Sequence record: PZ171035.1
Reading direction: 5' to 3' (one strand)
Source: a phage
DNA: 64,000 nucleotides
The notes under the pieces were generated by a model. The model was not told the DNA's origin. It ran no database searches and saw only the letters and a list, made by a program, of their open reading frames with translations. Positions 1 through 64,000 of the stretch are shown here, piece after piece (within the stretch, counting starts at the first letter, position 1; the number at the start of each line of letters is the position of its first letter). Position numbers and translations under genes: made by a program.

Positions 1-86
1 CCACTACCCTACCCCACCTTACACGTTACACATGCTCCGCATGTTATGGACATGTCGTCCTATCATCAACTATTGGAGCTATCATC

Positions 87-410
87 ATGACTACTCAAGC
101 TACTGTACGTATGACCGCAGGAACTTTACTTGGTACTGTTAACTCAGCTGCTACTACTGTTGCAGATACATTCAGCACAGCAACTAAAGCTGTAGGTATG
201 CTTAATTCATATGTAAGTACTATGGCAGAGAAACAAGCCATCCGTACTAAATTAGAAATGCATACCTTTGTTAATAAACTGGCAGAGGAAACAGCTATGA
301 CTGAGACTCTGCGTAAGAAAAGTATTGAGGAATTCTGCAAAGATTCAGAGAACGCTCGTATCTATAACGCAGAATATTCCAAAGTAATTGACATCCTGAC
401 TAAAGACTAA
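87..410 (+). CDS. hypothetical early protein
   Basis: 107-aa ORF, first gene after a non-coding leader, followed by a hairpin + T-run terminator; no recognisable motif. Confidence 0.45.
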   Translation: MTTQATVRMTAGTLLGTVNSAATTVADTFSTATKAVGMLNSYVSTMAEKQAIRTKLEMHTFVNKLAEETAMTETLRKKSIEEFCKDSENARIYNAEYSKVIDILTKD

Positions 411-418
411 GTCATCAA

Positions 419-445
419 GGAGACTCTTCGGAGTCTCCTGTTTTG
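419..445 (+). terminator. intrinsic terminator
   Basis: GGAGACTC-TTCG-GAGTCTCC hairpin followed by TGTTTTG. Confidence 0.6.
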
Positions 446-498
446 AACATTAGATAGATAGTCAAAAGTAGATAGTTATCTACTTTAGGAGAAGTAAA

Positions 499-684
499 AT
501 GTCCCTGACAGAATGCAAATCAGATAGTCCTCAAGAAGCTCTAGAAAGATTTGAAGCTGCTGTAGATGCTGTAAGCAATTACCAATCAGACATACTTAAC
601 TATGGTGACTCAGACAAATCATTCGATGAAGTTTACTCAGAGTATAAATCTGCTAAGGCAGAATTACTTAAACGTTTGTCTTAA
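499..684 (+). CDS. hypothetical small acidic protein
   Basis: 61-aa ORF with GGAG-type RBS upstream (aggagaagtaaaATG). Confidence 0.4.
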   Translation: MSLTECKSDSPQEALERFEAAVDAVSNYQSDILNYGDSDKSFDEVYSEYKSAKAELLKRLS

Positions 685-839
685 AAACCAAGACCGCAGG
701 CGTTGTCTGCAAGACAGCGACGCTCCGCGTCTTATGGATGATGTAAATGCATCCACTAATCATTGAACTTTTATCCTTTTGTTTGGGTGTTCTCACCGAC
801 GAGTTCACCCGTAAATCACATAAATCTGGAGAGTACAAA

Positions 840-1220
840 ATGTCTATTCAAAAATTCACTTTCGGTCAATCTAACACTGCTGCTTCTACTGCTAAAGCTG
901 ATAAACCAAAAGCTCAGTTCTGGCTGAACATTGGTTATGTGGCTAATGAAGGCTCTGATGATGAGAAATTCATCTCACTGCCTACTGGTATTCCATTGGA
1001 TACTCAGGAACCGCTGCCTACTAACAGCAGCAATGCTGACTTCCGTGCTATGCGTTGTGCACAGAACGATTTGCTGGAACAGTTAATCGAATATGCTCAG
1101 AACCTGGAACCAGGTGAAGAGGGTATCATTAACCTGCAAGTTCAACTTCGTCGTGTGAAAGCAGAGGCTGCTGACATCCCAGCAGACGAGAATAAATATG
1201 CTCGTAAACTGACTTTCTAA
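840..1220 (+). CDS. hypothetical protein
   Basis: ORF track starts at 747, but the internal ATG at 840 is preceded by GGAGAG RBS; followed by a terminator hairpin. Confidence 0.45.
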
Positions 1221-1229
1221 TCAACCAAT

Positions 1230-1258
1230 AGACTCCCTTCAGGGAGTCTTTTATTTTT
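1230..1258 (+). terminator. intrinsic terminator
   Basis: AGACTCCC-TTCA-GGGAGTCT hairpin followed by TTTATTTTT. Confidence 0.6.
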
Positions 1259-1363
1259 AACTAGACGATAAGCTATTTCTACTTTTTGAGTATCTTTAGA
1301 CGAAGGGTACTGAAACAGTAACCAGATAGATATAGATTTATATTAGATGAAGGAGTAACCATT

Positions 1364-1660
1364 ATGCGTACAATTTGTAACCGTTATAACTCACAGAAGT
1401 TGATTGAAATGTTACAACCTTGGGGTAGTAAGATGGCACTGAATGCACGTTGGCAGGTATCTGTAGAAGGTGCAAATGGTCAGTGTTATGACCACTTCTT
1501 TGTAGCTAAGCCTACTCGTAAACAAATCCGTAAACTCCATAAAGTACGTAAGCATTACTTACTAAGCAAATGCTACGAATGCGGAAAAAGGATAGAACTG
1601 GGTAAAGAATTTACCTGGGATGGCTTAAACTATGCACACACTGACTGCCTGAAAGGATAA
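1364..1660 (+). CDS. hypothetical protein with C-terminal CxxC...HxxC cluster
   Basis: 98-aa ORF, RBS aggagt upstream, Cys/His cluster CYECGKR...HTDC. Confidence 0.45.
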   Translation: MRTICNRYNSQKLIEMLQPWGSKMALNARWQVSVEGANGQCYDHFFVAKPTRKQIRKLHKVRKHYLLSKCYECGKRIELGKEFTWDGLNYAHTDCLKG

Positions 1661-1664
1661 GACT

Positions 1665-1883
1665 ATGTTGGACTTCATTGCGTTTGTAATACTCTGTTAT
1701 GTGCTGTATCGCCTGCGTGGTTACATTCTCAATGGAGCCAAGTGGGTAAGAACTAAGCTGGTACTTATCTGTAAGTTACCAGTTGTATTCGTTAAGTGTC
1801 TGTTTGCTTCCATAGTAGCTAAAGAAGTTCGTAAGCAACTCTGGGCTAAAGAAGCAGAAGAGTTTGCAAAGAGGAACCAGTGA
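1665..1883 (+). CDS. hypothetical small membrane protein
   Basis: 72-aa ORF with hydrophobic N-terminus, tightly packed after the upstream gene. Confidence 0.35.
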   Translation: MLDFIAFVILCYVLYRLRGYILNGAKWVRTKLVLICKLPVVFVKCLFASIVAKEVRKQLWAKEAEEFAKRNQ

Positions 1884-2045
1884 TATTCACTAACATTGAG
1901 GATGCCATTGAAGAATGTATCTTCCGTAGATATCACACTGGAGTACAGAAAAGACACTATGGTGTTGTACAGCTCAATGGCTATCAAATGGCTGTAAGAA
2001 TTGTACGTAACAATAAACCTTTTAACTTTATGTGGAGTACTAAAC

Positions 2046-2228
2046 ATGCGTAAGTCATTAATCATGGGAACCAGAGAAGATGTGTCACGTTTACGTAATC
2101 GTAATGCAGCAAGCAAACGGGCACTCAGCATGACCAATGAACAACTGAAAGAATTCATTGATTCAGGACTTAAGCAAAGTAAAGCTCGTATCGTAACCTT
2201 TAATCACCCTGCAATCTTAGGAGAATAA
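2046..2228 (+). CDS. hypothetical protein
   Basis: ORF 2001-2228; internal ATG at 2046 chosen; weak RBS. Confidence 0.3.
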   Translation: MRKSLIMGTREDVSRLRNRNAASKRALSMTNEQLKEFIDSGLKQSKARIVTFNHPAILGE

Positions 2229-2229
2229 A

Positions 2230-2445
2230 ATGTATTTCACTATCTTAATCACCTTAACCTACTTAAGCGTATGGCTTACCTCAGAAGCAGCTAATATCAC
2301 TAAAATGTTTCGTATTAAAGGAGATGTCAGGGGATTTGCTGTATTCGGGTATGTCACTGTACTAAGTAAGGGAGCCAGTGTTGGATATGTAATATGGTAC
2401 ATTTGGTACTGCTTCGGTGATTTACTTACGAATCTGTTCAAATGA
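2230..2445 (+). CDS. hypothetical small membrane protein
   Basis: 71-aa ORF, two hydrophobic segments, RBS aggagaa upstream. Confidence 0.35.
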   Translation: MYFTILITLTYLSVWLTSEAANITKMFRIKGDVRGFAVFGYVTVLSKGASVGYVIWYIWYCFGDLLTNLFK

Positions 2446-2505
2446 ACTGGCCTATCTCAATAATCATGCTTGCACTGTTAACCTATGGTGCATTAGTAGA
2501 ACTGG

Positions 2506-2538
2506 GAGTCCTCCATTAGGGGGACTTCTATTTTTTAT
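2506..2538 (+). terminator. intrinsic terminator (imperfect stem)
   Basis: GAGTCC...GGGACTTC hairpin followed by TATTTTTTATTT. Confidence 0.4.
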
Positions 2539-2565
2539 TTAGATAAATAGACTCAGGAGATAACC

Positions 2566-2784
2566 ATGCAACAAGAACATATCGAATCATTAGAGTATAT
2601 GTGCCGTATGTACGGTGTTTATGAAGTAGCTAAAACAATAAAGAATTATGCTAAGAAAACCAGTAAAGAGTATAAGAAAGCTGGTAATGAAGGTGCAATA
2701 ATCCACCAGGATGCTGAAATCTTAGATACTGCATGCAATGCAATGGCTATTGCCCATCCACTAAGGAGTAAAGATGTTAAATGA
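2566..2784 (+). CDS. hypothetical protein
   Basis: 72-aa ORF with RBS caggaga upstream. Confidence 0.4.
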   Translation: MQQEHIESLEYMCRMYGVYEVAKTIKNYAKKTSKEYKKAGNEGAIIHQDAEILDTACNAMAIAHPLRSKDVK

Positions 2785-3085
2785 AATTGTTTGTATACTT
2801 CCTCATTCAGCTAAGATAGCTGACCGGAATATACGTATACACTTACCATTCCCATTAAGCAATCCATTCACTCGTAATGAAAGAACCACAGTAGAAGATG
2901 TAGAGGTGGCATATGAGGCTTATCTTCGTAATCGTCTTATTAGTGGTGACAAGTTAATTACAGCAGAGATGGAAAGGATTGCATCCTTTGTAACAGATAG
3001 TACAGGTAAGCCTGTTGGCTTAATTGGTACTGAATCTGATGTTAACGTTATTCGTAAAATATTAATGGAGGCTTTAAGCCAATGA
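2774..3085 (+). CDS. hypothetical protein
   Basis: 103-aa ORF overlapping the upstream stop (coupled translation pattern). Confidence 0.4.
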   Translation: MLNEIVCILPHSAKIADRNIRIHLPFPLSNPFTRNERTTVEDVEVAYEAYLRNRLISGDKLITAEMERIASFVTDSTGKPVGLIGTESDVNVIRKILMEALSQ

Positions 3086-3303
3086 TGTACAGCACTAATT
3101 ATGGTATTTGCCCGATTTGCAATAAAGGAAGAGGAGTTGCTAATCATAAGAAGTGTAGTCGTATCCTACAGAAACGACGGAACCAGAAAGAATGGGATAA
3201 GATATTGGAAAATCAACACAAAGATGAGTTCAAGAAAACAGCTGTTAAAGCGTCTACTCAGCTCATTCGTCGTACTAACTTCATAGAAGGTTATCAGAAA
3301 TGA
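3082..3303 (+). CDS. hypothetical zinc-ribbon protein
   Basis: 73-aa ORF with CPIC...C motif, ATGA overlap with upstream gene. Confidence 0.4.
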   Translation: MMYSTNYGICPICNKGRGVANHKKCSRILQKRRNQKEWDKILENQHKDEFKKTAVKASTQLIRRTNFIEGYQK

Positions 3304-3554
3304 TTATTACTTATCCTACAGGCAAGAACGTGGAATATATGGGGCATACCATCCAAGTACCTCATTGGGTTAAGTACATAGCATTACTACCTCGTCAATA
3401 TAAGAGTGCTAATACCTCATTAATAGGATTCTCTAAGAAACCTAAGCTAACAGAAAACAATATCTGGGTATCCTATGGGAGACAAGAAGAGATTGGTTTC
3501 TGTGATTTGAGTATTGTCGATAATAACATCTATGGGACATTGAGAAAGGTATGA
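3300..3554 (+). CDS. hypothetical protein
   Basis: 84-aa ORF, overlapping start/stop with neighbours. Confidence 0.4.
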   Translation: MIITYPTGKNVEYMGHTIQVPHWVKYIALLPRQYKSANTSLIGFSKKPKLTENNIWVSYGRQEEIGFCDLSIVDNNIYGTLRKV

Positions 3555-3865
3555 AAACTATTCTAGTAGTTCATGACGCTACATTTACCGATGTAGATAA
3601 GATGATGCGTAATATTGATTATGTATCTCAGACAAGCCAAGCATTCAATGAAGAGTTTACTCTGTACTGTAATGCTGAATCTCCACTGGTTCCTATTCTT
3701 AAGGAATCAGGACTACCATTCTCTACAGAGAACTTCCCGGAAGAACCAGACTATGTAATTTCATTTATCTATGACTTACATGATGGTTCTGAAACTAGTG
3801 AATTAGCTATGAACCAGTGGCGTAGTAAACGTCCTGTATTCCCATTCCAGGTACTTAAACCATGA
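3551..3865 (+). CDS. hypothetical protein
   Basis: 104-aa ORF, overlapping start/stop with neighbours. Confidence 0.4.
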   Translation: MKTILVVHDATFTDVDKMMRNIDYVSQTSQAFNEEFTLYCNAESPLVPILKESGLPFSTENFPEEPDYVISFIYDLHDGSETSELAMNQWRSKRPVFPFQVLKP

Positions 3866-4242
3866 AGATTATGTCATTAGGTGACGATACCAATGCTTTA
3901 CTTGGTGTATCTGCACGTCCAATTATTATTGTTAATAAACATCGTGGTAAATCCGGTGAGTATATTGGACGTGGTTCACCGTTAGGCAATCCATTTGTCA
4001 TTGGTAAACATGGAACCAGAGAGCAAGTAATTGCTAAGTATAAAGTCTGGTTACAAGAACAGATTGATAAAGGTAATCCAGTTGTATTGGATGAACTTAA
4101 TCGTCTGGGTAATAAAGCCATTGATGAGAAAGGGCTAGCCTTACAATGCTTCTGTTATCCGAAACCGTGTCATGGTGAGGTTATTAAAGAGAAGCTAGTG
4201 AAAGCTATGTATAACTATTTTGTGGAGAATCCTAATGGATAA
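3862..4242 (+). CDS. DUF4326-family protein
   Basis: 126 aa; recalled DUF4326 signature IGRGSPLGNPF ... GTREQVI ... CYPKPCHGEV. Confidence 0.6.
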   Translation: MKIMSLGDDTNALLGVSARPIIIVNKHRGKSGEYIGRGSPLGNPFVIGKHGTREQVIAKYKVWLQEQIDKGNPVVLDELNRLGNKAIDEKGLALQCFCYPKPCHGEVIKEKLVKAMYNYFVENPNG

Positions 4243-4420
4243 GCAATGCAAATGTGGTAAAGGCCATGTATCCCAATGGGATGGTAAATGTGGTCATTGC
4301 CGAACCAAGAAAGAACAGCGTGACCATGAATATGCTCTTACTTACTTAGAAGTAACTCGTAAATACAACAATATGACCACACACGATGCTTATACTTACA
4401 ACAGAGAGGCATGTAAATGA
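4235..4420 (+). CDS. hypothetical Cys-rich small protein
   Basis: ORF 4220-4420; ATG at 4235 preceded by GGAGA; CKCGKGH...CGHC cluster. Confidence 0.35.
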   Translation: MDKQCKCGKGHVSQWDGKCGHCRTKKEQRDHEYALTYLEVTRKYNNMTTHDAYTYNREACK

Positions 4421-4797
4421 AAGAAATCTTAGTATTCGGAAGTAATTTAGCAGGCCGTCATGGTGCTGGTGCAGCAAAAGTTGCATATAAGAAGCATGGT
4501 GCTCGTTGGGGTATGGGCGTAGGCCATTATGGTTGCAGCTATGCAATCCCAACCAAAGACCAGAACATCAAATCTATGAAACTGGATGACATCAAAGTAT
4601 TCGTAGATGCTTTCATCCTATACGCAGCATCACACCCAGAGTGGGACTTTAAAGTAACACGCATTGGTTGTGGTTTAGCTGGATATAAGGATGAAGAAAT
4701 TGCTCCTATGTTTGCCAATGCTACAGGCAATGTCATGTTTGACGAAGCCTGGAAGCCTATTCTGGGAAATGATTATATCTACTGGGGAACCTTCTAA
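4417..4797 (+). CDS. macro-domain-like protein (TARG1/OARD1-type, putative ADP-ribose binding/hydrolase)
   Basis: 126 aa; glycine-rich motif FGSNLAGRHGAGAA and RIGCGLAGY resemble the two diphosphate-binding loops of TARG1-like macrodomains (recalled, not searched). Confidence 0.5.
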   Translation: MKEILVFGSNLAGRHGAGAAKVAYKKHGARWGMGVGHYGCSYAIPTKDQNIKSMKLDDIKVFVDAFILYAASHPEWDFKVTRIGCGLAGYKDEEIAPMFANATGNVMFDEAWKPILGNDYIYWGTF

Positions 4798-5057
4798 TGA
4801 CATATGAAGAACTATGGGCTGCTCAGGTCAGAGCCAGAGCACTCACACGGCATGACATCTATTGTGCATTACAGAACGAATTAAAGGGACGTACTAAGCT
4901 AGGTCACATATCAGGTTTCATTAAAATACCTATGCGTAGTCTAGTATGGCCTTATAAAGAAAAAAGTAATGAATTTAGCGGTAATGGTTTATATGTACGT
5001 ATCAACTACCTTGGTCAAGAGAACAATATTCGTATTGCCTTTTGGACTAAGCGTTAG
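4797..5057 (+). CDS. hypothetical protein
   Basis: 86-aa ORF, ATGA overlap with upstream gene, terminator hairpin downstream. Confidence 0.4.
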   Translation: MTYEELWAAQVRARALTRHDIYCALQNELKGRTKLGHISGFIKIPMRSLVWPYKEKSNEFSGNGLYVRINYLGQENNIRIAFWTKR

Positions 5058-5062
5058 GTAAT

Positions 5063-5084
5063 AGCTGCTCCGCAGCTTTTGGTT
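5063..5084 (+). terminator. intrinsic terminator
   Basis: AGCTGC-TCC-GCAGCT hairpin followed by TTTGGTT. Confidence 0.5.
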
Positions 5085-5110
5085 ATTAATAACATTTAGG
5101 AGAATATGCG

Positions 5111-5929
5111 ATGTACTCATCTATTGAACATCAGAAGCAGCTTGAAGTCCTTTTTAACAAAAACCAATTACTGCCTCGCATGAGGAAGGAATTCGAGGAC
5201 TCCAAAGAAATTGACTTTAAGGCATTCGCTGCCTATTTAGAAATTGATTATAAGCTGCTCATTGATGCAATGGTGCAGATTGCCCTACATAAACGTGCTG
5301 ACATCCAGACTATGATTGGCTCTCTCATGAGTCACTCAGATGATGCTCAGTACATCGCTGACTGTCTGTATAAGATGGCAGAGAATGACTGCTTCAACTA
5401 TGACCCTACCATCGACAAGTTCGGTGTTATCTATGAGATTAGTGAAGATGTTCAGATGGAACTGGAAGCATTCCAGTATCCATTACCAATCGTCAGTAAA
5501 CCTAAGCCTGTCCTGACTAACCGGGACACTGGTTACTATGAGTCTAAAGGCTCAATCATCCTCAAGAAGAACCATCATGAGATGGACGTCTGCCTTGACC
5601 ACATTAACCGCATGAACAACCAACGTCTCTGTATTAACTGGGACGTTGCTAACTATGTAAAAGACTCTCGTCCTAACATGGATAAACCCAAAGAGGGTGA
5701 AACCCGTCAGGATTATGAGAAACGTGTTAAAGCCTTTGAGAAGTACAGTCGTACTGCTAAGGAAGTAATGGAGTTAGTAACCAAAGAGGGCAATAACTTC
5801 TCGCTAGCGCATAAGTATGACAAGAGGGGCAGAACCTATGCCTGTGGATACCACATTAACTATGCGGGGACTTCATATAACAAGGCAGTGATTGAATTTG
5901 CAGATAAAGAACTAGTAAACGAGGATTAG
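5111..5929 (+). CDS. RNA polymerase II small subunit (N4 gp15-like, N-terminal part of a split T7-like RNAP)
   Basis: 272 aa, immediately upstream of the catalytic subunit; size and order match the N4 heterodimeric RNAP II; RBS aggagaa. Confidence 0.6.
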   Translation: MYSSIEHQKQLEVLFNKNQLLPRMRKEFEDSKEIDFKAFAAYLEIDYKLLIDAMVQIALHKRADIQTMIGSLMSHSDDAQYIADCLYKMAENDCFNYDPTIDKFGVIYEISEDVQMELEAFQYPLPIVSKPKPVLTNRDTGYYESKGSIILKKNHHEMDVCLDHINRMNNQRLCINWDVANYVKDSRPNMDKPKEGETRQDYEKRVKAFEKYSRTAKEVMELVTKEGNNFSLAHKYDKRGRTYACGYHINYAGTSYNKAVIEFADKELVNED

Positions 5930-5930
5930 T

Positions 5931-6512
5931 ATGAAGACATGTTCAGTATGTAAGAAGAACTTGCCTCTGGACATGTTCAATAAACAGTCCACTGGCAAAC
6001 AGGGTGTTAGGGCAGACTGTAAAGACTGCCTTAAACGCTTTATCCGTTCAAAACACGGAGTCATTAATCAGATGTACTCCGGTTGTATCAGTAGAACCAA
6101 GAAGAAGGGATTTACTTCCGTATCCTTCACTAGGGAGGAGCTAGAGAAATGGGTATATTCATGCAAAGAATTTCACACATTGTATGACAAGTGGGTATTG
6201 GAAGATTATCCAACTGCCTTGAAACCTAGCTTAGACAGACTGGATGATTACAAAGGTTATTCCCTGGATAACATTCGTATTGTTACAGCCAATACCAACG
6301 TAAAGAGGTACTACTCTGATGCAATCAACGGCATCAATACTAAATCAGCTAAGCCCGTTGAGCAGTACTCGCTAGATGGTGAATACATTAGGACATTCCA
6401 TTCACTTAGTGCTGCTGCACGAAGTGTTAATGGTATACCTTCTAATATTAATCAAGTAATTAATGGTACGTATGCGCAAGCATATGGCTATAAGTGGAAA
6501 CTAGGAGCCTAA
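5931..6512 (+). CDS. homing endonuclease-like protein (degenerate HNH-like core with NUMOD-like C-terminal DNA-binding motif)
   Basis: 193 aa; N-terminal CxxC...CxxC, LDRLDDYKGYSLDNIRIV HNH-like segment (His replaced by Arg), C-terminal ...SAAARSVNGIPSNINQVINGTYAQAYGYKWK typical of free-standing HEG DNA-binding tails. Confidence 0.5.
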   Translation: MKTCSVCKKNLPLDMFNKQSTGKQGVRADCKDCLKRFIRSKHGVINQMYSGCISRTKKKGFTSVSFTREELEKWVYSCKEFHTLYDKWVLEDYPTALKPSLDRLDDYKGYSLDNIRIVTANTNVKRYYSDAINGINTKSAKPVEQYSLDGEYIRTFHSLSAAARSVNGIPSNINQVINGTYAQAYGYKWKLGA

Positions 6513-6513
6513 G

Positions 6514-7731
6514 ATGCAGATTTTCACAGCTAAAGAATATTTAAAAATTGATATTGCCAATTCTTACGGGCTGGATAAGAAGACATGGGATGAACGTATT
6601 AGCTGGTTCGATGAGAACGAAGCTAACCTGCTTAATCTGGTAGATGAAGCAGAAGAATCCGCACTGTTCTATGCAGGTGTAAACGCATGGAAAGATATGA
6701 AAGCCGGTAAGCCTATCGGTTATGCCGTAGCTCTGGATGCTACATCATCAGGCTTACAGTTACTGGCTTGCCTGACTGGTGACCGTTCTGCTGCTGAACT
6801 GTGTAACGTAGTTAACTACATGGGCGAGAATGGTAAGCCATTACGTCGTGATGCTTATACAGTTATCTATCACAAGATGCTGGACATCCTTGGTGAAGCA
6901 TCACGTATTAAACGTAGTGACACTAAGCAAGCAGTTATGACTGCATTCTACGGTTCAGAAGCCAAACCTAAAGAAGTATTCGGTGAGGGTATCCGTCTCA
7001 AGACTTTTGAGAATGTAATGGAAACGGTTGCTAGTGGTCCTTGGGCATTGAACAAGTTCTTACTGCAATGTGGTAACCCGGATGCTAACCGTTACGTATG
7101 GGTACTGCCTGACAACTTCCATGCTGTCATTAAGGTCATGGTTCCAGAGGTACAGACTGTTAACTTCTTAGGAAAACCATTCGACATCACTCGTATGGTT
7201 CAGGGTACTGAAGAGAAGACTCGTATGCTCTCTGCTAATATCACTCACTCTATTGATGGGATGGTGGTACGTGAGATGCTGCGTCGTTGTAACTTCAACA
7301 TGAACCAGGTGAGCTATGTTAAGTCACTTTGTGAAGGAACCTGTGATTACATGGTAGGTACTAGTGAGAATTACGACATGGTTAGCCAACTGTGGCATAG
7401 CTATGAGAAATCAGGTTTCCTGTCTACCCGCATCTTTGATTATCTGGATTCCGACTCAGTTAAACTGGTTGATACAGATGTAGTGCTGGCTATGCTGAAC
7501 ACTCTGCCTAAGAAATCATTCCCTGTAATGACCGTACATGACTGCTTCCGTTGCCATCCTAACTATGGCAATGACCTGCGTCGTCAGTACAATCAGATTC
7601 TGTCTGACATTGCTAAGAGTGACCTACTGGGCTTCATTCTGTCTCAGGTACTGGGGCAAGAGTTCTCTGCTGGTAAGCTGGATGACAGCCTCTGGCAGGA
7701 CATTCTCGAAACAGACTATGCATTAAGTTAA
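6514..7731 (+). CDS. RNA polymerase II large/catalytic subunit (N4 gp16-like, T7-like single-subunit RNAP C-terminal part)
   Basis: 405 aa; T7 RNAP-like motifs ALDATSSGLQLLA (cf. DGSCSGIQH) and VHDCFRCHP (cf. HDSFG motif C). Confidence 0.8.
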   Translation: MQIFTAKEYLKIDIANSYGLDKKTWDERISWFDENEANLLNLVDEAEESALFYAGVNAWKDMKAGKPIGYAVALDATSSGLQLLACLTGDRSAAELCNVVNYMGENGKPLRRDAYTVIYHKMLDILGEASRIKRSDTKQAVMTAFYGSEAKPKEVFGEGIRLKTFENVMETVASGPWALNKFLLQCGNPDANRYVWVLPDNFHAVIKVMVPEVQTVNFLGKPFDITRMVQGTEEKTRMLSANITHSIDGMVVREMLRRCNFNMNQVSYVKSLCEGTCDYMVGTSENYDMVSQLWHSYEKSGFLSTRIFDYLDSDSVKLVDTDVVLAMLNTLPKKSFPVMTVHDCFRCHPNYGNDLRRQYNQILSDIAKSDLLGFILSQVLGQEFSAGKLDDSLWQDILETDYALS

Positions 7732-7761
7732 TAAACTAGCCTCATTCCTTCGGGAGTGAGG
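7729..7761 (+). terminator. intrinsic terminator after RNAP II operon
   Basis: GCCTCATTCC-TTCG-GGAGTGAGGC hairpin followed by CTATTTTTTG. Confidence 0.65.
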
Positions 7762-7971
7762 CCTATTTTTTGCTTGGAGGTAATAACTATGCTAATCCTT
7801 TTTGAAGTAATCTTTCAGCTAATACTGATAGTTTTATCTGTACTAGTTCTGACTACGATAGTCCGTGCCCACAAATCTAAGTTTGCTTATTACTACTACG
7901 GAGCATACTCACTAGGCTGCTTTGTAATAGCAGGATGGATAGCTTTTGCTATCTACTGTGTAAACAACTAA
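7756..7971 (+). CDS. hypothetical membrane protein
   Basis: 71 aa, two predicted TM helices, RBS ggagg upstream. Confidence 0.4.
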   Translation: MRPIFCLEVITMLILFEVIFQLILIVLSVLVLTTIVRAHKSKFAYYYYGAYSLGCFVIAGWIAFAIYCVNN

Positions 7972-7999
7972 CCCTCTTAACGGAGGGTTTATTTTTTTA
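7972..7999 (+). terminator. intrinsic terminator
   Basis: CCCTC-TTAAC-GGAGGG hairpin followed by TTTATTTTTTT. Confidence 0.6.
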
Positions 8000-8045
8000 T
8001 CTGTCATGTATACTAACTCTGCTATTTACTTATGAGGAAATTGAT

Positions 8046-8276
8046 ATGCCAACTTTAAAAGTAGGTTTTAACAAAACCACTAATGTTGCAACTGTACTGG
8101 ATGCCAGTGGCTCTATCCCAGGTGGTTCCGTAGAAGTAGGAACCTTTGTACATCCAGATGCCACTTATCCAGATAGCTTAGTTATTTTTCATGGTGTTCG
8201 TGACCTGCTGTATAAACGTTCTGCTAAAGACCCAAGTAAAGCAGGCTTCTGGCCTAACAACATCGTGGATATGTAG
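8046..8276 (+). CDS. hypothetical protein
   Basis: ORF 7935-8276; ATG at 8046 with aggaaa RBS, downstream of terminator at about 7972-7999. Confidence 0.35.
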   Translation: MPTLKVGFNKTTNVATVLDASGSIPGGSVEVGTFVHPDATYPDSLVIFHGVRDLLYKRSAKDPSKAGFWPNNIVDM

Positions 8277-8291
8277 TCTATCTCTATTGAT

Positions 8292-8879
8292 ATGAAAGCT
8301 ACTCCACGACTGACTATTGCTACCAAACTGTCTCGTGTAGTCTCTGCTATCGAAGGTGAAGACATTAACTGGCATGTTGATGTAGCAGGTGGTAAAGCAC
8401 CATTTACTTATAAATGGCAATTCAAAGCTAATACTGCTGGTGCAGCATTCGCTGATATTAGCTCCAGTACTAACCCATCTGCTGCTACTGCAACATTGAC
8501 CCTTAATAATGTAACAGCTGCTTCTGCTGGCACTTATAAGGTGATTGTTACTGATGCTAATGGAACCACTGTAGAAGATACGTCTTTGCTGGCTGTAGGC
8601 TACTACGAAGCAAGTTCACTGGTAGCTACTCCTGCTTCACTGGCTCTGTCTGTTGCTGCTGATACTACTGATGGCAAGAGCGTAACAATTGCTGCTATGC
8701 CTGTTGGTTCTTCTGCTGGTGCTTTATCTATCAAGACTGCTCCAGATTCTGCTCGTGCTACGGCTACCATTGCTGGTAATGTACTTACAGTTAAGCCAGT
8801 AGCTGCTGGTAATGCTACTTCTGTAGTAGTTACCAACGGTACGGTCGATGTAACCATCGCCATTACTGTTGCAGAATAA
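8292..8879 (+). CDS. Ig-like (Big-type) domain protein
   Basis: 195 aa, Thr/Ala/Val-rich beta-strand pattern ...FTYKWQFK...AGTYKVIVTDANGTTV... typical of bacterial Ig-like domains. Confidence 0.4.
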   Translation: MKATPRLTIATKLSRVVSAIEGEDINWHVDVAGGKAPFTYKWQFKANTAGAAFADISSSTNPSAATATLTLNNVTAASAGTYKVIVTDANGTTVEDTSLLAVGYYEASSLVATPASLALSVAADTTDGKSVTIAAMPVGSSAGALSIKTAPDSARATATIAGNVLTVKPVAAGNATSVVVTNGTVDVTIAITVAE

Positions 8880-8929
8880 GAGTATCCTTTGTTTGGGGTT
8901 ATAAACCCCAATATGAAACTCCCAAGTTT

Positions 8930-8960
8930 GACCTCCCCATCGAAGGGAGGTCTTTTTTTG
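8930..8960 (+). terminator. intrinsic terminator (GACCTCC-type family)
   Basis: GACCTCCC-CATCGAA-GGGAGGTC hairpin followed by TTTTTTTGGTTT. Confidence 0.65.
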
Positions 8961-8984
8961 GTTTAAACATCCTGGAGCCAGAAA

Positions 8985-9173
8985 ATGTATAAAGAGATTG
9001 CATTTTTCTCATTCTTACTGGGTGGTTTAATAGGTGCAGGATTTGTAGCTATTTCCAATACCTACTTTGGTTCTACTCCAAACTCTGTAACACAAACTCT
9101 CAAGCATGAATGTGAATTAAATATCCCTCGTAATCAAAACTGTGTAATGCAGTTCGTACCGGAGAAGAAATGA
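8985..9173 (+). CDS. hypothetical small membrane protein
   Basis: 62 aa, hydrophobic N-terminus. Confidence 0.35.
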   Translation: MYKEIAFFSFLLGGLIGAGFVAISNTYFGSTPNSVTQTLKHECELNIPRNQNCVMQFVPEKK

Positions 9174-9379
9174 AAGTAATAAATCGTTCTGAGAACAATG
9201 AGGTAACTTTCGGTGATGTACAACCTGCTAATGGTTTTATTTATAACCAGACAGTGTGCTTAAAGATTCACTTACCTGATGGTAAACCTGCTGCTGTTGC
9301 TGTAGAGACGGGAAAATCATTCTGTCTATCTGCAAGTACATTCGTAACACCAATAAACCTGGAAGGATATTACCTTTGA
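9170..9379 (+). CDS. hypothetical protein
   Basis: 69-aa ORF, ATGA overlap. Confidence 0.35.
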   Translation: MKVINRSENNEVTFGDVQPANGFIYNQTVCLKIHLPDGKPAAVAVETGKSFCLSASTFVTPINLEGYYL

Positions 9380-9561
9380 AATTAACCCAGTCCCAAGCAA
9401 TCTTCCTTCGTATGGTTCAAGGTGGTTCTGCCACCAGCAACCGTAATAACAAAACCGCACAGTCTCTTAAGAAACTGGGCTTAGTTCAGTTCAATACTGG
9501 TCTTGGGTGGTCATTAACCCCTATCGGTGTACTTCAACTCAATGAAATGAAAGGTAACTAA
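9376..9561 (+). CDS. hypothetical protein
   Basis: 61-aa ORF, overlap coupling. Confidence 0.35.
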   Translation: MKLTQSQAIFLRMVQGGSATSNRNNKTAQSLKKLGLVQFNTGLGWSLTPIGVLQLNEMKGN

Positions 9562-9891
9562 ATGAAAACTTTACTTAAAGGTATTGCAGTAGCTGCACTG
9601 ATAGCTTTGGTTTCAAATGCACAGGCAATTGAACCTGAACCAATTCTGGAAGGTGCTCAGGCTTACCTGGATGACACCCGTGATGCGTTCGGGCAAGGAT
9701 TCTTCATGGGCAGTATGATCTCTTATATCGAGAGTATAAATAATTGCGTTCCCGAAGGTGTTAAGTATTCAGTCATTCTGCCTAAGATTGCCAAAGTAGT
9801 TATTTATGATTCTGCAATCCTCAAGATGAAGAATACATCTCAAATTGTTGTGTACTCAGTACACAAGGCATATCCCTGCACTAAATCTTAA
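9562..9891 (+). CDS. hypothetical secreted/periplasmic protein
   Basis: 109 aa with cleavable signal-peptide-like N-terminus MKTLLKGIAVAALIALVSNAQA. Confidence 0.45.
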   Translation: MKTLLKGIAVAALIALVSNAQAIEPEPILEGAQAYLDDTRDAFGQGFFMGSMISYIESINNCVPEGVKYSVILPKIAKVVIYDSAILKMKNTSQIVVYSVHKAYPCTKS

Positions 9892-9925
9892 TCAGCAATC
9901 CCATTAGCTTTAGGAGAGTAAGTAA

Positions 9926-10240
9926 ATGGCAAGCATCGACTCCTTGACTGTATGTAATTCACGTCAAGCTCGTAACTTTATTATCCGTGCCCTGAAAGCA
10001 GGTAACGTACCGTTCCTGACTTCATCACCTGGCATGGGTAAATCTGCAATCATTCGTTCTATTGCAGAAGAATTTGGTATGAAGTTAATTGACCACCGTC
10101 TATCTACTTCTGCCCCGGAAGACCTGTCTGGCTTACCTTTCCGTAATGGTGACCGTGCAGAGTTTATTCCATTCGCTGACTTATTCCCCATTGAGGGAGA
10201 CGAAGTACCAGAAGGCTATAATGGCTGGCTCTTATTCCTT
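9926..10240 (+). CDS. MoxR-like AAA+ ATPase, 5' exon (Walker A through start of Walker B)
   Basis: Walker A SSPGMGKS; ORF runs into a stop right after ...GWLLFL(N); the rest of the ATPase resumes about 880 bp downstream. Confidence 0.6.
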
Positions 10241-11121
10241 AACTAACGGGGCTTCATGAGAGCAATCTCATGTCGAAAGTTACCTAAACAGGGAACCTCT
10301 TCTAAACTGGTTGGCTCAAGTGTATACTTGAGTTTTAATCAATTGGAGACAATCCTGTGCTAAATAATGAAATTTGGAAAGATGTGCCCGGCTTACCGTA
10401 TGAAGTTTCCAACTTTGGCGTAGTACGCCGAAAGGAAGGAAAGTATAAATACAAAAACAGGACACATATAAAACCGTATCTTAATAACAAAGGATACTAC
10501 TGCGTGAACCTGTACATGAATAGTAAAGTGTACAAATACCAAGTTCACCGTCTGGTAGGATTAGCCTTTGTACCAAACCCTAATAACTATCCTGTTATTA
10601 ATCATATAGATGGAAACCCTCTTAATAACCACGAGAGTAACCTGGAATGGTGTACCCAGTCTCATAACATGAAACATGCTTGGGATACTGGACTGCAAAC
10701 AAACAGGCACGCTAATGCTAGTAATAAAAATCGTGGAGGCTCCTCCAAATATGTAGGCGTATCCTGGAGTGAGCAAAGACAAAGATGGTGTGCCCATATA
10801 AGGGTTAACAAGAAATCTATTGGTTTGGGACGTTACAAAACAGAGGAAGAAGCTGCTAAAGCTTACGACTCCTACGTAACTAATAACAATCTTACACAGA
10901 TTGGGTACAGTACCAATTTCATTTAAACGCCAAACGACTATCGAAAACACACAGAAATGTGGAAGTGAGTAGAGTAGGGTGCAAGCCAATGGCACTCGAA
11001 ACGGTAACAGCCCTAGCAATAGGGCTTTGATATAGTCTCCTCTGCATGGTGACATGCAGCAGTCAGTATTCACTGAGTGTACTGACGGCATTAGTAGTTG
11101 CGAACTAATGTGAAGATAATG
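10241..11121 (+). mobile_element. candidate self-splicing (group I-type) intron carrying an HNH-AP2 homing endonuclease; boundaries approximate
   Basis: Insertion separates two halves of one ATPase; 5' exon ends in T, insertion ends in G; joining 10239|11122 gives ...LLFL-DEFNSAKKEVV... restoring Walker B; no RBS before the downstream half. Confidence 0.5.
10357..10926 (+). CDS. HNH homing endonuclease with NUMOD4-like N-terminus and AP2 DNA-binding domain
   Basis: GTG start with GGAGA RBS; EIWKDVPGLPYEVSNFGVVR (NUMOD4-like), HRLVGLAFVPNP...NHIDGNPLNNHESNLEW...HN (HNH), KYVGVSWSEQRQRWCAHIRV...GRYKTEEEAAKAYD (AP2). Confidence 0.8.
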   Translation: MLNNEIWKDVPGLPYEVSNFGVVRRKEGKYKYKNRTHIKPYLNNKGYYCVNLYMNSKVYKYQVHRLVGLAFVPNPNNYPVINHIDGNPLNNHESNLEWCTQSHNMKHAWDTGLQTNRHANASNKNRGGSSKYVGVSWSEQRQRWCAHIRVNKKSIGLGRYKTEEEAAKAYDSYVTNNNLTQIGYSTNFI

Positions 11122-11860
11122 CGATGAGTTTAACTCAGCTAAGAAAGAAGTAGTAGCTGCTGCATACAAACTAATTCTCGACCGTATGACTGGTCAGAAA
11201 AAACTCCATCCTAATGTGATGATTGTCTGTGCTGGTAACAAAGCTACCGACCGTGCCATTGTTAACCCACTGGGTACTGCAATGCAGTCTCGTGTGATTC
11301 ACTTCGAGATGGAACTCAACTTCGACATCTTTGTTGAAGACGTAATGATTCCTCAGCAATGGGATGAACGTCTGGTTGCATTCTTACATGCTAACCCAGG
11401 TTATCTGCATGACTTCGACCCAGCCCATAAGAACAAAACATTCTGTTGTCCACGTACTTGGGACTTTGTTAACAAAGACCTCAAGAATCAGCCGGAAGGT
11501 GCTCTGCCTGATGAAGATTCTATCTACTATGCAGGTCACGTTACTGCCGGTAAAGCTACAGAATTTGTTCAGTTTACTCAGGTATATAATCGTATCATTA
11601 CGATTGAGAAGGTAGTCAAAGACCCACTGGGCTGTGCATTACCGGAAGATAACAACCTGTGCTGGGCTACCGTTAACCATCTGGCTAACAAAACTACTGA
11701 AGAGAATTTCGCTGAAGTTCTTCAGTACATTGAACGCTTTAAAACGTTCACCCATAAGATTCTGTACTTCCGCACAGTAGGCAAAGCATTACCAGAAATT
11801 CAGGCTACACCTGAATGGCGTAAGGCTGCTGCTAATGTCTCTCGTTACATTCACGGGTAA
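11122..11860 (+). CDS. MoxR-like AAA+ ATPase, 3' exon
   Basis: In-frame sequence DEFNSAKKEVVAAAYKLILDRM...NVMIVCAGN (Walker B DE, sensor region) precedes the first ATG at 11186; fits the continuation of the 9926-10240 ATPase. Confidence 0.5.
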
Positions 11861-13043
11861 TCACAAAATGAACCAATTTCCTCAGCACACACTTAGTGAT
11901 GAACAACTCATGCGTGAGTATGACCGTATTCAGGCCCAAGCCTTCCTGGGCAAGTCTGCTGCGTTCTTTGGTTCATTACTGTGTAGCCTTAAATTCTCAT
12001 GGAAACGTGAGGATTGTCCCACTGCATGTACCGATGGGATAGAACTCCATTTCAACCCAGATTTCTTTATCTGGATGTGTCCAGATGCAAGAGAAACAGT
12101 GTTAATGCACGAATTATGGCATGTGGCATATCTACATGACATCCGTCGTGGAAGCCGTGACCCAGAAGTCTGGAACCAGGCATGTGACCACTTCATTAAC
12201 CTTCAGTTAGAAGAGGATGGTTATAAGTTCACTGGTATTGATGAAGGCATTTGCAAAGACCCCCAATATAAAGGATGGGTCGAAGAAGACATCTACGATG
12301 ACCTGATGAAGAACCCTCAGAAAAGGCAGAAGCCGTCAGGGGGTGCTGGAGCAGGTCTTGCTGGCGACATGAAATCCCCCACTTCGGGGCAGTCCCAGGG
12401 TGCTGTTGTCAACAACGTAGTACGTGCAATGCAGAGCCAGAAGATGGCAGGTGGAACAATGCCCGGTAAAGGTGCTGGTCGTATGGAAGAGGTTATTACC
12501 CAATTCCTTAAACCAGTGGTTCCATGGCAGGAAGTCCTTATGAACTTCTTTACCGACATTGATGACACTCATTATACGTGGGCCAGACCTAACCGTCGTT
12601 ACACTGACATCTATCTACCTTCTTTAGAAGATGATGAAGGGCGTTTACGACACTTAGCCTACTTTGAGGATGTATCTGGTTCCATCAGTAGTGCTGACTC
12701 TCTGCGTTTTAACTCAGAGGTTGCCTACGTTAAGAGCCAGTTTAATCCTAAGAAGATGTCATTAATTACCTTCGACGATATTATCCAAGAAGAGATAGAC
12801 ATCACTGAAGAAGATACTTTTGAGGAGATTAAGATTACTGGTCGTGGTGGTACAAACCTGGAACCAGTGCGTGATTGGATTATTAAGAATAAGCCAACCG
12901 CTGCAATCATATTCTCCGATATGTATGTTCGTCCAATGGAAGAATTGCCATTTGATATTCCTATCATCTGGTGTGTTCTGAATAATCCCAATGCTACCGT
13001 ACCTTTTGGGGAGGTAGTTCATATCCCTAAAGGAATGAAATAA
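11835..13043 (+). CDS. putative metallopeptidase-like/VWA-type protein (partner of MoxR ATPase)
   Basis: 402 aa with HELWH (HExxH) motif; MoxR ATPases are typically paired with such proteins; start could instead be 11868. Confidence 0.4.
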   Translation: MSLVTFTGNHKMNQFPQHTLSDEQLMREYDRIQAQAFLGKSAAFFGSLLCSLKFSWKREDCPTACTDGIELHFNPDFFIWMCPDARETVLMHELWHVAYLHDIRRGSRDPEVWNQACDHFINLQLEEDGYKFTGIDEGICKDPQYKGWVEEDIYDDLMKNPQKRQKPSGGAGAGLAGDMKSPTSGQSQGAVVNNVVRAMQSQKMAGGTMPGKGAGRMEEVITQFLKPVVPWQEVLMNFFTDIDDTHYTWARPNRRYTDIYLPSLEDDEGRLRHLAYFEDVSGSISSADSLRFNSEVAYVKSQFNPKKMSLITFDDIIQEEIDITEEDTFEEIKITGRGGTNLEPVRDWIIKNKPTAAIIFSDMYVRPMEELPFDIPIIWCVLNNPNATVPFGEVVHIPKGMK

Positions 13044-13549
13044 TGGTTGTTAATGGTAATTCTCTATATCGCTCATCTCAGTTGCTGGATGTACCAGACC
13101 GTAAGGTATCCAAGCATGGTGTAAGCTATGGGTTGGGTGAAGCTGGTTATGATATTCGTATCAAACAGGATATTACCTTCTATCGCTTATTTGGGTTGAT
13201 TCCAATGGTGAAGGTCGTTGATGGAAATCAAGTATCACGCCATCTCGGTAAGTTCACATTGGCTTCGGCAATCGAGAAGTTCAACATGTCTCCTTCCTGT
13301 GTAGCAATCGTTCACGATAAATCTACATGGGCAAGACGTGCATTATCAGTGTTCAATACCGTAATAGAACCAGGATGGAAAGGGTATCTCACCCTTGAAC
13401 TGGTCTACCATGGTCGTAAGAAATTGCATATCCCGGCTGGTTCTGGGATAGCTCAAGTATTATTTCATCTGGTTCAAGAACCTGCTAATTACAATGGCAA
13501 GTATCAGAACCAGGAAAACCAACCAGTAGCTGCTAGACCTTCAAAATAA
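13043..13549 (+). CDS. dcd: dCTP deaminase-like (dUTPase-fold) protein
   Basis: 168 aa; dUTPase/dCTP-deaminase-fold pattern ...GYDIRI...EPGWKGYLTLEL...IPAGSGIAQVLF. Confidence 0.55.
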   Translation: MVVNGNSLYRSSQLLDVPDRKVSKHGVSYGLGEAGYDIRIKQDITFYRLFGLIPMVKVVDGNQVSRHLGKFTLASAIEKFNMSPSCVAIVHDKSTWARRALSVFNTVIEPGWKGYLTLELVYHGRKKLHIPAGSGIAQVLFHLVQEPANYNGKYQNQENQPVAARPSK

Positions 13550-13579
13550 AAGGCTATCCGGCTTAATTAAGGAAACAAC

Positions 13580-13789
13580 ATGTCAGTATTTCAAGTAACT
13601 CATGCAACCTCAGATGTACGCTTAACCATTAATGCTGTAAATGTAATTGCAGTAGAACAGATTCCACAGTCTGACCATGCACGCGTAATATTTGTAGATA
13701 AGAACTATATAGAAACCAAAGAAACCTATCGTTCTGTACGTAATTACCTGAAAAAAGCTCTTGCTCCTGCAAATAAAGATGCTGAGTAA
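13580..13789 (+). CDS. hypothetical protein
   Basis: 69-aa ORF with RBS aaggaaa. Confidence 0.4.
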   Translation: MSVFQVTHATSDVRLTINAVNVIAVEQIPQSDHARVIFVDKNYIETKETYRSVRNYLKKALAPANKDAE

Positions 13790-13862
13790 GTAGCTGCCTA
13801 AATAGCCCAACATAGTTGGGCTATTTGTGAAGAAACTAACTCAACCTCACATAGGAACCATC

Positions 13863-14105
13863 ATGGAATCTTTAGCAGCAATCCTTGTTATGTTGTTTGT
13901 ATTAGCGGTATACCTTATCCCTACTATCATTGCTTTTTCACGAGGCCATGCCTCTAAGTGGGGCATTGGTGTGCTCAATATCGTATTAGGCTGGTCACTA
14001 GTATTTTGGGTAGTAGCACTGATTTGGTCACTGTCCAACAAAGGTCAGAACCAGGTTACGAATGTAACTGTTGTTCAAACCAATGGTGGCAGTAAAGCAG
14101 AGTAA
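13863..14105 (+). CDS. small membrane protein, superinfection-immunity-like
   Basis: ATG at 13863 with AGGAA RBS; YLIPTIIAFSRGHASKWGIGVLNIVLGWSLVFWVVALIWSL resembles the Imm superinfection-exclusion family (recalled). Confidence 0.4.
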   Translation: MESLAAILVMLFVLAVYLIPTIIAFSRGHASKWGIGVLNIVLGWSLVFWVVALIWSLSNKGQNQVTNVTVVQTNGGSKAE

Positions 14106-14180
14106 CTAATCTAAGCATCATTACATAGTGGTGCTTGTGGAAGTTGCTTCCAGCTCATTGCTTATCCATCTCCTAACCCA

Positions 14181-14207
14181 AGCCCACCTAACCCGTGGGC
14201 TTTTTTA
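14181..14207 (+). terminator. intrinsic terminator
   Basis: AGCCCAC-CTAACCC-GTGGGCT hairpin followed by TTTTTTAAT. Confidence 0.6.
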
Positions 14208-14222
14208 ATTATAGGTACTCTT

Positions 14223-14603
14223 ATGACAAACAGACAAAATGGTAAGTCTATCCTACAAGGACTGGACTTCGGTAAGCTGGAACAAACTGCAATGCTTGCT
14301 TTGGGTAAAGCTATACATGACCAAGTGGATAATGAAATTGAAGCAGATCTTTATGCAACAATGCAGGCTCTTATTCAGAAAAAATGGACTACTACCAGAG
14401 CTTTTCCTTCATACATTCCTTCAGAACCCCATCTGAAATCTAAGGTAGACAGAATCATAGATAAGTTCTGGCTTAGCCCCCATTATGACGAAATGCATCT
14501 TTACTTGGCTCAAATACAAAAGAATCCTTATACCAAGGATGTGTTCAAAGGAAAGAGCACTACCCACCACTACCCCTGGTATAGAAGAGGTAGTAAATAC
14601 TAA
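14223..14603 (+). CDS. hypothetical protein
   Basis: 126-aa ORF downstream of terminator at about 14181-14207. Confidence 0.4.
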   Translation: MTNRQNGKSILQGLDFGKLEQTAMLALGKAIHDQVDNEIEADLYATMQALIQKKWTTTRAFPSYIPSEPHLKSKVDRIIDKFWLSPHYDEMHLYLAQIQKNPYTKDVFKGKSTTHHYPWYRRGSKY

Positions 14604-15046
14604 TGCGTATCCCATTCCTAAGAAAAAGAGAGCAAAGGCGTGTTCTTTATAAGAAGGACATAGAGGATGAGTATGAACTCAACCGTAAAGCCCGTTCCTA
14701 CACAGCAAAATTATTCATGGGGACTAGCAACCCTGATAGATTACTGGACTTTGTTTTCGAACAAGTCTTTATAATATACAGCTTAGCTATGTCTGCTGGT
14801 TCACAAGAAGTAAGTGATAAGGCAAGAGATGCTCTCTGTATGCTCCGTAAAGAGTATGAAGCCCTCATGTATGAAGACTTGTACTCCTTTAAAAAAGAAA
14901 CCGCTGTAGCGTGTTCTGTGGCTCTTACTGAAGGTATAGCAGTATTACAGGAACTACCCCGTAGTGAGTTTAAGCTGGTATATGTTCAGGCCAAGAAGAT
15001 TACAGAAAGCCGTAGTGGTATCACCAACTATCTAAGGTCATTCTAA
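14603..15046 (+). CDS. hypothetical protein
   Basis: 147-aa ORF, overlap coupling with neighbours. Confidence 0.4.
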   Translation: MRIPFLRKREQRRVLYKKDIEDEYELNRKARSYTAKLFMGTSNPDRLLDFVFEQVFIIYSLAMSAGSQEVSDKARDALCMLRKEYEALMYEDLYSFKKETAVACSVALTEGIAVLQELPRSEFKLVYVQAKKITESRSGITNYLRSF

Positions 15047-15990
15047 TGATTAAGGCAACTGTCATTGCAGATTCCGTGCATCATGCAACAGGTACTCGTA
15101 TTACTACCTTTGAATTGGTTTACCCCCGATTCATTCACAGTGAATTTATGACCCACCGTGTATTCAACCGTAATGCTTCAAGTAGCCGTGCTATTCCCAC
15201 TGCTAAGTTCATCGAACAGGTTCGTAATGAACCAGTGATGCCAAGTCACTGGGGCAAGAACCAGAAAGGTATGCAAGCAGAGGAAGAACTCACTCCTATG
15301 GAGATTGAGGATGCTAAGTTTATCTGGGATAACGCTGCTTCTGCTGCTGCTGTGTATGCTGAACAACTACGTCGTGGGCAAGTACATAAGCAGATTGTTA
15401 ACCGTATCTTGGAACCATTCACACATATTCGTGTAGTGGTAACTTCAACTAGCTGGGCTAACTTCTATGGACTGCGTGACCACAAAGATGCACAACCAGA
15501 GATTCGTGAACTGGCTCAAGCAATGCGTAAGGCACAGGAAGAAAGTACACCAAGAGCATTACCATATGGGCAATGGCATATGCCGTACATTACTCATATT
15601 GACCGTGTTGGGGCTTACAATTTCTGCAAACGCAATCGAATTACACGCGATGAACCAAGTGATGCAGAAGTGCATGGATTACTTCTCAAGATAAGTGCTG
15701 CACGCTGTGCTCGTGCTTCCTATAACAACTTTGAAGGACGTCCATCTACTATCGAAGAAGACCTTGGCTTATTCGCTAAGTTAGTGGAAAACCAACCTAT
15801 ACATGCTTCGCCAACGGAACATCAGGCTACACCTATGAACCTTGGTGAGAAGTATGTAAATAACATGAACCCAGTTACTTGGGAACAAGGTGTTACATCC
15901 ATGGATAAAGAAGGGAATCTGTACTCAGGCAACCTACTTCACTTTATCCAATTACGTAAATTAATCCCTGGTGAGACTATTACTGAATGA
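15046..15990 (+). CDS. thyX: FAD-dependent thymidylate synthase ThyX
   Basis: 314 aa with the ThyX signature RHR...S (FMTHRVFNRNASSSRA). Confidence 0.8.
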   Translation: MIKATVIADSVHHATGTRITTFELVYPRFIHSEFMTHRVFNRNASSSRAIPTAKFIEQVRNEPVMPSHWGKNQKGMQAEEELTPMEIEDAKFIWDNAASAAAVYAEQLRRGQVHKQIVNRILEPFTHIRVVVTSTSWANFYGLRDHKDAQPEIRELAQAMRKAQEESTPRALPYGQWHMPYITHIDRVGAYNFCKRNRITRDEPSDAEVHGLLLKISAARCARASYNNFEGRPSTIEEDLGLFAKLVENQPIHASPTEHQATPMNLGEKYVNNMNPVTWEQGVTSMDKEGNLYSGNLLHFIQLRKLIPGETITE

Positions 15991-16226
15991 AAAAACTAGC
16001 TCTATATGCAATGCTAACTAGTGGCTTACTCACATTAATCTTCGCATACAAAGTCGCCTTTGTATTAGAAACAGATATGCAGTTCATTCGAGCCAGTATT
16101 CTGTTCTTCGTAAGTGAGATTGGTTTGTGGTGTCTTTATTATATTGCTCGCGACTATGAAGCAATTCGAGAACACGATGAAGCAAAGGAACGTATGAGAC
16201 GCTTCATTGAAGAAAATAGTAAGTAA
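15987..16226 (+). CDS. hypothetical membrane protein
   Basis: 79 aa, two hydrophobic helices, followed by terminator. Confidence 0.4.
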   Translation: MKKLALYAMLTSGLLTLIFAYKVAFVLETDMQFIRASILFFVSEIGLWCLYYIARDYEAIREHDEAKERMRRFIEENSK

Positions 16227-16232
16227 ACCTAA

Positions 16233-16258
16233 GACCTCCTCCGGGAGGTCTTTTTTTG
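16233..16258 (+). terminator. intrinsic terminator (GACCTCC-type family)
   Basis: GACCTCC-TCCG-GGAGGTC hairpin followed by TTTTTTTGGTTT; near-identical to the element at 8930. Confidence 0.65.
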
Positions 16259-16286
16259 GTTTCAACTAACTCTTTTAGGAGGGTTT

Positions 16287-16499
16287 ATGCCTGCTAAATA
16301 CCGTATCAAAGACACCCCAGTAATGTGTGAGGGTGAGAAGGGTGACATTGTATATGCCTGTGTTCAGGATGATTTCAATGCTGCCCAAATGCTAACCCAA
16401 ATGACAAATACACTGCATGTATCAGTAACACTGGACCCTACCGGTGACTATCCATGCTTCCCTATTCCTGCCCATAACCTGGAGCAAATTCATGATTAA
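16287..16499 (+). CDS. hypothetical protein
   Basis: 70-aa ORF with aggagg RBS. Confidence 0.4.
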   Translation: MPAKYRIKDTPVMCEGEKGDIVYACVQDDFNAAQMLTQMTNTLHVSVTLDPTGDYPCFPIPAHNLEQIHD

Positions 16500-16806
16500 C
16501 CCTGAAGTAATACATAGTAAAACCGGTAAGGCTGTCCCACTTAGTGAGATTGCAGTTACAGGTGATATTGCTACTTGTCCAGCAAACATTGCCTCCCTGT
16601 GTATGTGCATTGCTGCACTAGCAGAAGAACGTAAGTTATGGTTGGAGCCAAGTAAAGAAATGGTACTGGCTGGTATGGCTGAACTGAATGCACTATTGAA
16701 AGAAATGTATGACGAAAATGGTCAATTAGTTGAACCAACTGATGAACAAATTTCAGACGCTGTAGTATTTGTACTACAAGCAATGGCGGAGAAACGAAAT
16801 GGCTAA
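16492..16806 (+). CDS. hypothetical protein
   Basis: ORF 16444-16806; ATG 16492 with GGAG RBS, overlapping upstream stop. Confidence 0.4.
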   Translation: MINPEVIHSKTGKAVPLSEIAVTGDIATCPANIASLCMCIAALAEERKLWLEPSKEMVLAGMAELNALLKEMYDENGQLVEPTDEQISDAVVFVLQAMAEKRNG

Positions 16807-16993
16807 TGCTACAGTAAAAAGCAAAAACCAATACTCCATCTCTATTGATGGCCTATCTAAAGAAGATTTACTAATTCTAGCTAGTTTTATGCAAAACAGT
16901 CCTTTTGGTTACAGTCCCCATGAGGAACCAGAAAAAGAACGAGAATTGCGTAAAGAAATCTTTGAAGCCTGTAAATCAGCATTAGATTCTTAA
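16799..16993 (+). CDS. hypothetical protein
   Basis: ORF 16769-16993 begins with a non-ATG codon; internal ATG (MANATVKS...) chosen. Confidence 0.3.
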   Translation: MANATVKSKNQYSISIDGLSKEDLLILASFMQNSPFGYSPHEEPEKERELRKEIFEACKSALDS

Positions 16994-17036
16994 TAGTCAT
17001 AACCAAGAAGCAACATTTAATCTGGAGAGTAAATAA

Positions 17037-19604
17037 ATGTTAGTTGCAGATACCAATGAAGTAGCTACCTCAGCGACACTGGGTGGCAAAGAAACAATTG
17101 CCTTTGGCATCTCTGATGACCCGGCATTCTTCCATGTATTAAGTACTTCCCTGTATAACAATCCTACTCTGGCAGTAGTCCGTGAGACTATCTGTAATAG
17201 TTGGGATGCTCACATTGAAGCAGGTAAGACTGATACTTCTATTCGTATCACTATTGATACAGACAACTTTATTACCTTCCGTGACTACGGTAATGGAATC
17301 CCGGATGAACTCATTGGTTCCATTTATGGTGTCTATGGTGCATCTACTAAAAAGTCTAACAGTAGTGTTACCGGTGGCTTTGGTCTGGGATGTAAATCCC
17401 CATTCGCTTATACAGATAGCTTCCAGGTTACTTCGTGGAACCAGGGAAAGATGTCAGTGTATAACGTAGCCAAAGCTGCGATTGAGAATGACGGTAAGCC
17501 GGGCATTGTTCCTATTGTTACTGGTATTCCTACTGAGGAATCTGGTCTGGAAGTTAAATTCCAGTTAGGCAAACATGATTTAAATACCTTTATTCATTAC
17601 ATCACATCAATCGTATTTAACGGTGAGATTAAAGCCGAGCTTAGTATCCCTAAACTCGTTAAAACGGAAGAAGGTAATAGTATTCAACAAGGTGACTACA
17701 CCCTACTGAGTACACTAGGTATGTCATTTGAACCTGGTTCATATGATATGTCTGATAGCTGGTATAAAGGCTATATGGGCAACAGTAACATATTCGTTCG
17801 TTACGGTAACGTAATGTACCCAATTGTAACCAGCCCAGCTAGTGAAGAGGCTGTAGGTCTTATCCTCAATTTTATGAATATCATTGATGCTGACAATTTA
17901 GTAGTTCAGGCTGCACCGGATACTCTAGCTATTGCTCCTAGTCGTGAAACGCTGTCTAACCAGAAGTTAACAGACGACGGTATTACTACTCTATGCGTAG
18001 ATTTAGTAGACCGTATGGAGAAAGAGATTAAGGCTAAGATTCCTGAAGCTATTAAGCAGGTTGAAGAATACGCCTCTAAATCCTCTACTTGCTTTTGGAC
18101 CTATCCGTCTTTCTTGCTTGCTGTTACAGACCCAATTGTTCAACGCTATATGTCCTCTAGTTTGTGGGCTAAGCAGCGTAAGCATCACATCAAGCATTGG
18201 CGTAATCTATCCAATAAAGCATTGTTAGCTCGTCCTGAATATGCAGGTCTTAAAAAACTGTATGGTAAGGCTATGCGTGCTCTTAAGGATACTCGTGAAG
18301 AAAGTACATACTCCCCATTCCATGAATTAGTATATCGCCATCTGCACTTGCCTCAGCTTGCTGCTTTAAAAGCCTCTGGTGTTAAGTGGTCTGGTTACAT
18401 AATGAACCAAGGTAATTCTGTAGACTTGGTGAAAGGTAAACTTACAGACTACTTTAAGATGTACCATACCTCACATCAGGGTATCGGCATATTCACTACC
18501 AAGAACGTTGTAGTTACTCGACGTTTATCTGATTGTGCAGACTCTTTCTCATACTTCCCTGAATACAACCGAGGTGACCTGGAGCGTACAGCTTTTGTTC
18601 ACGTCGTTGGACCTAAAAAGGGGGCAGCAGAGGAAGCTGTAGCTAAGTTCACTGCCATGGGCTATCGGGTAATTGACCTTACTCAATATAATGAGTGGGA
18701 CAAACCAACCAACTACCGTAGAGAACAAACTAAGATAGCTGCCGAGAAACGTGCTAAGACAATAGCTGCCAATAAAACCAAAGCAGGAGGTAAAACTAAT
18801 GCACTGGTTTCATTGAATGCAGTTATTGATACTACCCGGGTACGGTATAAAAATGGTGATTGGGAACTCAAGCCATATATCCAGAAGGAATTTGCTGACC
18901 CAAGTCGCCATGAGAAGTACGGTTTCGTCGAAGTGGAGCAACCTAAGTACTACGTACTGGCTAATCAGATTAGTTCTGGTAGTCCTGTGACTGCTCGAAT
19001 TGGAACCATGTGGAAATGGTATGAGTTATCTGATGAGATGAAAGCAGAGACTGTTGTCTGCCGTAATCAAATAGAAGCTAACAAGGCCAAACGACGTGGT
19101 GCTATCCACATTGATGATGTTCGCTTTATGGAACTGATGTCTGTTATTACCAGCAAAGGATTCAAGAAATATGTTACTGAACATCGCATCGGTATTCTGG
19201 AATATATAGAACTGGATGACAGAGAATACTGGGAAATTCTAGACATACTGGGTCTAACATTCAAACCATTACAGAATCTGATTTTTAAACCAGAGTATGA
19301 ATGGGCATATGACTTTTTACGAAATCGACCACATGACAACAAAGAAAAACTTGTTGAAATGGGTTGTATTAAGTCAGTGGATGACTTAGAGCCATATACA
19401 ATGATGGTTAATCCCCGTAACCATAAGTACTTTAAAATACTTAATGATTACAAAGGATTATTCAGTTATAGCTGGGATAAGAATGACATTCTACAGACGC
19501 TGGACTTAGGTAGTTTGGTCAAACACCTTAAGAAGAATCCAGAGGATATTCCTGGGTTTAAGTCCCTCTACCGTAATCGTCTAAATAAACTGAAAGGTAA
19601 CTAA
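17037..19604 (+). CDS. rIIA: rIIA-like protein (N-terminal GHKL/HATPase_c-type ATPase fold)
   Basis: 855 aa; N-terminal GHKL motifs ETICNSWDA, RDYGNGI, GGFGLG; size and position as in N4-like phages; GGAGAG RBS. Confidence 0.55.
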   Translation: MLVADTNEVATSATLGGKETIAFGISDDPAFFHVLSTSLYNNPTLAVVRETICNSWDAHIEAGKTDTSIRITIDTDNFITFRDYGNGIPDELIGSIYGVYGASTKKSNSSVTGGFGLGCKSPFAYTDSFQVTSWNQGKMSVYNVAKAAIENDGKPGIVPIVTGIPTEESGLEVKFQLGKHDLNTFIHYITSIVFNGEIKAELSIPKLVKTEEGNSIQQGDYTLLSTLGMSFEPGSYDMSDSWYKGYMGNSNIFVRYGNVMYPIVTSPASEEAVGLILNFMNIIDADNLVVQAAPDTLAIAPSRETLSNQKLTDDGITTLCVDLVDRMEKEIKAKIPEAIKQVEEYASKSSTCFWTYPSFLLAVTDPIVQRYMSSSLWAKQRKHHIKHWRNLSNKALLARPEYAGLKKLYGKAMRALKDTREESTYSPFHELVYRHLHLPQLAALKASGVKWSGYIMNQGNSVDLVKGKLTDYFKMYHTSHQGIGIFTTKNVVVTRRLSDCADSFSYFPEYNRGDLERTAFVHVVGPKKGAAEEAVAKFTAMGYRVIDLTQYNEWDKPTNYRREQTKIAAEKRAKTIAANKTKAGGKTNALVSLNAVIDTTRVRYKNGDWELKPYIQKEFADPSRHEKYGFVEVEQPKYYVLANQISSGSPVTARIGTMWKWYELSDEMKAETVVCRNQIEANKAKRRGAIHIDDVRFMELMSVITSKGFKKYVTEHRIGILEYIELDDREYWEILDILGLTFKPLQNLIFKPEYEWAYDFLRNRPHDNKEKLVEMGCIKSVDDLEPYTMMVNPRNHKYFKILNDYKGLFSYSWDKNDILQTLDLGSLVKHLKKNPEDIPGFKSLYRNRLNKLKGN

Positions 19605-19608
19605 TCTG

Positions 19609-21660
19609 ATGAAAATCGAACTGATTTCTATCATCGCACTGGCAGTTGACAGTCGTAACCTTACACTGTGGAAGCCTGATGGCTCCACAATTGTATATCC
19701 ACAGAGCGACCCACGGGTTGCTCGTATTGTATCTGAAGCACAAACCAAAGGTCTGGGAACTACCAAAGATCAAATAGAAGTAAACATTGCACCAGAAGTA
19801 AACCTGCGTACTGAATATCTGGAAGCAGAGAAGAACACTAACGGATTCGTCCGTTTCTTCAAGGTAGCTAAAGCTAAACTTAAAGAGTTCTTCCAGGATG
19901 GCACGGGTACTCAACCTAACCGTATTATTTCTGATATTAAGCTAGGCAACCCTACTAAAACATTAGTATCTAAAGCTATGGATACCTTCCTGGCTGTACA
20001 GGCTAATGAACCAGAAGTAACTGTAACAGATGGTTGTTATGACAGACGTGACAACCTGATGTGGGTTACTGGCTGGGACAAAGACCATAACCATCCTGCA
20101 CTGGTTCGTTTTATCAATGACGTATTGCGTTGTGGTTATGACCATACCAACCGTACTCTTGCACAAGAATGGCCTATTGCAATTCGTGCGGTATCCGATG
20201 ATGAAATGGGTGAGTTTGTTAAACAAGCTCAGCACATCAAAGGGGTACACGTTGTATTTACCAGTCGTGATGTAACGCCATTTCCTTACATAGAAGTGGC
20301 TAAAACTACGAACCAGGATAAGCTGGCTGCTGCTTCTGAGAAGTTAGCTGCATTGGGTGCTATTAGTACTGATGATGCTAACTTCCACACTGAAGTGAAA
20401 GAAGATGAAGTGGTTGTTGCCGTTACCAACAATGGGGTTATCCCTGGAGTTGAGAACCTGCAGCGTCACCTGCGTCAGTCTGCCAAGCTGAAAGACTACA
20501 AGGGCTTTACCAAGTTCCTTGAGCGTCTGGCTCCAGTTATTAAAGACCGTCTGCACTCAGTGGAAGACCTGATGAAGTTCATGGAAACTGCTGAACTGCC
20601 TATCGCTGATGATGGCTCTATTCTATTCCTGAAACGCCTTAAGTTCCATGGCACAGAAGATGGAAAACGTGTATTCGTTGACTGTCACTCAGGTAACATC
20701 CGTCAGTGGGTAGGCTGTAAAGTACAGGTACGAGAAGACCTGGTAGACCCTGACCGTCGTCAGGACTGCTCTAATGGTCTACACGTAGCATCCATGAGTT
20801 ACATTCGTCACTTCGGTGGTAACGTAACTATCCTTGGTAAAGTAGCACCAGAAGATGTATTTGCTGTTCCTGAGTACAACACTAATAAGATGCGTGTAGC
20901 TGCGTATCACATTATTGCTGAACTACCAGAAGAGGAACGTTGCAACGTTAACAGTGGTATCTACCTGTCTAAGACAGAAGTAGGTAAAAAGTTACTTAAT
21001 GATGCCATCGTTGGGAACCATAGTTCACCTACCACACTTGTTATGGTTGGCGGTCACTATGGTACTAACCTCAAATACACTAATCTCTCATCTGGTTCTG
21101 TAGAACAATTCCGTACAGTTGCTAATAAAGAAGCACTGAACATGGAAGAGTCACTGAATGAAGCTGTAGCTGCTGAACCAGTAAAAGCTACTGACCTTAA
21201 ACCTGTTATTAAGAAGGCTCCTACTGTGAAAGAACAAATCCAGGAACTGGTTAAAGAGTTCCTCAATGCAACAACACCAGAAGATAAGTTAGCTGCTGCT
21301 GATTTACTTGTGGAAATGCGAGGTAAGGCTCGTAAGCCATGGGCTGCTTTAGGTGTTGGATCCGATGTGGTGGCTAAGATTGCTGATGTACGTACAACTT
21401 ACACAGCTAAACCTATCGGCAAACCAAAATCAGTGAAGCAGACTAAGGTTCACCGTTCGGCTACTGCCACTAAGGTAGCACCGTCTGGTAAACACGCTGA
21501 TAATCTGCGTAGCATCCTGAATGATACGACGTACTCCGACTATCAGAAAGGCCATGCTCTGCAAGACTATAAGCGTTATGCTAAGAAGTCATTCACTGCA
21601 ATGGGTCTGACTGAGGAAGAAGCTAAGTTAGCTACCAAGCTGGTCAAGGCTGCTAAGTAA
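19609..21660 (+). CDS. rIIB: rIIB-like protein (assigned mainly by position after rIIA)
   Basis: 683-aa ORF immediately downstream of the rIIA-like gene; no diagnostic motif recognised. Confidence 0.35.
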   Translation: MKIELISIIALAVDSRNLTLWKPDGSTIVYPQSDPRVARIVSEAQTKGLGTTKDQIEVNIAPEVNLRTEYLEAEKNTNGFVRFFKVAKAKLKEFFQDGTGTQPNRIISDIKLGNPTKTLVSKAMDTFLAVQANEPEVTVTDGCYDRRDNLMWVTGWDKDHNHPALVRFINDVLRCGYDHTNRTLAQEWPIAIRAVSDDEMGEFVKQAQHIKGVHVVFTSRDVTPFPYIEVAKTTNQDKLAAASEKLAALGAISTDDANFHTEVKEDEVVVAVTNNGVIPGVENLQRHLRQSAKLKDYKGFTKFLERLAPVIKDRLHSVEDLMKFMETAELPIADDGSILFLKRLKFHGTEDGKRVFVDCHSGNIRQWVGCKVQVREDLVDPDRRQDCSNGLHVASMSYIRHFGGNVTILGKVAPEDVFAVPEYNTNKMRVAAYHIIAELPEEERCNVNSGIYLSKTEVGKKLLNDAIVGNHSSPTTLVMVGGHYGTNLKYTNLSSGSVEQFRTVANKEALNMEESLNEAVAAEPVKATDLKPVIKKAPTVKEQIQELVKEFLNATTPEDKLAAADLLVEMRGKARKPWAALGVGSDVVAKIADVRTTYTAKPIGKPKSVKQTKVHRSATATKVAPSGKHADNLRSILNDTTYSDYQKGHALQDYKRYAKKSFTAMGLTEEEAKLATKLVKAAK

Positions 21661-21675
21661 TAGCCTGTTCAAATG

Positions 21676-21707
21676 CCCTCACTTGTAATAAAGTGAGGGT
21701 AAATTTG
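21676..21707 (+). terminator. terminator-like hairpin after rIIB-like gene
   Basis: CCCTCACTT-GTAATA-AAGTGAGGG hairpin, weak T-run (TAAATTTG). Confidence 0.35.
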
Positions 21708-22118
21708 AAGAGGAAATGTACTATGAGTAAAGTTTACAGAGTTAATCGCAAAGCAACTGATGAAGACATCATTCGTATGAATGCTGTTGGTTTGTCCCTC
21801 GCAACTATCGCTAAGACGCTGGGGGTTCACCCCACTACGGTTACTTTGCGATTGCGTTCTTTAAACATTGAACCAGCCGACACACGTCGGACGTTCATGG
21901 AGAGTGTACTCCGTCCATTACCAACCCATGTGGCAGATTGGCTATCAGAGCAAGTTGGTCCTGCTTATGAGATTCGTTCATATGTAAGGGACTTGATTCT
22001 GGAGGCATATAATAATCGCCACCTTAACCAAGAGAGTGAACATGACAAGTTCATCCGTTTGTACGCTGGCAAATACGGAAGCCTGGTTCCGGAAAGCAGT
22101 ACCAAATCCAACGAGTAA
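21693..22118 (+). CDS. putative helix-turn-helix DNA-binding protein
   Basis: HTH-like segment GLSLATIAKTLGVHPTTV; start may be the internal ATG (MSKVYRV). Confidence 0.35.
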   Translation: MRVNLKRKCTMSKVYRVNRKATDEDIIRMNAVGLSLATIAKTLGVHPTTVTLRLRSLNIEPADTRRTFMESVLRPLPTHVADWLSEQVGPAYEIRSYVRDLILEAYNNRHLNQESEHDKFIRLYAGKYGSLVPESSTKSNE

Positions 22119-22134
22119 GAACATTAGTACCCAG

Positions 22135-22497
22135 ATGGGTTGCCATCTGGAAGAAGTAGAAGAAATGCTTCAAACCATTTACCCAAATGGTAACTACGAT
22201 GCAGAATTGCTACAACGTGCACAAGATGCTCTTACAAATCTGGCTAACCATATGAAACGTAATGACGATGCCTATCGCATTGACGTTAGTACCAACTTGT
22301 TGGATTCACTGGCAGACCAGATTGTTACAGCAACTGGCGTCGGTACTTTCCTTGGGATGAATGTCCCTGGAGCATTGGCTGAAGTCAATCGCTCAAACTA
22401 TTCTAAGTTTGAAGATGGTGAACCCGTCTTCAATGAGAATATGAAAGTTATGAAAGGGAAAGACTATACTCCCCCAGATTTAACCCCATACATCTAA
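22135..22497 (+). CDS. MazG-like nucleotide pyrophosphohydrolase (tentative)
   Basis: ORF 22036-22497 overlaps upstream gene; from ATG 22135 the protein shows all-alpha NTP-PPase-like pattern LEEVEEM...LLDSLADQIV...EVNRSNYSKF. Confidence 0.35.
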   Translation: MGCHLEEVEEMLQTIYPNGNYDAELLQRAQDALTNLANHMKRNDDAYRIDVSTNLLDSLADQIVTATGVGTFLGMNVPGALAEVNRSNYSKFEDGEPVFNENMKVMKGKDYTPPDLTPYI

Positions 22498-22519
22498 CCC
22501 TCTACGGAGGGGTTTTTTA
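22498..22519 (+). terminator. intrinsic terminator
   Basis: CCCTC-TACG-GAGGGG hairpin followed by TTTTTTAC. Confidence 0.6.
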
Positions 22520-22531
22520 CTGGAGATTTTA

Positions 22532-23842
22532 ATGTTTTCCAAACCTACCAAAGCCCCACTGAACAAGGGGCAAGAAGCGGTTGCGAAGGAGTTCTTCGAC
22601 TTCCTGCTCAACCCTAATGCTACCGAATTCAATATTAGTGGCCCAGGGGGAACTGGCAAGACATTCCTGATGTCGCACCTCATTGATGACACAATGCCTG
22701 CATATATGGAAACTTGCTCCCTTATGGGAACCAAGCCCCTGTATAACGAAGTTGTTATGACTGCGACCACGAACAAAGCTGCTGAAGTTCTGGCTCAAGC
22801 CACAGGTCGTCCAACATCTACCTATCATTCCTTCCAGGGATTGATTGTTAAGAATGACTTTAAGACAGGTGAGGCTAACGTCGTACCATCTAAATCATTC
22901 AATATTAAGAAGAATAAAATCATCTTCGTAGATGAAGCATCCATGATTGACCGTCAGTTACTTAAGTATGCTCGTGAAGGTACTCACCAGTGCAAACTGG
23001 TATTCGTAGGGGATGCTTCTCAGCTTCTGCCTGTTAAAGAGAATAAATCTCCGGTATATGCAGGTAATATCCCAACACACTATCTGACTGAACAGATGCG
23101 TACCGATGCACCGGAACTCAAAGCATTGCACCAGCAATTGCGTGATACGGTAGAAGGTAAGACGGGCTTCCTGCCTATTAAGTGTATTCCAGGCATCATT
23201 GACTGGGTACAAGAGGAGGAGATGGAGAAACTGGTTCTCAGTCACTTCACTCAACCTACCAACAGCCGTATTGTTGCTTACACAAATGACCGGGTTATTA
23301 ATTACAATAACTACATTCGTGAAGCTAATGGCTATGTAGGTGAATACTCTATTGGTGAACAGCTAGTCTCTAACTCTGCCGTTCGCTTGGGTGTGGATAA
23401 TCGTCTGTCTATCGAGCAGGACGTAAAGCTCATCGACCAGGATAACAGTACTCGCATGATTAAGGTTACAGGTGACCTGGAACTGGAAGTTCGTGATAGT
23501 ACTCTGGACCTTGGTTATGGTGGTATTGTAAGTGAAGTTCCAGTACCTACTGACCCAGACTACTTCAACCGTTTGGTTAAGTGGCTTGGTAAAGAAAAGA
23601 ACTGGGAACCTTACTTCCGTCTTAAAGAAACCATTCCAGACCTGCGTGCTACTCATGCATGTACTGTCCATAAATCACAAGGCTCTACTTACGACACAAT
23701 CTTCATTGATGCAAATGACCTCTCAAGCTGTCGCCAACCTGATATGGTTGCCCGTCTGCTTTACGTCGCTGTGTCTCGTGCCCGTAAGCGAGTAGTGTTC
23801 TATGGCAATCTTGCCAGTAAGTATGGTGGTCTAACTTTCTAA
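22532..23842 (+). CDS. SF1B DNA helicase (Dda/RecD-like)
   Basis: 436 aa; Walker A GPGGTGKT, Walker B IIFVDEASM, C-terminal ATHACTVHKSQGSTYD and YVAVSRAR motifs. Confidence 0.75.
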   Translation: MFSKPTKAPLNKGQEAVAKEFFDFLLNPNATEFNISGPGGTGKTFLMSHLIDDTMPAYMETCSLMGTKPLYNEVVMTATTNKAAEVLAQATGRPTSTYHSFQGLIVKNDFKTGEANVVPSKSFNIKKNKIIFVDEASMIDRQLLKYAREGTHQCKLVFVGDASQLLPVKENKSPVYAGNIPTHYLTEQMRTDAPELKALHQQLRDTVEGKTGFLPIKCIPGIIDWVQEEEMEKLVLSHFTQPTNSRIVAYTNDRVINYNNYIREANGYVGEYSIGEQLVSNSAVRLGVDNRLSIEQDVKLIDQDNSTRMIKVTGDLELEVRDSTLDLGYGGIVSEVPVPTDPDYFNRLVKWLGKEKNWEPYFRLKETIPDLRATHACTVHKSQGSTYDTIFIDANDLSSCRQPDMVARLLYVAVSRARKRVVFYGNLASKYGGLTF

Positions 23843-23852
23843 GGGAGGATAT

Positions 23853-24383
23853 ATGCCTCAGATTGGTTCAGCGACTATTGGTCAAGTTGCCAATAGCAGT
23901 GAGATAGTCAAGCATCTGTTCTTAGCAGAACTGGTTCGTCTTGATAGTGTGTTAAACGGTATCATTGATAAGAACGACCGTATCAATGGTATTGATGTAT
24001 CGGCTGGATTCCTTTATCAGGGTGAGTTCTATCAGCGTTCTAATGCTGCCAGACCTCCAACCTACGGTGAACGATTAACACTTAATCCAGAACTTTGGCC
24101 TGCAATGGACAAGTATCTGAAAGCCTCCAGTCGTTTGATTATGGAAGTACACCTAGTGAACCAGACTGTATATCGCCTGGTTCGTGGTTGTATGTCCTAT
24201 CAGGATGTACGTGATGCTTTGCCTGAGTGCCTGGTAGCCCAAGACCAGACTGGTAAGTATAAGGAACTGCCACGTACTCGTGAAGCAGCCTGGACACTTG
24301 CTGGTGATCCCATGGCAATAAAACAGTATGAGAAGATTCTTCCCTCTATTGAGTATTATGCAGCTTCCCATCTGATTTTCTAA
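23853..24383 (+). CDS. hypothetical protein
   Basis: 176-aa ORF with gggagga RBS. Confidence 0.4.
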   Translation: MPQIGSATIGQVANSSEIVKHLFLAELVRLDSVLNGIIDKNDRINGIDVSAGFLYQGEFYQRSNAARPPTYGERLTLNPELWPAMDKYLKASSRLIMEVHLVNQTVYRLVRGCMSYQDVRDALPECLVAQDQTGKYKELPRTREAAWTLAGDPMAIKQYEKILPSIEYYAASHLIF

Positions 24384-24392
24384 GGTAAAGCT

Positions 24393-26972
24393 ATGCGTTA
24401 CATCACCTCTCAAAATACGGGTAAGTATCCTATTGCTATCCTCGGTCATCAAATCCGAAGGGAGGAGATGATTAAAACCTACCTGCTGCCTAATGACCTA
24501 AGCATGGAAGATTTTATCTTCATTGAACTTCATTCTGCCCCGGGCAAGAAGAAGACTCCTGCAAGGGAGATTAAAGAGTTCATACAGCAGGAACTGCAAC
24601 AGGTACTGGATGATGCAGAGACTCAGTACATCATTTGTACCGATTCTGACTACTTCAAGATACTGACTAAAGAAGCTAAAGCAGAGGCTAACCTCGGCTA
24701 TGTTTGCGACTCAGTATGGGGTAAGCAGAAGGTTATCTATGCACCTAGCTACAGACAGGTCTTTTATGACCCACCTGTAGTGAAATCCAAGATTGCTCAG
24801 GGTATGGATGCATTACTTAACCACATACGTGGGCAGTATGCTGAACCAGGTCATGGAATCATTGAGTTTGAAGCCTACCCAGATACTCCAGAAAAGATTA
24901 AAGCCTGGCTAGACCAGTTGCTTGAGATGAATAAGCCCCTGGCTATAGACATTGAAGCATTCGGTTTAAAGCACTATAACGCCGGTATAGGGACAATTAC
25001 ATTCTGTTGGAGTAAGACACAGGGCATAGCCTTTAATGTGGACTACGAGCCGATTCCTGGAGCTACTGAAGCACCTTACGGGCGTATCAACAGAAATGAT
25101 ATTGTTCGAAATCTTCTGCGTGAGTTCTTCATTAAGTACACTCAACGGCAGATGTATCACAACATTAGCTATGACGTGTATGTGCTTATCTATCAGTTAT
25201 TCATGGATAACCTGATTGATACAAAAGGCTTACTGCACGGCATGGAAATCATGCTGCGTAATTGGGATTGCACTAAGTTAATCACCTACTTAGCTACTAA
25301 CAGTTGTGCTGGCAATCACCTTAGTCTGAAAGACCAGGCCCAGGAGTATGCTGGTAACTATGCCCAGGATGATATTAAAGACATTCGTCTTATTCCTAAT
25401 GAGCAACTGTTACGCTACAACCTCATTGATGGTTTGTGTACGTGGTACACCTACGAGAAGCACTGGGATACTCTCATTGCTGACGACCAACTGGATGTTT
25501 ACAACAATATCTTTAAACCAGCTTGTGAAGATATTATCCAGATGCAGTTAACCGGTATGCCCATGAATATGGATACCGTTAACCAAGTAGCTAAGGAGAT
25601 GGAAACTGACAGGAACCAGGCTCTGAAAACTATTCGTGAGTCTAAGCTCATGAAGAACTTCACCCTGATGCTTCGTCAGGAATGGGTAGATGATAAGAAT
25701 GCTAAGCTCAAGAAGAAGCAAGTAACACTTGCTGATTGTGACATAGAGTTTAATCCTAACTCTGGTCCACAACTACAGAAGCTGTTATTTGACTATATTG
25801 GCTTACCGGTTCTTGGTCTTACTAAGAGCAAGCAACCTGCTACTGACGGTGACACTATTAAAGCACTGCGTACACATACGCAGAGTGAAGATGTTAAGGA
25901 ACTGCTCAATGCACTTATCGACTATAAGCTCGTGGATAAGATTATCACTAGCTTTATACCAGCTTTCAGGAATGCCCAACCGGGACCGGATGGCTGGCAC
26001 TACCTGTTCGGCAACCTCAATCTGGGAGGCACAGTCTCCGGTAGGCTATCGGCTTCAGAGCCAAATCTACAAACAATTCCATCCGGCTCTAAATATGCCA
26101 AGAAGATTAAGAAGTGCTTCGAAGCCCCTCCAGGCTGGGTATTTTGCGGCTTGGATTTCGCCTCGCTGGAAGACAGAATATCTGCACTGACTACTAAAGA
26201 CCCTCAGAAGCTTAAGGTATATACCGATGGTTATGATGGTCACAGTCTCCGTGCATATGCTTATTTTGGTGAGCAGATGCCAGACATAGAAGACACAGTA
26301 GAATCCATTAACTCCATTCAGCATAAGTACAAATCATTGCGTAGTGACTCAAAGGCTCCAACCTTCTTGCTTACCTATGGTGGTACGTATATGGGCTTAA
26401 TGAAAAACTGTGGCTTCTCTGAAGAGAAGGCTAAAACTACAGAGAAACGTTATCACGACCTCTACGTAGTTAGTGACAGATGGGTTCAGGCTAAGCTGGA
26501 CGAAGCTGCCAAAACTGGCTATGTTACTGCCGCATTCGGATTGAGAGTGCGTACTCCTTTACTGGCTCAGGTATTACGTGGGACATGTAAGACTCCGTAT
26601 GAAGCAGAAGCAGAAGGCAGAACTGCTGGTAATGCTTTAGGGCAAAGCTGGTGTCTACTGAATAACCGTGCTGGTTCAGAGTTTATGCGTAAAGTCAGAG
26701 CCAGTGAGTTCAGGTTAGATATTCGTCCTAGTATTCACATTCATGATGCTCAGTACTTCATGATTCGTGACAACATGGATACCTTACAGTTTACGAACAA
26801 GCACTTGGTTGAAGCCGTTAACTGGCAAGATCATCCTGATATTGCCCATCCAGAAGTTGGTTTGGGTGGGGAACTATCCTTGTTCTACCCAACGTGGGCT
26901 AACGAGATTGAAATTCCAAATCACGCTACCCCAGAAGAAGTTCATCAAATAATTCAAAAGGCATTCGCATGA
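24393..26972 (+). CDS. DNA polymerase I-family (family A) with 3'-5' exonuclease domain
   Basis: 859 aa; exo motifs AIDIEAFG and YHNISYDVYVL; pol motifs RLSASEPNLQTIP, DFASLEDR (motif A), K...YG (motif B), HIHDAQ (motif C). Confidence 0.85.
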   Translation: MRYITSQNTGKYPIAILGHQIRREEMIKTYLLPNDLSMEDFIFIELHSAPGKKKTPAREIKEFIQQELQQVLDDAETQYIICTDSDYFKILTKEAKAEANLGYVCDSVWGKQKVIYAPSYRQVFYDPPVVKSKIAQGMDALLNHIRGQYAEPGHGIIEFEAYPDTPEKIKAWLDQLLEMNKPLAIDIEAFGLKHYNAGIGTITFCWSKTQGIAFNVDYEPIPGATEAPYGRINRNDIVRNLLREFFIKYTQRQMYHNISYDVYVLIYQLFMDNLIDTKGLLHGMEIMLRNWDCTKLITYLATNSCAGNHLSLKDQAQEYAGNYAQDDIKDIRLIPNEQLLRYNLIDGLCTWYTYEKHWDTLIADDQLDVYNNIFKPACEDIIQMQLTGMPMNMDTVNQVAKEMETDRNQALKTIRESKLMKNFTLMLRQEWVDDKNAKLKKKQVTLADCDIEFNPNSGPQLQKLLFDYIGLPVLGLTKSKQPATDGDTIKALRTHTQSEDVKELLNALIDYKLVDKIITSFIPAFRNAQPGPDGWHYLFGNLNLGGTVSGRLSASEPNLQTIPSGSKYAKKIKKCFEAPPGWVFCGLDFASLEDRISALTTKDPQKLKVYTDGYDGHSLRAYAYFGEQMPDIEDTVESINSIQHKYKSLRSDSKAPTFLLTYGGTYMGLMKNCGFSEEKAKTTEKRYHDLYVVSDRWVQAKLDEAAKTGYVTAAFGLRVRTPLLAQVLRGTCKTPYEAEAEGRTAGNALGQSWCLLNNRAGSEFMRKVRASEFRLDIRPSIHIHDAQYFMIRDNMDTLQFTNKHLVEAVNWQDHPDIAHPEVGLGGELSLFYPTWANEIEIPNHATPEEVHQIIQKAFA

Positions 26973-27274
26973 CCAAAAGTACTAAAGAAACTGTAGTCAG
27001 AAAATATCATTGGATGGTAGCAGCACAGGTAGTATTCCAACTTCCTAAAGTGGATGATGGTTCCCTGCTTACCATGAACACAATGCTGCTCACTGATGAA
27101 CCTTATGTGACCTATAAAGATTTGGCTCGTGCCAATCACTCCCTGAAGATTAGTCTGGACCAACGTTTCGATACCTCGGTTGACCTGAAAGACATTGTTT
27201 ACCTATCTATTAACAACCTGGGTCTAATGTCTGAACCAGAGTTCCAGGCAAACATGATTCCCAAGGGGGAATAA
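26969..27274 (+). CDS. hypothetical protein
   Basis: 101-aa ORF, ATGA overlap with polymerase stop. Confidence 0.4.
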   Translation: MTKSTKETVVRKYHWMVAAQVVFQLPKVDDGSLLTMNTMLLTDEPYVTYKDLARANHSLKISLDQRFDTSVDLKDIVYLSINNLGLMSEPEFQANMIPKGE

Positions 27275-27558
27275 TGACTAAGCTCTCCGGTGGCCTTAAT
27301 AACTACTATGTAGTTTCAATTAAGAATCCCCAACGGAAAGAGCAAGAGCCATATCAAGCAGAGTGTGAGGATATTATCCAAGCACTGGGCATGACCTTCG
27401 ATGAAGGTTGTGCCTTTAAAGCCCTATGGCGAAATGCTGCTGCCCGTATGGGTAATGGTAAACCTGGAAACTCTTCAGTGTACGATGCAGAGAAGATTGT
27501 GCACTACGCCAATCGCATATTGAAAAAGGCTTATAATGAAGATAACCAACAATCATGA
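27274..27558 (+). CDS. hypothetical protein
   Basis: 94-aa ORF, overlap coupling. Confidence 0.4.
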   Translation: MTKLSGGLNNYYVVSIKNPQRKEQEPYQAECEDIIQALGMTFDEGCAFKALWRNAAARMGNGKPGNSSVYDAEKIVHYANRILKKAYNEDNQQS

Positions 27559-28516
27559 TGTCTCACTGGCTCTGGCTGTATGGCTACTACATGACGAGTA
27601 TGATTACGTAGACAATTCTAAGTACCTGTCTGTTACTACATTGCTTAAGCCAATTAAGCAAATCGTCATGAAACATCGTGTAGATCTTAGTGACCAGTCA
27701 ATTGATGTTATGGATTTTGTCTCCACATCAATGGGCACTGGTTTACATGATTCTATCGAGAAAGCCTGGAAGCTAGGTCATAAGACTGCATTGAAGAAGC
27801 TAGGTTATCCTCAGCGTGTAATTGATGCAGTAGTCATTAACCCAACCAAAGCAGACTTTGATGCTAACCCTGACCTTATCCCAATCTACATTGAACAGCG
27901 TGGAACCAGGGTAGTTAAGGGTTGGACTATCGGTGGTAAGTTCGACATCGTAATAGAAGGTCTGTTACAAGACTTCAAGTCTACCTCAACCTATTCTTGG
28001 GTTGCTGGTTCCCGTGATGATGAACACAAGATGCAAGGTAGCTTGTACCGTTGGATTCACAACGACATCATTACCGAGGATGTAATCCGTATTAACTACA
28101 TCTTCACTGACTTCATGAAGCACATGGCTAATAGCAATCCCAACTATCCTTCTAATCGTATTATGCATAAGGATATTCCACTGCTATCCGTCGAGAAGAC
28201 TGAGCGTTGGGTAGAAGAGAAGATTCACCACATTGAGAAGTACTGGAATGCACCAGAAGAGGAAATTCCTGAATGTACTGACGAGGAGTTGTGGCGAACA
28301 GAACCACAGTTCAAATACTTCTCTGATGCTTCTAAGGTAGATGTACCTGGAGCCAGAAGTACTAAAAACTTTGACGATATGGCATCTGCTCGTATCTTCA
28401 TGGCTGAAAAAGGTGGCAAGGGTGCTATCAAGGTCGTGGAGGGGCAGGTTAAGCGTTGTCTGTACTGCCCTGTCGCATCCATTTGCAAACAAAGAGAGAG
28501 ATATTTTCCATCATGA
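27536..28516 (+). CDS. PD-(D/E)XK-family nuclease (RecB/Cas4-like) with C-terminal Cys cluster
   Basis: 326 aa; D...E-x-K-like core (GGKFDIVIEGLLQDFKST) and C-terminal C...CLYCPVASIC. Confidence 0.45.
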   Translation: MKITNNHDVSLALAVWLLHDEYDYVDNSKYLSVTTLLKPIKQIVMKHRVDLSDQSIDVMDFVSTSMGTGLHDSIEKAWKLGHKTALKKLGYPQRVIDAVVINPTKADFDANPDLIPIYIEQRGTRVVKGWTIGGKFDIVIEGLLQDFKSTSTYSWVAGSRDDEHKMQGSLYRWIHNDIITEDVIRINYIFTDFMKHMANSNPNYPSNRIMHKDIPLLSVEKTERWVEEKIHHIEKYWNAPEEEIPECTDEELWRTEPQFKYFSDASKVDVPGARSTKNFDDMASARIFMAEKGGKGAIKVVEGQVKRCLYCPVASICKQRERYFPS

Positions 28517-30666
28517 GTATTGACCTGACCGGAGTCACTCACCACCCTGCAATTGAAGAAATTGTAGACGTGCTGTGTAACAAGACACAAAACAACGACA
28601 GAGGATTCTTCCGTGTCGAAGTAGCCTACTTCCTGGCTAAAATGGCATCCTGCATGGGTGCAACCATTGTCACTAAAGACCGTGGTGACTTACCAGTCAA
28701 CATTTACGCTATGGCATTAGCAACGTCTGGCTTCGGTAAAGGTCACTCGGTAAATATTATTGAAGATGGGTTCATGACTGGCTTCCGTAAACGTTTTATG
28801 GAAGACACCATGCCCGTCATTGCAAATGACCGTTTATGGAAGATTGCTAACGAACGTGCTGCTCGTCAGGGTACAGACCAGAATGATGAGTTTGATAAAG
28901 TCGAAGCAGAGTATAAACGTGCCGGGGCATATCCGTTTACGTTTGACTCTGGTACTCCACCAGCAGTTAAACAGCTACGTCATAAGCTGTTAATGGCTGG
29001 GTGTGGTTCAATCAACCTTCAGATTGATGAGATTGGTTCAAACCTGTTGGCTAACACAGATGTATTAACTCTGTTCCTGGAGCTGTATGACCAGGGTAAG
29101 GTTAAGCAGAAGCTAACCAAGAACACTGCTGAAAGTGTTCGTGGTGAAGAACTGGATGGTAAGACTCCAGCTAACCTGTTGCTGTTTGGTACACCAAGTA
29201 AGCTACTGGATGGTGGTCAGACCGAAGACCAGTTCTATGACTTCCTCGATACAGGGTATGCACGTCGCTGTCTGTTTGCCATTGGTCACTTGGACAAACG
29301 AGCACATGCAACAATGTCTCCGGAAGAAATCTACCGTAACCTGATTAAGCAGGATAACGTACAGTCTCTGGGTAAGTGGGCTAATCATTTCCATAGTCTG
29401 GCTGACCCAAACCTGTTTGGCTTTAAGATGGTTGTGGAAGATGCAGTGGGTATTGCTTTGATTACTTACAAGATTGATTGTGAGAAACAAGCAGAAGCTA
29501 TGGCTGACCACGAAGAGATTCGTAAGGCTGAAATTTCCCACCGTTATTTCAAAGCACTTAAACTGGCTGGAGCACTGGCATTTGTTGACCAGAGTTCATT
29601 CATTGAGATGTCTCACCTCAAACAAGCAATCCTGCTTGTAGAGGAATCTGGGGCAGCATTCCAGGGTATTCTCAATCGTGAGAAAGCCTATGTGAAGCTG
29701 GCTAAGTATATCGCTTCTGTAGGTAAAGAAGTGACTCATGCTGACTTATTGGAATCATTGCCGTTCTATAAGAGTGGTAATGCAGCTCGTAATGAGATGA
29801 TGACCCTGGCTACAGCATGGGGCTACAAACAGCACATCATCATTAAGAAAACCTTCAACGAAGGCATTGAGTTCTTCCGTGGGGAAACTCTGAAAGAAAC
29901 TGACATCAATGAGATGATAGTGGCATATAGTGATAGCTTTGCTTATGACTACATTGGTGAACGTGTACCGTTCGACCAGTTGCATGTATTAACCCAAGCT
30001 CCCGGTATGCACTGGGTAAACCATCACATGAAGAATGGACATCGTTCTGAAGAGAACGTTATTCCAGGATTTAACATGATTGTTATCGACTGTGATGGTG
30101 GAGTACCACTGCATACGTGCCATGAACTGATGAAGGAATATAAGTTCATGACTTATACCACTAAGCGTCATTCTGATGAACAGAATCGCTTCCGTCTGAT
30201 TATTCCAATGAACTATGAGTTACACCTCGATACTGAGGAATACAAAGAGTTCATGAATAACGTTATGTCCTGGCTACCATTCGAAACGGATGAATCTGCT
30301 AACCAACGAGCCAAGAAGTGGATGTCCTGCGAGACTGGTTCCTATCATTACAATCTTGAAGCAAATCTGTTGGACGTGCGTGACTTTATTCCTCGTACTA
30401 GTAAGAACGAGCAGTTCCAGAACCAGATGAAGGAAGTACAGTCGTTGGATAATCTGGAGCGTTGGTTCGCTAGTCGTATTGCTACCGGTAATCGTAATAA
30501 TCAAATGATTAAGTACGCACTGGCATTGGTTGATAGTGGTTGGGATTTTGCCCAAATACAGCAAGCCGTCCACTCATTCAATAAGAAACTGGCTAACCCA
30601 TTGCCAGATGATGAGTTGAATGCAACCGTAATGGTCACCGTGGCTAAACGCTTCGCTGGCAAGTAA
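28514..30666 (+). CDS. putative DNA primase / replication initiation protein
   Basis: ORF 28456-30666, ATG 28514 overlaps upstream stop; large replication-module protein with acidic metal-binding-like motifs (VIDCDGG); assignment partly positional. Confidence 0.4.
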
Positions 30667-30722
30667 GCAAACAGGAGTCTTTCTTTGGTTTGAAGGACTC
30701 CTAAATTAAATGAGGAAAAATA

Positions 30723-31475
30723 ATGTCCGAAGTAATTCCCAATGATATGAACACTCAGCTGATCCTGATTGCAGGATTCTCAGCGAGTGGTAAATCAGCA
30801 TCACTGCGTAACATCCGGAACCAGGAACGCTGGCTCTATCTGAATACTGAAGCAGGTAAACGTCTGCCTTTCCGTAACAAGTTCAATACCTACAACATTG
30901 AAGACCCATACCAGATTTGGGAAGCATTTGATGTTGCATCTCCTGGTGGAGAAATGGCAGATGATGTTGATGGTATCATCATTGACTCAGCAACCTTTAT
31001 GATGGATATGCTGGAATCCCAGTACGTATTGCCTTCTGCAAATACGCAAAAGGCATGGGGTGACTTTGCACAGTTCTTTAAGATACTGCTGCAACAAAAA
31101 GTCGTTAAGTTTGGTAAGCCAGTAATCATTACTGCACATGCTAAAGACGAACTTGATGAAGCTGCTGGTGTGATGAAAACATTCATCCCAGTGAAAGGCT
31201 CTCTTAAGAATAACGGGCTTGAAGCCTACTTCTCTACAGTTGTTTACGCAGAACGTGTAGACATTAAAGAACTGGAGAAGTATGGGAACAAGATGTTAGA
31301 AATTACGGAGGAAGAACGTGATTTAGGCTATAAACACGTATTCCAGACCCGTCCAACCAAGAAGTCAGTTGGTAAACGACTTCGTTCCCCAATGGGTATG
31401 TTCGATAAGTCCGAGACTTACATTGATAACGATGCCCAGAAACTCTTAGACCATCTGGCTGAATACTACGCTTAA
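30723..31475 (+). CDS. P-loop NTPase (RecA/Sak4-like ATPase)
   Basis: 250 aa; Walker A GFSASGKS and Walker B-like IIIDSATF. Confidence 0.45.
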   Translation: MSEVIPNDMNTQLILIAGFSASGKSASLRNIRNQERWLYLNTEAGKRLPFRNKFNTYNIEDPYQIWEAFDVASPGGEMADDVDGIIIDSATFMMDMLESQYVLPSANTQKAWGDFAQFFKILLQQKVVKFGKPVIITAHAKDELDEAAGVMKTFIPVKGSLKNNGLEAYFSTVVYAERVDIKELEKYGNKMLEITEEERDLGYKHVFQTRPTKKSVGKRLRSPMGMFDKSETYIDNDAQKLLDHLAEYYA

Positions 31476-31514
31476 GCGTTTGCCTGGTTGTTAATCACTT
31501 GTTAGGAAAATCAT

Positions 31515-32318
31515 ATGTCATTGTTCAGTAATCTGAAAGAAAAAACCAAAAACGTTGAAGCTGTTAAAGACTCCCTTGGTGGCGGTGGCTTCGGTGCAAA
31601 AGAGTCCGATATCTACACTGGTACTGTAAAAGTAGCCTATGTAGGTAAAGCTGACTCTGGTGCAGACTGGATGCAGTTAATCATTGAAGACCTGAAGAAT
31701 TCTGATGGAGTACCTGCTGGTGAGTTCCGTGCTCAGGTGTACTTCACTTCTGGTAATGCTAAAGGCAATAAGCCGACTTACGAGAAGAACGGTAAAGAAT
31801 ACTTCCTGCCTGGCTACACTGTCATTAATGACATGATGCTGATGGCTACCGGTACGGAACTGCCTGAAGCTGACTTCGAAGAGAAGATCGTTAAAGTCTA
31901 TGACTTCGATACTAAAGCAGAAGTTAATAAATCTGTCATGGTTCCAGTTGACCTGGTAGGCCAGACTGTTACCTTCGCTCTGGAAAAAGTTCTGGAAAAC
32001 AAGCAGGTTAAAGGTGACAACGGTTACGTTGACTCCGGCGAAACTCGTGAAGTAAACGAGATTCAGAAAGTGTTTCATCCGGAACTGCTGGTCACAGTTG
32101 TCGAGGCTCAGGAAGCAGAGAAGGCTGAGAAAGAACTGACTCCGGAACTAGCTGTATTCTATGCAGCATGGTTGGAAAAGAACAAAGGTAAAACCCGTGA
32201 TAAGACCAAGGGTTCTGCTGGTGGTAATGGTAAAGGTGGCTTGCCTCCTAAACCAGGTGCAGGTGCTGGCACAGGTACTACTCCAGCCGGTGGTAAATCT
32301 CTGTTCGGTAAACGTTAA
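31515..32318 (+). CDS. single-stranded DNA-binding protein (N4 gp45-like; positional/size call)
   Basis: 267 aa (N4 SSB is about 265 aa), glycine-rich flexible acidic/basic C-terminal tail, position after the replication ATPase. Confidence 0.45.
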   Translation: MSLFSNLKEKTKNVEAVKDSLGGGGFGAKESDIYTGTVKVAYVGKADSGADWMQLIIEDLKNSDGVPAGEFRAQVYFTSGNAKGNKPTYEKNGKEYFLPGYTVINDMMLMATGTELPEADFEEKIVKVYDFDTKAEVNKSVMVPVDLVGQTVTFALEKVLENKQVKGDNGYVDSGETREVNEIQKVFHPELLVTVVEAQEAEKAEKELTPELAVFYAAWLEKNKGKTRDKTKGSAGGNGKGGLPPKPGAGAGTGTTPAGGKSLFGKR

Positions 32319-32872
32319 TGAAAATCCCAATTGTTGGTGCAGACATTAGCCTCCGCAATTGGGGATTAGCTCGTGGGATGCTGGACATTGAGTCCGGCGT
32401 CTTCGAGCAGGTCGAACTTAAACTGGTTCAAACTGAAGTTGACCACAACAAACAAGTTCGAACCAACTCCAAAGATATACAAGCTGCCCATGATTTGTTT
32501 CTTGGTTGTGAGGAATGGTTACGGCCTGCTAAAGCAGTATTCGTAGAAGTACCAGTAGGCTCTCAGTCTGCTAATGGTATGAAATCCTATGGAGTATGCG
32601 TAGGATTAATAGGTGCATTTCGTGCATTGGGTTGTCCAATCTTTGAAGTATCCCCAATTGAAAACAAACTTGCACTGGTCGGTGATAAAACTGCATCTAA
32701 AGACACGATGATTCGTGCTGCTCATGCCATCTATCCCGAAGCCAACTGGCTCACGGATAAGAAAGGCAAACTTCTGAATAAGAATGAGCACTTAGCAGAT
32801 GCAATCGGTGCAATCCATGCTGGTGTAAATCTCCCAGCTTTCCAGAACCTCATTAAGTTATTAAAGGCGTAA
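32318..32872 (+). CDS. RuvC-like Holliday junction resolvase
   Basis: 184 aa; N-terminal IVGADIS (catalytic Asp) and C-terminal HLADAIGAIHAG resemble RuvC catalytic motifs. Confidence 0.45.
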   Translation: MKIPIVGADISLRNWGLARGMLDIESGVFEQVELKLVQTEVDHNKQVRTNSKDIQAAHDLFLGCEEWLRPAKAVFVEVPVGSQSANGMKSYGVCVGLIGAFRALGCPIFEVSPIENKLALVGDKTASKDTMIRAAHAIYPEANWLTDKKGKLLNKNEHLADAIGAIHAGVNLPAFQNLIKLLKA

Positions 32873-32873
32873 T

Positions 32874-33326
32874 ATGCAAATCATTTTGAACCAGTCCGAA
32901 GTAGAAGCTGCTGTACAGGCTTATGTTGATGATCAAATCAATCTTGCTGGTGACATTAATATTGTCATCAATGCAGATGGTACTGCCTCCGTTGGTATCA
33001 ACGAAGAGGTGAGTCATGAAGATGACACTCCACCCTTGGTAGAGAAGAAAACTCGTCGTTCCCGTAAAAACCCTCAAGAAGCTAAGCATCGTCCGGTAGA
33101 ACCGGAGCCAGAAGAAGTAGTTGAAGAGGCAAAGGTAGAAGAAACCCAGACCTCTACTGGTGGTCCGAACGGGAATTCTACGCCGGAACCTGAAGAAGCA
33201 GTAGCTGAACCAGAAGCACAAGAAGAAGTTGTGCAGGAAGAGGATATGAAAGAAGACCGTGAGCTTCCTCCGGAAGAACGACCGGTAACGAAGCCTTCAC
33301 TGTTCGCTGGCCTTAAACGTAGTTAA
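32874..33326 (+). CDS. hypothetical highly acidic protein
   Basis: 150 aa, Glu/Pro-rich low-complexity C-terminus (PEPEEVVEE...). Confidence 0.4.
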   Translation: MQIILNQSEVEAAVQAYVDDQINLAGDINIVINADGTASVGINEEVSHEDDTPPLVEKKTRRSRKNPQEAKHRPVEPEPEEVVEEAKVEETQTSTGGPNGNSTPEPEEAVAEPEAQEEVVQEEDMKEDRELPPEERPVTKPSLFAGLKRS

Positions 33327-34095
33327 TCTGGTAGGTGGCTCAGAAGCTGCTGCTATTTGTGGTAGTGTTCGTAATTCTGATGCTATTGCTTATCAGGATT
33401 CTGGACGTGTCGGCTCCATACATAGCATTTATCATCACTGTGCTTATACTTTGGAAACTCAGTGATAAAAACGGTGGTGACAAGCCGCCAGAGTAACAAC
33501 AACAACCGAACCAGTGGACTTTATTACTCCCCGAAGTCCACTGGTTCAATCTAAACTAAGCGGAAAAGTTAGCTTTTTCTTGGGTGTAGAACCTGTTGAA
33601 GGAAACAAAGAATTTCACATTGAATAGTTAATATCGTGAAGGGTTCTGTTAGAATCCTTTGAGATAGGAACTCCTATCATAACTATTCTTAACTTAATCA
33701 TTGCCGTATGGCACTGACGCTAGGGGTGGCCCCCCCATCCGTCAGGTAGACTATTTTAAGAATGGATTATCACAGCAAATGTAAAGCAACATTCGGGTTA
33801 ATCAATGGCCTCTCCCTATAGGGGCCATTTCTGAATCTTAGGCTATATCCCAAAGGTTAGTATCTTTGGGATAAGGCTTCAGATCCCTTATCAACTAACG
33901 CTCGTGTTGAGCATTTTAATCACATAAGCCCCTATATGGGCTGGGTTAAATGTCGGATAGCAAAGCTACCTACAGCATCGAATTGTTAGGTCTTACATGT
34001 AATATAGGGTATAAAGGGAGGACTCGTCCCCTCCCTCCTATTATGACATCCTATCAATGAGTACATTAAGCTAACGTGCGGAGGTTTACACTGTA

Positions 34096-34657
34096 GCCGG
34101 TGTAGGTGGAGAAGACGGCAGGGTAGCTACCTGTGCTTAGTGTACTCTTTGATAGTTTTCGTAAGCGATTATGCGGTTTTTTAGAAACGAACCAATAACA
34201 TAAATGCAAACGATGATGTTGTTCTGATGGCGGCGTAATAGCCTGTAAGTCAGCAAGGTCTTCCGACTCCTTGTAAGCAAATTCGGCGCAGTGGCCCGCT
34301 GTGATTAATAATGGGCACACAACAGGTAAGAGCATTTAGGCTACTGAGAAATCATCCGAGGCAATCAGACCTATCTTCTGTTAAGTGCTCTTTCCGTTGT
34401 GGTGAATGCGCAGGCTGATGCGCAGTGGGACGTGGCTGACTCACGAGGATGGCTCAAGCGAATAAGCAAGCTCGACGCCGCCGAATAAGCGCCTTATGCC
34501 GGAGATCAGCACCGGCCACCACAACAAGTCCAGACGATATCTGAGTGACTATAAAAACAGATGGAGCCAGGTGGAATCCCTGGCAACTAATTCCGGTGTA
34601 GGTACTAGTGTCGTGCACGGCATGAGCATTCTGGTTCGAGTCCAGACGCCGGAACCA
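34096..34657 (+). ncRNA. candidate tmRNA-like RNA (tag-like reading frame at 34206-34241; limits very tentative)
   Basis: GCA AAC GAT GAT GTT GTT CTG ATG GCG GCG TAA TAG = ANDDVVLMAA + two stops, AU-rich upstream, resembles tmRNA resume/tag regions; 3' T-arm-acceptor-ACCA at 34630-34657; no G3-U70 pair found. Confidence 0.3.
34592..34657 (+). tRNA. tRNA-like minihelix element A (acceptor stem + T-arm + A + CCA, truncated body)
   Basis: 5' TCCGGTG pairs with 3' CGCCGGA; T-arm TCTGG-TTCGAGT-CCAGA; encoded ACCA; only 66 nt, no canonical D/anticodon arms. Confidence 0.35.
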
Positions 34658-34659
34658 AT

Positions 34660-34783
34660 TACCAGTTGCACGAGATGGCTTGACATGTTCAAGTTTGGAC
34701 TAAGTGTGACACCGCTAGATTGGAGGGCTGCTGCGGTAAGCTATAGACTCCAACCGGAGGTTCGAATCCTTCACTGGTAACCA
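34660..34783 (+). ncRNA. tRNA-like element B (T-arm + acceptor + ACCA, 124-nt body)
   Basis: 5' TACCAGT pairs with 3' ACTGGTA; T-arm GGAGG-TTCGAAT-CCTTC; encoded ACCA; too long for a canonical tRNA. Confidence 0.3.
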
Positions 34784-35366
34784 ATTCAAAGTAGCACTCG
34801 TTTATACTTCCCGGTATTCAAAGACACATTCTTGTGTGAGTGTTACTCTGAATTGTAAGAATTATGGGGGTAAGTCGTAAATACGACAGCGTAAGTACCA
34901 GATGAAACCTCTGGACGCCCCTACCATATTTGAGATGTAACAGTTAAATCCGTACCCGGAAGTGCTATTCTAGATACGCTGCCAATGTGGAGACGGTAAG
35001 GCTGTACAGGACTCGGACTCCCACCTCAAACCAAAGTCGCCAGATACTTATGGCAAACGGGTAGTAACGAACTAGTCATTCGTCAAACGCCCACCCTATT
35101 ATGAGTCAGCAAGAACGCCTTCACTTAAACTTAAACAAAAAAGCTTAACGCAATAATTATGTAGGGGTATGTAAGGATTGCGAAGAAGGAGCCAGTTAAA
35201 GTCTGGCATGACTCACCTAATTGAGGCTGTACTTATGTTCTACAGTAGGTGCACAACACTGGGCTGCTACACCCAGAGGTACAGCCTCACCCTATTATGG
35301 GTAGCCTATACTAGTTATAGGGCAGATAATCTGTGGCAGTGTAAGGCTGCACTACCCTTTCATTAA

Positions 35367-35442
35367 TACCCGGTAGGCTTAGTGGTAAAGCCCCACTAGT
35401 AAACCAACTAGGACGCAGGTTCGAATCCTGTCCGGGTAGCCA
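35367..35442 (+). tRNA. tRNA-like gene C (76 nt; canonical acceptor, D and T arms; non-canonical anticodon loop)
   Basis: Acceptor TACCCGG/CCGGGTA, D-arm GGCT-TAGTGGTAA-AGCC, T-arm GCAGG-TTCGAAT-CCTGT, G + CCA; anticodon arm folds only as CTAGT/ACTAG with 6-nt loop or CTAG/CTAG with 8-nt loop. Confidence 0.5.
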
Positions 35443-35447
35443 TTTAT

Positions 35448-35532
35448 GCCCACTTAGCTCAGTGGTAGAGCGCAGGAAAGCTTCGAGAGAACAAGGTGTC
35501 TGTGGTCACTGGTTCAAATCCAGTAGTGGGTA
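35448..35532 (+). tRNA. tRNA-like gene D (85 nt; canonical acceptor, D and T arms; anticodon region not foldable by eye)
   Basis: Acceptor GCCCACT/AGTGGGT, D-arm GCTC-AGTGGTA-GAGC, T-arm ACTGG-TTCAAAT-CCAGT; 35-nt segment between D and T arms. Confidence 0.45.
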
Positions 35533-35848
35533 CTTATTTGCTGCAATATTCCCATAGGGAATGGTGTCGTATACGCCACCTAGTTTCTGGTGAAACTCCA
35601 GATGCAGCAATCCATTCAGCAGTAACATAGTCCTGATTGCATTGCACTCTAAAGACAACACTGGTAAGACAGTCCAGTGGCTGCTATTGTATTGATATTC
35701 CCCTCGACGGGAATTTCGCTAGTGAAGGTAACACTTAAAAATCCAAACCCACGTCTTACTGCTATCGGGCTATCAACCCACAGTCGCTTAACACACTAGT
35801 GGTAGTAGTTTGACGACCTAGCCTCGTTAGCTGCGTTAAAGCTACTAA

Positions 35849-35886
35849 GTCCCCTAGAGCCGCCCCTCTAGGGGACTTTTTTATTT
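35849..35886 (+). terminator. strong intrinsic terminator closing the RNA-gene region
   Basis: GTCCCCTAGAG-CCGCCC-CTCTAGGGGAC hairpin followed by TTTTTTATTT. Confidence 0.7.
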
Positions 35887-36053
35887 GAGTATTAATAACC
35901 GGATAATCAATATGATTGACCTAATCTCAACCCCGTATGCCTATGAGGTAACGGACAACCGAGGGCATAAGTACTTGGTATTTGTAGGTAGCGTAGCCTA
36001 TAACAACGCAGTCATGTTTAAGTACAAACTCAAACCACTCTATGAGGCTAATA

Positions 36054-36434
36054 ATGGCAACAGTAAGTAAAGAAGCAATCGAAGCTAAGATTAAGAGCGT
36101 CTACTATTTCAATGGATCGGATGCAGTGAAGTCTGCATTCGTTGACCCATCTGCACTTCCAGCAGATGATTTGGCTAACCTGGGTCTGACAACCCATTGT
36201 GTAATCATTCTGGAAAACAACTTTAAAGTTGAAGGTGTATCTGCTTGCGTAGACCCAACTATCTATGATGAACAGAAGGGTCGTCAATATGCATATGAAA
36301 ATGCATTCAATAAGATTTGGGAATTAGAGGGTTACCTACTACGTCAGGCACTGCACGAGAAAGAAGAGACCGCTAAAGCTCTGGCTTCCTTTGCAGAAAA
36401 CAATACCTGTGATGGTGGTGGTTGTACAATCTGA
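36054..36434 (+). CDS. hypothetical protein
   Basis: ORF 36042-36434; ATG 36054 with GAGG RBS; terminator hairpin downstream. Confidence 0.4.
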   Translation: MATVSKEAIEAKIKSVYYFNGSDAVKSAFVDPSALPADDLANLGLTTHCVIILENNFKVEGVSACVDPTIYDEQKGRQYAYENAFNKIWELEGYLLRQALHEKEETAKALASFAENNTCDGGGCTI

Positions 36435-36516
36435 TCCAAAGGTGTAAGGTAGTTTTTACCGAAAGGTACTGAACTACCCGACAAAGTAGTAAGGCTCTAG
36501 AAGCCGAAACAAAACA

Positions 36517-36545
36517 AGCCCTCCTAGCGAGGGCTTTATCATTTG
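36517..36545 (+). terminator. intrinsic terminator
   Basis: AGCCCTC-CTAGC-GAGGGCT hairpin followed by TTATCATTT. Confidence 0.5.
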
Positions 36546-36553
36546 AGGTAGTT

Positions 36554-37042
36554 ATGTCAGAAGAAATTAAAGTCCATTTCACCAACTACATTGGAACCAA
36601 GTGTGTAAATGGTTTCCGAATGAACAAAGAAACATACTGCAAACTTCGTGGCTGGGATGTACCAGCAAATGAAGACCCGCTAGAAGTAGGTTACTTAGTC
36701 GAGTACCCAGACTCTAAGTCCAACCAACCTCAATTCCGTGGCTATATTAGCTGGTCACCTAAAGCTGCATTTGAAGCTGCATATCGTGACGTAGAAAAGG
36801 GTTGTACCTTTGGTCATGCAGTAGAACTTATGAAAACAGGCTTCAGAATGACCCGTAAAGGTTGGAACGGAAAAGGAATGTATATCACCTTAGTATCCGG
36901 TGAAAATTGGGCCATGGATAAACATGAAAATACCGTTTGTGAGAAACGGGATTGGCTAGGCATTAAAACCGTTGATAACCAGTTTATGCCTTGGGTTCCA
37001 TCCCAATCGGATGTATTAGCCGAAGACTGGGTAATTCTATAG
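36554..37042 (+). CDS. DUF2829-domain protein (Tad2-like) with about 80-aa N-terminal extension
   Basis: C-terminal half FGHAVELMKTGFRMTRKGWNGKGMYI...DWLGIKTVDNQFMPWVPSQSDVLAEDW matches the recalled DUF2829 pattern (KGWNGKG ... PW.ASQ.DLLAEDW). Confidence 0.55.
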   Translation: MSEEIKVHFTNYIGTKCVNGFRMNKETYCKLRGWDVPANEDPLEVGYLVEYPDSKSNQPQFRGYISWSPKAAFEAAYRDVEKGCTFGHAVELMKTGFRMTRKGWNGKGMYITLVSGENWAMDKHENTVCEKRDWLGIKTVDNQFMPWVPSQSDVLAEDWVIL

Positions 37043-37050
37043 GAAACTAT

Positions 37051-37344
37051 ATGGAACTCTTTAAGAAGGGTCAGCTTATATCAAAGCGTATTGGTGGTTT
37101 ATATGTTCATCGTAAAGCCAGACACCGTTTAACCTTTGGTTGTGATGTACAAATTGATGGTAACAATTGGATTGCTGTGCCAGATACTGGAAATTCAATG
37201 GTTCATTGTAAGAAGTTAGGTATTCGCAGAAACAACGGTACTTACCAAAAGGTACATGCTGATTTTGTAGATATTTACTTTAATGCCAACAAGATTGATT
37301 ATGTAATCAAAACTGACCGAAAAGCTCTTGTAGTTAAGAAATAA
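37051..37344 (+). CDS. hypothetical protein
   Basis: ORF 36991-37344; internal ATG 37051 chosen; ends at the bidirectional terminator. Confidence 0.35.
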   Translation: MELFKKGQLISKRIGGLYVHRKARHRLTFGCDVQIDGNNWIAVPDTGNSMVHCKKLGIRRNNGTYQKVHADFVDIYFNANKIDYVIKTDRKALVVKK

Positions 37345-37350
37345 AATAGA

Positions 37351-37376
37351 AGCCCCTCATTAGAGGGGCTTTTTCA
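37351..37376. terminator. bidirectional terminator between convergent plus-strand module and vRNAP gene
   Basis: AGCCCCTC-ATTA-GAGGGGCT hairpin with T-runs on both sides (TTTTTCATTT on plus, TTCTATTTTATTT on minus). Confidence 0.65.
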
Positions 37377-37377
37377 T

Positions 37378-40300
37378 TTAGTTAGTAAGATTGAGCCACG
37401 GGTTCAGGGTATGAGCACGTAAGCCTTGACCGAAACCGAAGGAGTAACCAAGATTGCCCTGTGCAGCAATACTAAAGATGTTGTCCTGAATAGGCAGGCC
37501 AACGTTACCAAACATGGTAGGGGTTGGGGCCAACATAGCCATAGCAGCATGAACTGGGTTATTACGAATCATGGACACTGCAACTTTTGCAGAACGAATC
37601 TTAAAGTTGTAGAACCACATCAGACCAACGCTTTCCATATACCCACGGAAACGACCAGGCAGACGGTCATAGTTAATGAACTCTTCCGTTACACGTCCCA
37701 GTGCTTCTTCGCGAGTCTTACCTTTACGCTGAGTTAGTTCATCATAGATGATTGCTTTAGCAATAAAGTCAGAGTACTCAACCGTCTTCTGGATACTCTG
37801 GAACAAAGCAGTATCCTTAGTGATAAGTGCATAACGACCTGCGTTACGTACAGACTTAGGCAGCTTATCGGCTAGCTTATCCATATATTCGTGAAGTTTA
37901 CCTTCAGTAATCAGAATGTCATCACGCCCAATACCAGCATCTGCAATTGAAGAGAACTCACCAGCTTCCAATAGAGGCCAGATACTCAAACGCTTATGGC
38001 TATCCGTAATGGACTGAATCTCAGCCTTAAGTTTACGAATCTGGTTCGGGTTAGTAGCTGCACGTAATTCTGCTTCTGCATCTACCTGACGCAGGCGAGA
38101 TTTCAGGTACTGGTTAATCTCAGCAGTCTTCTGTGGAATGCTCTTAGCAATGTTCTTAACCGGTACACCACGAGCAACCATCTGGTAAAGGTTAGCCAGG
38201 AAGTTAACAGCAGGTACAACTACTGACTTAACCACAATCAGAGTCTTAGCTTCTTTAACTAAGTTTTGAACCAGGTTCTCTCCACCCATTACATATTTAT
38301 AAGCACGGTTACCGAAGACACCCAACATAGCTTTCTTGAAGGTATCCAGTGTTTCTGGGGACCAACGAGAATTACCAGACCAGGCATCACCAACGGAAGC
38401 TGCACGATAACCTAAGGCATCATTAAGCATGTCACGACGTACCCACAACTCACCTGGACCAAACAGACTTTCTGCTTTCTGACGAGTTTCACTATTCATC
38501 AGCTTAAGTGCATCGGCAGTTACTGGGTCCAGTTTAGAACCAAGAAGGTTAACGTACTGGGACTTATTAGAAGCAGACATCTTAATGTCGTTCTCATACA
38601 TGCTATGCAGGTTCTCAATTAGCATATCGTTGAAACGCTGAGCCTTAGCCTCTTCTACCTGACGACCACGCCATACACCGATTGCACGAGCAAGATGGTT
38701 CTCACCTTCAATGTGCTTCAGCATGTTAGGGTCAATAGATTGCTCGTAAGCAACTACATTACCATTAGCATCATATACAGGCAGCAGAGGTTCATTACCA
38801 CGTTCACCACGAGCAAGTGCTTTAGTGATACGGTCTACAGAAGGCTTGTCAGTGATACGACCCGCTACCATGGTTCCCATCGTAAAGCCTGTACCAAGGT
38901 CTACACCACCAGCAGTATTTCGAACGTTCTGTAAGATACCCTGTGAGAATGGGGCCTGTGCCTGTACTGGTGCGAAGTAGTAGCTACGTGCTGGACCACG
39001 GTTAGCAGAGCTACCTTGATAAGTACCCAGACGTACATAGGACTTCTCAATCAAATCACCAAACTGGCTATCTTCAGCAACAATCAGATTAACACCCTGT
39101 TTAGTCTCACTAGGGATATGCCCTTTGTACTGGTTCAGGGTTGCACGCATATCAGATTTGGCTTTAGCCATTTCATCTTTACGCTGACCAACCAGGTAAG
39201 AGGTGGCAAAGTCCATCCCATCAACTTCTGTCTGAGCCAGTGAAGATAACATCTCACGGTCGGACTTGTTCATTGCTTCCAGTGCATACAGGGTAATCAG
39301 TTTATCCAGTTGAGCTACATCTACAGTAGAGCGTGCAGCCTGACGTTCACCCAGCATACGGGAGATTGCAGTAGCATTACGCAGCAGGTTTTTACCGACA
39401 GTACCATTAATCATGTACTGAGCCAGTTGCTTAGATTTACGGTTAATCAGAGGCCAGTTACGACCAGCTTGTTTCTGCAAATCTGCTTCCAGCTTATTCA
39501 CTTCACGGTCAACAATCTTCTGGTCAGTCAGTAAGTCACGGATTTCAGCCAGTGACATAGTGTCACGCAGGACAGCTAAATCTGTTTTACCCATACCAGT
39601 ATGCATTACTTTCCACTCATCATTAGTCAGCTTACGGCTGAACTTAGATGCGATAGTAGTAGGCAGATGTTCACGGAACTGCTGACGGTCTGCCTGCACC
39701 TGTGCACGTACTGCTTTAATCAAATCGTATACAGAAGCATTGCTCTTAGTACGACCGGTTAAGTCATTAACCAGGTCATGGAAAGGTTGCCATACCTTAC
39801 CCTGGTTCATTGCAGCCATAACACCTTCAGCTACGATTGCACCATTCTTCTCTGTAGCAATAGCAGCTACCAGTTGTGCAGCATGAGCAGCACCTTTAAC
39901 CAATGGATTATTGGTATTGGCTGCAACTTCACGAGCACCTTCCAAAGCACGGGTAGATAGTACATCAATAGAATCCACCAGATACTGGTTAGCACGGTCA
40001 ATAGCATTACCAGTAGGAGTAGCAACGGAATCATAGAAGGATTCTGCATTAAGACTGGTCTGCATAATCGTCTGAGCCAGTGCATCCATACCTTCCTGTA
40101 CGTTAGTAGCTTTAGTATCACCTGCTACACGAGCATTCAGACTAGCCATTGCAGCAGTACCAATGTTAGTCAGCATTGCATCAACGGTATTACCTGATTT
40201 CTTATCTGCTTTCATGACAGGAATGTCAGCCAGTACTTTACGTACTTCTTCACTTACCATTGCCAGACCAACAAAGGTAGGCAGTAAAGAAGATCGACCT

Positions 40301-43300
40301 TGTGCATCAAACTCAATGTTGTTAGCACCCATGATGGTATCGAACTTCTGCTGTGCATAATAACGATCAGCAGGGTTAGTACTATCTGGGTCAGCCATAA
40401 ATGCTTCGACGGTCAGATTCTTAGTAACATGCGTGTAGTATTCCTGTGCACGAGCCATAGCAGCAGGGTTAACAGCAGCCTCGGTAGCCAGTGCAGCAAC
40501 AATATTGGTAAAGAGACGCTGTTCCTGCATATTCATGGTGAAGCCATGAGCCTGAACATCACGAGTTACTTTAGTTGCATTTACTACTGCATCAGAGAAC
40601 TTACCTTTGCGAATTACTTGCTGTACTGGTTCTGAACCAATGTAGTTAGTAATTAGCTTATCAAAGGTTTTCCCTAGCTCTTCCAGACGAGTATTTTCAC
40701 CATACGCTTTGTTATGGAACAGAGTAGTATCTTTGGCTACAGCAGCAGTAGGAGCTTGCCCACGCATTACTACAGCAGAGTTAAACAGTAAGCCAGAGAA
40801 CATATCTTCTGCATTAGCAGGAGCTTTCTTACGTCCAAATACCAGACGTTTGATTGCTTCATATACAGCCTGAACCATAGTTTTAAGTGCAGTGGTTTTC
40901 TTCTGCTTACTAATCAGTTCTCGGTTGGTTAAACCCCAAGCCATGTACTCGTTCAGTGCAGCAGCTTTAGCCATTGCTGGTTCAATAAAGCCATTGGATA
41001 GGTGACCATTAATGGTATTCAGTGCATCAGCATATGCTTCTCGTACTGCCGGAGATTCATCCCTAACATCCAGAGCACGGAACTGATTCATCAGGTCTTC
41101 GATGTTCTGGACTGCTTCATTAGGAGTGCCTTCATAGTGAGCCAGTACAGATTCAAAAGTAGAAGCATGTACCAATTCATGAACCAGAGTCTCTAAGGAA
41201 GGGGTAACTAAGTAGATGGTTTTATCTTCAAAGTTAGTCCAGCCGTATGCATTACCAGCTTCAGCAGCTTCAATATCTTCCGGTGCTGGGCGAGTAATGT
41301 TCTTCTCAATAGCATAGGCATCCAATTGAGCAGGTGTACCGTAAACAACTTTATAGTCTTTAGCAGCAAGGGATTTCTGTATTTCTTTCAATACTTCTTG
41401 CTGTTCAGGAGACATCTCTTTAGCCAGTTTAGTAATGGCAGTGTTAGACAGCAGACGTACACCAGACTTCAGTACACGACCAACCTGTTCCATCGCCGGT
41501 ACTTCTTCCACTGGTTCTGCTTTAGTAGCACGTACTGCTTCACGACGCTTATTTAATTCAGCATCAAACAGTTCGTTCAGCTTAGCTACTTGCTGGTCTA
41601 CAGTAAGACCTTCCAGAGAGATTTTACCGTTGTTCACATAAGGAGCACCTACGGCAGCCATCTGGTCAACAGTGACTTGTACCTGGTCCATTACCTTGTG
41701 ACGAATATCTACACCCAGAGCAATGTTACGCAGGTTACGTTCAATCTGCTCAGCACCGACACGTAACAGGTCATCAGTAGCACCCTCACGTTGGTCATAC
41801 TCCAGAGCAGACTTAGCGATAGCCTGTTTGGTTTCATCAGACAGTTTACTGAAGTCTACGTTCTTCATGAACTTAGCGTAGGAGTCATAAACATTCTTGA
41901 TAGGGTTACCCTGCCAGGAAGTATATACAGCCTCATTAGCTTTGCGACTTGCATCAGTGATGTCATTGATACCAATGTTCATACCATCAAAGATTTTCAG
42001 GGTATTCTTCGGAGCACCTTTCATAGTAGAAAGTGTCTGCATCATCATGCCATCACCAGTACCGATGGTCATAAATGGAATACCTGCAACACCTGCCTGT
42101 GAAGGAGCATAAATGCTCATTGGCACACGCATACGGTCATCTAAGTTAGTAGCCAGTACTTGGTTAGCAACATCAGTATTCTCACTACCAGCAATGTAGA
42201 AAGTCTGTGAACCAGTCTCAATCATTGGAGCCAGTGAAGATAATGATTCCTGGATTTCATTCAGTTCTTTCTGCGTTAAGAAATCACCTTTCTTCCAGGT
42301 TGGGTCTTTTTCTTTTTCTGCCAGCTTAGCCTGTACTGCTTGCTGGAACATATCCTGCAATACCAGAGATTGAATCTGGGTAGCCTTCTGCAAGTTCTCG
42401 GTAGAGTGCATCAGACCTTCACCAACAGTATTACGGATACCAGTACGCATTGGTTCAACGAACAGGTGGAGCATGTTCTCTTGTAAGTTCTTCAGGGCAT
42501 TACCGGATACGGTAAATTTCTGGGGGTCTAACTTACCAGTCAGAGCACCATCTACTTGCTGAATAGACAACTCACCTTTACGCATAACTGGAACATTACC
42601 AGTCAGTGCTTCCATAGAAGTAAGGAAAGTATCCAACATAGCCTGAGCATCAGCTTCAGACGCAGCCTCCTTACCAAACATTGCCATAGCTGGGGAAATG
42701 CTAGGGTCAGCAGCTCGTGCTTGCAGAACGTCACTGAAGCGTTCGTAGATGGTATCAGTAATTGCACTGACCATCTTGCCAGCAATACCACGAGCACCAG
42801 AACCATAGATGGTAATGGTCAGTGGGTTTTTAGCAATACCACGTTTCAGGTCCAGAGTACCGTCTTCATTCAGGTTAAAGTCTTTAATGAACAAGTCCAT
42901 TAACTTCTGGAGATGATTCATCTGGCTCATAACTGGAACGTTGTTACGGTAAGTAGTACGTAACTCATTCAGTGCTTGTTGAAGACCATTGGTAGATGCT
43001 TCATACAAGTCAACATTATCGTCGATAGAACAATGTTCGTTCATCGTTTTACCAGCACGACCAAAGAACAAACCACCTTTGGCAGTGTTCTTAATCCAGT
43101 CTGGAGTGAACTTACCACCAGTCATTAATACCATTGCGTTGATTGGGCCGTTGGTTACACCATCAGCTTCAACGTACAGTGGAGTAGTAAAATTAGCACG
43201 GTCATCACTGTTCAGGTAACGGGCATATTCCATCAGAGCCATGAGAGCTACGAAGGATTTATCACTACCCAGAGAGGTCTTCAGGATGTCTACTGCATCT

Positions 43301-46300
43301 GTCGGTAAGTGACCAGACTTATCAAACTCAACCATCATATCAACAGCAGGTTTCAGTTTACCTTCCAGAGCTTTAGTTAACTCTTCAGACATAACTTCAC
43401 GGGACATTTTATGTACCTTGATGCCTAATGCCTGAGCCAGACCTAACTGGAAGTCAGAGAACGCTTGGCTGTTTTCATTACTCAAGTCGATAGTAGAGAA
43501 GGTTGGTAGGATTGCTTCACGAACCAGCTTACTGGATTGTGGGTTGTTCTTACCAAGCATCTGCATACGACCTACACGGGTCATGTTATAACCGTAGTGG
43601 ATAGGTGTATCCAGACCATTCTCTTGTTCTCGTATCTGATTAATTACACCGAACAGAGAATCATATGCCATAGACACGGACAGGTTTTTACCTTCCAAAG
43701 ATTTAGCAGTGTTCGCGTTCAGTAATTCTGGATTAAGAGTACCAGCACCCATCAGTTCCAGAATGTTGTCACGCCCCAATGCTTCATAGAAGTTAACCAT
43801 TGGCATATGTACACGGAACTCGGTAGCCTGTTCAGCTTTCAGTGCAGCTTTCTGTTCAGGGGTATTCTTAACAGCAGGGTTACGCAACTGAGTCTGAGCC
43901 ACAGAAGGAATGTCATCACCAAAGTACATTTTCTCTTCTGGTTCTAAGAGGACAGCTTCCTCAATAGCAGTAGGGAATTTATTAATGGCATCATTGTCAT
44001 CCAACTTCTCAATGGTATACAGACCAACAGTCTTATTGGAGTCTGGGTCAATCTCAGACACATCCAACATAGACTCTTTAACTTCACCCATCTCAATGAG
44101 AGAAGACAGAATCTCTGTAGCCATTGCCATTGGGATACCTTTGGTATAACCCAGCGGTGCATTAGGATTACGATTCAAACCCCAGTAGGATTCAATCTTC
44201 TGAGCCAGTGAGTTAGTAGCTTCAACCAGGGTCTGGGCATTCTCGAACTCAGCCAGAATACCTTCTGGTAACAGAGATGCTTCTACGCCTGTAATAGCAG
44301 CTACGTCTTTCATATCTTTAATGGCAGCATTCTGTGTAGTAGTCAGTCGCCATTGCAAACCAGCAAGCACAGCAGTCTCTAACAACTGGTCGTTGAACTT
44401 AAAGGTATCCCCATCTTGTTCAACTATATTCAGCAGTTTGCCACCTACCCAACGGTTAGCTTCAGTACCTTCTGCAAAACGTTTACCAACGTTCTTATTA
44501 GCAAGGAACTTAGCCAGACGTTCAGACAAAGTAGTCTTCAGAGTTTCACCAAAGTCCATTAAGTCCTGATAACGCTTAATCACATCACTAGTGAGAGCGT
44601 TATTTTCTTTTTGAGTGAATGCCTCAAAGCGAGCAGCAGAAGACAGTGCTTGCTTAATATCAGTCAAAGGAGATTCTGAACCAATGGTACGGGACTTAGG
44701 TTCTTCCGGTAAGGTAAATGCTTTCAGGAACTGGTTCGGTGTCTTTTCATTGTTATAGACAGGGAACACTGTTTCCATTTCTGTTTTGGTTTCAGCTACT
44801 TCCTGGATGGTATCCTCATTCTTGAGAATAGCATCTACTGTTTCAGGCTTAGTAGTAGAGACTTCTTCTGTTTTTGGACTAGTCTCCTTAGTAGGAGCAG
44901 TCTTATTTTCTACCACAGGTTTAGCTTTAGGCTGTACAGTAGTAGTGTCCTCTTGCACTGGTGCAGGAGATTCATCAACCTGATTCACTGGTTCATTAGT
45001 CTGTTGAGACTGAGTGGCATCAAGACCACCTTGACGGAACTCTTTAACTACCTGGGCAGCAGGCTTGTTCAGACGTGAATCCAACGAGGTAACTTTCACA
45101 TGAGAAACATTAAGCTCCGGGTAAGCCGTAGCAAGTGCATTAGCAATATCAGCTACGGTTTTGGCTTCCAGTCCTACTTGCTGGGCAAACTTAACAGACT
45201 TGGTATCGTAAGGATTGACACCGAGGCCAGTACGACTACGTACCCATTCACGGGAAGGCGAGAGAGCCTGATAATGAACAGACTTATTCTTATCCGCATT
45301 CCCCGAAATCAGATGCTCATTCAACGCTCCGACCTTATTCTGCATGTGCTGGGCGAACTTCATAAAGTCGCTCAGATAAGCGGAGGCCAAATCGAAGTTA
45401 CCAGAGTTATACGCAGAACGAATGCGTTTCGCATGTTGCAACGCAGAGTACTGTCCTTCATTAGAACGAGACTCGTCGGTTTTAATCTGTTTACTAACAA
45501 TGTCTTGAGGACGTAAGCCTAGTTCTTCTGCTTTAGCGTCGAACTCACGTGCACCCTGTAACAAGGCAGCAGCAGATTGCAGGGCAGCACGTTGACGATT
45601 ACCCAATGTAATCTTACCTTCACTTGCATGTTTCAGAACCATGTTCACTGAATCCGCATCCAGTACTTCTGGAGATACATCAGCAGCCATAGCAATATTG
45701 TTTGCTTGGGCTTGGTTAGCTTCTTCAGTAGCTTTCAGCTTACCTGCTTCAGCCTGTTCCTGAATCATGGAATGGATAGCACGGAATGCACGAAGTACTT
45801 TCGGGGTATTCTGTACGTTAGCCATCAGGCCGGAGAATTGGTCTACGATTGCAGCAGCAGGAGAACCCTGTTCAAGATTAGCCAGAGCACCTGGGTCACG
45901 GTTAATGAAGCTATCCATAGACATGATGTTGTCATACATCTGGATTGCAGCTTCCATTTGAACGTTAGGGTCTTCGGCAGTATTAACCAGGTCAGCCATC
46001 TTCTGAATAGCTTCAACACGGTTAGTGGAACCAGAAACAGCTTCACGGATTGCCGGGTTAGCTTGTTCCAATTCTACCGGGTCAAACTTCATTGCCTGAG
46101 TTAAGTCAGCAGCATACTGGGTAGCAGCAGCTTTCTCTTCTGGAGTGATGTCCATTGCATCCACTGCTTCTTGTACAGTTGCCTGTGCTTGTTCTGCCTG
46201 AGCAGCAGCTTCCTGTGCAGCAGCATTAACCGTAGCATCAGCTACAGGGGATGCTTGTTCATTACGCTTAGCAACTTCTTCACCACGTTGAATCAGGATG

Positions 46301-47730
46301 TTAGTAAGAGGGGATGCAGCTTTTGCTAATGTTTTGCCAACCAGAGAAGCACCAGCCATGGTAGTACGAAGAGCAGGGCCAGCAGAAGCACCAACTGCTT
46401 TAACAGTTGTACCAGGAGCTTGAGCAACCCCAGCACTACCGAATCCATAAAGTGCACCCAGACCTGCTTGCTCACCAACCCCTTTGAGGGTGTCACGGGA
46501 TGCATCAACGTTTTCTTTGATTGCAGTATTCTGTGCGAACTGACCAAAGCCGGATTGAATACCTTCTTCGACTGTTTCACGTAGCATATTAGAACCAGCA
46601 CCTGCCAGTGAACCTACCTTAAGTGGGTTAAGTTCAAAGCGAGATACCAGTGGACCGGTAGCAGCAGCAACTGGAGCAGTTAAGCCAGCAGCAATGATAC
46701 CTGTTTCAGATGCAGTCTGACGACGTGCTTCATCAGGAGATAAACCATCAGCAATATGTTGTTGGTAAACAGGAGACTTACTTGCCAATTCTTGATGGGA
46801 CATCTTCATGATTTCAGAAGCAGTCTGTTGGTATGCACCACCAGCTTCCATACCACCGATTGCAATAGCAGGTGCAGCAACACGACCGGCAGACAATGCA
46901 ACCTGTGCAGGACGTGAACCTAACCCAGCAGCTAAGGTAATACCCTTAACAGCTTTATCACCACCTACCATTACTTTACCAAGTGCAGATACACCACGAA
47001 TAAGAGGACCACCAGTAAAGAGAGAACCAACACCTTCACTCAGTCCGTCAGAGGCAGCCATACCATTATCAAGTGTGTTAGCAACAGAATCGAAAGCGTC
47101 ACGACCAATACGAGACAGGGAGGCAACCAAATCGCTGTCCCCATTTTTGATATCTTGTTCATAAAGTTTCTGGTTCTTTTGAGCAGAAATCTGGTTCTGA
47201 TTCTGAACAACTTTACGGGTAGCATTCAGTGCATCAGACTGTAGATTGTGTACACCTTCATTCAACCAATCCATCCCGGAAGCAATGGATGCCCCGGCAT
47301 TATCATTGACCAGACCTGTGCCAAGAGCAGCAATGCCCCCAAGGGTATTAGCAACACCAAGACCAACACCAGAAAGAGTATCGCCAAATGCTTCTGCGTT
47401 AGTACGCTGTTTAGATAAGTCCTGACGTACAACATCAGCAGCATTAGCTCGGCTATTAATAATCTGTAGACCTTGTTCATTACCGTACTTATTAATGATT
47501 TCTAAAGGGGAGGCTTGAGTGAAATCTGCCTGAAGTGAACCTGGTTCGAATGCACCGATTCCAAGATTACCTACTCGTCCGGTCTGGAGATTGTAAGCAT
47601 TCTCTGGGGTTAATTGGAAAGGGCTTTGCCCTTGTGCAGCTTGCTTCTGAGAGGTTGCAGTAGAGACATCGACTTGCTTAGCATTAGTGATGCTGTCTGC
47701 GAAACCTGCCAGACGGTCAAATGTTGACAT
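37378..47730 (-). CDS. virion-encapsidated giant RNA polymerase (vRNAP, N4 gp50-like)
   Basis: Single uninterrupted 3450-aa ORF; only N4-like phages are known to encode a virion RNAP of this size; ORF track start at 47748 is TTG, first ATG at 47730 has AGGAAA RBS. Confidence 0.85.
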   Translation of the reverse strand: MSTFDRLAGFADSITNAKQVDVSTATSQKQAAQGQSPFQLTPENAYNLQTGRVGNLGIGAFEPGSLQADFTQASPLEIINKYGNEQGLQIINSRANAADVVRQDLSKQRTNAEAFGDTLSGVGLGVANTLGGIAALGTGLVNDNAGASIASGMDWLNEGVHNLQSDALNATRKVVQNQNQISAQKNQKLYEQDIKNGDSDLVASLSRIGRDAFDSVANTLDNGMAASDGLSEGVGSLFTGGPLIRGVSALGKVMVGGDKAVKGITLAAGLGSRPAQVALSAGRVAAPAIAIGGMEAGGAYQQTASEIMKMSHQELASKSPVYQQHIADGLSPDEARRQTASETGIIAAGLTAPVAAATGPLVSRFELNPLKVGSLAGAGSNMLRETVEEGIQSGFGQFAQNTAIKENVDASRDTLKGVGEQAGLGALYGFGSAGVAQAPGTTVKAVGASAGPALRTTMAGASLVGKTLAKAASPLTNILIQRGEEVAKRNEQASPVADATVNAAAQEAAAQAEQAQATVQEAVDAMDITPEEKAAATQYAADLTQAMKFDPVELEQANPAIREAVSGSTNRVEAIQKMADLVNTAEDPNVQMEAAIQMYDNIMSMDSFINRDPGALANLEQGSPAAAIVDQFSGLMANVQNTPKVLRAFRAIHSMIQEQAEAGKLKATEEANQAQANNIAMAADVSPEVLDADSVNMVLKHASEGKITLGNRQRAALQSAAALLQGAREFDAKAEELGLRPQDIVSKQIKTDESRSNEGQYSALQHAKRIRSAYNSGNFDLASAYLSDFMKFAQHMQNKVGALNEHLISGNADKNKSVHYQALSPSREWVRSRTGLGVNPYDTKSVKFAQQVGLEAKTVADIANALATAYPELNVSHVKVTSLDSRLNKPAAQVVKEFRQGGLDATQSQQTNEPVNQVDESPAPVQEDTTTVQPKAKPVVENKTAPTKETSPKTEEVSTTKPETVDAILKNEDTIQEVAETKTEMETVFPVYNNEKTPNQFLKAFTLPEEPKSRTIGSESPLTDIKQALSSAARFEAFTQKENNALTSDVIKRYQDLMDFGETLKTTLSERLAKFLANKNVGKRFAEGTEANRWVGGKLLNIVEQDGDTFKFNDQLLETAVLAGLQWRLTTTQNAAIKDMKDVAAITGVEASLLPEGILAEFENAQTLVEATNSLAQKIESYWGLNRNPNAPLGYTKGIPMAMATEILSSLIEMGEVKESMLDVSEIDPDSNKTVGLYTIEKLDDNDAINKFPTAIEEAVLLEPEEKMYFGDDIPSVAQTQLRNPAVKNTPEQKAALKAEQATEFRVHMPMVNFYEALGRDNILELMGAGTLNPELLNANTAKSLEGKNLSVSMAYDSLFGVINQIREQENGLDTPIHYGYNMTRVGRMQMLGKNNPQSSKLVREAILPTFSTIDLSNENSQAFSDFQLGLAQALGIKVHKMSREVMSEELTKALEGKLKPAVDMMVEFDKSGHLPTDAVDILKTSLGSDKSFVALMALMEYARYLNSDDRANFTTPLYVEADGVTNGPINAMVLMTGGKFTPDWIKNTAKGGLFFGRAGKTMNEHCSIDDNVDLYEASTNGLQQALNELRTTYRNNVPVMSQMNHLQKLMDLFIKDFNLNEDGTLDLKRGIAKNPLTITIYGSGARGIAGKMVSAITDTIYERFSDVLQARAADPSISPAMAMFGKEAASEADAQAMLDTFLTSMEALTGNVPVMRKGELSIQQVDGALTGKLDPQKFTVSGNALKNLQENMLHLFVEPMRTGIRNTVGEGLMHSTENLQKATQIQSLVLQDMFQQAVQAKLAEKEKDPTWKKGDFLTQKELNEIQESLSSLAPMIETGSQTFYIAGSENTDVANQVLATNLDDRMRVPMSIYAPSQAGVAGIPFMTIGTGDGMMMQTLSTMKGAPKNTLKIFDGMNIGINDITDASRKANEAVYTSWQGNPIKNVYDSYAKFMKNVDFSKLSDETKQAIAKSALEYDQREGATDDLLRVGAEQIERNLRNIALGVDIRHKVMDQVQVTVDQMAAVGAPYVNNGKISLEGLTVDQQVAKLNELFDAELNKRREAVRATKAEPVEEVPAMEQVGRVLKSGVRLLSNTAITKLAKEMSPEQQEVLKEIQKSLAAKDYKVVYGTPAQLDAYAIEKNITRPAPEDIEAAEAGNAYGWTNFEDKTIYLVTPSLETLVHELVHASTFESVLAHYEGTPNEAVQNIEDLMNQFRALDVRDESPAVREAYADALNTINGHLSNGFIEPAMAKAAALNEYMAWGLTNRELISKQKKTTALKTMVQAVYEAIKRLVFGRKKAPANAEDMFSGLLFNSAVVMRGQAPTAAVAKDTTLFHNKAYGENTRLEELGKTFDKLITNYIGSEPVQQVIRKGKFSDAVVNATKVTRDVQAHGFTMNMQEQRLFTNIVAALATEAAVNPAAMARAQEYYTHVTKNLTVEAFMADPDSTNPADRYYAQQKFDTIMGANNIEFDAQGRSSLLPTFVGLAMVSEEVRKVLADIPVMKADKKSGNTVDAMLTNIGTAAMASLNARVAGDTKATNVQEGMDALAQTIMQTSLNAESFYDSVATPTGNAIDRANQYLVDSIDVLSTRALEGAREVAANTNNPLVKGAAHAAQLVAAIATEKNGAIVAEGVMAAMNQGKVWQPFHDLVNDLTGRTKSNASVYDLIKAVRAQVQADRQQFREHLPTTIASKFSRKLTNDEWKVMHTGMGKTDLAVLRDTMSLAEIRDLLTDQKIVDREVNKLEADLQKQAGRNWPLINRKSKQLAQYMINGTVGKNLLRNATAISRMLGERQAARSTVDVAQLDKLITLYALEAMNKSDREMLSSLAQTEVDGMDFATSYLVGQRKDEMAKAKSDMRATLNQYKGHIPSETKQGVNLIVAEDSQFGDLIEKSYVRLGTYQGSSANRGPARSYYFAPVQAQAPFSQGILQNVRNTAGGVDLGTGFTMGTMVAGRITDKPSVDRITKALARGERGNEPLLPVYDANGNVVAYEQSIDPNMLKHIEGENHLARAIGVWRGRQVEEAKAQRFNDMLIENLHSMYENDIKMSASNKSQYVNLLGSKLDPVTADALKLMNSETRQKAESLFGPGELWVRRDMLNDALGYRAASVGDAWSGNSRWSPETLDTFKKAMLGVFGNRAYKYVMGGENLVQNLVKEAKTLIVVKSVVVPAVNFLANLYQMVARGVPVKNIAKSIPQKTAEINQYLKSRLRQVDAEAELRAATNPNQIRKLKAEIQSITDSHKRLSIWPLLEAGEFSSIADAGIGRDDILITEGKLHEYMDKLADKLPKSVRNAGRYALITKDTALFQSIQKTVEYSDFIAKAIIYDELTQRKGKTREEALGRVTEEFINYDRLPGRFRGYMESVGLMWFYNFKIRSAKVAVSMIRNNPVHAAMAMLAPTPTMFGNVGLPIQDNIFSIAAQGNLGYSFGFGQGLRAHTLNPWLNLTN

Positions 47731-47795
47731 AGCATGTTTCCTGTTCAAACTTATATCGTATATAGGTAACTTACTCTACAGTAAGCCAGTTAAAG

Positions 47796-47820
47796 AAAAA
47801 AGCCCCGTAGGGCTTTTATT
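47796..47820 (-). terminator. terminator/attenuator hairpin between virion gene and vRNAP gene
   Basis: Minus-strand reading AAGCCC-TACG-GGGCTT followed by TTTTTCTTT. Confidence 0.5.
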
Positions 47821-47824
47821 AGTA

Positions 47825-49789
47825 TTACCGATTTTGTCTTGGTTGCATATACTCAGGCAGTCCTTGTGCCTGACGTAAGTACCGTGCAGCACGTTCTTCA
47901 TCTTCCTTGGCTCGTGCCCTGTCCACACTAGCCTGTGACTGAAAACCTCTTGGAGCCAGGTTAGCTGGGTCAGCTTGTACTTGTGCCTGTGCAGCTTGGA
48001 GCATTGCAGCAGCTTTAGTAACAGCCTCCTGTCGTGCAGGTAACAGTGCAGTAAGACCACTTTGTCCGGTGTTAATCTTATTCTGGGTATTTGCCAGTGC
48101 AGCTACAGCAGCATCATATGCAGTCTGTGCTGCCTGAATGTTCTGCATAGCCTGAGCACGACCTAGGTTACGAACACTACCTTCTAATGGTTCACCTCGT
48201 TTTACACCCTCAATTAACTGTTCTACCTGACGGTCATTAAGACGCATACCATTACCGGCTTCATTGGTAATGAATGGGTTAACTGCATCAATAGCACGAC
48301 TAATATAACCTTCCGGTACACCAGTCTGTGCACGTTGCATAACAGCAGCAGCCATAGCTGGTGACATATTCCCACGTTGGGAAATATCATTCAGTCGGTT
48401 CAGTACCCAGTTACGGTCAGCACCTTTAAAGTCACCCTCCAACAGACGGTTAGCAATCTCACCTACTGGGGTATTATCGGTGACAGTACCAAGGAAGTCA
48501 GTGTTAAGACTACCGGTGTTATCCTGCATAGAGCGAGTACCAATCATACCTTGAGCCAGAGTAGATACTGCCTGATTGCCCTGATTATTCTGAACCATAG
48601 CGAGAGGGTCAGCCCCCACTTCTGCTTGAGCAATAACAGGTTTAATCTGTTCCCAAGTCATATCCTTATAAGCACCTGGAGCAGAGTTAGGGAGTGCAGC
48701 CCAAGTATCTTTAAGGTTACCGTTCTTACGGGCCTCGAAGATAGCCTTACCAATCTTATCCTGGTTCTCAGGAGAAAGAGGCTGGCTTTGCCAATCTGAA
48801 CCAAGAACTTTAGGAGCGAAGTCTTTCAGAGTAGCTTGGTTAATCTGGAATGCACCAACAGGTGAAGCACCTTGGTTCTTCTTCATACCATCCTGGTGTT
48901 TAATTACATCACCAATACTCATTTGAGTAATAGGAGTAGATGTACTGGCAAACTGGTAAGTAACATCATAAGGAGAACCCTGACGAGTACCAGCAGTACC
49001 TGGAGCAGATGTAGCACCAACATTATTACCGTAAACACCCGGGTATGCTCGTGCAAGCATTTCCTGCAAACGTGCCTGTGCAACCGGGGACAGGTTCTTA
49101 CTATATGCTTCTGCCAACAGACGGGCATCATTAGGGTTCTCAGCACCACGAGTAATCTGTGACATTACACCCATAGCTGCCTGACTATCAGCATCATTAC
49201 GTTGGGCAACACCTAAATCAAAACGGTTCTGTGCCTGATTAATAGCCTGACCACCCTGACCTTGAAGACGACCCAACATGTCCAATTGTTGGTCAGCAGG
49301 GAGTGCAGACAGTGCATCACGGGTCTGACTTAATGCAGCATTAATACGGTTCTGGTCGCCGGACTGATAAGCCTCAGACAGCAAACGAATAGCTGGGGAA
49401 GCATTATCTAATGCAGTGTTAGTATCCTGTAAACGACCAAAGCGATATGCATTGTAGTCATTGGTTCCCTGCTGACCTTGTTGGGTCAGTAATGTACCTG
49501 CTCGCTCATCCAGATTCTGGAGAGTACGTTGGTTTACCAATGAGGGGTCAACCCCCTGAAACAGTGCACCGGATGCTAAAGCATTACGGTACTCATTCGG
49601 GTCTTGATACTGCATAGCATTCATCATGACGGCATTGCCAGCCTCCTGCTTGGCAGCGTTCTGGAAATTACCCAGTGCATCACTTAAGCCGGAGGTGGCG
49701 TTACCAATCATGCTGCCAAATGTGCGAATGCTGTCACCAACTCCAGAGAAGTTAGGTGCATCAACATTTCTCCACGTTATCTGAGCCAT
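47825..49789 (-). CDS. virion structural protein (N4 gp51/52-like), possible lysozyme-like segment
   Basis: 654-aa Gln/Ala-rich ORF immediately upstream of vRNAP in the late operon; segment GAFQINQATLKDF weakly reminiscent of lytic transglycosylase motifs. Confidence 0.45.
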   Translation of the reverse strand: MAQITWRNVDAPNFSGVGDSIRTFGSMIGNATSGLSDALGNFQNAAKQEAGNAVMMNAMQYQDPNEYRNALASGALFQGVDPSLVNQRTLQNLDERAGTLLTQQGQQGTNDYNAYRFGRLQDTNTALDNASPAIRLLSEAYQSGDQNRINAALSQTRDALSALPADQQLDMLGRLQGQGGQAINQAQNRFDLGVAQRNDADSQAAMGVMSQITRGAENPNDARLLAEAYSKNLSPVAQARLQEMLARAYPGVYGNNVGATSAPGTAGTRQGSPYDVTYQFASTSTPITQMSIGDVIKHQDGMKKNQGASPVGAFQINQATLKDFAPKVLGSDWQSQPLSPENQDKIGKAIFEARKNGNLKDTWAALPNSAPGAYKDMTWEQIKPVIAQAEVGADPLAMVQNNQGNQAVSTLAQGMIGTRSMQDNTGSLNTDFLGTVTDNTPVGEIANRLLEGDFKGADRNWVLNRLNDISQRGNMSPAMAAAVMQRAQTGVPEGYISRAIDAVNPFITNEAGNGMRLNDRQVEQLIEGVKRGEPLEGSVRNLGRAQAMQNIQAAQTAYDAAVAALANTQNKINTGQSGLTALLPARQEAVTKAAAMLQAAQAQVQADPANLAPRGFQSQASVDRARAKEDEERAARYLRQAQGLPEYMQPRQNR

Positions 49790-49801
49790 GATGGTTTCCT
49801 A

Positions 49802-50266
49802 TTAACGAGTTAGTTTATTAGCAGCAATGTAAGCATCAGCCGAAGACTGGTCACGGTTCTCTGCTGTAGCACGGCTACGAGCACGGTCTTCCAGTGCAGT
49901 GTTATAAGACTTAATCTGGTTATTCAGGTTAGTGTTAGTAACACTCTTAGTAAAGTTCAACTGGTCTTTGGCTAACTTGTTAGCCTGGAAACCACTATAG
50001 ATACCAGCTAAGGAACCAAGTGCACCAAGTCCTAGTTGAAAGGTGGGTACGTTCATACCCAACTGATTAGCTGAACCAGATAAGAAGGAAGTTGGGGAAG
50101 CCACTCCTGTACCTGCATTCATACCAATAGCTGCACCAGGGGTATAGTTCATAGCTGGGGTATTAAAGTTCTGATTGTTATTAGACATCCAAGACATAGC
50201 AGCTGGCTGTGGGGTTTGGTTGCCTGTTAAGAATGACAAATCCATGAGGATTCTCCTGTTAAACAA
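49802..50266 (-). CDS. virion protein (hypothetical)
   Basis: 154-aa ORF in late operon, overlapping stop/start with upstream gene. Confidence 0.4.
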   Translation of the reverse strand: MFNRRILMDLSFLTGNQTPQPAAMSWMSNNNQNFNTPAMNYTPGAAIGMNAGTGVASPTSFLSGSANQLGMNVPTFQLGLGALGSLAGIYSGFQANKLAKDQLNFTKSVTNTNLNNQIKSYNTALEDRARSRATAENRDQSSADAYIAANKLTR

Positions 50267-52913
50267 GGTCTGTATTAAGAGTCATATCAGAGTAGCTTCC
50301 AATCATGTTTAAAGACATGTCAGCTATATCTGAACCAGTCATGAGAGTACGTGAGAGGAAAGAATCCATCGACTCCATTGACACAAATTGCATAGGGTCA
50401 ATTACACCCTGCCCAGCAGTACCAAACATTTCTTCATACTGCTTATTGATTGCCATCATATCAGTATTGTACTGCTGCATTACATTCTCTGCTTTCTGAA
50501 TAGTAGCAGCCGTAGATGCATTAATATACTGACTAATACCATTACCCACTGAACTGGTAAGTTGCATTATGTTCTGAGCATTCATCATTTCACTGGCTAA
50601 GGTAGATAAAGATGTACCAGTAGATAAAGCAGTACCAACATTCATAGCTACCATTGAAGCAACAGCAGCAATGATAAAACCTAGCTTATCACCAAACAGT
50701 GAAGTAGATACTTTAGTGACAATAGATATCATAATCATTGCAGCAATGGCGTTTGCTACAGCACCCACTATTACAGCAGCTAATCCAACAAAACCAAGTG
50801 ATGCGCCAACTGCACTGTAAGCCCCAAGAATACCTGCACCACCAGCACCCATAGTGAATACAGATACAACGACAGCAACTACAACGACCACTATCTTAAA
50901 GACAGAAGTTTGATACCACTTCTTCTTAACCTTCTTATACGAGTTCATTACTAAGTAGGAACAGGCAGTAGACAGTTGAGTACTACGAGTCAGTGACATT
51001 GAACGGTAGATGTTAGTGTGTAGTGGAATAATGAATCCACTCTCTTCTGCATCACCCATTGCTTCAGCAACATCAATGTTCACTGATTTATTTTTATATA
51101 CTCTATTGTTGTGGTTTAGGCCCAATACCCTAAGTTTACGATAAGTGTTATTACCATCCTGCCAAAGCAACTCATACTCCTGCATGGAATAAAACGTAGT
51201 GGTAACTTCCAGTTTCTTAGTAGAACCAGAGTTACTGGCAGTACGTATGTTCTTACGGGTAAGAGTTATATCCCCTGCATATCTGGCTCGAAGTTGTCCT
51301 TGTTTAGCACCAGTCCATGCTTCACCTGAATGGGTAGTTTCAGACACATAGTTCCAACCAATAGTCATGTCATACTTATATTGCTTATTACTATGTACCC
51401 TAAACTCTCGCTTAGGTATGACAGGGTATTCTGGCAAGGGTGGAGGTGTTCCAACAGTTTGTCCTTCATACCTGTTCCACCATTCCACATATGCATCAAC
51501 TGCATCATTTGCTGCCTGATAACCTGCAATCACTGCTTCCAGTGTAGGGTAGGTTGGATCAGGTGGGAATGCTTCAGTAGCCATCTGAAAGAAACGGTAG
51601 ATGTATTCCTTAGCAGTATCTTCTGGAGTATTAAGAGATACACCGAATGTGCCATAGATGTATTGAATATCACCTATGTCGTCATTCTTCTTAAGCTCAG
51701 TCACTACTTTATCAAGCTTACCACCAGTAGCTTTATAGAGTGCCTTCTTACAGTGAGGGTAGATTGGGTCATTCTCTACCCATTGTTTATCATTCCTGAT
51801 TGGAATGAATGGATAGAATCGGTTATCGGTAGCTTCAGTCTCAAACAGTGAATCAAGTACAACGTTACCTGAGTTATGCTTATAGATAAGCATCTTAGGT
51901 GTACCAACAGCAGTCATCTCAGTATCAGTGCGAGTAGTCTGGGATGAGTACTTACGAACCAGTGTCTCTGTAGTTGTAGTGATTGTATCTGTGCGAGTAA
52001 CACCACCACCTAAATCAACAACATTGGTAGTTACAGTAGTACTGGATTGAACCTCACCAAACTTTGTATGAGTCATTACCCTATCAGATACAACCACAGT
52101 TACATCATCAGGTTTCTCAGTAAATCCTCTACGGTAAACCTTAACGTAAGAGTTCCAGTTATCCACACTTGGTTCAGTAACAGTACTGTCTTCATCCGGC
52201 CTACCATCAGAGTAAACAGAATGAGTCTGTATAGTCTTAGTAAGATTGGTTGTATTAGCTGTCGTATCACTTGAGATGGTAGTCCATAGCAGGGTAGATG
52301 GTAAGTCATCCTCGTCATCGTAGACAGTAGTCGGCCCTACTACAGGTGGATTAGTAGTAGGGGACTTATAGAATGTGTAATCAGCATAGAGATACAAAGC
52401 ACCTGGTTCAAAGTTAGTAGGTGTGAATGTAATAGTAGAACCTCCATCCAGGGAGGTCATAGTAATTTCATTGGTATCTTCATCAATGTCTACGTCGAAT
52501 CGTTCCATGATTCGACTTGGGGCATTCTCATAAAGATACTGGTCACACCATTGCTCAAAATCAGCAAAGCCAATCTCTGCTGCCTGAACATAGACTGATT
52601 CTCCAGCAGGTGGGATAATTTGACCCTCTATAACAGTAGGGTCAATCTTAGCCAGTACACCTAATGAAGAACCTGCCATACCAACTTCTGAATCATAGTG
52701 ATTCTTACTCCAGCTAGAGAACAGTCGCATACGAATACCCGGTCCGTTCAGATAACTATCAGAGATAGTGTCTGCCATAGTGAAGCCTGTATCAGCAACA
52801 ATCTTACCGATGACTACAGTCTTCATATAGTTTGGACGTTTGTGTATATCCCCTGCCATGTTATAGACAGAAGATGCTACGTATACTTTGGTCTTCCCAC
52901 TGAATAAGCCCAT
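50259..52913 (-). CDS. large virion protein with hydrophobic C-terminal segments (ejection/internal protein candidate)
   Basis: 884 aa; long hydrophobic stretches VVVVVAVVVSVFTMGAGGAGILGAY...; late-operon position. Confidence 0.45.
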   Translation of the reverse strand: MGLFSGKTKVYVASSVYNMAGDIHKRPNYMKTVVIGKIVADTGFTMADTISDSYLNGPGIRMRLFSSWSKNHYDSEVGMAGSSLGVLAKIDPTVIEGQIIPPAGESVYVQAAEIGFADFEQWCDQYLYENAPSRIMERFDVDIDEDTNEITMTSLDGGSTITFTPTNFEPGALYLYADYTFYKSPTTNPPVVGPTTVYDDEDDLPSTLLWTTISSDTTANTTNLTKTIQTHSVYSDGRPDEDSTVTEPSVDNWNSYVKVYRRGFTEKPDDVTVVVSDRVMTHTKFGEVQSSTTVTTNVVDLGGGVTRTDTITTTTETLVRKYSSQTTRTDTEMTAVGTPKMLIYKHNSGNVVLDSLFETEATDNRFYPFIPIRNDKQWVENDPIYPHCKKALYKATGGKLDKVVTELKKNDDIGDIQYIYGTFGVSLNTPEDTAKEYIYRFFQMATEAFPPDPTYPTLEAVIAGYQAANDAVDAYVEWWNRYEGQTVGTPPPLPEYPVIPKREFRVHSNKQYKYDMTIGWNYVSETTHSGEAWTGAKQGQLRARYAGDITLTRKNIRTASNSGSTKKLEVTTTFYSMQEYELLWQDGNNTYRKLRVLGLNHNNRVYKNKSVNIDVAEAMGDAEESGFIIPLHTNIYRSMSLTRSTQLSTACSYLVMNSYKKVKKKWYQTSVFKIVVVVVAVVVSVFTMGAGGAGILGAYSAVGASLGFVGLAAVIVGAVANAIAAMIMISIVTKVSTSLFGDKLGFIIAAVASMVAMNVGTALSTGTSLSTLASEMMNAQNIMQLTSSVGNGISQYINASTAATIQKAENVMQQYNTDMMAINKQYEEMFGTAGQGVIDPMQFVSMESMDSFLSRTLMTGSDIADMSLNMIGSYSDMTLNTDLV

Positions 52914-52914
52914 A

Positions 52915-53757
52915 TTAGTTCAGCCCGTTGTTAGTCTTCAGCTTGGTCAGAATGGTATCAATACTTGCATTAGTAAAACCATTAGGTGGGTTCAAGCCTT
53001 CATCAATAGTTTTCTGTGTAATCCATGCATCAGTGAACAGCTTAGCTGCTTTAACCTCTGCATCACGCTGGTAAGAAGTAATCTGTTGGGAATACAATTC
53101 TTTCTGCTTACCAATAGATCCAAGAATAGGTAATGCATCAGAACGGGTTTCTTGGGTCTGTGCACGTTGTACTTCATATTGTTCCTGTATCAAACGTTCT
53201 TGTGCAGGAAGAATTTTTTCTGAAGTATATAGTGCAGCACAGTATGTTTCAGACTCAGTAGCAATCTTCATCTTAGTGAGAGCATATTCACTCTTAGCAG
53301 CCAGTGCCTGAATCTTAGCCAGTACAAACTGTGCCTTAGAGGTTGCCAGTTGAACACGTGCAGTAACTGCCTGAATCTGTGCCATAGCAGCAGCCCAGTA
53401 TGCTTGGTCACGACCAAGTAAGAACTGAACAGCATTACTCATGCACGATTCCATCATAGCAATGTATGCTTTGGTGTATTCACCACCGGTAATACGGTTA
53501 GCTTTAAACTCAGCTTTAAGGTGATTGTGTGCAGATTCCATTAATGCATCAAACGTACCACTACCACCTACTTCACGCGTAGTAAGTGATTCATTTGTTA
53601 CTTTAGTAATAGCATCAAAGATTAGGGAATTATCACCACCAGGGATATCCCATTCAGGGCCAGACATATCAATGTCAGGAAGGGTAAAGTCATCACCCTT
53701 AGTTAACTCTTCTAGGAGTCGGTTAGCTTCTACCTCAGCAGAACAAGACATAATCAT
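52915..53757 (-). CDS. virion protein (hypothetical)
   Basis: 280-aa ORF in late operon. Confidence 0.4.
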
Positions 53758-53827
53758 TCCTCTTGGTTCAAAAAGAAACGGCCCACGGAGTTACCCCAGT
53801 GAGCCGTGTTGAACTGTAGCTTATACG

Positions 53828-54466
53828 TTAATCGTTAAGGCTACCAGCAGCAATCTGTGCTTGAGCCAGTTGAGCCAATTCAGCTTCCGTCAACGGAGGC
53901 AGTACTTCAATGGAGAACTCACGTGCTTCTGTTGCACGGATGTCTGGTAAGCCATTCTTACCTTTACGAGTCGTAATGTTGATGAACTTACGCTCTTTAA
54001 GAAACTCATAGATACAATACGGAATATGATAACCATTGTCGGTTACTTCACCGAACGGAACAAACTTACGTACAGTACCCATATATTCGTTAGCTACGGT
54101 GATAATCTCACCCGGCAGGTCTTTCTTCTTAGGGTCAAGGTTCTGGATACGTACACGAATCAGTCGAGTCTGTTCTGCACGAATCTTCTGACCCAGGGTC
54201 ATCTTCTTAACACCAGCTTCTTGTTTTTCACCAAGCGGGTTAACAGTAGCTTCTACTACTGGTTCATCTTTTACTTGTGCAGCTTCAATCTTCTCACGAA
54301 GCTTCTCAACGGAAATGTTGTTAGAGAACTTGATATTCATCAACGTTGCACGTTGCTTAAGAACTTCAAGTTCGCTAGGCATTGCAATATCGTTAACGGT
54401 ATCTTCGTTGCCCTGTACGTTCACTTCTACGTCAGTGGTCGGTTTATCGTTAATGCTCATGTTCAT
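53828..54466 (-). CDS. hypothetical structural protein downstream of the capsid gene
   Basis: 212-aa ORF downstream (in transcription direction) of the major capsid gene. Confidence 0.4.
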   Translation of the reverse strand: MNMSINDKPTTDVEVNVQGNEDTVNDIAMPSELEVLKQRATLMNIKFSNNISVEKLREKIEAAQVKDEPVVEATVNPLGEKQEAGVKKMTLGQKIRAEQTRLIRVRIQNLDPKKKDLPGEIITVANEYMGTVRKFVPFGEVTDNGYHIPYCIYEFLKERKFINITTRKGKNGLPDIRATEAREFSIEVLPPLTEAELAQLAQAQIAAGSLND

Positions 54467-54495
54467 ATTTCCTGTGGTTCATTTAGTTTTATTAA

Positions 54496-54522
54496 GAGGG
54501 GGACATAAGTCCCCCTTGTTTT
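54496..54522 (-). promoter_or_regulatory. stable GC hairpin directly downstream of the major capsid gene (transcript-stabilising/attenuator candidate)
   Basis: GAGGGGGAC-ATAA-GTCCCCCT; T-run is on the plus-strand side only, so not a classical minus-strand intrinsic terminator. Confidence 0.35.
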
Positions 54523-54533
54523 ATTTCGGACTA

Positions 54534-55736
54534 TTACAGAGGAGCAACAGTCTTAATCAGAGCCAGACGTTCTGGGCGTTTAACCAGGATACCATAGTAC
54601 CACTTGATAGAACTGAATCCAGTTTCACCATACGGGTCATTACGGTCAGCAGTTTCTTTACCAGGCATCTTAGTCATGATGGTGAACTTAACAGACTTAC
54701 CATCAGTCTGGAAGCCAATGGTAGAGAAGGAATCATCACCAACTACCAGCATCGGGAATACGTCGTAGTGCTCCTGACCAGATACCATAGAGGTACGATA
54801 ACCTGGGTTAGTACCAACCTGAGCACCAGCACCTGCCCAATGCAGCATCTCAGGAACCTGGATAATACGGAACTTATCAATACAACCGATTTCACCATTC
54901 ATCAGTGTACCAGCATCAGCATAGTGCTGAACTTCGATGAATGCTTTGTTACCAAACAGGTCCTTCATCGCTTTCAGTTCTGGAACCAGTTCAGAACCAA
55001 CGTACATTACACGAGTACCACCGAGCACTTTGGTATCAGTAAGTTTAGAACCAGTGATGATAGTAGTCTGAGTCGGAGTACGGTTCTCAGTAAGAATCTG
55101 GTCAAGACGCATCAGGTTCTTATAAGAAACTACAGACGGGGTAGCACCTTCACCAGTGATGGTAGCATCGGAGGTAGCAGCACCTGCATACAGTACAGTA
55201 CCAGCAGCAGCCAACAGGTCTTTCTGGAGAACAGCTTCAGTCAACTGTACAGCACCGTTCATCAGTTCACGAGACAGGTGTTCTTTCAGTTGATCATCAG
55301 AATCAAAGTCCAGAGACTCTTGAGTAAATTCATAGAAGAAACCGAACTTATGGATGGAACCTTCACGAGACAGACGGGTAAAGCCTACACGGTTAACACG
55401 ACCACCGTTCTCTGTCAGCAGAGGCAGTTTAGAGGTGATATTACCAACGTCTCTGGAAGAACCATACAGGTTACCGTTAACGATGGTAGCACCATTAGCA
55501 TCAATACCCTGGTCGTTGATGTTCTTATAGTCAAGCAGCGGAACGTACTCATACACCTTAACAGTCTTACCGTAGTTCTTCGGCATGTTAATGGTGTTGG
55601 CCAGTGGCATGAAGTACTGGTCTTTACGGGACTGAATAATAGCTTTCTTCAGCCAGTAATAGGTATTCATCTGGTCGGAACCAGCACCATCAATGCTAGA
55701 TTTCTGGCCGTCAATTGGGGCGTTATAGTTTAACAT
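54534..55736 (-). CDS. major capsid protein (N4 gp56-like; size/position call)
   Basis: 400 aa (N4 MCP about 401 aa), HK97-fold-like composition, followed by strong hairpin, located between portal and vRNAP-proximal virion genes. Confidence 0.7.
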
Positions 55737-55752
55737 ATCATCTTATTCCTGT

Positions 55753-56973
55753 TTAAAGACTACCCGGTACTGGGAGTTTAGCGAAATCTTCATCACTCAT
55801 AGCGAGTGGGTTTACAATAGGCGTTGCTTTACGTGTAGCAGCCCGATTAAGGGAAGCTGCTTTAGCTTGCTCACTATTAGCCAGAGTCTGCTTAGGTTGT
55901 GCTACACGCACTACCGGCTGAACTACTGGTTTAACTGCTTGTACCGGTTCTGGCTTAGCCACTCGGTTAAATGCCCCTTGTTGTGCAAGGAGGTTACCGA
56001 CGTGGTTATATGCCTGAATGAACGGAGTACCTACCGGAATCTGGCCTAACATCTGAAGACGGTTCACTTCGTTTGCAATGGTGTCATAAATACCATTCTC
56101 ACGTTGTTCGTGAATAGTCTGGAGTAGGCCACGATTCTGGTAAAGAGCATCTTTACTGGCAGCATCCCATGTCGAGCCGATAACACCTAATGTAGCTTGT
56201 CCTTCTTGAGTAGACTTTAAGTCGTCAATTTCGGTTGCAAAATCTGCTTCGGTGTCGGTAACACGGTGATTGCCACCCTGGTAGTTAATTTCCTCATCTG
56301 GGTTAAAGTCCAGAGGATCTGTACCAGAGTCTTTGAGCAACTTCTTAATGGCTTCAGGATTCTTTTTATCCAGGTCAATCAGGAAAGAAAGTTTGTCCTC
56401 ATCCATTAAACCGTTGTTCTGTAACATCAGCATTACCTTACGGTAAGGCTTTAGTTCTTGCATCTTACGAGTATAGTTAGCACCCATCTGCATCAGGCTA
56501 ATGGCCTCCTCCGGTGAACGGGGAGTAATCACTTTGCCGTTAGCTTTAAAAGGAGCCATCAACTTTTCGTAACTTTCCTTATAGTTGAAGTCAGCAGGCA
56601 GACCTTCAGACTGTTTGCCTTCTTCTTCCTGTTCCTGGCCTGGTTCAGTAGTAGAAGGTTCAGCTTTAGTAATCGGCTCGCCGTTACTATCAACTTCTGT
56701 GTCAACAACTTTATCATCAACTTTATCAGAAGTTAAAGGATTTGCTGAATCTTCTTCGTCAGGTTCGGCTTCTGGGGAGGTTTCTTCGGTTGGTAGGTCT
56801 TCAACAGCAGGGGTGTTAACTTCTTCATCAGGAGTCTGTACGCCGTTGGTTTCTGGGTTGTTCTGAGTGGAAGTATCTTCCTCAGCAATAATAGCTGGGG
56901 CTTCCATATTCAGAATCTCATCATCCGACATTGCGAGAATGTCGGAAGCTGTGGTTGCAGCTTCCGTAGTCAT
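55753..56973 (-). CDS. head assembly/scaffold-like acidic protein (tentative)
   Basis: 406 aa with very acidic Glu/Asp/Thr-rich N-terminal third; sits between portal and capsid genes. Confidence 0.4.
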   Translation of the reverse strand: MTTEAATTASDILAMSDDEILNMEAPAIIAEEDTSTQNNPETNGVQTPDEEVNTPAVEDLPTEETSPEAEPDEEDSANPLTSDKVDDKVVDTEVDSNGEPITKAEPSTTEPGQEQEEEGKQSEGLPADFNYKESYEKLMAPFKANGKVITPRSPEEAISLMQMGANYTRKMQELKPYRKVMLMLQNNGLMDEDKLSFLIDLDKKNPEAIKKLLKDSGTDPLDFNPDEEINYQGGNHRVTDTEADFATEIDDLKSTQEGQATLGVIGSTWDAASKDALYQNRGLLQTIHEQRENGIYDTIANEVNRLQMLGQIPVGTPFIQAYNHVGNLLAQQGAFNRVAKPEPVQAVKPVVQPVVRVAQPKQTLANSEQAKAASLNRAATRKATPIVNPLAMSDEDFAKLPVPGSL

Positions 56974-56992
56974 AGGAAATATCTCCGGTTAA

Positions 56993-57337
56993 TTATTCGT
57001 CTTCAGGTTCAGCACGAACTGCGTCGAGTTCTTCTTCCACCTGTAGAATAACGTCAGCTTCGTTTTCGCCCATACGAATAGCGAGATCGAGCCAACGACG
57101 TAAGTGACCAGCAGCTTGAGCCATGTTCAATGCATCTGCACGGTTATTGGCTTCAAGCAGTGGGTCACCAGACTCCTGCACGTAACGTGCACAATCTTCC
57201 GTACAGAACTGGCGAAGGATTACTTTACGGAACAGTGGATTCTCCAGAAGTTTACGTACATCTTCTGCGTGTGCAACTGCACCTTTAGCAGCTTCCAGTC
57301 GATGTTCCAGTCCAGCGATTGTTGATTCTTTACTCAT
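56993..57337 (-). CDS. hypothetical protein
   Basis: 114-aa ORF between portal and scaffold-like genes. Confidence 0.4.
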   Translation of the reverse strand: MSKESTIAGLEHRLEAAKGAVAHAEDVRKLLENPLFRKVILRQFCTEDCARYVQESGDPLLEANNRADALNMAQAAGHLRRWLDLAIRMGENEADVILQVEEELDAVRAEPEDE

Positions 57338-57350
57338 GTGAAGGTCTGCC

Positions 57351-59621
57351 TTACAGGTTCATGCCAAGAGCCGATGCTGGGTCTTGGCTAGGGTCATAGT
57401 ATTGAGAACTGAGTGAATAAGCCGGGTCTTGCTGAGCAGCTAAATCACGTTCTGGTATAGAGTTCCCGTTAGTCAAAGTATTATATCCAACAGCTGCAGA
57501 TATGTTGGGGGTAGTTTCCCCTTCTTTAATAGGTGTTGTCAATGCCTTAGTTATCTGAAGGTTCTGGTTTCCTTGAGATTGTGCTTTTTGTTTTTCCATA
57601 TCACGAGCATGTTTAGTACCAGATTCCTGTTCCAGATAATCCAGGTCTTTAAGGTCACCAGCAGAAGCAGCCTCTTTAGCCTTAGCCATATTGAGTGTAA
57701 TCTTGCTTTGTAACTCTTCATTCTCAAGCTGTGCTTTCTGAATCGCCAATTGTTTAAGCTGTTCTTCCATAGGGTCCGGTTGTGGTTGCCAAGTACGTAA
57801 CTCATGAGCCAGGTCAGGCATACGTTTAAGTTCTGCAATTTTAGCTACGAGAGATAACGTAATAGTCTGGTCAACCGTATTACCAAGTGTTTGAACCATG
57901 AAGCTCAAGTCCTGAGACTTCTGGTTATCAATTTCAGCAGTGTTAATATCAACCTCAATATCGAAGTTACCTTTAAGGTCTTCTCGGTTAATTTCTACAT
58001 ACTGCTCGTTAGTAATACGTACTACTTCCTTCTCAGATAAGAACACAGCATTCATTGCACAAATCTTAGTACCAATGTCTGCCATGCCTTTAGCTAATCG
58101 ACGAAGGATTGCCATCTCACGTTTGGATGCTGCATCAAGTGCACCACGAATACCAGCAGCCACATCTCCATAAGCTGAACCAGTTACACCACCTGAGAAT
58201 GCTTTAACACCAGTTAGTGATTCTGCTTCCTGGTTTTGCATCTGGGTCATTACTATTGCCGACTGAGGTAATTCAGGGAACTTATGTTCCATAATGGCCT
58301 GACTAGGATTGCCCTGCATTGGGTTGTATTCATAGTCCTGCCCATCATCGTATCGACGACGGTTCAGTGTATCCAGCATTCCTTTAGGATAACCACGTTG
58401 ACCATTTGCACTTCGACCCAACAGGTCAATCATCCCACGCATAGTTGCACCAAGAATTGCTTGGTTATCCCCTAACAGTTCAGCATCAGCTTCACCAAAG
58501 AGTTCACGTTTACGTGGCATGTAAGGAACAACTACCAAAGGCAACTTACCATCCGGGAATGGGTTCTTCTCCATACGAATAAGGGTAGAACCAATCCAGG
58601 TAGCAACAATTGGTTCCAGAGAACCATCATCATTGATGTCGTAAAATCCCCAGTATTCATAGGCAACAACTTTCTTACGAAGTGCATCCTTAAACTGGAA
58701 GTCACTTGGAGTTTTACTTTCATGGTCTGGGTCAGTCATAGGACTGGAACTTTCCCAGTCAATCTTATCTAAATTGTGATAACGGTCCTTGTTCTTCATG
58801 AGGTCTGCTTTACATGTCTCAAAGGAGATAACTGCATACAGAGCCTTATCCAAATCACCATTACAACTTGGGTCAATGACTACGTTATTAGGGTTAAGCA
58901 TTTCAACAGTAGGTCTGTTAACCAGTGCTTTCTCTACTTCTACTTCTGTAACTCCAGTCTGGATTGCATAGGTAGCTTCTCCAGTTTCATTGAAGTAGTT
59001 AACAGCTTCCTTAATATCTTCCGGCATTGTTTCATCGTACTCACGAGGATTCTCTGCCTGAAGCTGTAAAGCTTGTTGGAGAACATCTGCCTGTTCCTGG
59101 TTCTCAATTGGATACAACTGGAAGACTGGTGTTTCTGTTTTAATCTTAACAGTCTTACGTTCCCAACCAATACGAGCGATACCAGTACCGTCATCTACGA
59201 CACTGTGTACGTAATCATCTATCAGTTTCACTTTATTAAGCTGGGTACGGAATTGGTAGTTAAGAACTAATTCATTCTGACGTGCAGCTAACTCATCTTC
59301 ATAAGTAACAGGAGTTACTTTAAAGAGCTTATTAGACGATAGGAATGGTTCAGACAATGGAGCATATCGCCACTCTGCCTGACGGCGAACCAGTCTGGGT
59401 TGGACTTGTGAACGTCCCTTAACCTTTGGGGGTTTAGCCTTACCTTTGACTTCCATCAGGTCATTCCACTCACGAATCTGAGCCATGATTGCATCATGAG
59501 CAGGTTTAGCTGATTCCAAATCACCTTTCAGTAATTGGATACTTGGTTCCTTCTTCCAGTCCGTTAATTTCTCTGATTGAGCCGGGTCTGGTAAAGGCTT
59601 AAAAGTGTCTTGGTGTTCCAT
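57351..59621 (-). CDS. portal protein (N4 gp59-like; size/position call)
   Basis: 756 aa (N4 portal about 760 aa), upstream of scaffold-like and capsid genes. Confidence 0.6.
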
Positions 59622-59623
59622 AG

Positions 59624-60130
59624 TTATTCCTGTTCAAAAAGTTTACGGTCAGCCTGAATCTGTTTACCCAACTCAATTAGTTGGCTGTCACGGAGTCTAA
59701 CAGTTGCCCGGAGTTCTTCAACCAAACGTCTGCCTTCTTCAAGACTGTTGTCGAGTCTGGCTGCATGGCTTGCAAGACTTCTGCACTCAAAGGTTCCGGC
59801 TTCGGCTTGACGTTTATATACCGATGCTCGTCTTTCAGACTGTTGCATCCGGCTGTCGTAATCACTGCTAACGCGAGCAAGCTCGCTTGCGTAATTACTC
59901 TCAGCCGTCTGCAACCGGGAAGTGAGTAACCCGACTTCATAACTATGGTTTCTTTGGAGAGCATTGTATTTGTCCTGTAATTTTTGTGTTGCCTTTTGGT
60001 CTTCAATCTTTTGGTCATCCCATTTCTTTTGAACAGTAGACTGTCCATTGGAGTTACCCCAAAAGTAAATGGTGGCCCCGAGGACCACCACCAGAAGATA
60101 AGGCCAACCCTTAGAGATTAGCATCTTCAT
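59624..60130 (-). CDS. i-spanin (Rz-like): N-terminal TM anchor + coiled coil
   Basis: ORF 59624-60151; from [24 protein letters not shown] (TM) followed by charged coiled-coil region; immediately downstream of endolysin. Confidence 0.5.
59677..59940 (-). CDS. o-spanin (Rz1-like) lipoprotein embedded in the Rz frame
   Basis: Alternative-frame ORF wholly inside the Rz gene; [32 protein letters not shown] has signal peptide + lipobox-like TAGC; Pro-rich mature part. Confidence 0.4.
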   Translation of the reverse strand: MKSGYSLPGCRRLRVITQASLLALAVITTAGCNSLKDEHRYINVKPKPEPLSAEVLQAMQPDSTTVLKKADVWLKNSGQLLDSVTAN

Positions 60131-60731
60131 TACATGCCTCCAGTGGCACATTGCCTATTCGGTTAGCTACCCAACCATACGTAAAGTCTGGCATGTTTAA
60201 TGAGGTGTAGTGGTTCAGTTGTTTGGCATCAAGTAGCTTAATCATTACCTGACATGCTGCAACTTTGCCTCGTTTTTTCTGTAATGCTTTATATGCATTA
60301 ACAGTACTTACACCGACTTTACCATCAACCTGTATTTTAGGGTAGTCTTTGCCATTGCGAGACATCTGCAACCACTTAGCCGGGCGAGTTACACCAGTGT
60401 TAACACCAGCGTCAACCAGCTTATGTGTTACAGCAGGAGATATATCAGCGAAGGCTACGAAGTTAGGCTTAAGAACGTAGTCATCAATGTATATCTCAGC
60501 AGCCATCTCTTTGGATAAACCTTTCATAGAACCATCCCAACCATACTCAGTAGCCAAAACTTCTTTATGAGATTTAGCTACCGATTGGGTAATACCATGA
60601 TTGGTTTCGCCACCTGGGTCACGGGGATTGTTTACATAACCCCCTTCCATATAGAACACTGCCCCCAGGATAGCAGCGATAACCCCTCCCACTGCACCAC
60701 CTTTCGCAGCAAGTTTCTGTTTAGCTTTCAT
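60111..60731 (-). CDS. SAR endolysin, GH108 N-acetylmuramidase-like (N4 gp61-like)
   Basis: 206 aa; N-terminal Gly/Ala-rich signal-anchor-release-type helix KGGAVGGVIAAILGAVF; GH108 motif EGGYVNNPRDPGGETNHGIT. Confidence 0.75.
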   Translation of the reverse strand: MKAKQKLAAKGGAVGGVIAAILGAVFYMEGGYVNNPRDPGGETNHGITQSVAKSHKEVLATEYGWDGSMKGLSKEMAAEIYIDDYVLKPNFVAFADISPAVTHKLVDAGVNTGVTRPAKWLQMSRNGKDYPKIQVDGKVGVSTVNAYKALQKKRGKVAACQVMIKLLDAKQLNHYTSLNMPDFTYGWVANRIGNVPLEACNEDANL

Positions 60732-60981
60732 GTGAATCTTCCTTTGGTCGGAATCGTACCAATCTGCCTACGATGTTTAAGGCAAACAGTGCAATTGCAA
60801 TATTGGAACCATGGGGAATATCTTCCAGGATGTGACGGGGTAATCCTGTCAGCATTGGTTGGATAATATCTATAGCAGAAAACAAAATTAAACCTAATGT
60901 ACTAATCTGAACGGATGCCCACTTCCAGCATCTTTTCCAGTTAGGTACTAACTCTACTTTTCTTTTTAGCCTGCGAACCAT
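60721..60981 (-). CDS. putative holin (two TM helices)
   Basis: ORF 60721-61047; internal ATG 60981; two hydrophobic helices (ISTLGLILFSAIDII, IAIALFALNIVGRLV); adjacent to endolysin. Confidence 0.45.
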   Translation of the reverse strand: MVRRLKRKVELVPNWKRCWKWASVQISTLGLILFSAIDIIQPMLTGLPRHILEDIPHGSNIAIALFALNIVGRLVRFRPKEDSHES

Positions 60982-61295
60982 GCGAATATCTCCCGTCTTG
61001 CAGCAGCTAATACACCAATAATTGCACCTGTCCCAGCCCACACCCACTTACCGAAAATTCCAGCACCAACAACTTTATGCTTAATGGTGATGAACTCTTC
61101 AATAGTAGGTTCATTCTTAGCTAAGCTATCCTCCACATTTTTTAGTCTATTACCTATGTCATTGATTGAATCCCGTAGTTCTGACAGAGTCTCCTCCAGT
61201 TTCTCACGGTCTTGTCTGTCTCTTGTCTGGTTCTCAAACAGAGTCTTCAATCGTTCCTCCAGTCTGACTAGGAGCAGTTCACCCGATTCATTCAT
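60966..61295 (-). CDS. lysis-associated membrane protein (coiled coil + C-terminal TM; holin/antiholin candidate)
   Basis: 109 aa; charged coiled-coil N-terminus, C-terminal hydrophobic GAGIFGKWVWAGTGAIIGVLAAA. Confidence 0.4.
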   Translation of the reverse strand: MNESGELLLVRLEERLKTLFENQTRDRQDREKLEETLSELRDSINDIGNRLKNVEDSLAKNEPTIEEFITIKHKVVGAGIFGKWVWAGTGAIIGVLAAARREIFAWFAG

Positions 61296-61513
61296 AATAT
61301 TACCGTAGTTGTGTAGTTAGAATCCCCAATAGGGTCATATCATAAGATGACTCTTAGATAATACTTAGTAAGATGAGGTACATCCAGACATAGTGTCTGA
61401 TATCAGCTCATGGTGGGTGGTATTCAGTTGGGTATGTTTAATATATCCGAGTAAGTAATTACCCTAACAGCAGTATCAATTAGGGTAATGCAAACAGTAA
61501 ACTCTATATAAGA

Positions 61514-61536
61514 AAAGGCCCGTTCGGGCCTTTGTT
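61514..61536 (-). terminator. intrinsic terminator after tailspike gene
   Basis: Minus-strand reading AAAGGCCC-GAAC-GGGCCTTT followed by TCTTATAT. Confidence 0.6.
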
Positions 61537-63447
61537 TTAGTTAGAAATCTGATACGGAATGGTAACCCGCACACCAAACGTTGCTGCCTGGCTCCATGTG
61601 TTCGTCAAATGGACTCGCAGTTTATTGCTTGATATTTGTTCTAATTGTATCTGGCATTGAGCTGTAGCAGCACTTCTTGTTGTAACAAAGGCCAGTGCTT
61701 CTGATATTTTTACAGGGTCAGTATACGTTATATCTTGGTAGGTATTCACACCAGCTACTACCGATGAAAACGTCAATGTATCGTTTTTAACGTTATTAAA
61801 CGCCACAGACCGCTTACCCGGAACCACCATAAACCCGGATGCCACGGTAGACGTTATTTCAGTGTTATTTGGAGTCAGAAAAGGGCAGCTCAATACACCG
61901 GAACCAGCAGTAGTATTATAATGAGTATCTATGATCGAAATCGTAGTTATACGAAGAACAGATAATGGAACTTGATGTGATAACCAGTCAGACTCCATCA
62001 GCTTCGCTTTGAACTCAAGGTGATTAACAGCCCACGCATCAATGGCGATGACGACGTTTTCTAAACCTTTCAGGTATATAGTACATGACGAATCGAAAAG
62101 TAAAGACCAGGCTGTTCCGGATACGATACGAGCGTAAGCGTACTTATTGTAATACGGATCACTTGGGGTTGCAGCATTTCCGCGTGGAGTTAAACCGTCG
62201 TATATTGACTGCGTATCAAAGTTCTCAAAGTAACACCCGTGGAACCCAAAGTTCTGATACCGCATATATGCAGCAGTATCTGAACCTACAATATAGTTCG
62301 TGAAGTTCTCGAAAGCGCAACCAAAGAAATTAATTGGCCCATTACCAGCAGAGCCAGTCATCGGGAAAAATCTATTAAACGCTGCGGCACGACAACCAAA
62401 GAAGGAGGCGTTATAAGCTTGGTCAATTCCAACACAATCTTTACATGCCAGCCATTCCGTCTGATGGAATTTACTATAAAAACCTCCTGCGACAGAAAAT
62501 GGTAGGGCCAACCCCATAAATGTTACAAACGACGTCTGGATTGAACCGCCTGCACTGTATAACCCTTTTTGGGTTCCTATAACCCCCATAGAATAGGCTG
62601 GGATGCCTTTTACCAGTACATCCTTAAGGACAATATCCGCCTGTGTGCAAGAGATAGCATAATCATCGGCAACGTTACAGTATAATTGACTATGCGTGCT
62701 GGTGGGCACTTTGTTTGTCATGATTCCGGAATAACCACGTATCTCTAACCGACGCCCTGTGAATGTGACTTGATTGTCAAGGCGCACAATACTTCCTGGT
62801 GGTATGGTTATGATAACGTGGGTAGCATCCGAGTTTAGTATTTGCTGGATGGCGGCGGAATCGTCTGCCACCCCGTCGCAAACTGCCCCGTACATTTGCG
62901 GGGTAACGGTAAAAATTCCATCCTGAACCGTTCCGCCCTGCGAAATACTAACCATAGACGCACCGGTGGAGGAAGCCAATTCATCTCTCAAATTGGGGTC
63001 GGTCTGTGGCTTCCAGTCCACATTACCAACAGGGTTGATTCCTGAGGTAATTGTTACAGGTAAAGAACCTAAGTAGGTGTAACCTATGCCATTATGGAAC
63101 AATAACTCATTTCGTGTATTCACTACCAAACCAGTAGCAAACGAGTCGGATAGGCTCACGAACTCTCTACGTGTAGCAGCCAGTTCACCCAAATCAATTG
63201 TGCCTGCTGAATGATCCAGGACTGCATGTTCATTGAGGCTTACAGCAGTAGTTCCTGCCGGAAGTACAGGTAATGAGTAAGCACGCTGGGTAGATTTATC
63301 ATAGATTACTTTGTAACCACCTAAGTCTACACCTACAGAAAAGTAGACCACCTCATTCTGCTTAACACCAAACTTACGGGCAATTGCTTGCTTGTTGGTA
63401 AGAATACCAGTAGAGCCTTTACCACCTTGTGAGAATAACTCGTTCAT
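61537..63447 (-). CDS. tailspike / receptor-binding protein with pectate-lyase-like beta-helix (candidate depolymerase)
   Basis: 636 aa; MYGAVCDGVADDSAAIQQIL resembles the N-terminal cap motif of pectate_lyase_3 beta-helix domains; terminators on both sides. Confidence 0.55.
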   Translation of the reverse strand: MNELFSQGGKGSTGILTNKQAIARKFGVKQNEVVYFSVGVDLGGYKVIYDKSTQRAYSLPVLPAGTTAVSLNEHAVLDHSAGTIDLGELAATRREFVSLSDSFATGLVVNTRNELLFHNGIGYTYLGSLPVTITSGINPVGNVDWKPQTDPNLRDELASSTGASMVSISQGGTVQDGIFTVTPQMYGAVCDGVADDSAAIQQILNSDATHVIITIPPGSIVRLDNQVTFTGRRLEIRGYSGIMTNKVPTSTHSQLYCNVADDYAISCTQADIVLKDVLVKGIPAYSMGVIGTQKGLYSAGGSIQTSFVTFMGLALPFSVAGGFYSKFHQTEWLACKDCVGIDQAYNASFFGCRAAAFNRFFPMTGSAGNGPINFFGCAFENFTNYIVGSDTAAYMRYQNFGFHGCYFENFDTQSIYDGLTPRGNAATPSDPYYNKYAYARIVSGTAWSLLFDSSCTIYLKGLENVVIAIDAWAVNHLEFKAKLMESDWLSHQVPLSVLRITTISIIDTHYNTTAGSGVLSCPFLTPNNTEITSTVASGFMVVPGKRSVAFNNVKNDTLTFSSVVAGVNTYQDITYTDPVKISEALAFVTTRSAATAQCQIQLEQISSNKLRVHLTNTWSQAATFGVRVTIPYQISN

Positions 63448-63470
63448 AAATACCTCTTTGTTTTTCTAGT

Positions 63471-63492
63471 AAAAACCCCTCCGGAGAGGGGA
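63471..63492 (-). terminator. intrinsic terminator between tail genes
   Basis: Minus-strand reading CCCCTC-TCCG-GAGGGG followed by TTTTTACT. Confidence 0.55.
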
Positions 63493-63500
63493 ATATTTAA

Positions 63501-63989
63501 TTAGCTTGCAATATACACGCCTGCATTAGTATATCCACTCAGTACTCTTGTTTTGAAAGTTGTATCAACAGTACTCGATGCAGGAGTAGTTCCAAGAACA
63601 CAGGATTGAATTCGACCGACAACCTGAACACCGGAACCAAAGTCAGTACCCATAGTAGTATCAGGGGAAGCGATAGGTTTATCAGAATGCGAGTCCCAAC
63701 GAAAAACACATCCAACAAAGTCAAACAAACCAGATCGGTATGTAGCCCCTGATCCTCCCACACCAAATAACTCACAAGATGTGAATGTTATTTTATTGTA
63801 CGAGGTGTTACCTGTACGTGTAACAGCATTATCAAAAAAACCCTTGTTCATACGTTGGTTACTAACAGCAATAGTCATATCAGTCCAAGCAGAAGTACAT
63901 GGAATTACATGAGCACTGCGTTCAATATGAATTTCCTGTTTAGTACCATACGAAGTAAACTTGAATCCATCCACACGAGCAGCATTCAA
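63501..63989 (-). CDS. tail fibre/structural protein, C-terminal part (gene probably continues beyond the window)
   Basis: ORF reaches almost to the window edge; Thr/Ser/Gly-rich beta-type composition; terminator directly downstream. Confidence 0.35.
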   Translation of the reverse strand: MNAARVDGFKFTSYGTKQEIHIERSAHVIPCTSAWTDMTIAVSNQRMNKGFFDNAVTRTGNTSYNKITFTSCELFGVGGSGATYRSGLFDFVGCVFRWDSHSDKPIASPDTTMGTDFGSGVQVVGRIQSCVLGTTPASSTVDTTFKTRVLSGYTNAGVYIAS

Positions 63990-64000
63990 CGAATCCTGGT

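Follow-up and report, generated by a model that had tools for sequence, protein, structure and literature searches.

The DNA analysed here, referred to as the window, is a stretch of 64,000 nucleotides from an N4-like coliphage (PZ171035.1), which carries one copy of the RNA family described below. Positions 34206-34241 read GCA AAC GAT GAT GTT GTT CTG ATG GCG GCG TAA TAG on the plus strand, with the AU-rich stretch AATAACATAAAT directly 5'. An earlier note on this DNA had pointed out this frame, ANDDVVLMAA followed by two stops behind an AU-rich stretch, and its likeness to the tag region of bacterial tmRNA. Both were found as described, the likeness comprising the Ala-Asn-Asp start, the Ala-rich C-terminus, the double stop and the resume context. 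The features of the locus are the following.

34005..34046, + strand: hairpin GGGAGG...CCUCCC followed by CCTATTATG, conserved in five of five Gamaleyavirus relatives read
34139..34150, + strand: AGTGTACTCTTT, a diverged copy of the GCTCTTTCC strand of a recurrent hairpin, just 5' of the tag RNA
34153..34162, + strand: 5' motif UAGUUUUCGU, exact reverse complement of E. coli tmRNA nt 97-106
34163..34199, + strand: leader at the position of tmRNA pseudoknot PK1 (assigned by position)
34200..34205, + strand: AUAAAU before the resume codon, with U(-5) and A(-4) equivalent to E. coli U85 and A86 (from sequence)
34206..34241, + strand: tag reading frame ANDDVVLMAA, then UAA UAG (from sequence and comparative coding signal)
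34224..34253, + strand: equivalent of helix 5, CUGA (34224-34227) with UCAG (34250-34253), enclosing the tag end and the stop codons (from covariation)
34254..34286, + strand: first post-tag pseudoknot, stem CAAGG (34254-34258) with CCUUG (34269-34273) and loop pairing CCGA (34263-34266) with UCGG (34283-34286) (both from covariation)
34287..34316, + strand: second post-tag pseudoknot, CGC.AGU (34287-34292) with GCUGUG (34298-34303) and GCCC (34294-34297) with GGGC (34313-34316), conserved loop GAUUAAUAA (from covariation; helices 4 and 5)
34318..34402, + strand: recurrent hairpin module, CACAACAGGUAAGAGCAUU, variable cap, AGUGCUCUUUCCGUUGUGG
34396..34525, + strand: 'Z' domain, closing helix GUUGUGGUG/CACCACAAC, with two hairpins (34405-34423 and 34498-34516)
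34592..34657, + strand: self-contained mini element of 66 nt, tRNA-like, acceptor UCCGGUG/CGCCGGA, T-arm, A-CCA, C3-G70 (fold z=-2.0)
34660..34785, + strand: tRNA-like element of 126 nt, acceptor UACCAGU/ACUGGUA, T-arm GGAGG-UUCGAAU-CCUUC, A-CCA, C3-G70

The frame has the properties of a tmRNA-type internal frame, i.e. a GCA resume codon, a hydrophobic Ala-rich C-terminus and a stop. An in-frame stop lies upstream, and neither an in-frame start codon nor an SD was read in the sequence. The frame-setting context is present as well, with AUAAAU before GCA here versus AUAGUC before GCA in E. coli, so that A-U-A at -6 to -4 is common to both; A86 is the main frame-setting determinant of tmRNA (PMC2481249). 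Part of the AUAAAU motif belonged to the search pattern for the IMG/VR loci, a bias from which the blastn-derived loci are free. The window contains a single exact copy of the 13-mer TAAATGCAAACGA, 0.09 matches with one mismatch being expected by chance, and by these chance statistics alone its occurrence is only modestly unusual. Decisive over this count is the comparative evidence from recurrence, coding pattern and covariation. Because of it we regard the tag-like frame as genuine and as the centre of a structured RNA of ~170 nt (34153-34316).

The core RNA was matched by blastn in 755 of 50,697 phage records. No fewer than six phage lineages unrelated to one another have the family, whose copies invariably lie among tRNA genes or in non-coding leaders, on the strand of these; its carriers are N4-like phages, siphophages of ~47 kb, Vi01-like, FelixO1-like and lambdoid phages as well as a P1-type plasmid. 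Its loci sit in tRNA clusters or leaders of HC6, BUCT610, T765, Mordin, Pistou and PM10, and the lambdoid prophage copy is located between Q and holin. Every named host of the core-bearing phages belongs to the Enterobacterales, to which the host range of the whole family is apparently confined. Matches of the element in E. coli genomes (blastn) are prophages and plasmids, not ssrA. Annotation of the RNA is almost never present in the phage records. A subtype B with the tag ANEEAYLMVA has the identical architecture built from other stems, and at one locus the cassette is exchanged, with subtype A, subtype B or, in pSb-1, an empty site.

For the coding analysis, 22 distinct DNA versions of the tag were used. 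All of them consist of ten codons and a stop, with TAA, TAG and TGA all represented, and the entropy by codon position (0.56/0.43/0.98) is highest at the third. Synonymous and non-synonymous differences stand at 392:289 in frame 0 versus 20:500 and 110:416 in the other frames; these counts are pairwise and thus phylogenetically non-independent. Part of the tag overlaps helix 5, and RNA structure contributes to its conservation. By this pattern of substitution the tag frame evolves like a translated ORF. The frame is kept in related and unrelated phages, and coincidence, which the earlier note had allowed for, is refuted by the 755 phage records with the same frame, the coding-type evolution and the covarying structure.

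The structure was evaluated as five helices with 23 pairs in 22 sequences, in which 91.9% are paired versus 33-46% when the helices are slid. Compensatory change was found in 15 of the 23 pairs, and none of 500 shuffles reached the observed values. The helix 5 equivalent shows a compensatory GC to AU change in 6 of the 22 sequences. In the first post-tag pseudoknot (helices 2 and 3), a region that aligns to a helix of the beta_tmRNA model, 7 of 9 pairs have changes on both sides, and the second has longer covarying stems in other loci (L001, L004, L005 and L006). As in tmRNA, a helix surrounds the stop codon and pseudoknots lie 3' of the tag. With regard to the pseudoknots PK1-PK4, the two post-tag pseudoknots are supported by covariation; in the 40-55 nt leader at the PK1 position, no single covarying pseudoknot was definable across lineages. 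The PK1 candidates GUUUU/GAAAC, CUUUG/CAAAG and GGUU/AACC were rejected, their register not being kept across lineages. Thermodynamic folding of 34130-34530 was no better than that of shuffles (z=-0.4), and the MFE is uninformative there. From 34316 the tag RNA probably continues through the hairpin module and the Z domain to ~34525.

ARAGORN in tmRNA mode and Rfam at the gathering threshold called no tmRNA here. Below the threshold, tmRNA_permuted matched with 31.2 bits (gathering score 47, E=1.4e-4), with 113 positions of the tRNA domain skipped, and beta_tmRNA with 13.7-18.5 against 84, aligning the resume region, the tag, the post-tag helix and the CCUUGUAAGCAAA loop. It is only the resume, tag and post-tag part that the Rfam tmRNA models match, and sub-threshold matches of this kind were also obtained at L001, L002 and L004. 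The permuted arrangement, with the acceptor piece upstream, was found by ARAGORN in the control loci L015, L019, L047, L057, L063, L083 and L112 and was not called in the window, L001-L003, L005 or L006. A tmRNA* reported by ARAGORN in phage Mordin is an artefact, its 5' tRNA domain falling inside a normal tRNA-Lys. In primary sequence the RNA does not significantly resemble E. coli ssrA (score 34 against 26 +/- 4.6). Closest to it in sequence are genuine permuted tmRNAs, which were retrieved by a shared 14-mer and whose tags include ANDERFLMAA and ANDNAFLMAA.

With the coding piece of two-piece permuted tmRNA (RF04321, RF01850) the phage RNA shares the resume context AUAAAU GCA AAC GA, a tag that has ten codons and follows the pattern ANDxxxLxAA, and a stop codon located within a helix; the alignment to the beta-proteobacterial form also covers the post-tag helix and the CCUUGU.A.CAAA loop. 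It differs from this piece by the lack of a 5' acceptor strand, of the D-loop sequence (UUCGACAGGG) and of an upstream acceptor piece, by two pseudoknots after the tag and by the antisense-like motif at its 5' end. Standard tmRNA (ssrA, RF00023; E. coli) has U-5/A-4, GCA, helix 5, pseudoknots and the double stop in common with it; the 10-codon phage tag is in register with ANDENYALAA, and the size of ~375 nt including hairpin and Z domain is comparable. In contrast to ssrA, the RNA has no tRNA-like domain, no G3:U70 and no linked CCA end, is phage-encoded and is sometimes equipped with its own promoter directly at the region in the PK1 position. The phage tmRNAs known so far (Bxz1 group, Bacillus phage G) are complete, unlike the phage tag RNA. 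Mycobacteriophage DS6A has kept a TLD-only RNA that can interfere with host tmRNA (PMC4131195, PMC11915505); it retains the tRNA-like half, whereas the tag RNA retains the opposite half, the message. The entries of the 2025 tmRNA database include no message-only form lacking the tRNA half, and a literature search found no paper on such an element or containing any of the six family tag peptides. The RNA family is large and undescribed, and its members do not themselves include a tRNA-like domain that accepts alanine.

The 5' motif UAGUUUUCGU is complementary to ACGAAAACUA, which represents tag codons 3-6 (Asp-Glu-Asn-Tyr) of E. coli tmRNA. In 36 of 37 family members it is the longest Watson-Crick complement to ssrA. 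The same 36 of 37 contain a perfect complement of 7-12 nt to ssrA nt 96-108, and shuffles also attain 9-12 nt somewhere; scored as the longest contiguous complement to tmRNA, length alone is not significant against shuffles. TTTTCG formed part of the family filter and only the flanks of the motif are unbiased. The named hosts all share identical tag codons, so that covariation between motif and host has no contrast. In three other lineages (L001, L002, L004), promoters of the form TTGACA-17-TAnnnT put the RNA 5' end ~0-5 nt from the motif. No phage-encoded CGAAAAC partner lies near the tag RNA. In most members GUUUU could alternatively pair internally with GAAAC; this GAAAC partner is missing in several lineages. 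We propose that the 5' motif is a seed for pairing with host tmRNA. In this respect the RNA resembles 5'-seed sRNAs, in which a conserved, probably single-stranded 5'-terminal motif is perfectly complementary to a host RNA. It differs from them in its proposed target, a tmRNA tag template rather than an mRNA, and in being far larger, pseudoknotted and provided with an ORF-like frame; an Hfq-type terminator is not evident. The prophage sRNAs of the Q-holin leader (Pas sRNAs, STnc100, AgvB; bioRxiv 10.64898/2026.05.13.724894) occupy the same genomic niche, but the preprint on the Pas sRNAs treats other RNAs of this prophage region, and none of the named families matches the tag RNA.

Our best reading, which we put forward tentatively, is that of a tag template devoid of a tRNA-like domain that would act via the Ala-tmRNA and SmpB of the host. 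Part of this explanation is that the family may descend from, or closely copy, the coding piece of a two-piece tmRNA. Since the frame lacks both a start codon and an SD and follows a tmRNA-type resume context, it would be read by trans-translation. The tRNA-like function would be supplied in trans, most likely by host Ala-tmRNA-SmpB; a tblastn search of the window for an SmpB homologue found none. The acting molecule would be a stable RNA of ~170-380 nt that starts at or close to UAGUUUUCG. Its 5'-terminal 10-12 nt would anneal to the single-stranded host tag template, which would mask this template and tether that of the phage to the rescuing complex. It is conceivable, if somewhat unlikely, that Enterobacterales phages hijack trans-translation in just this way, the docked phage RNA blocking the host tag and offering its own resume codon and ORF. 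The phage tag might be appended via loading of the tethered template or via re-pairing on the identical GCA-AAC-GA start. A 10-nt duplex could be unwound by the ribosome, which counts against the tether model.

Proteins from stalled ribosomes would consequently end in (A)ANDDVVLMAA instead of AANDENYALAA. Such a tag would retain the SspB-type N-terminal half, while its ClpX-type C-terminus would be L-M-A-A or L-A-V-A as opposed to A-L-A-A. The benefit for the phage, on which we can only speculate, could be an altered proteolytic fate of the tagged proteins or a rescue that continues under an attack on the host template. To our knowledge, there is no precedent for a tmRNA that receives its tag template in trans.

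tmRNA is regarded as one molecule or as two tightly paired pieces, its tRNA and message halves travelling together. Among the catalogued forms are some that lack the message and none that lacks the tRNA half. A message-only relative poses the question of how a frame is read without a tRNA-like domain of its own. Hundreds of sequenced phages have the element, among them FelixO1-like, Vi01-like, P1-type, lambdoid and N4-like workhorses of laboratory and therapy. It is unannotated or mis-annotated as hypothetical proteins, and it merits an Rfam family. Its complementarity to the host tag template suggests that phages re-program the ribosome rescue of their hosts. If this is true, proteins of host and phage alike receive a degradation tag rewritten by the phage, and the tag RNA is the first tmRNA message supplied in trans and adds a new level at which phages control the protein quality control of their hosts. 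This would bear on phage-host conflict, on the mechanism of ribosome rescue and on trans-translation as an antibacterial target.

An untranslated anti-tmRNA decoy or antisense RNA has to be taken into account as an alternative, albeit an unlikely one. It would pair with the host tag template and/or mimic the message part of tmRNA, and by titrating S1, SmpB, RNase R or the ribosome it would blunt or shut down host trans-translation. The complementarity to host tag codons 3-6 and the missing tRNA-like domain fit such a function, and tmRNA is blocked by pairing that involves its nt 95-100 (PMC2481249). The TLD-only RNA of DS6A, which inhibits tmRNA, is a precedent in reverse. A decoy, however, needs neither a fixed length of ten codons nor a stop of any type at codon 11 nor variation biased to the third position; fixed length, stop and amino-acid conservation therefore favour decoding. 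The caveat of the earlier note that the element might be diverged or a decoy is closer to the truth than a phage tmRNA, and as a whole its interpretation is partly supported.

Decidedly unlikely is a split phage tmRNA, the acceptor piece of which would be a phage RNA of its own, tRNA-like and carrying an amino acid different from alanine. The homology to coding pieces of two-piece tmRNA would agree with it. Unusual tRNA-like elements are abundant in the RNA islands, and the two candidates in the window, 34592-34657 and 34660-34785, both end in A-CCA; elsewhere, T-loop-capped hairpin modules and permuted tRNA-like genes could serve. The mini element has no anticodon arm and its presence varies among relatives, while the larger element has expanded arms and lies immediately 3' of the tag module in PhAPEC7. 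Against a split tmRNA, no tRNA-like partner co-occurs consistently: at many family loci of the lambdoid type, T-arm/acceptor/CCA is absent within -1.5 to +2 kb, and even among Gamaleyaviruses the sequence 3' of the tag module differs. Complementarity linking the pieces was not found, and the Rfam tRNA and tmRNA models do not match the tRNA-like elements of the window. As the earlier note had cautioned, G3-U70 is missing; no acceptor candidate with this pair exists on either strand of the 64-kb window, the elements at 34592 and 34660 having C3-G70.

A selfish or relic cassette, or a processing or spacer element of tRNA transcripts, i.e. a captured tmRNA fragment with no role in translation, would account for the mosaic presence and absence, for the cassette exchange at one locus (subtypes A and B, empty in pSb-1) and for the association with repeated hairpin modules. 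It is highly improbable, since no fewer than six unrelated lineages have kept the element, its peptide is under purifying selection, four helices show compensatory changes and several lineages provide it with a promoter of its own.

The earlier note had suggested that a 5' strand at 34096 and the 3' end at 34630-34657 form one tRNA-like domain, which would make 34096-34657 a complete one-piece phage tmRNA. Both parts exist, GCCGGTGTAGG at 34096-34106 and T-arm/acceptor/ACCA at 34630-34657. Moreover, GCCGGUGUAGG (34096) duplicates UCCGGUGUAGG (34592) and could pair with CGCCGGA, and ~560 nt is conceivable for a large tmRNA. This pairing, however, gives a G1-A72 mismatch and C3-G70, whereas the local UCCGGUG at 34592 gives a perfect 7-bp stem. 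T-arm, acceptor and NCCA occur in the window at 34630, 34756 and 35415 only, each pairing with its local 5' strand, and the segment 34096-34160 has no fold signal (z=+0.67). The 5' strand and the tag also do not co-occur in relatives: nithesis and IME11 retain the tag module and the 3' mini element but lack 34047-34135, while pSb-1 retains 34044-34155 but lacks both tag module and mini element. The proposed pairing of the two ends does not hold up, and ARAGORN and Rfam made no call on this span, although ARAGORN detects genuine permuted tmRNAs. The one-piece reading is thus largely refuted and retains a very low probability.

The region could also be read as coding for a small protein on the other strand (ORF 34066-34335 of the window, 89 aa), for which similar annotated ORFs in nithesis and hypothetical proteins annotated across the match in nithesis and BUCT610 could be cited. 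This reading has a practically negligible probability and is already refuted by lack of conservation: open stretches on that strand measure anywhere between 26 and 106 aa and share no fixed frame, and nithesis, at 98% identity, already has the ORF interrupted. The covariation is consistent with RNA helices.

The tag RNA is flanked by further hairpins. That at 34005..34046 is located upstream of RNA genes and recurs at ~35075-35103 and ~35270-35299. CTATTATG is present in three copies in the window, one of which overlaps a weak promoter-like match, and the hairpin may serve the RNA island as a phage promoter or as a signal for processing. A closing module of AGTGTACTCTTT with 34322-34336 was rejected as a general rule, L127 not being complementary. 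Likewise, a P2-like helix of GCUCUUUCC (-67) with AGGUAAGAGCA (+117) closing the message domain was discarded, as L127 is non-complementary and promoter-driven copies have no 5' strand; the pairing looks attractive at many loci. More likely, these strands belong to separate flanking hairpins. The recurrent hairpin module was seen at N4-like, siphophage, Taipeivirus, lambdoid and P1-type loci. In the Z domain the two hairpin loops are mutually complementary (GCUGAU/AUCAGC) and the middle is variable; its MFE structure equals the centroid (z=-1.5), and the domain also occurs alone in Pseudomonas and Klebsiella phages.

The tag region lies in an island of ~2.5 kb without long ORFs (approximately 33500-36040) in a Gamaleyavirus, a G7C/N4-like coliphage whose top matches are KKP 3715, nithesis and PE007. 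The sequence GCA AAC GAT GAT GTT GTT CTG ATG GCG GCG TAA TAG at 34206-34241, with AATAACATAAAT 5' of it, is exactly as described in an earlier note, which had read it as a tmRNA-type tag. This reading proved right for the tag. Among 33 family members, collected from blastn hits and an IMG/VR motif scan, 22 distinct tag DNAs occur, all consisting of ten codons and a stop (TAA, TAG and TGA are each seen). The peptide consensus is AN[DE]x x[FYVM]L[AM][AV]A, with ANDDVVLMAA, ANDEQFLAVA, ANEEMYLAVA, ANDNTFLAVA and ANDTQYLAVA as examples. Third codon positions vary most (entropy 0.56/0.43/0.98 by position), and single-nucleotide codon differences comprise 392 synonymous and 289 non-synonymous changes, compared with 20:500 and 110:416 in the two other frames. 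Judged by this substitution pattern, the tag frame evolves as expected of a translated ORF. No in-frame start codon for the tag is present in the window sequence, and an in-frame stop was found upstream. The six bases 5' of GCA are AUAAAU; U(-5) and A(-4) equal U85 and A86 of E. coli tmRNA, of which A86 is the main frame-setting determinant (PMC2481249).

Five helices were defined around and after the tag, using an alignment of 22 distinct cores, RNAalifold prediction and pseudoknot pairings spotted by eye.

Helices of the tag RNA
34224-27 with 34250-53, tag strand: helix enclosing the tag end and the stop codons
34254-58 with 34269-73 and 34263-66 with 34283-86, tag strand: hairpin and downstream pairing of its loop
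34287-92 with 34298-303 and 34294-97 with 34313-16, tag strand: second H-type pseudoknot

In the alignment 91.9% of the cells are paired, versus 33-46% with slid partners. Changes on both sides occur in 15 of 23 pairs (5-8 in slid controls) and doubly changed cells number 66 (10-13 in slid controls). In 500 shuffles the observed values were never reached, be it for pairing percentage, compensatory pairs, compensatory cells or covariation score. In its structure, the RNA around the tag resembles the tmRNA message half. The two pseudoknots after the tag covary. In the leader at the position of PK1, the tmRNA pseudoknot 5' of the resume codon, no single covarying pseudoknot was found. A second subtype with the tag ANEEAYLMVA, found in two sister phages, KKP 3715 and PhAPEC7, and in P1-type copies, shares this architecture and differs in the sequence of its stems.

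No Rfam family reached its threshold on the element, whichever context was scanned. The best sub-threshold match is tmRNA_permuted (31.2 bits, gathering score 47; E=1.4e-4, focused scan), which leaves out 113 tRNA-domain positions; beta_tmRNA scored 13.7-18.5 bits, also sub-threshold, in permissive scans. Both matches are centred on the tag. The beta_tmRNA model aligned to the resume region, the tag and the post-tag helix, extending to the loop sequence (CCUUGUAAGCAAA versus CCUUGuuACcaAA). Loci retrieved with a 14-mer and left out of the family were identified by ARAGORN as genuine permuted tmRNAs, with tags such as ANDERFLMAA. These are the nearest relatives of the phage tag RNA and also positive controls; its similarity to E. 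coli ssrA is not significant. The phage tag RNA is a real, conserved and structured RNA with a tag under coding-type selection, homologous to the coding piece of a two-piece tmRNA but without an alanine-accepting domain of its own.

At its 5' edge (34153-34162) the element carries UAGUUUUCGU, the exact reverse complement of nt 97-106 of E. coli tmRNA (ACGAAAACUA), which lie inside codons 3-6 of the host tag (GAC GAA AAC UAC). This pairing is the longest Watson-Crick complement to ssrA in 36 of 37 members, a count to be read with the motif core partly preselected, since TTTTCG belonged to the family filter. It spans 7-12 nt, mostly 10-11, while shuffled sequences reach 9-12 nt somewhere in tmRNA. 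Depending on the lineage, the flanks extend it to 96-105, 96-106 or 97-106, and to 97-108 in an Erwinia phage. The tag codons are identical in the tmRNA of all named hosts. No CGAAAAC partner was found close to the element at any of the phage loci, and GAAAC, a possible internal partner of the motif, is absent from several lineages.

We infer that trans-translation decodes the tag frame and that the tRNA-like function comes in trans, most plausibly from host Ala-tmRNA-SmpB. The phage RNA would dock via its 5' motif onto the tag template of host tmRNA, so that the host tag would be hidden and the phage tag offered in its place. Aligned with AANDENYALAA, the phage tags retain AAND[DE] at the N terminus and, at position 7, usually an aromatic residue; this is the half bound by SspB in E. 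coli. The C-terminal ALAA of the host tag is replaced by LMAA, LAVA or LAAA, and the fate of tagged proteins could therefore differ from that conferred by the host tag. A non-translated antisense or decoy inhibitor, which could use the same complementarity, is the foremost alternative but an unlikely one; it has to be weighed beside the coding-type variation of the tag.

A split system, with a phage tRNA-like acceptor serving the tag RNA, appears quite improbable. The T-arm/acceptor/ACCA sequence at 34630-34657 is indeed present. This 3' end is part of a self-contained 66-nt mini tRNA-like element (34592-34657; acceptor UCCGGUG/CGCCGGA, C3-G70, no anticodon arm, fold z=-2.0), directly followed by a 126-nt tRNA-like element with expanded arms (34660-34785). 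Both have U1-A72 and C3-G70, each is followed by AACCAAU, and both are missed by ARAGORN and the Rfam tRNA model. The caveat that G3-U70 is missing was justified: none of the three T-arm, acceptor and NCCA candidates of the whole window has G3:U70. SmpB was not found in the window. Near family loci, candidate tRNA-like 3' ends are ordinary tRNAs or lack G3:U70, and many lambdoid-type loci have no candidate from -1.5 to +2 kb. In HC6, BUCT610 and Mordin a predicted promoter (TTGACA-17-TAGATT/TAAGAT, 10/12 matches) stops 5-10 nt short of the element, which would place the start of the primary transcript at the 5' motif, with no acceptor strand upstream; in Pistou the promoter scan called none.

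The 175-nt core (34148-34322) matched 755 of 50,697 phage records by blastn. Among the names listed, all hosts are Enterobacterales (Salmonella 265, Escherichia 223, Klebsiella 107, Erwinia 52, Shigella 33, others). The carriers belong to unrelated groups: besides N4-like phages, these are siphophages of ~47 kb (HC6, BUCT610), Ackermannviridae (T765, PM10, Vi01), Ounavirinae (Mordin, Pistou, Felixounavirus) and the lambdoid phage HK633. At every locus examined, the element shares its strand with the tRNAs and sits within a tRNA cluster or a non-coding island. Parts of the region are present in 1,325 of 5,426 complete E. coli genomes. A full copy lies in an E. coli lambdoid prophage between the Q antiterminator and holin, and another, on a ~97-kb plasmid that we take to be P1-type by its gene order, adjoins tRNA-Asn and tRNA-Thr. 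The literature searched contained neither a description of the element nor any of six tag peptides looked for; the element appears to be undescribed, and it is common in well-studied phages. The 34156-34525 locus behaves like a site of cassette exchange: at the equivalent position pSb-1 has an apparent empty site, and in KKP 3715 and PhAPEC7 the ANEEAYLMVA subtype occupies the site of the window's tag RNA. That the element is itself a selfish or relic cassette is nevertheless decidedly improbable. In pSb-1 (1270-1295) a short hairpin, CTTTGATAG GTTGTA CTATCAAAG, stands in place of the tag RNA, the adjacent hairpin and the Z domain (34396-34525).

The earlier note had proposed a one-piece phage tmRNA with paired ends at 34096 and 34657, which is now highly improbable. 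Although GCCGGTGTAGG is found at 34096, the 3' end has its own local acceptor, and the 34096 strand as 5' acceptor gives a G1-A72 mismatch in a segment without fold signal. Moreover, nithesis and IME11 have the tag module and 3' element while 34047-34135 is missing; conversely, pSb-1 has 34044-34155 while tag module and 3' element are missing. ARAGORN called no tmRNA, and Rfam at gathering threshold returned two downstream tRNAs only. Since it fails on the tRNA-like domain, on G3:U70 and on model scores, the element is a tmRNA-related RNA without a tRNA-like domain rather than a tmRNA.

A protein encoded on the opposite strand can be dismissed, as no conserved ORF exists there. Public annotation over the element is either absent or consists of small 'hypothetical proteins'. 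Several short ones, mostly on the opposite strand, cross the tag RNA in nithesis (902-1594) and BUCT610 (1622-1924); they are not conserved and probably mis-annotations.

Further RNA elements adjoin the tag RNA. Beside it and the tRNAs, a hairpin module (CACAACAGGUAAGAGCAUU, variable cap, AGUGCUCUUUCCGUUGUGG) at 34318-34402 recurs in N4-like, siphophage, Taipeivirus, lambdoid and P1-type genomes, with additional copies in the lambdoid prophage (L007 3925-4000, 4180-4290), BUCT610 and locus L008 (2830-2900, 3110-3200). Some caps hold a D-arm-like hairpin and T-loop (GGUUCGAAUCC; L008 ~3110-3200, L037, L045, L100, L114), and the module could be a processing site or tRNA-elbow mimic. The Z domain is closed by a 9-bp helix and has two hairpins, complementary in their loops (GCUGAU/AUCAGC), on either side of a variable insert. 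Copies of its conserved parts that lack the tag module are found in Pseudomonas phage CF57a (91% over 116 nt) and in temperate phages of Klebsiella and E. coli; similarity of the Z2 hairpin to that of the sRNA rydB is not significant (E=4.6). At 35448-35532, a 24-nt insert, CAGGAAAGCUUCGAGAGAACAAGGUGUCUG, takes the place of the anticodon arm in a tRNA-like gene (Rfam tRNA 53.9 bits); a near-identical module lies within the variable part of the Z domain in the lambdoid prophage copy (L007 ~4300-4340). ARAGORN reports 35367-35442 as 'tRNA-???' with undetermined anticodon (Rfam tRNA 39.3 bits), and counterparts in relatives are annotated tRNA-OTHER, tRNA-Cys or tRNA-Thr.

An element ending in C-rich CCCTATTATG is repeated three times (34005-34046, ~35075-35103, ~35270-35299), its first copy with a GGGAGG...CCUCCC hairpin. 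Since it is kept in all Gamaleyaviruses read and lies upstream of each RNA-gene group, a role as phage-specific promoter or as processing signal is possible. In Mordin, an ARAGORN 'tmRNA*' was rejected as an artefact using part of tRNA-Lys. The actual underlying sequence (~960-1060) reads T-arm, ACCCUUC, GCCA, AACA, GAAGGGU UA GUGUAAUGGCAGCAC (5' acceptor strand and D-arm), apparently a tRNA-like gene in circularly permuted order. In Ackermannviridae the tag RNA is followed by large tRNA-like structures (PM10 ~1720-1960, T765 ~2260-2330), one with the acceptor GCCGUU...AACGGC-UCCA and a T-arm, another with a 16-bp stem (CACAUCUUAGAGGACA / UGUCCUCUAAGAUGUG) and a T-arm cap. In T765, a virulent Taipeivirus, 3149-3337, situated 1.6 kb downstream of the tag RNA, is a near-threshold match to the STnc100 prophage sRNA family (40.8 bits, gathering score 47).

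Follow-up and report, generated by a model that had tools for sequence, protein, structure and literature searches.

Elements A and B, two adjacent and tRNA-shaped stretches of a phage genome, probably represent separate, tRNA-derived and non-decoding small RNA genes in the tRNA array of an N4-like phage, processed by the host and using the tRNA frame as a scaffold, a reading to which we assign a probability of about 0.6.

The DNA analysed is a stretch of 64,000 nt (sequence record PZ171035.1, hereafter the window) from a Gamaleyavirus, an N4-like coliphage of the G7C/Bp4-like group (family Schitoviridae), whose minus-strand ORF at 37378-47748 (3,456 aa) corresponds to the virion RNA polymerase typical of N4-like phages. 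The 2.6 kb around A and B display 86-92% identity to Escherichia Gamaleyavirus phages. No credible ORF is found between about 33500 and 36040, and both elements lie inside a 2.3-kb non-coding array on the + strand, which, given the strong + strand terminator at its end, reads as one long non-coding transcription unit. The features of the array referred to below are the following:

34089-34102, + strand: local hairpin CACUG-UAGC-CGGUG, outside A, taking in 34097-34102, the initial six bases of a duplicated 11-mer in its upstream copy
34151-34526, + strand: tag RNA module, mobile and structured, with a tmRNA-type tag frame (GCA..UAA); neighbour upstream of A
34206-34238: tag frame, ANDDVVLMAA*
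34527-34591, + strand: leader of A, 65 nt, which travels with A except in cp20
34592-34657, + strand: element A, 66 nt, a tRNA derivative without a D arm
34660-34783, + strand: element B, 124 nt, tRNA-shaped
34866-34926: module E, tRNA-shaped, kept in several Gamaleyaviruses
35367-35442, + strand: module C, tRNA-like, with a 6-nt anticodon loop (AAACCA) and a GCCA end
35448-35532, + strand: module D, from the tRNA-Ile(AAU) of relatives, anticodon domain replaced, 11 nt longer, without encoded CCA
35538-35614: module F, tRNA-shaped, rare
35847-35878, + strand: strong intrinsic terminator, a 13-bp stem followed by a T run, closing the array

When the 64 kb were scanned on both strands for a 5-bp stem enclosing a TTCRANN loop, nine sites were obtained, four of them clustered at 34635-35513 on the + strand; upon adding a fully paired acceptor stem (7/7) and NCCA, a canonical T loop was found only in A, B and module C. 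The window contains no canonical tRNA. Module C is labelled 'tRNA-???' by ARAGORN and scores 39 bits against the Rfam tRNA model, and module D scores 54 bits with a 24-nt insert. Alignment of module D to the tRNA-Ile genes of relatives places GCAGGAAAGCUUCGAGAGAACAAGGUGUCUG where the anticodon domain had been, and a near-copy of this segment is also carried by a lambdoid prophage (L195, around position 2800), within the 3' domain of its tag RNA. In modules E and F a CCAGA/UCUGG stem carries a T-like loop (UGAAACC and UGAAACU), one nucleotide separates this arm from the 3' strand of the acceptor, and the end is NCCA; a hairpin loop in the leader of A, UGGAAUC, resembles these loops. The 9-mer CCTATTATG is present in three copies within 1.3 kb of the array (34040-34048, 35095-35103 and 35291-35299), each coming after a C-rich run, and may be a promoter or processing motif.

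Element A is built of the following parts:

34592-34598 (TCCGGTG) with 34647-34653 (CGCCGGA): acceptor stem, 7 pairs, one of them U.G
34599-34607: linker, UA-GGUACUA, 9 nt
34608-34612 with 34619-34623: central stem, 5 bp, closing the loop GUGCAC at 34613-34618
between central stem and T arm: variable region, 6 nt here and 6-7 nt among variants
34630-34634 (TCTGG) with 34642-34646 (CCAGA): T arm, loop TTCGAGT at 34635-34641
34654: discriminator A (A73), followed by CCA at 34655-34657

The acceptor stem, T arm, discriminator A and encoded CCA described in the original prediction are all confirmed from the sequence. The prediction had also counted 31 nt (34599-34629) in the place of the D and anticodon arms, and this length is right, but the arms are not merely missing: the segment consists of a covarying 5-bp hairpin with an invariant loop and a D-loop remnant. 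The ten distinct variants of A (from the GenBank entries of N4, SPSP, KKP 3715, KP8, VLCpiP4a and cp20 and from IMG/VR contigs) and the seven of B cover a small sampled divergence, mostly >88% identity, and across those of A 99.4% of the cells form standard pairs, compared with just 23-46% when the structure is slid by 1-3 columns as a control. Changes on both sides of a pair are seen in 6 of 17 pairs, of which four belong to the five-pair central stem and two to the T stem, and the central loop, the linker and the T loop display no change at all across variants, the loop reading GUGCAC (6 nt) in the window, N4 and most variants and GUGCACA (7 nt) in KP8, VLCpiP4a and cp20. Further copies of A were found in a later metagenome scan. 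The minimum-free-energy (MFE) fold of A forms no T arm, and the proposed fold lies 3-5 kcal/mol above it; native tRNA folds usually lie above the thermodynamic minimum, and the T-stem covariation favours the proposed fold over the MFE one.

With regard to its descent, an alignment of A with the tRNA-Asn of E. coli, whose sequence was verified against 5,425 genomes beforehand, displays a deletion of 8 nt that removes the D stem on its 5' side and some of the D loop, with GGUA kept. Judged from this alignment, A is a tRNA that has lost 8 nt of its D arm. The GGUA retained includes two D-loop G residues, the ones that contact the T loop in ordinary tRNAs.

Element B is organized as follows:

34660-34666 (TACCAGT) with 34773-34779 (ACTGGTA): acceptor stem, 7 bp
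interior: D-region domain of about 40 nt and a 6-bp 'anticodon' stem with a 22-nt structured loop
34756-34772: T arm, GGAGG/TTCGAAT/CCTTC
34780: discriminator A, followed by CCA at 34781-34783

Likewise, the acceptor pairing, T arm, ACCA end and 124-nt span that had been predicted for B hold in the sequence. Across its seven variants 99.6% of the cells are paired, with far lower values in the slid controls, and compensatory changes affect acceptor pairs 3, 4 and 5, pair 3 of the T stem and a hairpin of the D-region domain. The interior of about 90 nt is otherwise invariant, and since its sequence never varies the inner helices are neither supported nor contradicted.

The original prediction had made its case dependent on conservation in related phages, and both A and B are indeed conserved there, with folds backed by compensatory changes, which points to real conservation and real selection at the RNA level. 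Members are found in four genera. The two elements are independent cassettes, as seen from the occurrence of A alone in N4, its close relatives and several Klebsiella phages, of B alone in ST4, Mimir124, PhAPEC7 and E20, and of the reversed order, B then A, in the Klebsiella phage KP8; EC1-UPM holds both. The A of cp20 fills an ordinary gene position, with tRNA-Tyr and tRNA-Ser on either side at distances of 6 nt, and in N4 and SPSP it is placed between tRNA-Thr and tRNA-Pro. Pattern scans of IMG/VR, of JGI metagenomes and of one genome per GTDB species found A solely on N4-like phage contigs; in these scans bacterial genomes gave no A, the other matches being chance hits or ordinary tRNAs, and blastn of A and B against 5,426 E. 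coli genomes returned no match. Two arrangements were noticed by eye in relatives: in N4 (L009, 1605-1715) a T-arm module of Y-RNA-like plan directly follows A, its acceptor-like stem extending into an 11-bp outer stem, and KP8 (L010, 1935-2050) carries a unit with two T arms inside a single acceptor-like stem.

The leader that precedes A is predicted to form two hairpins, AGUCCAGA..UCUG..GACU and GCCAGG-UGGAAUC-CCUGGC, and its fold is independent of A. Among 17 leader+A variants, taken from phage N4 and from Gamaleyavirus and Kaypoctavirus, the leader is nearly invariant, the few changes being located in predicted loops or linkers, and position -1 is U before every variant of A, as it is before B. 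Leader and A together are 94.8% identical between the window and N4, compared with 70-85% for the flanking genes, and constitute the best-conserved segment between the two phages, an identity that could reflect recent lateral transfer instead of purifying selection. A role of the leader as a sigma-70 promoter was considered and rejected, a consensus scan finding no such promoter there.

What A and B both keep is the 12-bp stack of acceptor and T stems, a canonical T loop, U at -1, A73 and the encoded CCA; in all variants the features of a minimal RNase P substrate (12-bp stack, T loop, U at -1 and 3' RCCA) are present. The stems of this scaffold vary with compensation in both elements, and the loops and the body are invariant. 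The kept half is the one by which the maturation enzymes of the host recognise a tRNA, and the decoding half has been rebuilt, in A through deletion of the 5' D stem and the GUGCAC(A) hairpin, and in B through enlarged and invariant D and anticodon regions. Because the maturation half is kept and the decoding half is rebuilt and invariant, the tRNA frame may act as a scaffold giving stability, the invariant body being the putative working part. On the basis of substrate recognition by RNase P and 3' trimming in E. coli, we infer that a long non-coding transcript would undergo RNase P cleavage at 34592 and 34660 and that the 2-nt spacer between A and B would be trimmed back to CCA, releasing stable RNAs of 66 and 124 nt and setting the ends of the neighbouring RNAs as well. 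When antisense targets of leader+A and of B were sought within the window, the longest matches spanned 12-13 nt, which is the chance level. Should a target of the processed RNAs exist, the interplay of N4-like phages with their host would gain a further layer at the RNA level.

A different and rather unlikely possibility is that A and its leader act as an active tRNA mimic with an exposed palindromic loop, rather than as the by-product of a scaffold, either forming kissing dimers or titrating a host factor, such as a tRNA-directed defence nuclease or tRNA-modifying toxin, that reads the elbow or the acceptor end of tRNAs. Being self-complementary, the GUGCAC loop could form a 6-bp duplex calculated at -7.9 kcal/mol, and A may thus form kissing dimers. 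If true, phages from N4 to the N4-like phages of Klebsiella would share a counter-host RNA of a new class.

We also regard it as rather doubtful that A and B are mere punctuation, namely RNase P or tRNA-like processing signals that free the flanking RNAs and leave functionless excised pieces. Both elements are found directly 3' of a long structured RNA, composed of the tag RNA and the leader, their sequences show every feature of a minimal RNase P substrate, and many such modules occur in the array, all of which would suit a set of cleavage signals. Nevertheless, mere cleavage signals would not require the hairpin loop of A to stay invariant while its stem covaries freely, or the 90-nt body of B to be invariant, and the A of cp20 sits between ordinary tRNAs that require no extra signal.

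An origin of A and B as decaying, functionless tRNA pseudogenes seems improbable. Modules C, D, E and F do appear degenerate, the gene content of the array is mosaic among close relatives, and published genome papers treat these phages as free of tRNAs or as carrying undetermined ones, no tRNA genes being reported for EC1-UPM and two undetermined tRNAs for KP8. However, decay is at odds with the compensatory changes that hold the helices paired (99.4% for A, 99.6% for B), with the invariance of the loops, with leader+A being the segment best conserved relative to N4, and with members in four genera.

Neither element belongs to the family of ordinary tRNAs. In terms of the Rfam tRNA family (RF00005), A and B display the 7-bp acceptor stem, the discriminator, the 5-bp T stem and the UUCRANY loop, but the D arm of 3-4 bp with its loop is replaced by a 9-nt linker in A and a domain of about 40 nt in B. 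In the place of a 7-nt anticodon loop with U33 and a purine at 37, A bears a loop of 6 nt, or of 7 nt with G32 and C37, and B one of 22 nt. In the Rfam search of the 206 nt at E<=10, A had no match and B merely a local match to the T arm of 12.1 bits (gathering score of RF00005, 29 bits); with both the gathering threshold and E<=10, over 4.5 kb and over the 206 nt, no family accounts for A or B. ARAGORN called neither of them a tRNA or tmRNA, module C being its sole call. A covariance model built from the variants of A (R1) gives 84-97 bits to members and <=26 bits to true tRNAs. A Y RNA-like identity of the YrlA type was rejected, as the acceptor stems stop at ACCA and are not continued into a long Ro-binding stem, and RF02553 has no match over A or B.

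It is highly improbable that A is a working D-armless tRNA with the anticodon GCA (Cys), an idea that arises from the 7-nt loop G-U-G-C-A-C-A of KP8, VLCpiP4a and cp20, which places U33 and GCA at 34-36. In most variants, among them those of the window and N4, the loop is just 6 nt long, G and C occupy positions 32 and 37, where a tRNA has a pyrimidine and a purine, and the discriminator is A, against the U73 that the CysRS of E. coli requires; furthermore, A lacks a D arm and is missed by both Rfam tRNA and ARAGORN.

The proposal that A, with or without the upstream 11-mer as its long-range 5' strand, supplies the tRNA-like domain of a tmRNA with the tag frame at 34206-34238 as its message is virtually untenable, and with it falls the suggestion in the original prediction that these units are the tRNA-like domain of a larger tmRNA-like RNA. 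The proposal owes its appeal to a tag frame about 390 nt upstream of A, to a weak tmRNA_permuted match, to the D-loop analogue without a D stem that A has in common with a tmRNA, and to the MFE fold of 34090-34660, in which the copy at 34097 pairs with the 3' strand of A (z = -1.0). It fails on four grounds, namely A without tag, tag without A, the absence of G3:U70, and an upstream 11-mer that close relatives lack and that pairs locally. Position 3-70 is C3-G70 in A, and in B C3-G70 or, in some relatives, U3-A70. A is found without the tag in N4, SPSP and cp20, and the tag without A in unrelated siphoviruses, Ackermannviridae, Ounavirinae, the N4-like Pollock, lambdoid prophages and P1-like plasmids (among them HC6, BUCT610, T765 and Silverhawkium), the tag RNA of HC6 and Silverhawkium starting at its own sigma-70 promoter with no upstream acceptor strand. 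The acceptor stem of A closes locally and is not formed by two RNA ends flanking the tag frame, a D-loop analogue without D stem beside a T arm is present in A only and is a resemblance insufficient for membership, and ARAGORN reports no tmRNA. Accordingly, a one-piece tmRNA at 34096-34657 was rejected, as G3:U70 is absent, the upstream strand is not conserved, and tag and A are uncoupled.

The 11-mer CCGGTGTAGGT is in fact duplicated as predicted, at 34097-34107 and 34593-34603, and its upstream copy is the sole candidate for a long-range 5' acceptor strand of A. The weight given to this duplication does not hold, as such repeats are common in the window at this spacing and the pair is at the chance level: 41 direct 11-mer pairs lie within 600 nt of each other, at 32 distinct offsets, with about 11 obtained in shuffles. 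Almost none of the relatives that keep A have the upstream copy, and PBM-3, nithesis and KKP 3715 are among those lacking it. In ECBP1 the hairpin CACUG-UAGC-CGGUG becomes CACUA-UAGC-UGGUG, a compensatory G-C to A-U change with a partner base five positions upstream, and on account of this local partner the upstream 11-mer belongs to the hairpin at 34089-34102. In N4-like phages a long stem, CUAUCAAUGAGUACA / UGUACUCUUUGAUAG (34055-34150), precedes the tag RNA; its apex, which contains the upstream 11-mer, is mosaic and wholly different among close relatives.

The tag RNA itself matches Rfam tmRNA_permuted with 31 bits, below the gathering score of 47, and is found in 1401 of the 5426 E. coli genomes and in unrelated phages. 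In E. coli it occupies lambdoid prophages, between Q and the holin gene, and P1-like plasmids, beside tRNA-Asn; its phage hosts include N4-like, T1-like-sized, Vi1-like and FelixO1-like phages. It is unannotated and carries no tRNA-like domain bearing G3:U70. The tags vary by conservative replacement (ANDDVVLMAA, ANEEAYLMVA, ANEEMYLAVA, ANDNTFLAVA, ANDNVFLAVA and ANDDLMMVAA), and a pseudoknot following the tag covaries (CCGA/UCGG versus CCAA/UUGG). Further downstream, 34318-34415 holds a recurrent hairpin, in which CACAACAGGUAAGAGCA and UGCUCUUUCCGUUGUG enclose a variable part, followed by GUGAAUGCGCAGGCUGAUGCGC, and 34416-34526 a tRNA-like multi-branch structure closed by UGUGGUG/CACCACA, with a 9-nt-loop hairpin GCCGG-AGAUCAGCA-CCGGC. 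Pseudomonas, Klebsiella and Escherichia phages carry separate pieces of 34318-34526, and BUCT610 has such pieces in repeated copies.

Among known systems, the species 1 RNA of T4 may be regarded, by analogy of layout, as the closest analogue of A and B. Species 1 (rnaC) and species 2 (rnaD) are stable RNAs encoded in a phage tRNA cluster on the same strand, as A and B are, and rnaC, with 139 nt, has a canonical T arm (CCGGG-UUCGAAU-CCCGG) beside its terminal stem and an enlarged body, like B; the same plan of a phage tRNA array, one strand, a T arm beside the terminal stem and a non-tRNA body is found here. Homology of A to rnaC or rnaD was not detected, as model R1 matches only the T arm of rnaC (11.8 bits). 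Moreover, A is much smaller than the T4 RNAs and has no T4 counterpart, and both A and B end in an encoded ACCA. The species 1 and species 2 RNAs are not known to have been assigned a function.

The tRNA-like domain of tmRNA has in common with A the acceptor stem, the T arm, a D-loop analogue without a D stem, a size of about 65 nt and the existence of phage-encoded forms, but A lacks G3:U70 and hence alanine identity, is unlinked to the tag RNA, closes its acceptor locally and is missed by tmRNA models. The mascRNA of MALAT1 is, like A, a tRNA-like unit without a working anticodon located 3' of a longer RNA, and RNase P would define both; yet mascRNA is eukaryotic, whereas in the phage module the loop at the anticodon position does not vary, and A can also lie between ordinary tRNAs. 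In D-armless mitochondrial tRNAs, such as metazoan tRNA-Ser(AGY), the D arm is reduced to a short linker and the acceptor stem, anticodon-type hairpin and T arm are kept, as in A, but these tRNAs decode with a 7-nt anticodon loop and A has a mostly 6-nt loop with non-canonical positions 32/37. As for B, it resembles a natural version of the engineered tRNA scaffold of Ponchon and Dardel, in which a foreign RNA placed in the anticodon region is reportedly processed correctly and stable in E. coli, although the engineered molecule keeps a normal D arm. A also resembles mini-tmRNAs that lack a CDS, one of which is mentioned in PMC11915505 as reported for mycobacteriophage DS6A.

Taken as non-decoding tRNA-derived genes, A and B belong with the poorly understood tRNA-like stable RNAs of phage tRNA clusters, and illustrate how such arrays serve as a source of new structured RNAs in which the maturation half is kept and the decoding half rebuilt. 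In the literature on N4/G7C tRNA-like RNAs and on phage tmRNA-like RNAs, as far as it could be searched, neither element is described. Although N4 is a classic model phage, the conserved RNA between its tRNA-Thr and tRNA-Pro is unannotated in its record, and the records of relatives list A as 'tRNA-Undet' or 'tRNA-OTHER'. Because E. coli K-12 is a host of N4, the elements are readily accessible to genetic tests. From the standpoint of annotation, standard tRNA and tmRNA finders miss A and B, and gene callers lay spurious small ORFs across them. The GenBank record of phage nithesis (L002, 1711-3262) displays eight small 'hypothetical protein' CDSs on both strands over the homologous array, and these are probably spurious calls.

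Follow-up and report, generated by a model that had tools for sequence, protein, structure and literature searches.

Two adjacent tRNA-like genes without an anticodon loop in a G7C-like coliphage: candidate non-decoding tRNA mimics from two phage RNA families

The tRNA genes of phages are usually viewed as a codon supply and, lately, as a means of escaping anticodon nucleases. Stable RNAs that resemble tRNAs have been familiar from phage tRNA clusters since the work on T4, whose species 1 and 2 (rnaC and rnaD) are small stable RNAs of the tRNA cluster, co-processed and partly tRNA-like. We know of no decoding role for these two RNAs, nor of any description that gives them a canonical tRNA body in which the anticodon arm has been exchanged. 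The two genes considered here, C and D, resemble species 1 and 2 as genes for putatively stable RNAs of phage tRNA clusters. Phage tRNAs that escape anticodon nucleases carry altered anticodon loops, plausibly under host defence pressure (PMC10264068); they nevertheless keep 7-nt loops and decode, whereas C and D are devoid of that loop architecture. Given these altered-loop tRNAs and the T4 precedents, the general kind to which C and D belong is thus already known. C can also be likened to +1 suppressors and other tRNAs with an 8-nt loop (PMC3617221, PMC3113583), as it can be drawn with such a loop if its terminal U-A pair opens. However, +1 suppressors keep U33, purine 37 and the normal helix register, and C does not, its own fold having a 6-nt loop and that of some of its kin a 9-nt loop. 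At the locus itself, the tRNA-Ile(AAU) of phages ST4, UE-S5a and PhAPEC5/7 is a gene of the same kind as C and D, but it has a 5-bp anticodon stem and a 7-nt loop, CUAAUAA. In their place, D carries a 30-nt arm capped by GNRA, and the helix of C is shifted and ends in a 6-nt loop, so that neither could present an anticodon.

The tRNA-like domain (TLD) of tmRNA and the TLD-only ssrA of mycobacteriophage DS6A are likewise tRNA-shaped, with no anticodon and no codon reading (PMC4131195). An exhaustive survey of 2014 found ssrA in mycobacteriophages and Bacillus phage G only, and a molecule similar to the TLD-only RNA of DS6A inhibits tmRNA, perhaps by titrating SmpB (PMC4131195). The TLD of tmRNA differs from D in having G3.U70, no D stem and a P2 leading to the mRNA-like domain, whereas in D the 3-70 pair is C3-G70, the D arm is complete and the hairpin is closed; D therefore lacks G3.U70, the pair that tmRNA uses for alanylation. 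A further likeness to the tmRNA system is that the arm of D is also borne by a scaffold often located 3' of a tmRNA-like tag ORF (see below). Finally, YrlA, a Y RNA-like RNA (RF02553), combines a tRNA-like module with a long helix containing a conserved internal loop instead of an anticodon arm. This candidate was rejected: its score is 18.7 bits for a gathering score of 69, the match covers C's T arm together with D's D arm, i.e., an artefact of adjacent genes, and the topology differs. In the literature on the arm sequence, on N4-like tRNA-like RNAs, on phage tRNA decoys and on phage tmRNA-like RNAs, neither the two families, nor the GNRA module, nor its shared use was found described, and Rfam 15 holds no model for the C or D families beyond the generic tRNA match.

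The RNA gene block and the anatomy of C and D

The DNA analysed, a stretch of 64 kb hereafter called the window, comes from a G7C-like, N4-like coliphage (Gamaleyavirus, Schitoviridae), the region being 85-94% identical in patches to phages of this group. The window contains a 3,456-aa ORF on the minus strand (37378-47748), in the place of the gene annotated as virion RNA polymerase in relatives. The ORFs listed between ~33,550 and 35,900 are all short and fall in a block of tRNA- and tmRNA-like RNA genes that has C and D at its 3' end. Structured RNAs are densely packed in this block, with spacers of 3-10 nt. Its features around C and D are as follows.

35286..35299, plus strand: leader/promoter-like motif CTCACCCTATTATG, whose 3' end is the 5' G of the small structured RNA listed next
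35299-35358, plus strand: small structured RNA, directly 5' of C
35367..35442, plus strand: element C, 76-nt tRNA-like gene with encoded CCA (Rfam tRNA, ARAGORN, conservation)
Sub-parts of C: acceptor 35367-73/35432-38; D arm 35376-92; T arm 35415-31; G73 35439; CCA 35440-42
35393..35414, plus strand: 'anticodon' region of C (MFE and centroid fold; helix kept in relatives)
35448..35532, plus strand: element D, 85-nt tRNA-like gene, CCA not encoded (Rfam tRNA, conservation)
Sub-parts of D: acceptor 35448-54/35525-31; D arm 35457-71; G26 35472; variable loop 35503-07; T arm 35508-24; A73 35532
35473..35502, plus strand: arm module of D, replacing the anticodon arm (variants in relatives, pattern scans)
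35847..35878, plus strand: intrinsic terminator-like hairpin and T run

The exact 9-mer CCTATTATG is present in three copies in the 64-kb window (34037, 35095 and 35291), all on the plus strand and inside the RNA block, and in related phages variants of the leader motif lie immediately 5' of C, D or tRNA-Ile. As exact and longer-motif scans find it in the RNA block alone, CCTATTATG is not a general promoter, and its reading as a genome-wide one was rejected. Downstream of D, the block is closed by the hairpin at 35847-35878, made of a 13-bp stem with 7 G-C pairs and followed by TTTTATTT; PhAPEC5/7 annotate a terminator at the same relative place.

The first-pass annotation had described C and D as two adjacent tRNA-like genes with canonical acceptor, D and T arms but aberrant anticodon regions. 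This is confirmed by the sequence and by the Rfam tRNA model RF00005 (whole 64-kb window searched; gathering score 29), which gives 39.3 bits for C (E=8.9e-05, match 35367-35439) and 53.9 bits for D (E=8.2e-09). Both keep the tRNA body, i.e., a 7-bp acceptor, U8, a D loop with G18G19, a GUUCRANYC T arm and a discriminator base, and neither ARAGORN, nor Rfam, nor ViennaRNA yields a 7-nt anticodon loop for either of them. Their folding energies (z = -2.3 for C, z = -1.3 for D) are not exceptional.

In C, the acceptor (UACCCGG/CCGGGUA), the D arm (GGCU-UAGUGGUAA-AGCC), the T arm (GCAGG-UUCGAAU-CCUGU) and G73 frame a middle region composed of a connector CCA (35393-95), a stem strand CUAGU (35396-400), a loop AAACCA (35401-06), the other stem strand ACUAG (35407-11) and a connector GAC (35412-14). 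The 6-nt loop is found in both the MFE and the centroid structures of ViennaRNA, and an 8-nt loop, UAAACCAA, is obtained if the U-A pair opens. Both drawings had been put forward from the letters alone; ViennaRNA and ARAGORN agree on the 6-nt version, ARAGORN reporting a 'tRNA-??? anticodon (ac)' whose 2-nt 'anticodon' is its code for a 6-nt loop. The helix is shifted out of register by 2 nt, the D stem being followed by three nucleotides, CCA, instead of the normal single one, and just 3 nt, GAC, take the place of the variable loop before the T stem. This register shift had been missed in the first-pass annotation. With its 3-nt connector and 6-nt loop, C departs from a decoding tRNA, which has a 5-bp in-register stem and a 7-nt loop of the form Y32-U33-NNN-R37-N38. 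A U33/purine-37 frame is absent from the loop of C in every register, that of the 8-nt drawing included.

D has a GCCCACU/AGUGGGU acceptor (with G1.U72), a canonical D arm, a variable loop UGGUC, a T arm ACUGG-UUCAAAU-CCAGU and A73, and all its positions involved in tertiary interactions are legible (U8, A14, G15, G18G19, C48, G53-U54-U55-C56, A58 and C61). The Rfam alignment places 24 nt where the tRNA model has 11, and ARAGORN makes no call for D. The earlier statement that D has no standard anticodon arm therefore stands, but the region is a conserved GNRA hairpin and is not disordered; moreover, 36 nt, and not 35 nt as first counted, separate the D and T arms. In the 30-nt module, a 22-nt insert replaces the anticodon loop, which is thus lacking, and the consensus is CAGG-ANA-G(Y)UUC-GNRA-GAAC-AAGGUG-YCUG. 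In the window, the module is drawn as a basal stem CAGG/UCUG (35473-76/35499-502), a purine-rich internal loop of AAA (35477-79) and AAGGUG (35493-98), a distal stem G(C)UUC/GAAC (35480-84/35489-92) in which C35481 is bulged, and a tetraloop GAGA (35485-88).

Among the variants of this arm, the tetraloop is GAGA, GGAA, GGGA or GAAA, i.e., always GNRA and closed by C-G. Outside the tetraloop, variation is limited to the central nucleotide of ANA, the bulged pyrimidine, a single G>A within AAGGUG and the closing pair, which is G-C or G.U. The six variable positions thus all fall where the module is unpaired or tolerates wobble, as do 15 of its 30 positions by our own count, and we estimate the probability of such a placement by chance at ~0.01. 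The paired positions never vary, hence the lack of covariation in the arm, and the predicted hairpin fold rests on the placement of the variation and on the GNRA pattern. Scans that left the arm interior free, with either the flanks or the basal stem plus internal loop as anchors, found no other arm in class 1, i.e., the D-type tRNA scaffold, and patterns with a free interior retrieved known loci only, with no distal-stem variant. As judged from these comparisons, the replaced arm is the most constrained part of D.

Several resemblances of the replaced arm were considered and rejected. AACAAGGU coincides with 16S 1499-1506, but a 22-nt arm compared with 4.5 kb of rRNA is expected to give about one 8-mer match by chance; CGAGAG.AC is similar to the 23S sarcin-ricin loop, but its 'GAGA' varies as GNRA in relatives. 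None of the K-turn, loop E/bulged-G and 11-nt receptor motifs fits ANA/AAGGUG when compared by eye, and AAGGUG, taken as Shine-Dalgarno-like, forms at most 4 contiguous pairs with the anti-SD.

The C and D families and their distribution

Comparison with orthologous N4-like loci, a check suggested along with the first description, places both C and D in conserved families. By BLAST, C has kin in ~24 Gamaleyavirus records, with 94.7-98.7% identity, and is better conserved than its flanks, the surrounding kilobase being ~85-90% identical and partly unalignable in Gamaleyaviruses. Depositors label these copies tRNA-OTHER, tRNA-Thr or not at all. In nine Gamaleyavirus copies, the middle arm is invariant except that the loop AAACCA reads AAACUA (C>U) in ST4 and E20. 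The acceptor pair G6-C67 is changed to A6-U67 in AN24P2, UE-S5b and IME11, while 24-32N shows a G.U intermediate.

More distant members of the C family, of 76-79% identity, are found in KP8-like Klebsiella phages, in Enterobacter phages SABI and SonariX, in Klebsiella phage 05F01 and in uncultivated contigs. They retain the acceptor stem (with U1-A72 in all cases), the D loop, the T arm and the CCA. Their middle helix has diverged completely in sequence and still pairs (CAUAGC/GUUAUG in KP8, CCCAG/CUGGG in SABI, CCCAA/UUGGG in 05F01), as is also the case for the L084 and L088 copies, and their loops are AGGCAU (6 nt) or, in the SABI/05F01 subtype, RACUUAAGA (9 nt). ARAGORN gives a normal tRNA call for none of these distant members. 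The recurrence of a shifted helix with a non-7-nt loop across the C subtypes indicates that this is the conserved character of the family and no accident of one genome.

D matches 198 phage records (N4-like, T5-like and Vi01-like), of which 140 cover at least 80% of the query. Its identity is 100% in HK2, 97.6% in Shigella phage pSb-1, 97.5% in Bas96, where it is annotated tRNA-Val, and 96.4% in EP_H11, a 111-kb phage taken as T5-like on account of its size and tRNA cluster. Copies in over 130 Vi01-like Ackermannviridae show 93% identity across nt 8-77; they lie directly after tRNA-Ser and are labelled tRNA-OTHER, tRNA-Leu or left unannotated. The Vi01-type acceptor is different, UGCUUCA/UGAAGCA, with A73 and an encoded CCA, so that between the N4/T5 and Vi01 types 5 of the 7 acceptor pairs are changed on both sides (8 distinct sequences). 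In the same 8 distinct sequences, all 192 stem cells examined are paired (192/192, 100%), compared with 32-44% in slid-partner controls. D is kept in essentially all Vi01-like phages listed and is also present in N4-like, T5-like and KP8-like phages.

In the acceptor stems of both families, no broken pair is found except in one copy, that of L084. Neither family shows the signs of a pseudogene: the stems of D are intact, the acceptor changes of C are compensatory and C is more conserved than its flanks. On these grounds, neither looks like a set of decaying one-offs, and both appear to be under selection. Both families are confined to enterobacterial phages and have a low sequence diversity, and a recent lateral spread could mimic purifying selection.

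At the locus, the slot of D is occupied by tRNA-Ile(AAU) in most sister phages, and D and this tRNA-Ile(AAU) have in common the variable loop, the T arm, the 3' acceptor strand and the 3' flank. The shared slot and 3' portion make D an allelic cassette, whose exchange probably took place by recombination inside the T arm. Relatives contain either C with tRNA-Ile, or D alone in the tRNA-Ile slot, or tRNA-Ile alone, or neither C nor D, and one KP8-like contig has D followed by a KP8-type C. Among the phage records and loci examined, C adjoins D in no other Gamaleyavirus. C and D, noted as a pair at first, are thus not a unit, since these varied combinations in sister phages are those of independent cassettes. 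All these results show that C and D are independent, horizontally mobile genes for what are predicted to be tRNA-shaped RNAs without an anticodon loop.

A second scaffold with the D-type arm and the tmRNA-like tag RNA

A weak match of D nt 23-56 to the E. coli chromosome, which could have been read as due to chance, turned out to correspond to another scaffold located in prophages, and the chance reading was dropped. This class-2 scaffold is also present in the window, where it bears a different arm.

34399..34527, plus strand: class-2 tRNA-like scaffold (sequence, alignment with HK620, Bas77 and UPM2146, fold)

In lambdoid and siphoviral phages (e.g., HK620, swi2, SopranoGao and ZCKp20p), GCGCAGG-arm-CCUGU is part of a different, degenerate cloverleaf, with the layout UGUGGUG-AAU-GCGC AGGCUGAU GCGC-arm-UAUACAA-GCCGG(9 nt)CCGGC-CACCACA. 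The GNRA arm is at the anticodon position in this scaffold too, and the 34-nt block GCGCAGG...CCUGU is common to both scaffolds. The closing stem covaries, from UGUGGUG/CACCACA to UUGGAUG/CAUCCAA in a prophage group. The scaffold of the window, (U)GUGGUG-AAU-GCGC AGGCUGAU GCGC ... GCCGG AGAUCAGCA CCGGC-CACCAC(A), has a 74-nt insert where lambdoid and siphoviral phages have the D-type GNRA arm, and its GUGGUG/CACCAC stem closes around a multi-branch loop; Klebsiella phage UPM2146 has a third kind of arm. The D-type arm can therefore be described as a 30-nt hairpin module swapped between true tRNA scaffolds, in virulent phages, and a tRNA-like scaffold, in temperate phages.

With the D-type arm, the class-2 scaffold was found at 43 lambdoid/siphoviral loci of IMG/VR. 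Of 5,426 complete E. coli genomes, 107 contain it, in single copy and unannotated. A 17-nt pattern scan of genome contigs gave no family member among the 120 matches listed, which are chance matches and no measure of bacterial distribution. In HK620, the scaffold lies between pR'/qut and the late terminator, and in another prophage group we read it as flanked by a nutL-like site and by the gene that opens the leftward early operon. The reading of UGCUCUUUCC, upstream of class-2 scaffolds, as a boxA was discarded, its pairing with the conserved upstream GGUAAGAGCA being more likely.

Upstream of the class-2 scaffold, a conserved RNA is present in the window, HK620, Bas77 and UPM2146. The Rfam tmRNA models match it below threshold (31.2 bits, E=2e-4 locally; window match 34135-34290), and they do not match C or D. 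In the window, this RNA contains ...AUAAAU GCA AAC GAU GAU GUU GUU CUG AUG GCG GCG UAA UAG, i.e., a tag ANDDVVLMAA in a tmRNA-style resume context, and the tags of relatives are ANEEMYLAVA, ANEEAYLMVA, ANDNAYLAVA and ANDNTFLAVA. BLAST retrieves homologs of the tag-RNA block from 862 phage records, among them those of Vi01-like and Felix O1-like phages, and the tag ORF is present in the window, in Bas96 and in KP8-like and Vi01-like phages. ARAGORN makes no tmRNA call for the tag RNAs tested, and the records inspected leave this tmRNA-like RNA unannotated.

The association of the tag ORF with the elements considered here is partial. About 40% of the class-2 scaffolds (19/48) are located within 650 nt 3' of a tag ORF, and for the other 29/48 no tag ORF was found by regex within that distance. 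PhAPEC5 and PhAPEC7 have the tmRNA-like ORF and neither C nor D, which argues against a specific co-occurrence. In KP8, the tmRNA-like RNA starts immediately after the CCA of a C-type element. A 6-nt match between the replaced arm of D and the tmRNA-like RNA, ACAAGG/CCUUGU, was rejected as a pairing, since it is not kept in HK620.

Possible roles of C and D

Our preferred reading, to which we give a probability of about 0.5, is that C and D are conserved non-decoding tRNA mimics. Their transcripts would be matured like tRNAs, by RNase P, 3' trimming and CCA addition, into stable L-shaped RNAs. These would act in trans, the tRNA body providing stability and access to the tRNA-binding machinery, and the replaced arm being the effector. 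For D, we favour the guess that its arm would direct the RNA to the translation or ribosome-rescue apparatus without codon pairing, by analogy with the tRNA-like domain of tmRNA, in which SmpB is found in place of the anticodon arm, and with the TLD-only RNA of DS6A. D might then either aid or block trans-translation during infection, and C might be a similar non-decoding tRNA mimic. The link of D to trans-translation is possible, its basis being the positional association with the tag RNA, which is incomplete. In the distal helix of the D-type arm, UUC is paired with GAA under the GNRA tetraloop, i.e., as a covalently closed Phe codon-anticodon mini-helix. A more daring proposal, which we hold to be very doubtful, is that this arm could be an RNA substitute for the anticodon-codon interaction, allowing A-site entry without mRNA, and could form with the tag RNAs a phage rescue and tagging system, possibly without SmpB.

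The main rival to the non-decoding mimic reading is that C and D are anti-defence decoys, whose bodies would be bound by tRNA-targeting nucleases or sensors (PrrC/RloC-type, PARIS AriB, retron PtuAB or Schlafen-type); having no cleavable anticodon loop, they would behave as competitive inhibitors or sponges. Phage tRNAs are indeed able to counter anticodon nucleases through anticodon-loop changes (PMC10264068). C and D are moreover accessory, being present in some sister phages only, as counter-defence genes would be. The 9-nt loop of the SABI/05F01 subtype of C includes CUUAAGA, which has the form of a tRNA-Leu(UAA) anticodon loop, but the loops of the three C subtypes are unrelated. We nevertheless consider decoys unlikely, as the arm of D is unlike any anticodon loop and yet is its most conserved part, which would be odd for the decoy of an anticodon-reading nuclease, and as the same arm is found in lambdoid prophage transcripts, where a decoy role is less obvious. 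The two genes could alternatively be decaying or selfish DNA, young and hitch-hiking, C being a tRNA gene with an indel in its anticodon arm and D a tRNA gene disrupted by a mobile hairpin. The little diversity in each family, the lack of any variant of the D-type arm in distal-stem-free scans, the presence of the 34-nt block in two unrelated scaffolds, which is what lateral movement would produce, and the fact that D supplants a functional tRNA-Ile(AAU) would all fit. Decay appears rather improbable, however, when set against the compensatory nature of the acceptor double changes in both families, with no broken pairs but those of the one L084 copy, the far better conservation of C than of its flanks, the retention of D throughout the Vi01-like phages listed and in the three other phage groups, and the persistence of a non-7-nt loop in three C subtypes whose helices have completely diverged.

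Two further explanations would do without a mimic. C and D could be cis-acting punctuation, their tRNA-like folds serving only for the RNase P and RNase Z cuts that define the ends of neighbouring RNAs, and both the start of the KP8 tmRNA-like RNA right after the CCA of a C-type element and the close spacing of the RNAs in the block are in line with this idea. It would however leave unexplained why the replaced arms are the most conserved parts and why ordinary tRNAs would not do as well, and sister phages keep the neighbouring RNAs without C and D, so that we find punctuation very unlikely. The idea that C and D are real decoding tRNAs, C reading quadruplets or shifting frame through its 6/8-nt loop and D being spliced from an intron-containing precursor, seems to us the least probable of all. 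In its favour, 8-nt anticodon loops are found in +1 frameshift suppressors and in yeast mitochondrial tRNA-Thr (PMC3617221, PMC3113583), and depositors have labelled family members tRNA-Thr, -Leu, -Gln or -Val. These labels are however mutually inconsistent, C has neither the U33/purine-37 frame nor a helix in register with the tRNA core, and its sister subtypes differ in loop length and sequence. The insert of D contains no bulge-helix-bulge, as its single 3 x 6 internal loop is followed by a 4-bp stem and the tetraloop without a second bulge. Its 13 nt in excess of a normal arm are far too few for a group I intron (~200 nt or more), and no Rfam intron model matches. To our knowledge, E. coli has no tRNA splicing endonuclease. 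The first-pass annotation had offered unusual functional tRNAs, recoding tRNAs or tRNA-derived decoys as possibilities: an unusual functional RNA or tRNA-derived mimic agrees with the conservation across phages, whereas recoding, and in particular +1 frameshift suppression, is not supported for C, with no U33 or purine 37 and with unrelated 6- and 9-nt loops in its kin, nor for D, with no anticodon loop.

As non-decoding mimics, the C and D families, which would keep the tRNA body under selection and discard the anticodon, would represent a third use of the tRNA shape by phages. If they act on ribosome rescue or on tRNA-directed immunity, they could provide a direct handle on the phage control of host translation. 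For annotation, C- and D-type genes are at present recorded as tRNA-OTHER, tRNA-Thr, tRNA-Leu, tRNA-Gln, tRNA-Val or 'hypothetical protein', or are left unannotated.

The tmRNA-like RNA and its relatives

The region of tRNA- and tmRNA-like genes that ends with C and D (the RNA block) contains, besides these two genes, the following elements, of which the tmRNA-like domain may outweigh C and D in importance.

Further RNA elements in the window
34037, 35095 and 35291 (+): leader motif (C)TCACCCTATTATG, repeated, with variants at ~35212 and 35438-35447, just 5' of D
34135-34290: unannotated tmRNA-like mRNA-like domain with a tag ORF at 34206-34241, with sub-threshold Rfam matches and a resume context
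34399-34527: class 2 scaffold, a degenerate cloverleaf, its flanks identical to those in lambdoid phages that carry the D-type arm
~34591-34656: tRNA-like element that encodes its CCA and has a paired acceptor and a T arm of UUCGA type
34660-34782 (approximate): second tRNA-like element with the same three attributes
35299-35358: structured RNA of 60 nt, between the leader motif and C

The tmRNA-like domain matches the Rfam models tmRNA_permuted (31.2 bits) and beta_tmRNA (18.5 bits), each under threshold. Its resume context is AUAAAU-GCA, and its ORF, which closes with two stop codons, encodes the tag ANDDVVLMAA. Homologs are present in 862 phage records, their carriers including Vi01-like and Felix O1-like phages, HK620 and siphoviruses of Erwinia, Klebsiella and Salmonella, with the tags ANEEMYLAVA, ANEEAYLMVA, ANDNAYLAVA and ANDNTFLAVA; ARAGORN made no call for any of the homologs tested. 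In Salmonella phage Vi01 (135,200-136,400; ~795-835 within the compared locus, L212), GGGUUCGACUCCC...CGGCUCCAC, located ~360 nt 3' of the tag ORF, looks like the 3' terminus of a bacterial tmRNA, and a complementary GGAGCC is found ~95 nt beyond it (L212, 926-934). Together, this likeness and this complementarity hint at a candidate tmRNA gene, complete or permuted, in Kuttervirus.

Exchanged arms and uncalled tRNA-like genes

The class 2 scaffold is occupied by a 74-nt insert, also present in Bas77, where lambdoid carriers have the D-type arm, and that of UPM2146 has a third kind of arm. At its anticodon position, the class 2 scaffold seems to be a hot spot of module exchange. In the slot of D (35448-35532), the sister phages ST4, UE-S5a, PhAPEC5 and PhAPEC7 have a tRNA-Ile with anticodon AAU, which is the gene replaced by D. 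E. coli is not known to use an AAU anticodon for Ile.

Neither of the two further tRNA-like elements is called by any tool. The acceptor is UUCCGGUG/CGCCGGAA-CCA in the first and UACCAGU...ACUGGUA-A-CCA in the second, where ~90 nt separate the acceptor strand from the T arm. Klebsiella phage KP8 keeps both, in a changed order, and its tRNA cluster (locus L017) includes further 'tRNA-OTHER' genes at 1245-1319, given a 6-nt loop and 'anticodon (ca)' by ARAGORN, and at 2109-2175, the counterpart of the first element. tRNA-like genes with a loop of other than 7 nt, or otherwise uncallable, therefore seem recurrent among N4-like phages.

Leader motif and the RNA preceding C

The leader motif is restricted to the RNA block and, in the window phage as in sister phages, extends precisely to the first nucleotide of a tRNA or tRNA-like gene. 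Given its similarity to the T7 promoter core GACTCACTATAG, the motif may serve as a local promoter or as an RNase P leader. The 60-nt RNA that separates it from C has a minimum free energy of -24.2 kcal/mol (z = -2.4) and can alternatively be drawn, by eye, as a mini-cloverleaf with the closing stem GGGUAG/CUACCC.

Follow-up and report, generated by a model that had tools for sequence, protein, structure and literature searches.

An intact N4-type virion RNA polymerase gene in a phage of the genus Gamaleyavirus

The phage DNA described here (record PZ171035.1; the whole 64 kb stretch is referred to as the window) carries on its minus strand a giant open reading frame, which raises the question of whether it encodes the virion RNA polymerase (vRNAP) of N4-like phages, whether this enzyme is intact, and how its gene is placed and expressed within the genome. 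In agreement with the original prediction, a single 10.3 kb ORF extends without interruption over 37378..47748 (minus strand), counting 3456 aa from a TTG, while an in-frame ATG at 47730 gives a product of 3450 aa. The gene and its upstream signals are as follows:

37378..47730, minus strand: vRNAP coding sequence, N4 gp50 orthologue, 3450 aa plus stop
47737..47742, minus strand: Shine-Dalgarno AGGAAA, read from the sequence, 6 nt 5' of ATG 47730
47746..47757, minus strand: GATATAAGTTTG box of 12 nt, identical from N4 to Gamaleyavirus, abutting the Shine-Dalgarno

Identity of the protein and its start codon

The protein was found to align end to end with N4 gp50, the full-length PDB chains scoring 5040 bits (query 1-3449 versus gp50 1-3499) with 66% aa identity over the full length, and PHROG 2206, 'virion RNA polymerase', matched residues 25-3449 at 4136 bits. 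All four N4 vRNAP domains of Pfam (PF21867, PF21624 (plug), PF21894 and PF21769) were recovered at 90-337 bits against cut-offs of 27. A comparison of the central region with the N4 mini-vRNAP, proposed earlier as a check, was positive, with the PDB entries 2PO4, 3C2P and 3Q0A matching query 995-2067 at 1708-1709 bits (E = 0). Size by itself cannot separate an N4-type vRNAP from other classes of large protein, such as crAss-like or phiKZ-type virion RNAPs, tape-measure proteins or injection proteins, and on size the phage might have been something other than N4-like. However, the sequence, family and genome matches all point to an N4-type vRNAP and to Schitoviridae, the outcome named beforehand as contradicting the prediction (dissimilarity to N4 vRNAP and another family-level match) did not occur, and the reading as a phage that is not N4-like, already refuted, is left with a vanishingly small probability.

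The identity of the protein can be considered settled because the structure of a protein 66% identical to it has been solved and dozens of already annotated orthologues are nearly identical to it, among them the PhAPEC7 vRNAP (YP_009056186.1) with 96.9% protein identity. The ORF almost certainly encodes the full-length, intact vRNAP of a G7C-like phage of the genus Gamaleyavirus, within the N4-like family Schitoviridae. The gene is an ordinary copy with nothing novel, at about 97% protein identity to annotated Gamaleyavirus genes. Several public records misname it, some calling it a 'hypothetical protein', others 'DNA polymerase' or 'translation initiation factor 2'.

Regarding the start codon, the ORF-track start at TTG 47748 is in frame, and the TTG itself is kept in N4 and in Gamaleyaviruses, as would suit a 3456 aa product. 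Nevertheless, this TTG falls within the conserved GATATAAGTTTG box, nothing similar to a Shine-Dalgarno is found 5' of it, and the sole such site, AGGAAA, lies 3' of it, between the TTG and the ATG; AGGAAAC is kept in N4 and three Gamaleyaviruses. The annotated starts of the PhAPEC7, PhAPEC5 and KKP 3715 orthologues match ATG 47730, the N terminus read from this ATG is MSTFDRLAGFADS here and MSVFDRLAGFADS in N4 gp50, and the N4 gp50 PDB chains, together with all annotated orthologues, open with MS(T/V)FDRLAGF. Initiation at the TTG is thus very unlikely, and the best start of the gene is ATG 47730, with a product of 3450 aa, as had been suggested from the AGGAAA site.

Domain architecture and catalytic residues

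By using the domain limits of N4 gp50 (PMC13492108), three domains and a linker were mapped onto the protein:

44989..47730, minus strand: N-terminal domain (NTD), aa 1 to ~914, corresponding to N4 NTD 1-919 by alignment to N4 gp50
44785..45027, minus strand: linker 1, aa 902-982, low-complexity and T/E/V/P/K-rich, from composition and N4 alignment
41518..44781, minus strand: polymerase (Pol) domain, aa 984-2071, corresponding to N4 mini-vRNAP / Pol 1008-2104, from Pfam and PDB matches
37381..41487, minus strand: C-terminal domain (CTD), aa 2082-3450, corresponding to N4 CTD 2123-3500

Conservation is highest in the Pol domain, where dN/dS is 0.05 and identity to N4 reaches 95% around motif C. 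R1388 (TRVGR), D1523, K1634, Y1642 and D1915 each lie in an 11-residue context identical to N4. Kazmierczak and others, in 2002, reportedly assigned mini-vRNAP R424, D559, K670, Y678 and D951 as the T/DxxGR Arg, the motif A Asp, the motif B Lys and Tyr, and the motif C Asp, respectively; these residue numbers were checked on the N4 sequence. R1084 and W1094 are also conserved with N4, in whose Pol domain R119 and W129 read the -11G of the promoter hairpin (PMC13492108).

The flanking domains are likewise constrained. The NTD shows a dN/dS of 0.055 versus PhAPEC7 and 42-88% identity to N4, and the CTD, which in N4 packs on the Pol domain, autoinhibits the polymerase and is needed for encapsidation (PMC13434306, PMC13492108), is 61-80% identical to N4 throughout, with a dN/dS of about 0.06. 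Linker 1, corresponding to the flexible linker at N4 residues 907-1006 (PMC13434306), is diverged and about 25 residues shorter here than in N4; it holds most of the indels, its identity to N4 falls to 43-45%, and its dN/dS versus PhAPEC7 is 0.36-0.56. A Kyte-Doolittle scan of the NTD for membrane-spanning segments returned one weak Gly/Ala-rich hydrophobic stretch at aa 344-362, in a different place from the N4 stretch at aa 118-140, and a conserved transmembrane helix in this domain is therefore without clear support.

Since the NTD and CTD make up two thirds of the protein, have no catalytic role and in N4 serve injection and packaging (PMC4496689), it could be argued that the gene has decayed or been repurposed, and now encodes a giant ejection or structural protein with a dead polymerase domain. 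Such a proposal is extremely unlikely: the catalytic residues are all intact, the Pol domain is the part with the strongest conservation, the cognate promoters are still in place (see below), and there are zero internal stops across 10.3 kb. As judged from the substitution ratios, the intact vRNAP is under strong purifying selection, and the catalytic and hairpin-reading residues checked are all retained.

The late block and the transcription cascade

The late genes surrounding vRNAP were compared with those of N4, and the following homologues are of interest:

47825..49789, minus strand: gp51 homologue, 654 aa, PHROG 6126, 50% identity to N4 gp51
49802..50245, minus strand: gp52 homologue, 147 aa from ATG, 56% identity to N4 gp52
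54534..55736, minus strand: major head protein, 400 aa, N4 gp56 homologue, strong PHROG match
57351..59621, minus strand: portal, 756 aa, N4 gp59 homologue, strong PHROG match
60111..60731, minus strand: endolysin, 206 aa, N4 gp61 homologue, strong PHROG match

The head, portal and endolysin proteins show 69-89% identity to N4 gp56, gp59 and gp61, and these values, together with the PHROG matches, confirm the N4 layout that had been proposed from gene order and sizes. In N4, gp51 and gp52 are ejection proteins that form an outer-membrane complex and a periplasmic tunnel, respectively (PMC13434306); the gp52 homologue is annotated at 444 nt in PhAPEC7. The homologues of gp49 and gp50-gp63 are found in the same order and orientation as in N4 and G7C-like phages, and those of gp1, gp2, gp15, gp16 and gp45 are also present, collinear with N4.

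The vRNAP gene had been described as heading the late operon, and this did not hold. All late genes lie on the minus strand, with transcription running towards lower coordinates, so the vRNAP gene is the last and most downstream of the leftward block; the N4 late order is likewise gp69 ... gp51, gp50. Two terminator-like hairpins flank it:

47798..47817, minus strand: intrinsic-terminator-like hairpin in the spacer that separates the vRNAP gene from the gp51 homologue
37348..37373, both strands: bidirectional terminator-like hairpin where the vRNAP gene and the gp49 homologue converge

The first hairpin carries a terminator annotation in both PhAPEC7 and PhAPEC5, and its conservation extends to N4; the second is found on both strands here and annotated on both in PhAPEC7. 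Within the gp51-gp50 spacer, apart from the terminator and the ribosome-binding site, N4 and the window share just one long identical block, GATATAAGTTTG, the remainder having diverged. As a general late-promoter motif it was rejected, with one exact occurrence in the window and with matches at up to 2 mismatches at chance level, none of them in the late intergenic spacers; it is kept only as a gene-specific candidate. A scan for the sigma-70 consensus returned 6 sites around the gene versus 17 in shuffled sequence, and 14 versus 31 across the late block; with fewer sites than in shuffled sequence, the scan is uninformative on the vRNAP promoter.

For the vRNAP gene, the GATATAAGTTTG box could serve as a dedicated weak promoter (with a -10-like TATAAG) or as an operator. 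N4 carries about 4 copies of vRNAP per virion, and the box, if it has this role, would hold the protein at such a very low copy number. Expression of the vRNAP gene, which lies behind a conserved intrinsic terminator, as its own late transcription unit, rather than by operon read-through, and, as a separate matter, the standing of the phage as an unnamed Gamaleyavirus species, are put forward together as a tentative and somewhat doubtful proposal.

At the left end of the genome, the cognate promoters were sought as template-strand hairpins with a 5-7 bp stem and a 3 nt purine-rich loop, and the genes of the remaining cascade were located by homology:

30..44, minus strand: P1-like hairpin ACATGC-GGA-GCATGT of the template strand, ahead of the gp1 homologue (87..410)
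719..731, minus strand: P2-like hairpin GACGC-GGA-GCGTC, ahead of the gp2 homologue (747..1220)
5063..5077, minus strand: P3-like hairpin AGCTGC-GGA-GCAGCT, ahead of the gp15 homologue of RNAPII (5111..5929)
5111..7731, plus strand: RNAPII subunit genes, gp15 homologue 5111..5929 (65% to N4) and gp16 homologue 6514..7731 (68%)
31515..32318, plus strand: N4SSB (gp45) homologue, 58% identity to N4 gp45

The P1-like hairpin, syntenic with N4 P1, has a 6 bp stem and a 3 nt loop, and its flanks match those of N4 P1 (catgtccataa...; PMC13434306). The P2-like hairpin is syntenic with the N4 hairpin 562-568, before gp2, and the P3-like hairpin with the N4 hairpin 4551-4557, before gp15, with which it shares the flank accaaaagct. 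Three further GCGRAGC matches in the window have stems of just 2-3 bp. A NUMOD1 ORF (5931..6512; Pfam) is inserted between the gp15 and gp16 homologues, and the latter matches Pfam RNA_pol. N4 gp45 activates host RNA polymerase at late promoters (PMC4496689). On homology, the genome carries the rest of the N4 cascade, in which RNAPII is the next step after vRNAP.

From N4, 66% identical in its polymerase, we infer packaging, ejection, promoter use and timing (PMC13434306, PMC13492108, PMC4496689). Host RNA polymerase, together with the phage SSB, would express the gene late from the leftward strand, and few vRNAP copies would be packed into the capsid via the CTD, which would also hold the polymerase autoinhibited. 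At infection, vRNAP would be ejected through a channel of the gp51 and gp52 homologues, with the NTD presumably engaging the membrane; the Pol domain would then bind the P1-P3 hairpins, extruded from the template strand of supercoiled DNA, and transcribe the early genes without host RNA polymerase, and this early transcription may also help to draw the genome into the cell. The gp1, gp2 and RNAPII homologues would be among the early products. Virion packaging, ejection and rifampicin-resistant early transcription have been shown for N4 and a few relatives only (PMC13434306, PMC4496689).

Relation to known polymerases and placement of the phage

The vRNAP genes of the Gamaleyaviruses PhAPEC7 (Escherichia phage vB_EcoP_PhAPEC7) and KKP 3715, also an Escherichia phage, encode proteins of the same 3450 aa length, with zero indels relative to the one described here and DNA identities of 93.9% and 94.2-94.3%, respectively; the flanking terminators, the ribosome-binding site and the neighbouring genes are also the same. 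The protein differs from that of PhAPEC7 at about 106 aa, proportionally most often in linker 1. The PhAPEC5 vRNAP is the same protein outside linker 1 (93-94% DNA identity for the PhAPEC5/Uz-1 type) but reaches 3571 aa through a 121 aa in-frame insertion in this linker, lacking in the window, PhAPEC7, KKP 3715 and N4, in which a Pfam scan found no match. A similar extra DNA length is seen in Uz-1, and Bp4 presumably belongs with this type.

N4 gp50 (PDB 2PO4, 3C2P, 9PNQ, 9PNR and 11GP) has the same three-domain architecture and identical catalytic and promoter-recognition residues, and the genome position, hairpin promoters and gp51/gp52 partners are shared as well; the vRNAP described here is 50 residues shorter, mostly in two linkers. 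N4 differs in genus, and its gp64 and gp65 (tail sheath and receptor-binding protein) are without homologue in the window, where a tailspike gene occupies their place. More distantly, N4 vRNAP has the right-hand fold of single-subunit RNAPs as well as their T/DxxGR, A, B and C motifs (PMC13492108), and these catalytic motifs of T7 RNA polymerase and mitochondrial RNAPs are also present here. Compared with the latter enzymes, the protein is about four times larger and would be carried in the virion; unlike the T7-type use of duplex DNA, it would, by homology with N4, need a single-stranded hairpin promoter.

For the taxonomic placement, the comparison with N4-like genomes that had been proposed as a second check was also positive: four pieces of the window were compared with the best Gamaleyavirus records, giving 92-94% DNA identity at 85-100% coverage per piece, with three of the four covered at just 85-94%. 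The product of identity and coverage, approximate and computed over the 64 kb window, is about 80-83%, above the minimum of 70% genome-wide nucleotide identity set for a genus (PMC7650795). With the late gene order collinear, these nucleotide values place the phage in Schitoviridae, Enquatrovirinae, genus Gamaleyavirus, and the earlier assignment as N4-like is thereby narrowed to a genus. Membership of a species calls for 95% or more nucleotide identity to its exemplar across the genome (PMC7650795), and the identity to existing species (e.g., Gamaleyavirus APEC7) falls below this line. No record exceeded about 94% identity over any large piece in a phage collection of 50,697 records, dated August 2025, such that a newer record could still match. 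An exact-sequence look-up among 15 billion collected sequences did not return the 3450 aa protein and, with no record at 95% DNA identity, the phage is regarded as a new strain; possibly it represents a new Gamaleyavirus species.

The tRNA island adjoining the vRNAP gene also contains an unannotated tmRNA-like RNA (34139-34524) with the tag ANDDVVLMAA; many phages carry this RNA too, as do about 10% of complete E. coli genomes. ARAGORN, with relaxed thresholds, proposed a permuted tmRNA whose tRNA-like halves are unconvincing, Rfam tmRNA_permuted gave 31 bits versus a cut-off of 47, and a canonical alanine-type tRNA-like domain was sought in the element and not found. This RNA is a more interesting lead than the vRNAP gene.

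For the vRNAP gene itself, a textbook hallmark has been confirmed, which is otherwise of little consequence. The placement in Gamaleyavirus, on the other hand, helps in the annotation of the window, including the early promoters, RNAPII, the SSB, the gp51 and gp52 ejection proteins and the tailspike.

The vRNAP gene and its product

The gene for the virion RNA polymerase (vRNAP, the orthologue of N4 gp50) occupies 37378..47748 on the minus strand as a single ORF with no interruption, of 3456 aa when counted from the TTG used in the ORF list. Its 5' end reads TTG (47748-47746), AGGAAA (47742-47737), a spacer of 6 nt and an in-frame ATG at 47730, from which the protein is 3450 aa long. The equivalent ATG is the annotated start in all three orthologues compared (PhAPEC7, PhAPEC5 and KKP 3715), and the N terminus reads MSVFDRLAGFADS in the N4 gp50 PDB chains versus MSTFDRLAGFADS in the window vRNAP. 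Therefore, by RBS spacing, orthologue starts and the N4 N terminus, the original prediction, which had preferred this ATG to the TTG, is confirmed in its coordinates, start codon and RBS. In GenBank, orthologues of this gene are mislabelled 'DNA polymerase' (ST4, PBM-2, PBM-3, UE-M6) or 'translation initiation factor 2' (phi G17), and those of KKP 3715 and IME11 JX880034 are labelled 'hypothetical protein'.

The TTG at 47748 is also conserved, but only within a conserved non-coding box, GATATAAGTTTG (47757-47746, minus strand), located directly upstream of the RBS. This box is the only long block shared identically by N4 and the Gamaleyaviruses between the terminator at 47817-47798 and the RBS, being identical in N4 and four Gamaleyaviruses within a diverged spacer. 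Since it occurs once in the window, where no second copy was found, and a generic promoter scan was uninformative, a promoter or operator role is something we infer, and the box may be a candidate gene-specific -10-like element or operator.

At the protein level, PHROG 2206 'virion RNA polymerase' matched vRNAP residues 25-3449 with 4136 bits, and four Pfam families built on N4 vRNAP (PF21867, PF21624, the plug insertion, PF21894, a helical domain, and PF21769) matched with 90-337 bits against cut-offs of 27. Full-length N4 gp50 (PDB 11GP, 9PNQ, 9PNR) aligned with residues 1-3449 at 5040 bits, and the central region, proposed as the counterpart of N4 mini-vRNAP, matched the crystallised mini-vRNAP (2PO4, 3C2P, 3Q0A) over residues 995-2067 with 1708-1709 bits. 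In global alignments the window protein was 66% identical to N4 gp50, whereas its identity to the PhAPEC7 vRNAP was 96.9% with no indel. The catalytic residues of mini-vRNAP, which we take to be R424 (T/DxxGR), D559 (motif A), K670 and Y678 (motif B) and D951 (motif C), correspond to R1388, D1523, K1634, Y1642 and D1915 in the window vRNAP, each with the surrounding 11 residues identical to N4. The residue numbering is reportedly that of Kazmierczak et al. 2002, and the numbers were checked against the N4 sequence before mapping. R119 and W129 of the N4 Pol domain, the readers of the promoter-hairpin -11G (PMC13492108), have R1084 and W1094 as their conserved counterparts. Transferring the published N4 domain limits (PMC13492108, PMC13434306) gave the following organization:

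aa 1 to about 914, N-terminal domain (NTD), by N4 mapping
aa 902-982, linker 1, low complexity and T/E/V/P/K-rich, overlapping the published NTD end
aa 984-2071, polymerase (Pol) domain, by N4 mapping
aa 2072-2081, linker 2, by N4 mapping
aa 2082-3450, C-terminal domain (CTD), by N4 mapping

Identity to N4 falls to a minimum of 42-47% in both linkers and parts of the NTD and rises to a maximum of 95% around motif C. In comparison with PhAPEC7 and KKP 3715, dN/dS was 0.05-0.06 in NTD, Pol domain and CTD alike, versus 0.36-0.56 in linker 1, and the low values point to strong purifying selection on all three folded parts. That the gene might be a decaying copy was rejected on the same values. Linker 1 of the PhAPEC5 vRNAP carries a 121 aa in-frame insertion, between the equivalents of window aa 967 and 982, which the window phage, PhAPEC7, KKP 3715 and N4 lack. 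The inserted sequence does not look low-complexity (YVKENTLNKYGDRRESPWLFADGT...) and gave no match in a Pfam scan, and in Uz-1 additional DNA of similar length was seen; the flexible linker appears tolerant of domain insertion. The exact window protein was absent from a collection of 15 billion proteins, and the gene represents a new allele, its protein being thoroughly known.

Genome context, taxonomy and tailspike

In tblastn with N4 proteins, gp49 and the series from gp50 to gp63 had homologues whose order and orientation match those in N4, the gene order being compared with both the N4 and PhAPEC7 maps. The neighbour sizes and N4 layout expected from the DNA were also borne out by tblastn and PHROG, and the vRNAP gene has a terminator-like hairpin on either side:

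400 aa, major head protein, 89% identity to gp56, PHROG match
756 aa, portal, 71% identity to gp59, PHROG match
206 aa, endolysin, 69% identity to gp61, PHROG match
37348-37373, bidirectional terminator-like hairpin between the vRNAP gene and the gp49 homologue
47817-47798, terminator-like hairpin between the stop of the gp51 homologue (47825) and the vRNAP start

PhAPEC7 and PhAPEC5 both have the hairpin at 47817-47798 annotated as a terminator, and its conservation extends to N4. The late genes are transcribed leftward (PMC4496689) and run in the window from 64000 down to 37378; therefore, the vRNAP gene, convergent with the rightward gp49 homologue, is the last of the block, as in N4, and does not head the late operon as had been claimed.

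Four megablast searches, jointly spanning the whole window, returned best matches that all belong to Gamaleyavirus (PhAPEC7, KKP 3715, PE007, St11Ph5, IME11, Bp4 and PD38), with 92-94% identity over 85-100% of each window piece, in agreement with the proposed N4-like affiliation. Set against the criteria of 70% for genus and 95% for species (PMC7650795), these values place the phage, by an approximate, BLAST-based and window-only estimate, in Gamaleyavirus and outside every species in the searched collection.

No homologues of N4 gp64 and gp65 were found in the window with the N4 proteins in tblastn, and their place is taken by a tailspike gene (61537-63447, minus strand, 636 aa). This tailspike is a mosaic: residues 1 to about 160-220 form the conserved Gamaleyavirus anchor module, 87-92% identical to PE007 and PW8, and residues 150-632 share only 49.5% identity with the tailspikes found in unrelated coliphages of 33-38 kb (EC.P3, E212). 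The protein was not covered to 80% by any record, and its receptor specificity is probably new for Gamaleyavirus.

A tmRNA-like RNA and a tRNA island

An ORF-poor region (33.3-36.1 kb), which lies immediately upstream of the homologues of gp48 and gp49, matches about 280 records of unrelated phage groups and contains the following features:

34139-34524, plus strand, tmRNA-like RNA, unannotated
34206-34241, tag frame of this RNA
34253-34274, post-tag hairpin, its loop pairing with 34283-34286 as a pseudoknot, a further covarying hairpin being next
34318-34336 with 34384-34402, lambda-late-leader-type stem
34397-34404 with 34517-34524, pairing of the 3' domain
34592-34657, 34660-34783, 35367-35439 and 35448-35532, plus strand, tRNA island

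The tag frame, GCA AAC GAT GAT GTT GTT CTG ATG GCG GCG TAA TAG, encodes ANDDVVLMAA followed by two stops and is preceded by ATAAAT, the resume context of genuine permuted tmRNAs in other viral contigs. Homologous elements occur in Bas78, UPM 2146 (Ackermannviridae), HK633 (lambdoid), PhAPEC7 (tag ANEEAYLMVA) and, among the matches listed, about 25 of 120 IMG/VR contigs; they carry other 10-residue tags in the same style, including ANEEMYLAVA, ANDEQFLAVA, ANDNTFLAVA and ANDDLMLMAA. Compensatory changes were observed in the post-tag hairpin, the loop-downstream pseudoknot and the further hairpin, with 96% of cells paired (versus 39-54% in slid controls) and double changes in 9 of 14 pairs, a level reached by 0 of 500 shuffles.

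The element was called neither by ARAGORN (default) nor by Rfam (gathering score) or PGAP, and six tag strings queried were absent from the searched literature. Of 5426 complete E. coli genomes, 559 contain it, with no RefSeq annotation beneath it, and in the single genome that was inspected it sits in a lambdoid prophage, with the Q antiterminator on one side and the holin on the other. Phage lambda itself has a single copy of the flanking stem (44788-44863) without the tag. As a canonical alanine-type tRNA-like domain was looked for in the RNA and not found, three readings stand side by side: it may work as a tmRNA, be a processed mimic or act as a decoy.

In the island, Rfam recognised two tRNAs, the second of 85 nt with an insertion, and ARAGORN only the first, with the anticodon undetermined. 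Two more tRNA-like sequences, missed by default tools and read from the sequence and relaxed ARAGORN, combine an acceptor stem, a T-arm reading GGTTCGA(G/A)TCC and an encoded CCA with a shortened or interrupted body.

Early promoters and the N4 transcription and ejection system

The template hairpin of the N4 early promoter P1 is GTTGC-GAA-GCAAC (printed in PMC13434306). A GCGRAGC search of the window gave six matches, which is chance level; three of these had stems of 2-3 bp, and the other three, with 5-6 bp stems and a GGA loop, lie on the minus (template) strand of the first 5.1 kb:

30-44, minus strand, hairpin before the gp1 homologue
719-731, minus strand, hairpin before the gp2 homologue
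5063-5077, minus strand, hairpin before the gp15 homologue

They stand 19-47 nt ahead of these genes; the N4 hairpins 93-99, 562-568 and 4551-4557 likewise precede gp1, gp2 and gp15, and flanking sequence is common to the window hairpins and the three of N4. Homologues were likewise found for the two RNAPII subunits (65% and 68% identical to those of N4, the larger one matching Pfam RNA_pol), for the cofactors gp1 and gp2 (66% and 68%), for N4SSB (58%) and for the ejection proteins gp51 and gp52 (50% and 56%). Together with the hairpins, these homologues show that the complete N4 transcription and ejection system is present in the window. The two RNAPII subunit genes, adjacent in N4, are split here by a 193 aa ORF (5931-6512, plus strand) that carries a NUMOD1 domain, which is a DNA-binding module of homing endonucleases.

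Because vRNAP identity is 66% and every checkable residue and partner is conserved, the mechanism described for N4 (PMC13434306, PMC13492108, PMC4496689) may be applied by analogy to this phage. Late genes would be expressed by host sigma-70 RNA polymerase after activation by the phage SSB, and the capsid would pack about four vRNAP copies, the CTD being required for packaging. In the apo state, the CTD would lie against the polymerase palm and fingers, with the active site occluded by the plug together with the loop of motif B. During infection, the vRNAP domains would traverse the 30-35 Å tail channel as beads on a string, with gp51 and gp52 as conduits, and the NTD would associate with the membrane. 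Promoter hairpins, extruded by host gyrase and SSB, would then be bound by the Pol domain, which would transcribe the early genes without needing the host's RNA polymerase and, in doing so, also pull the genome's first part into the cell.
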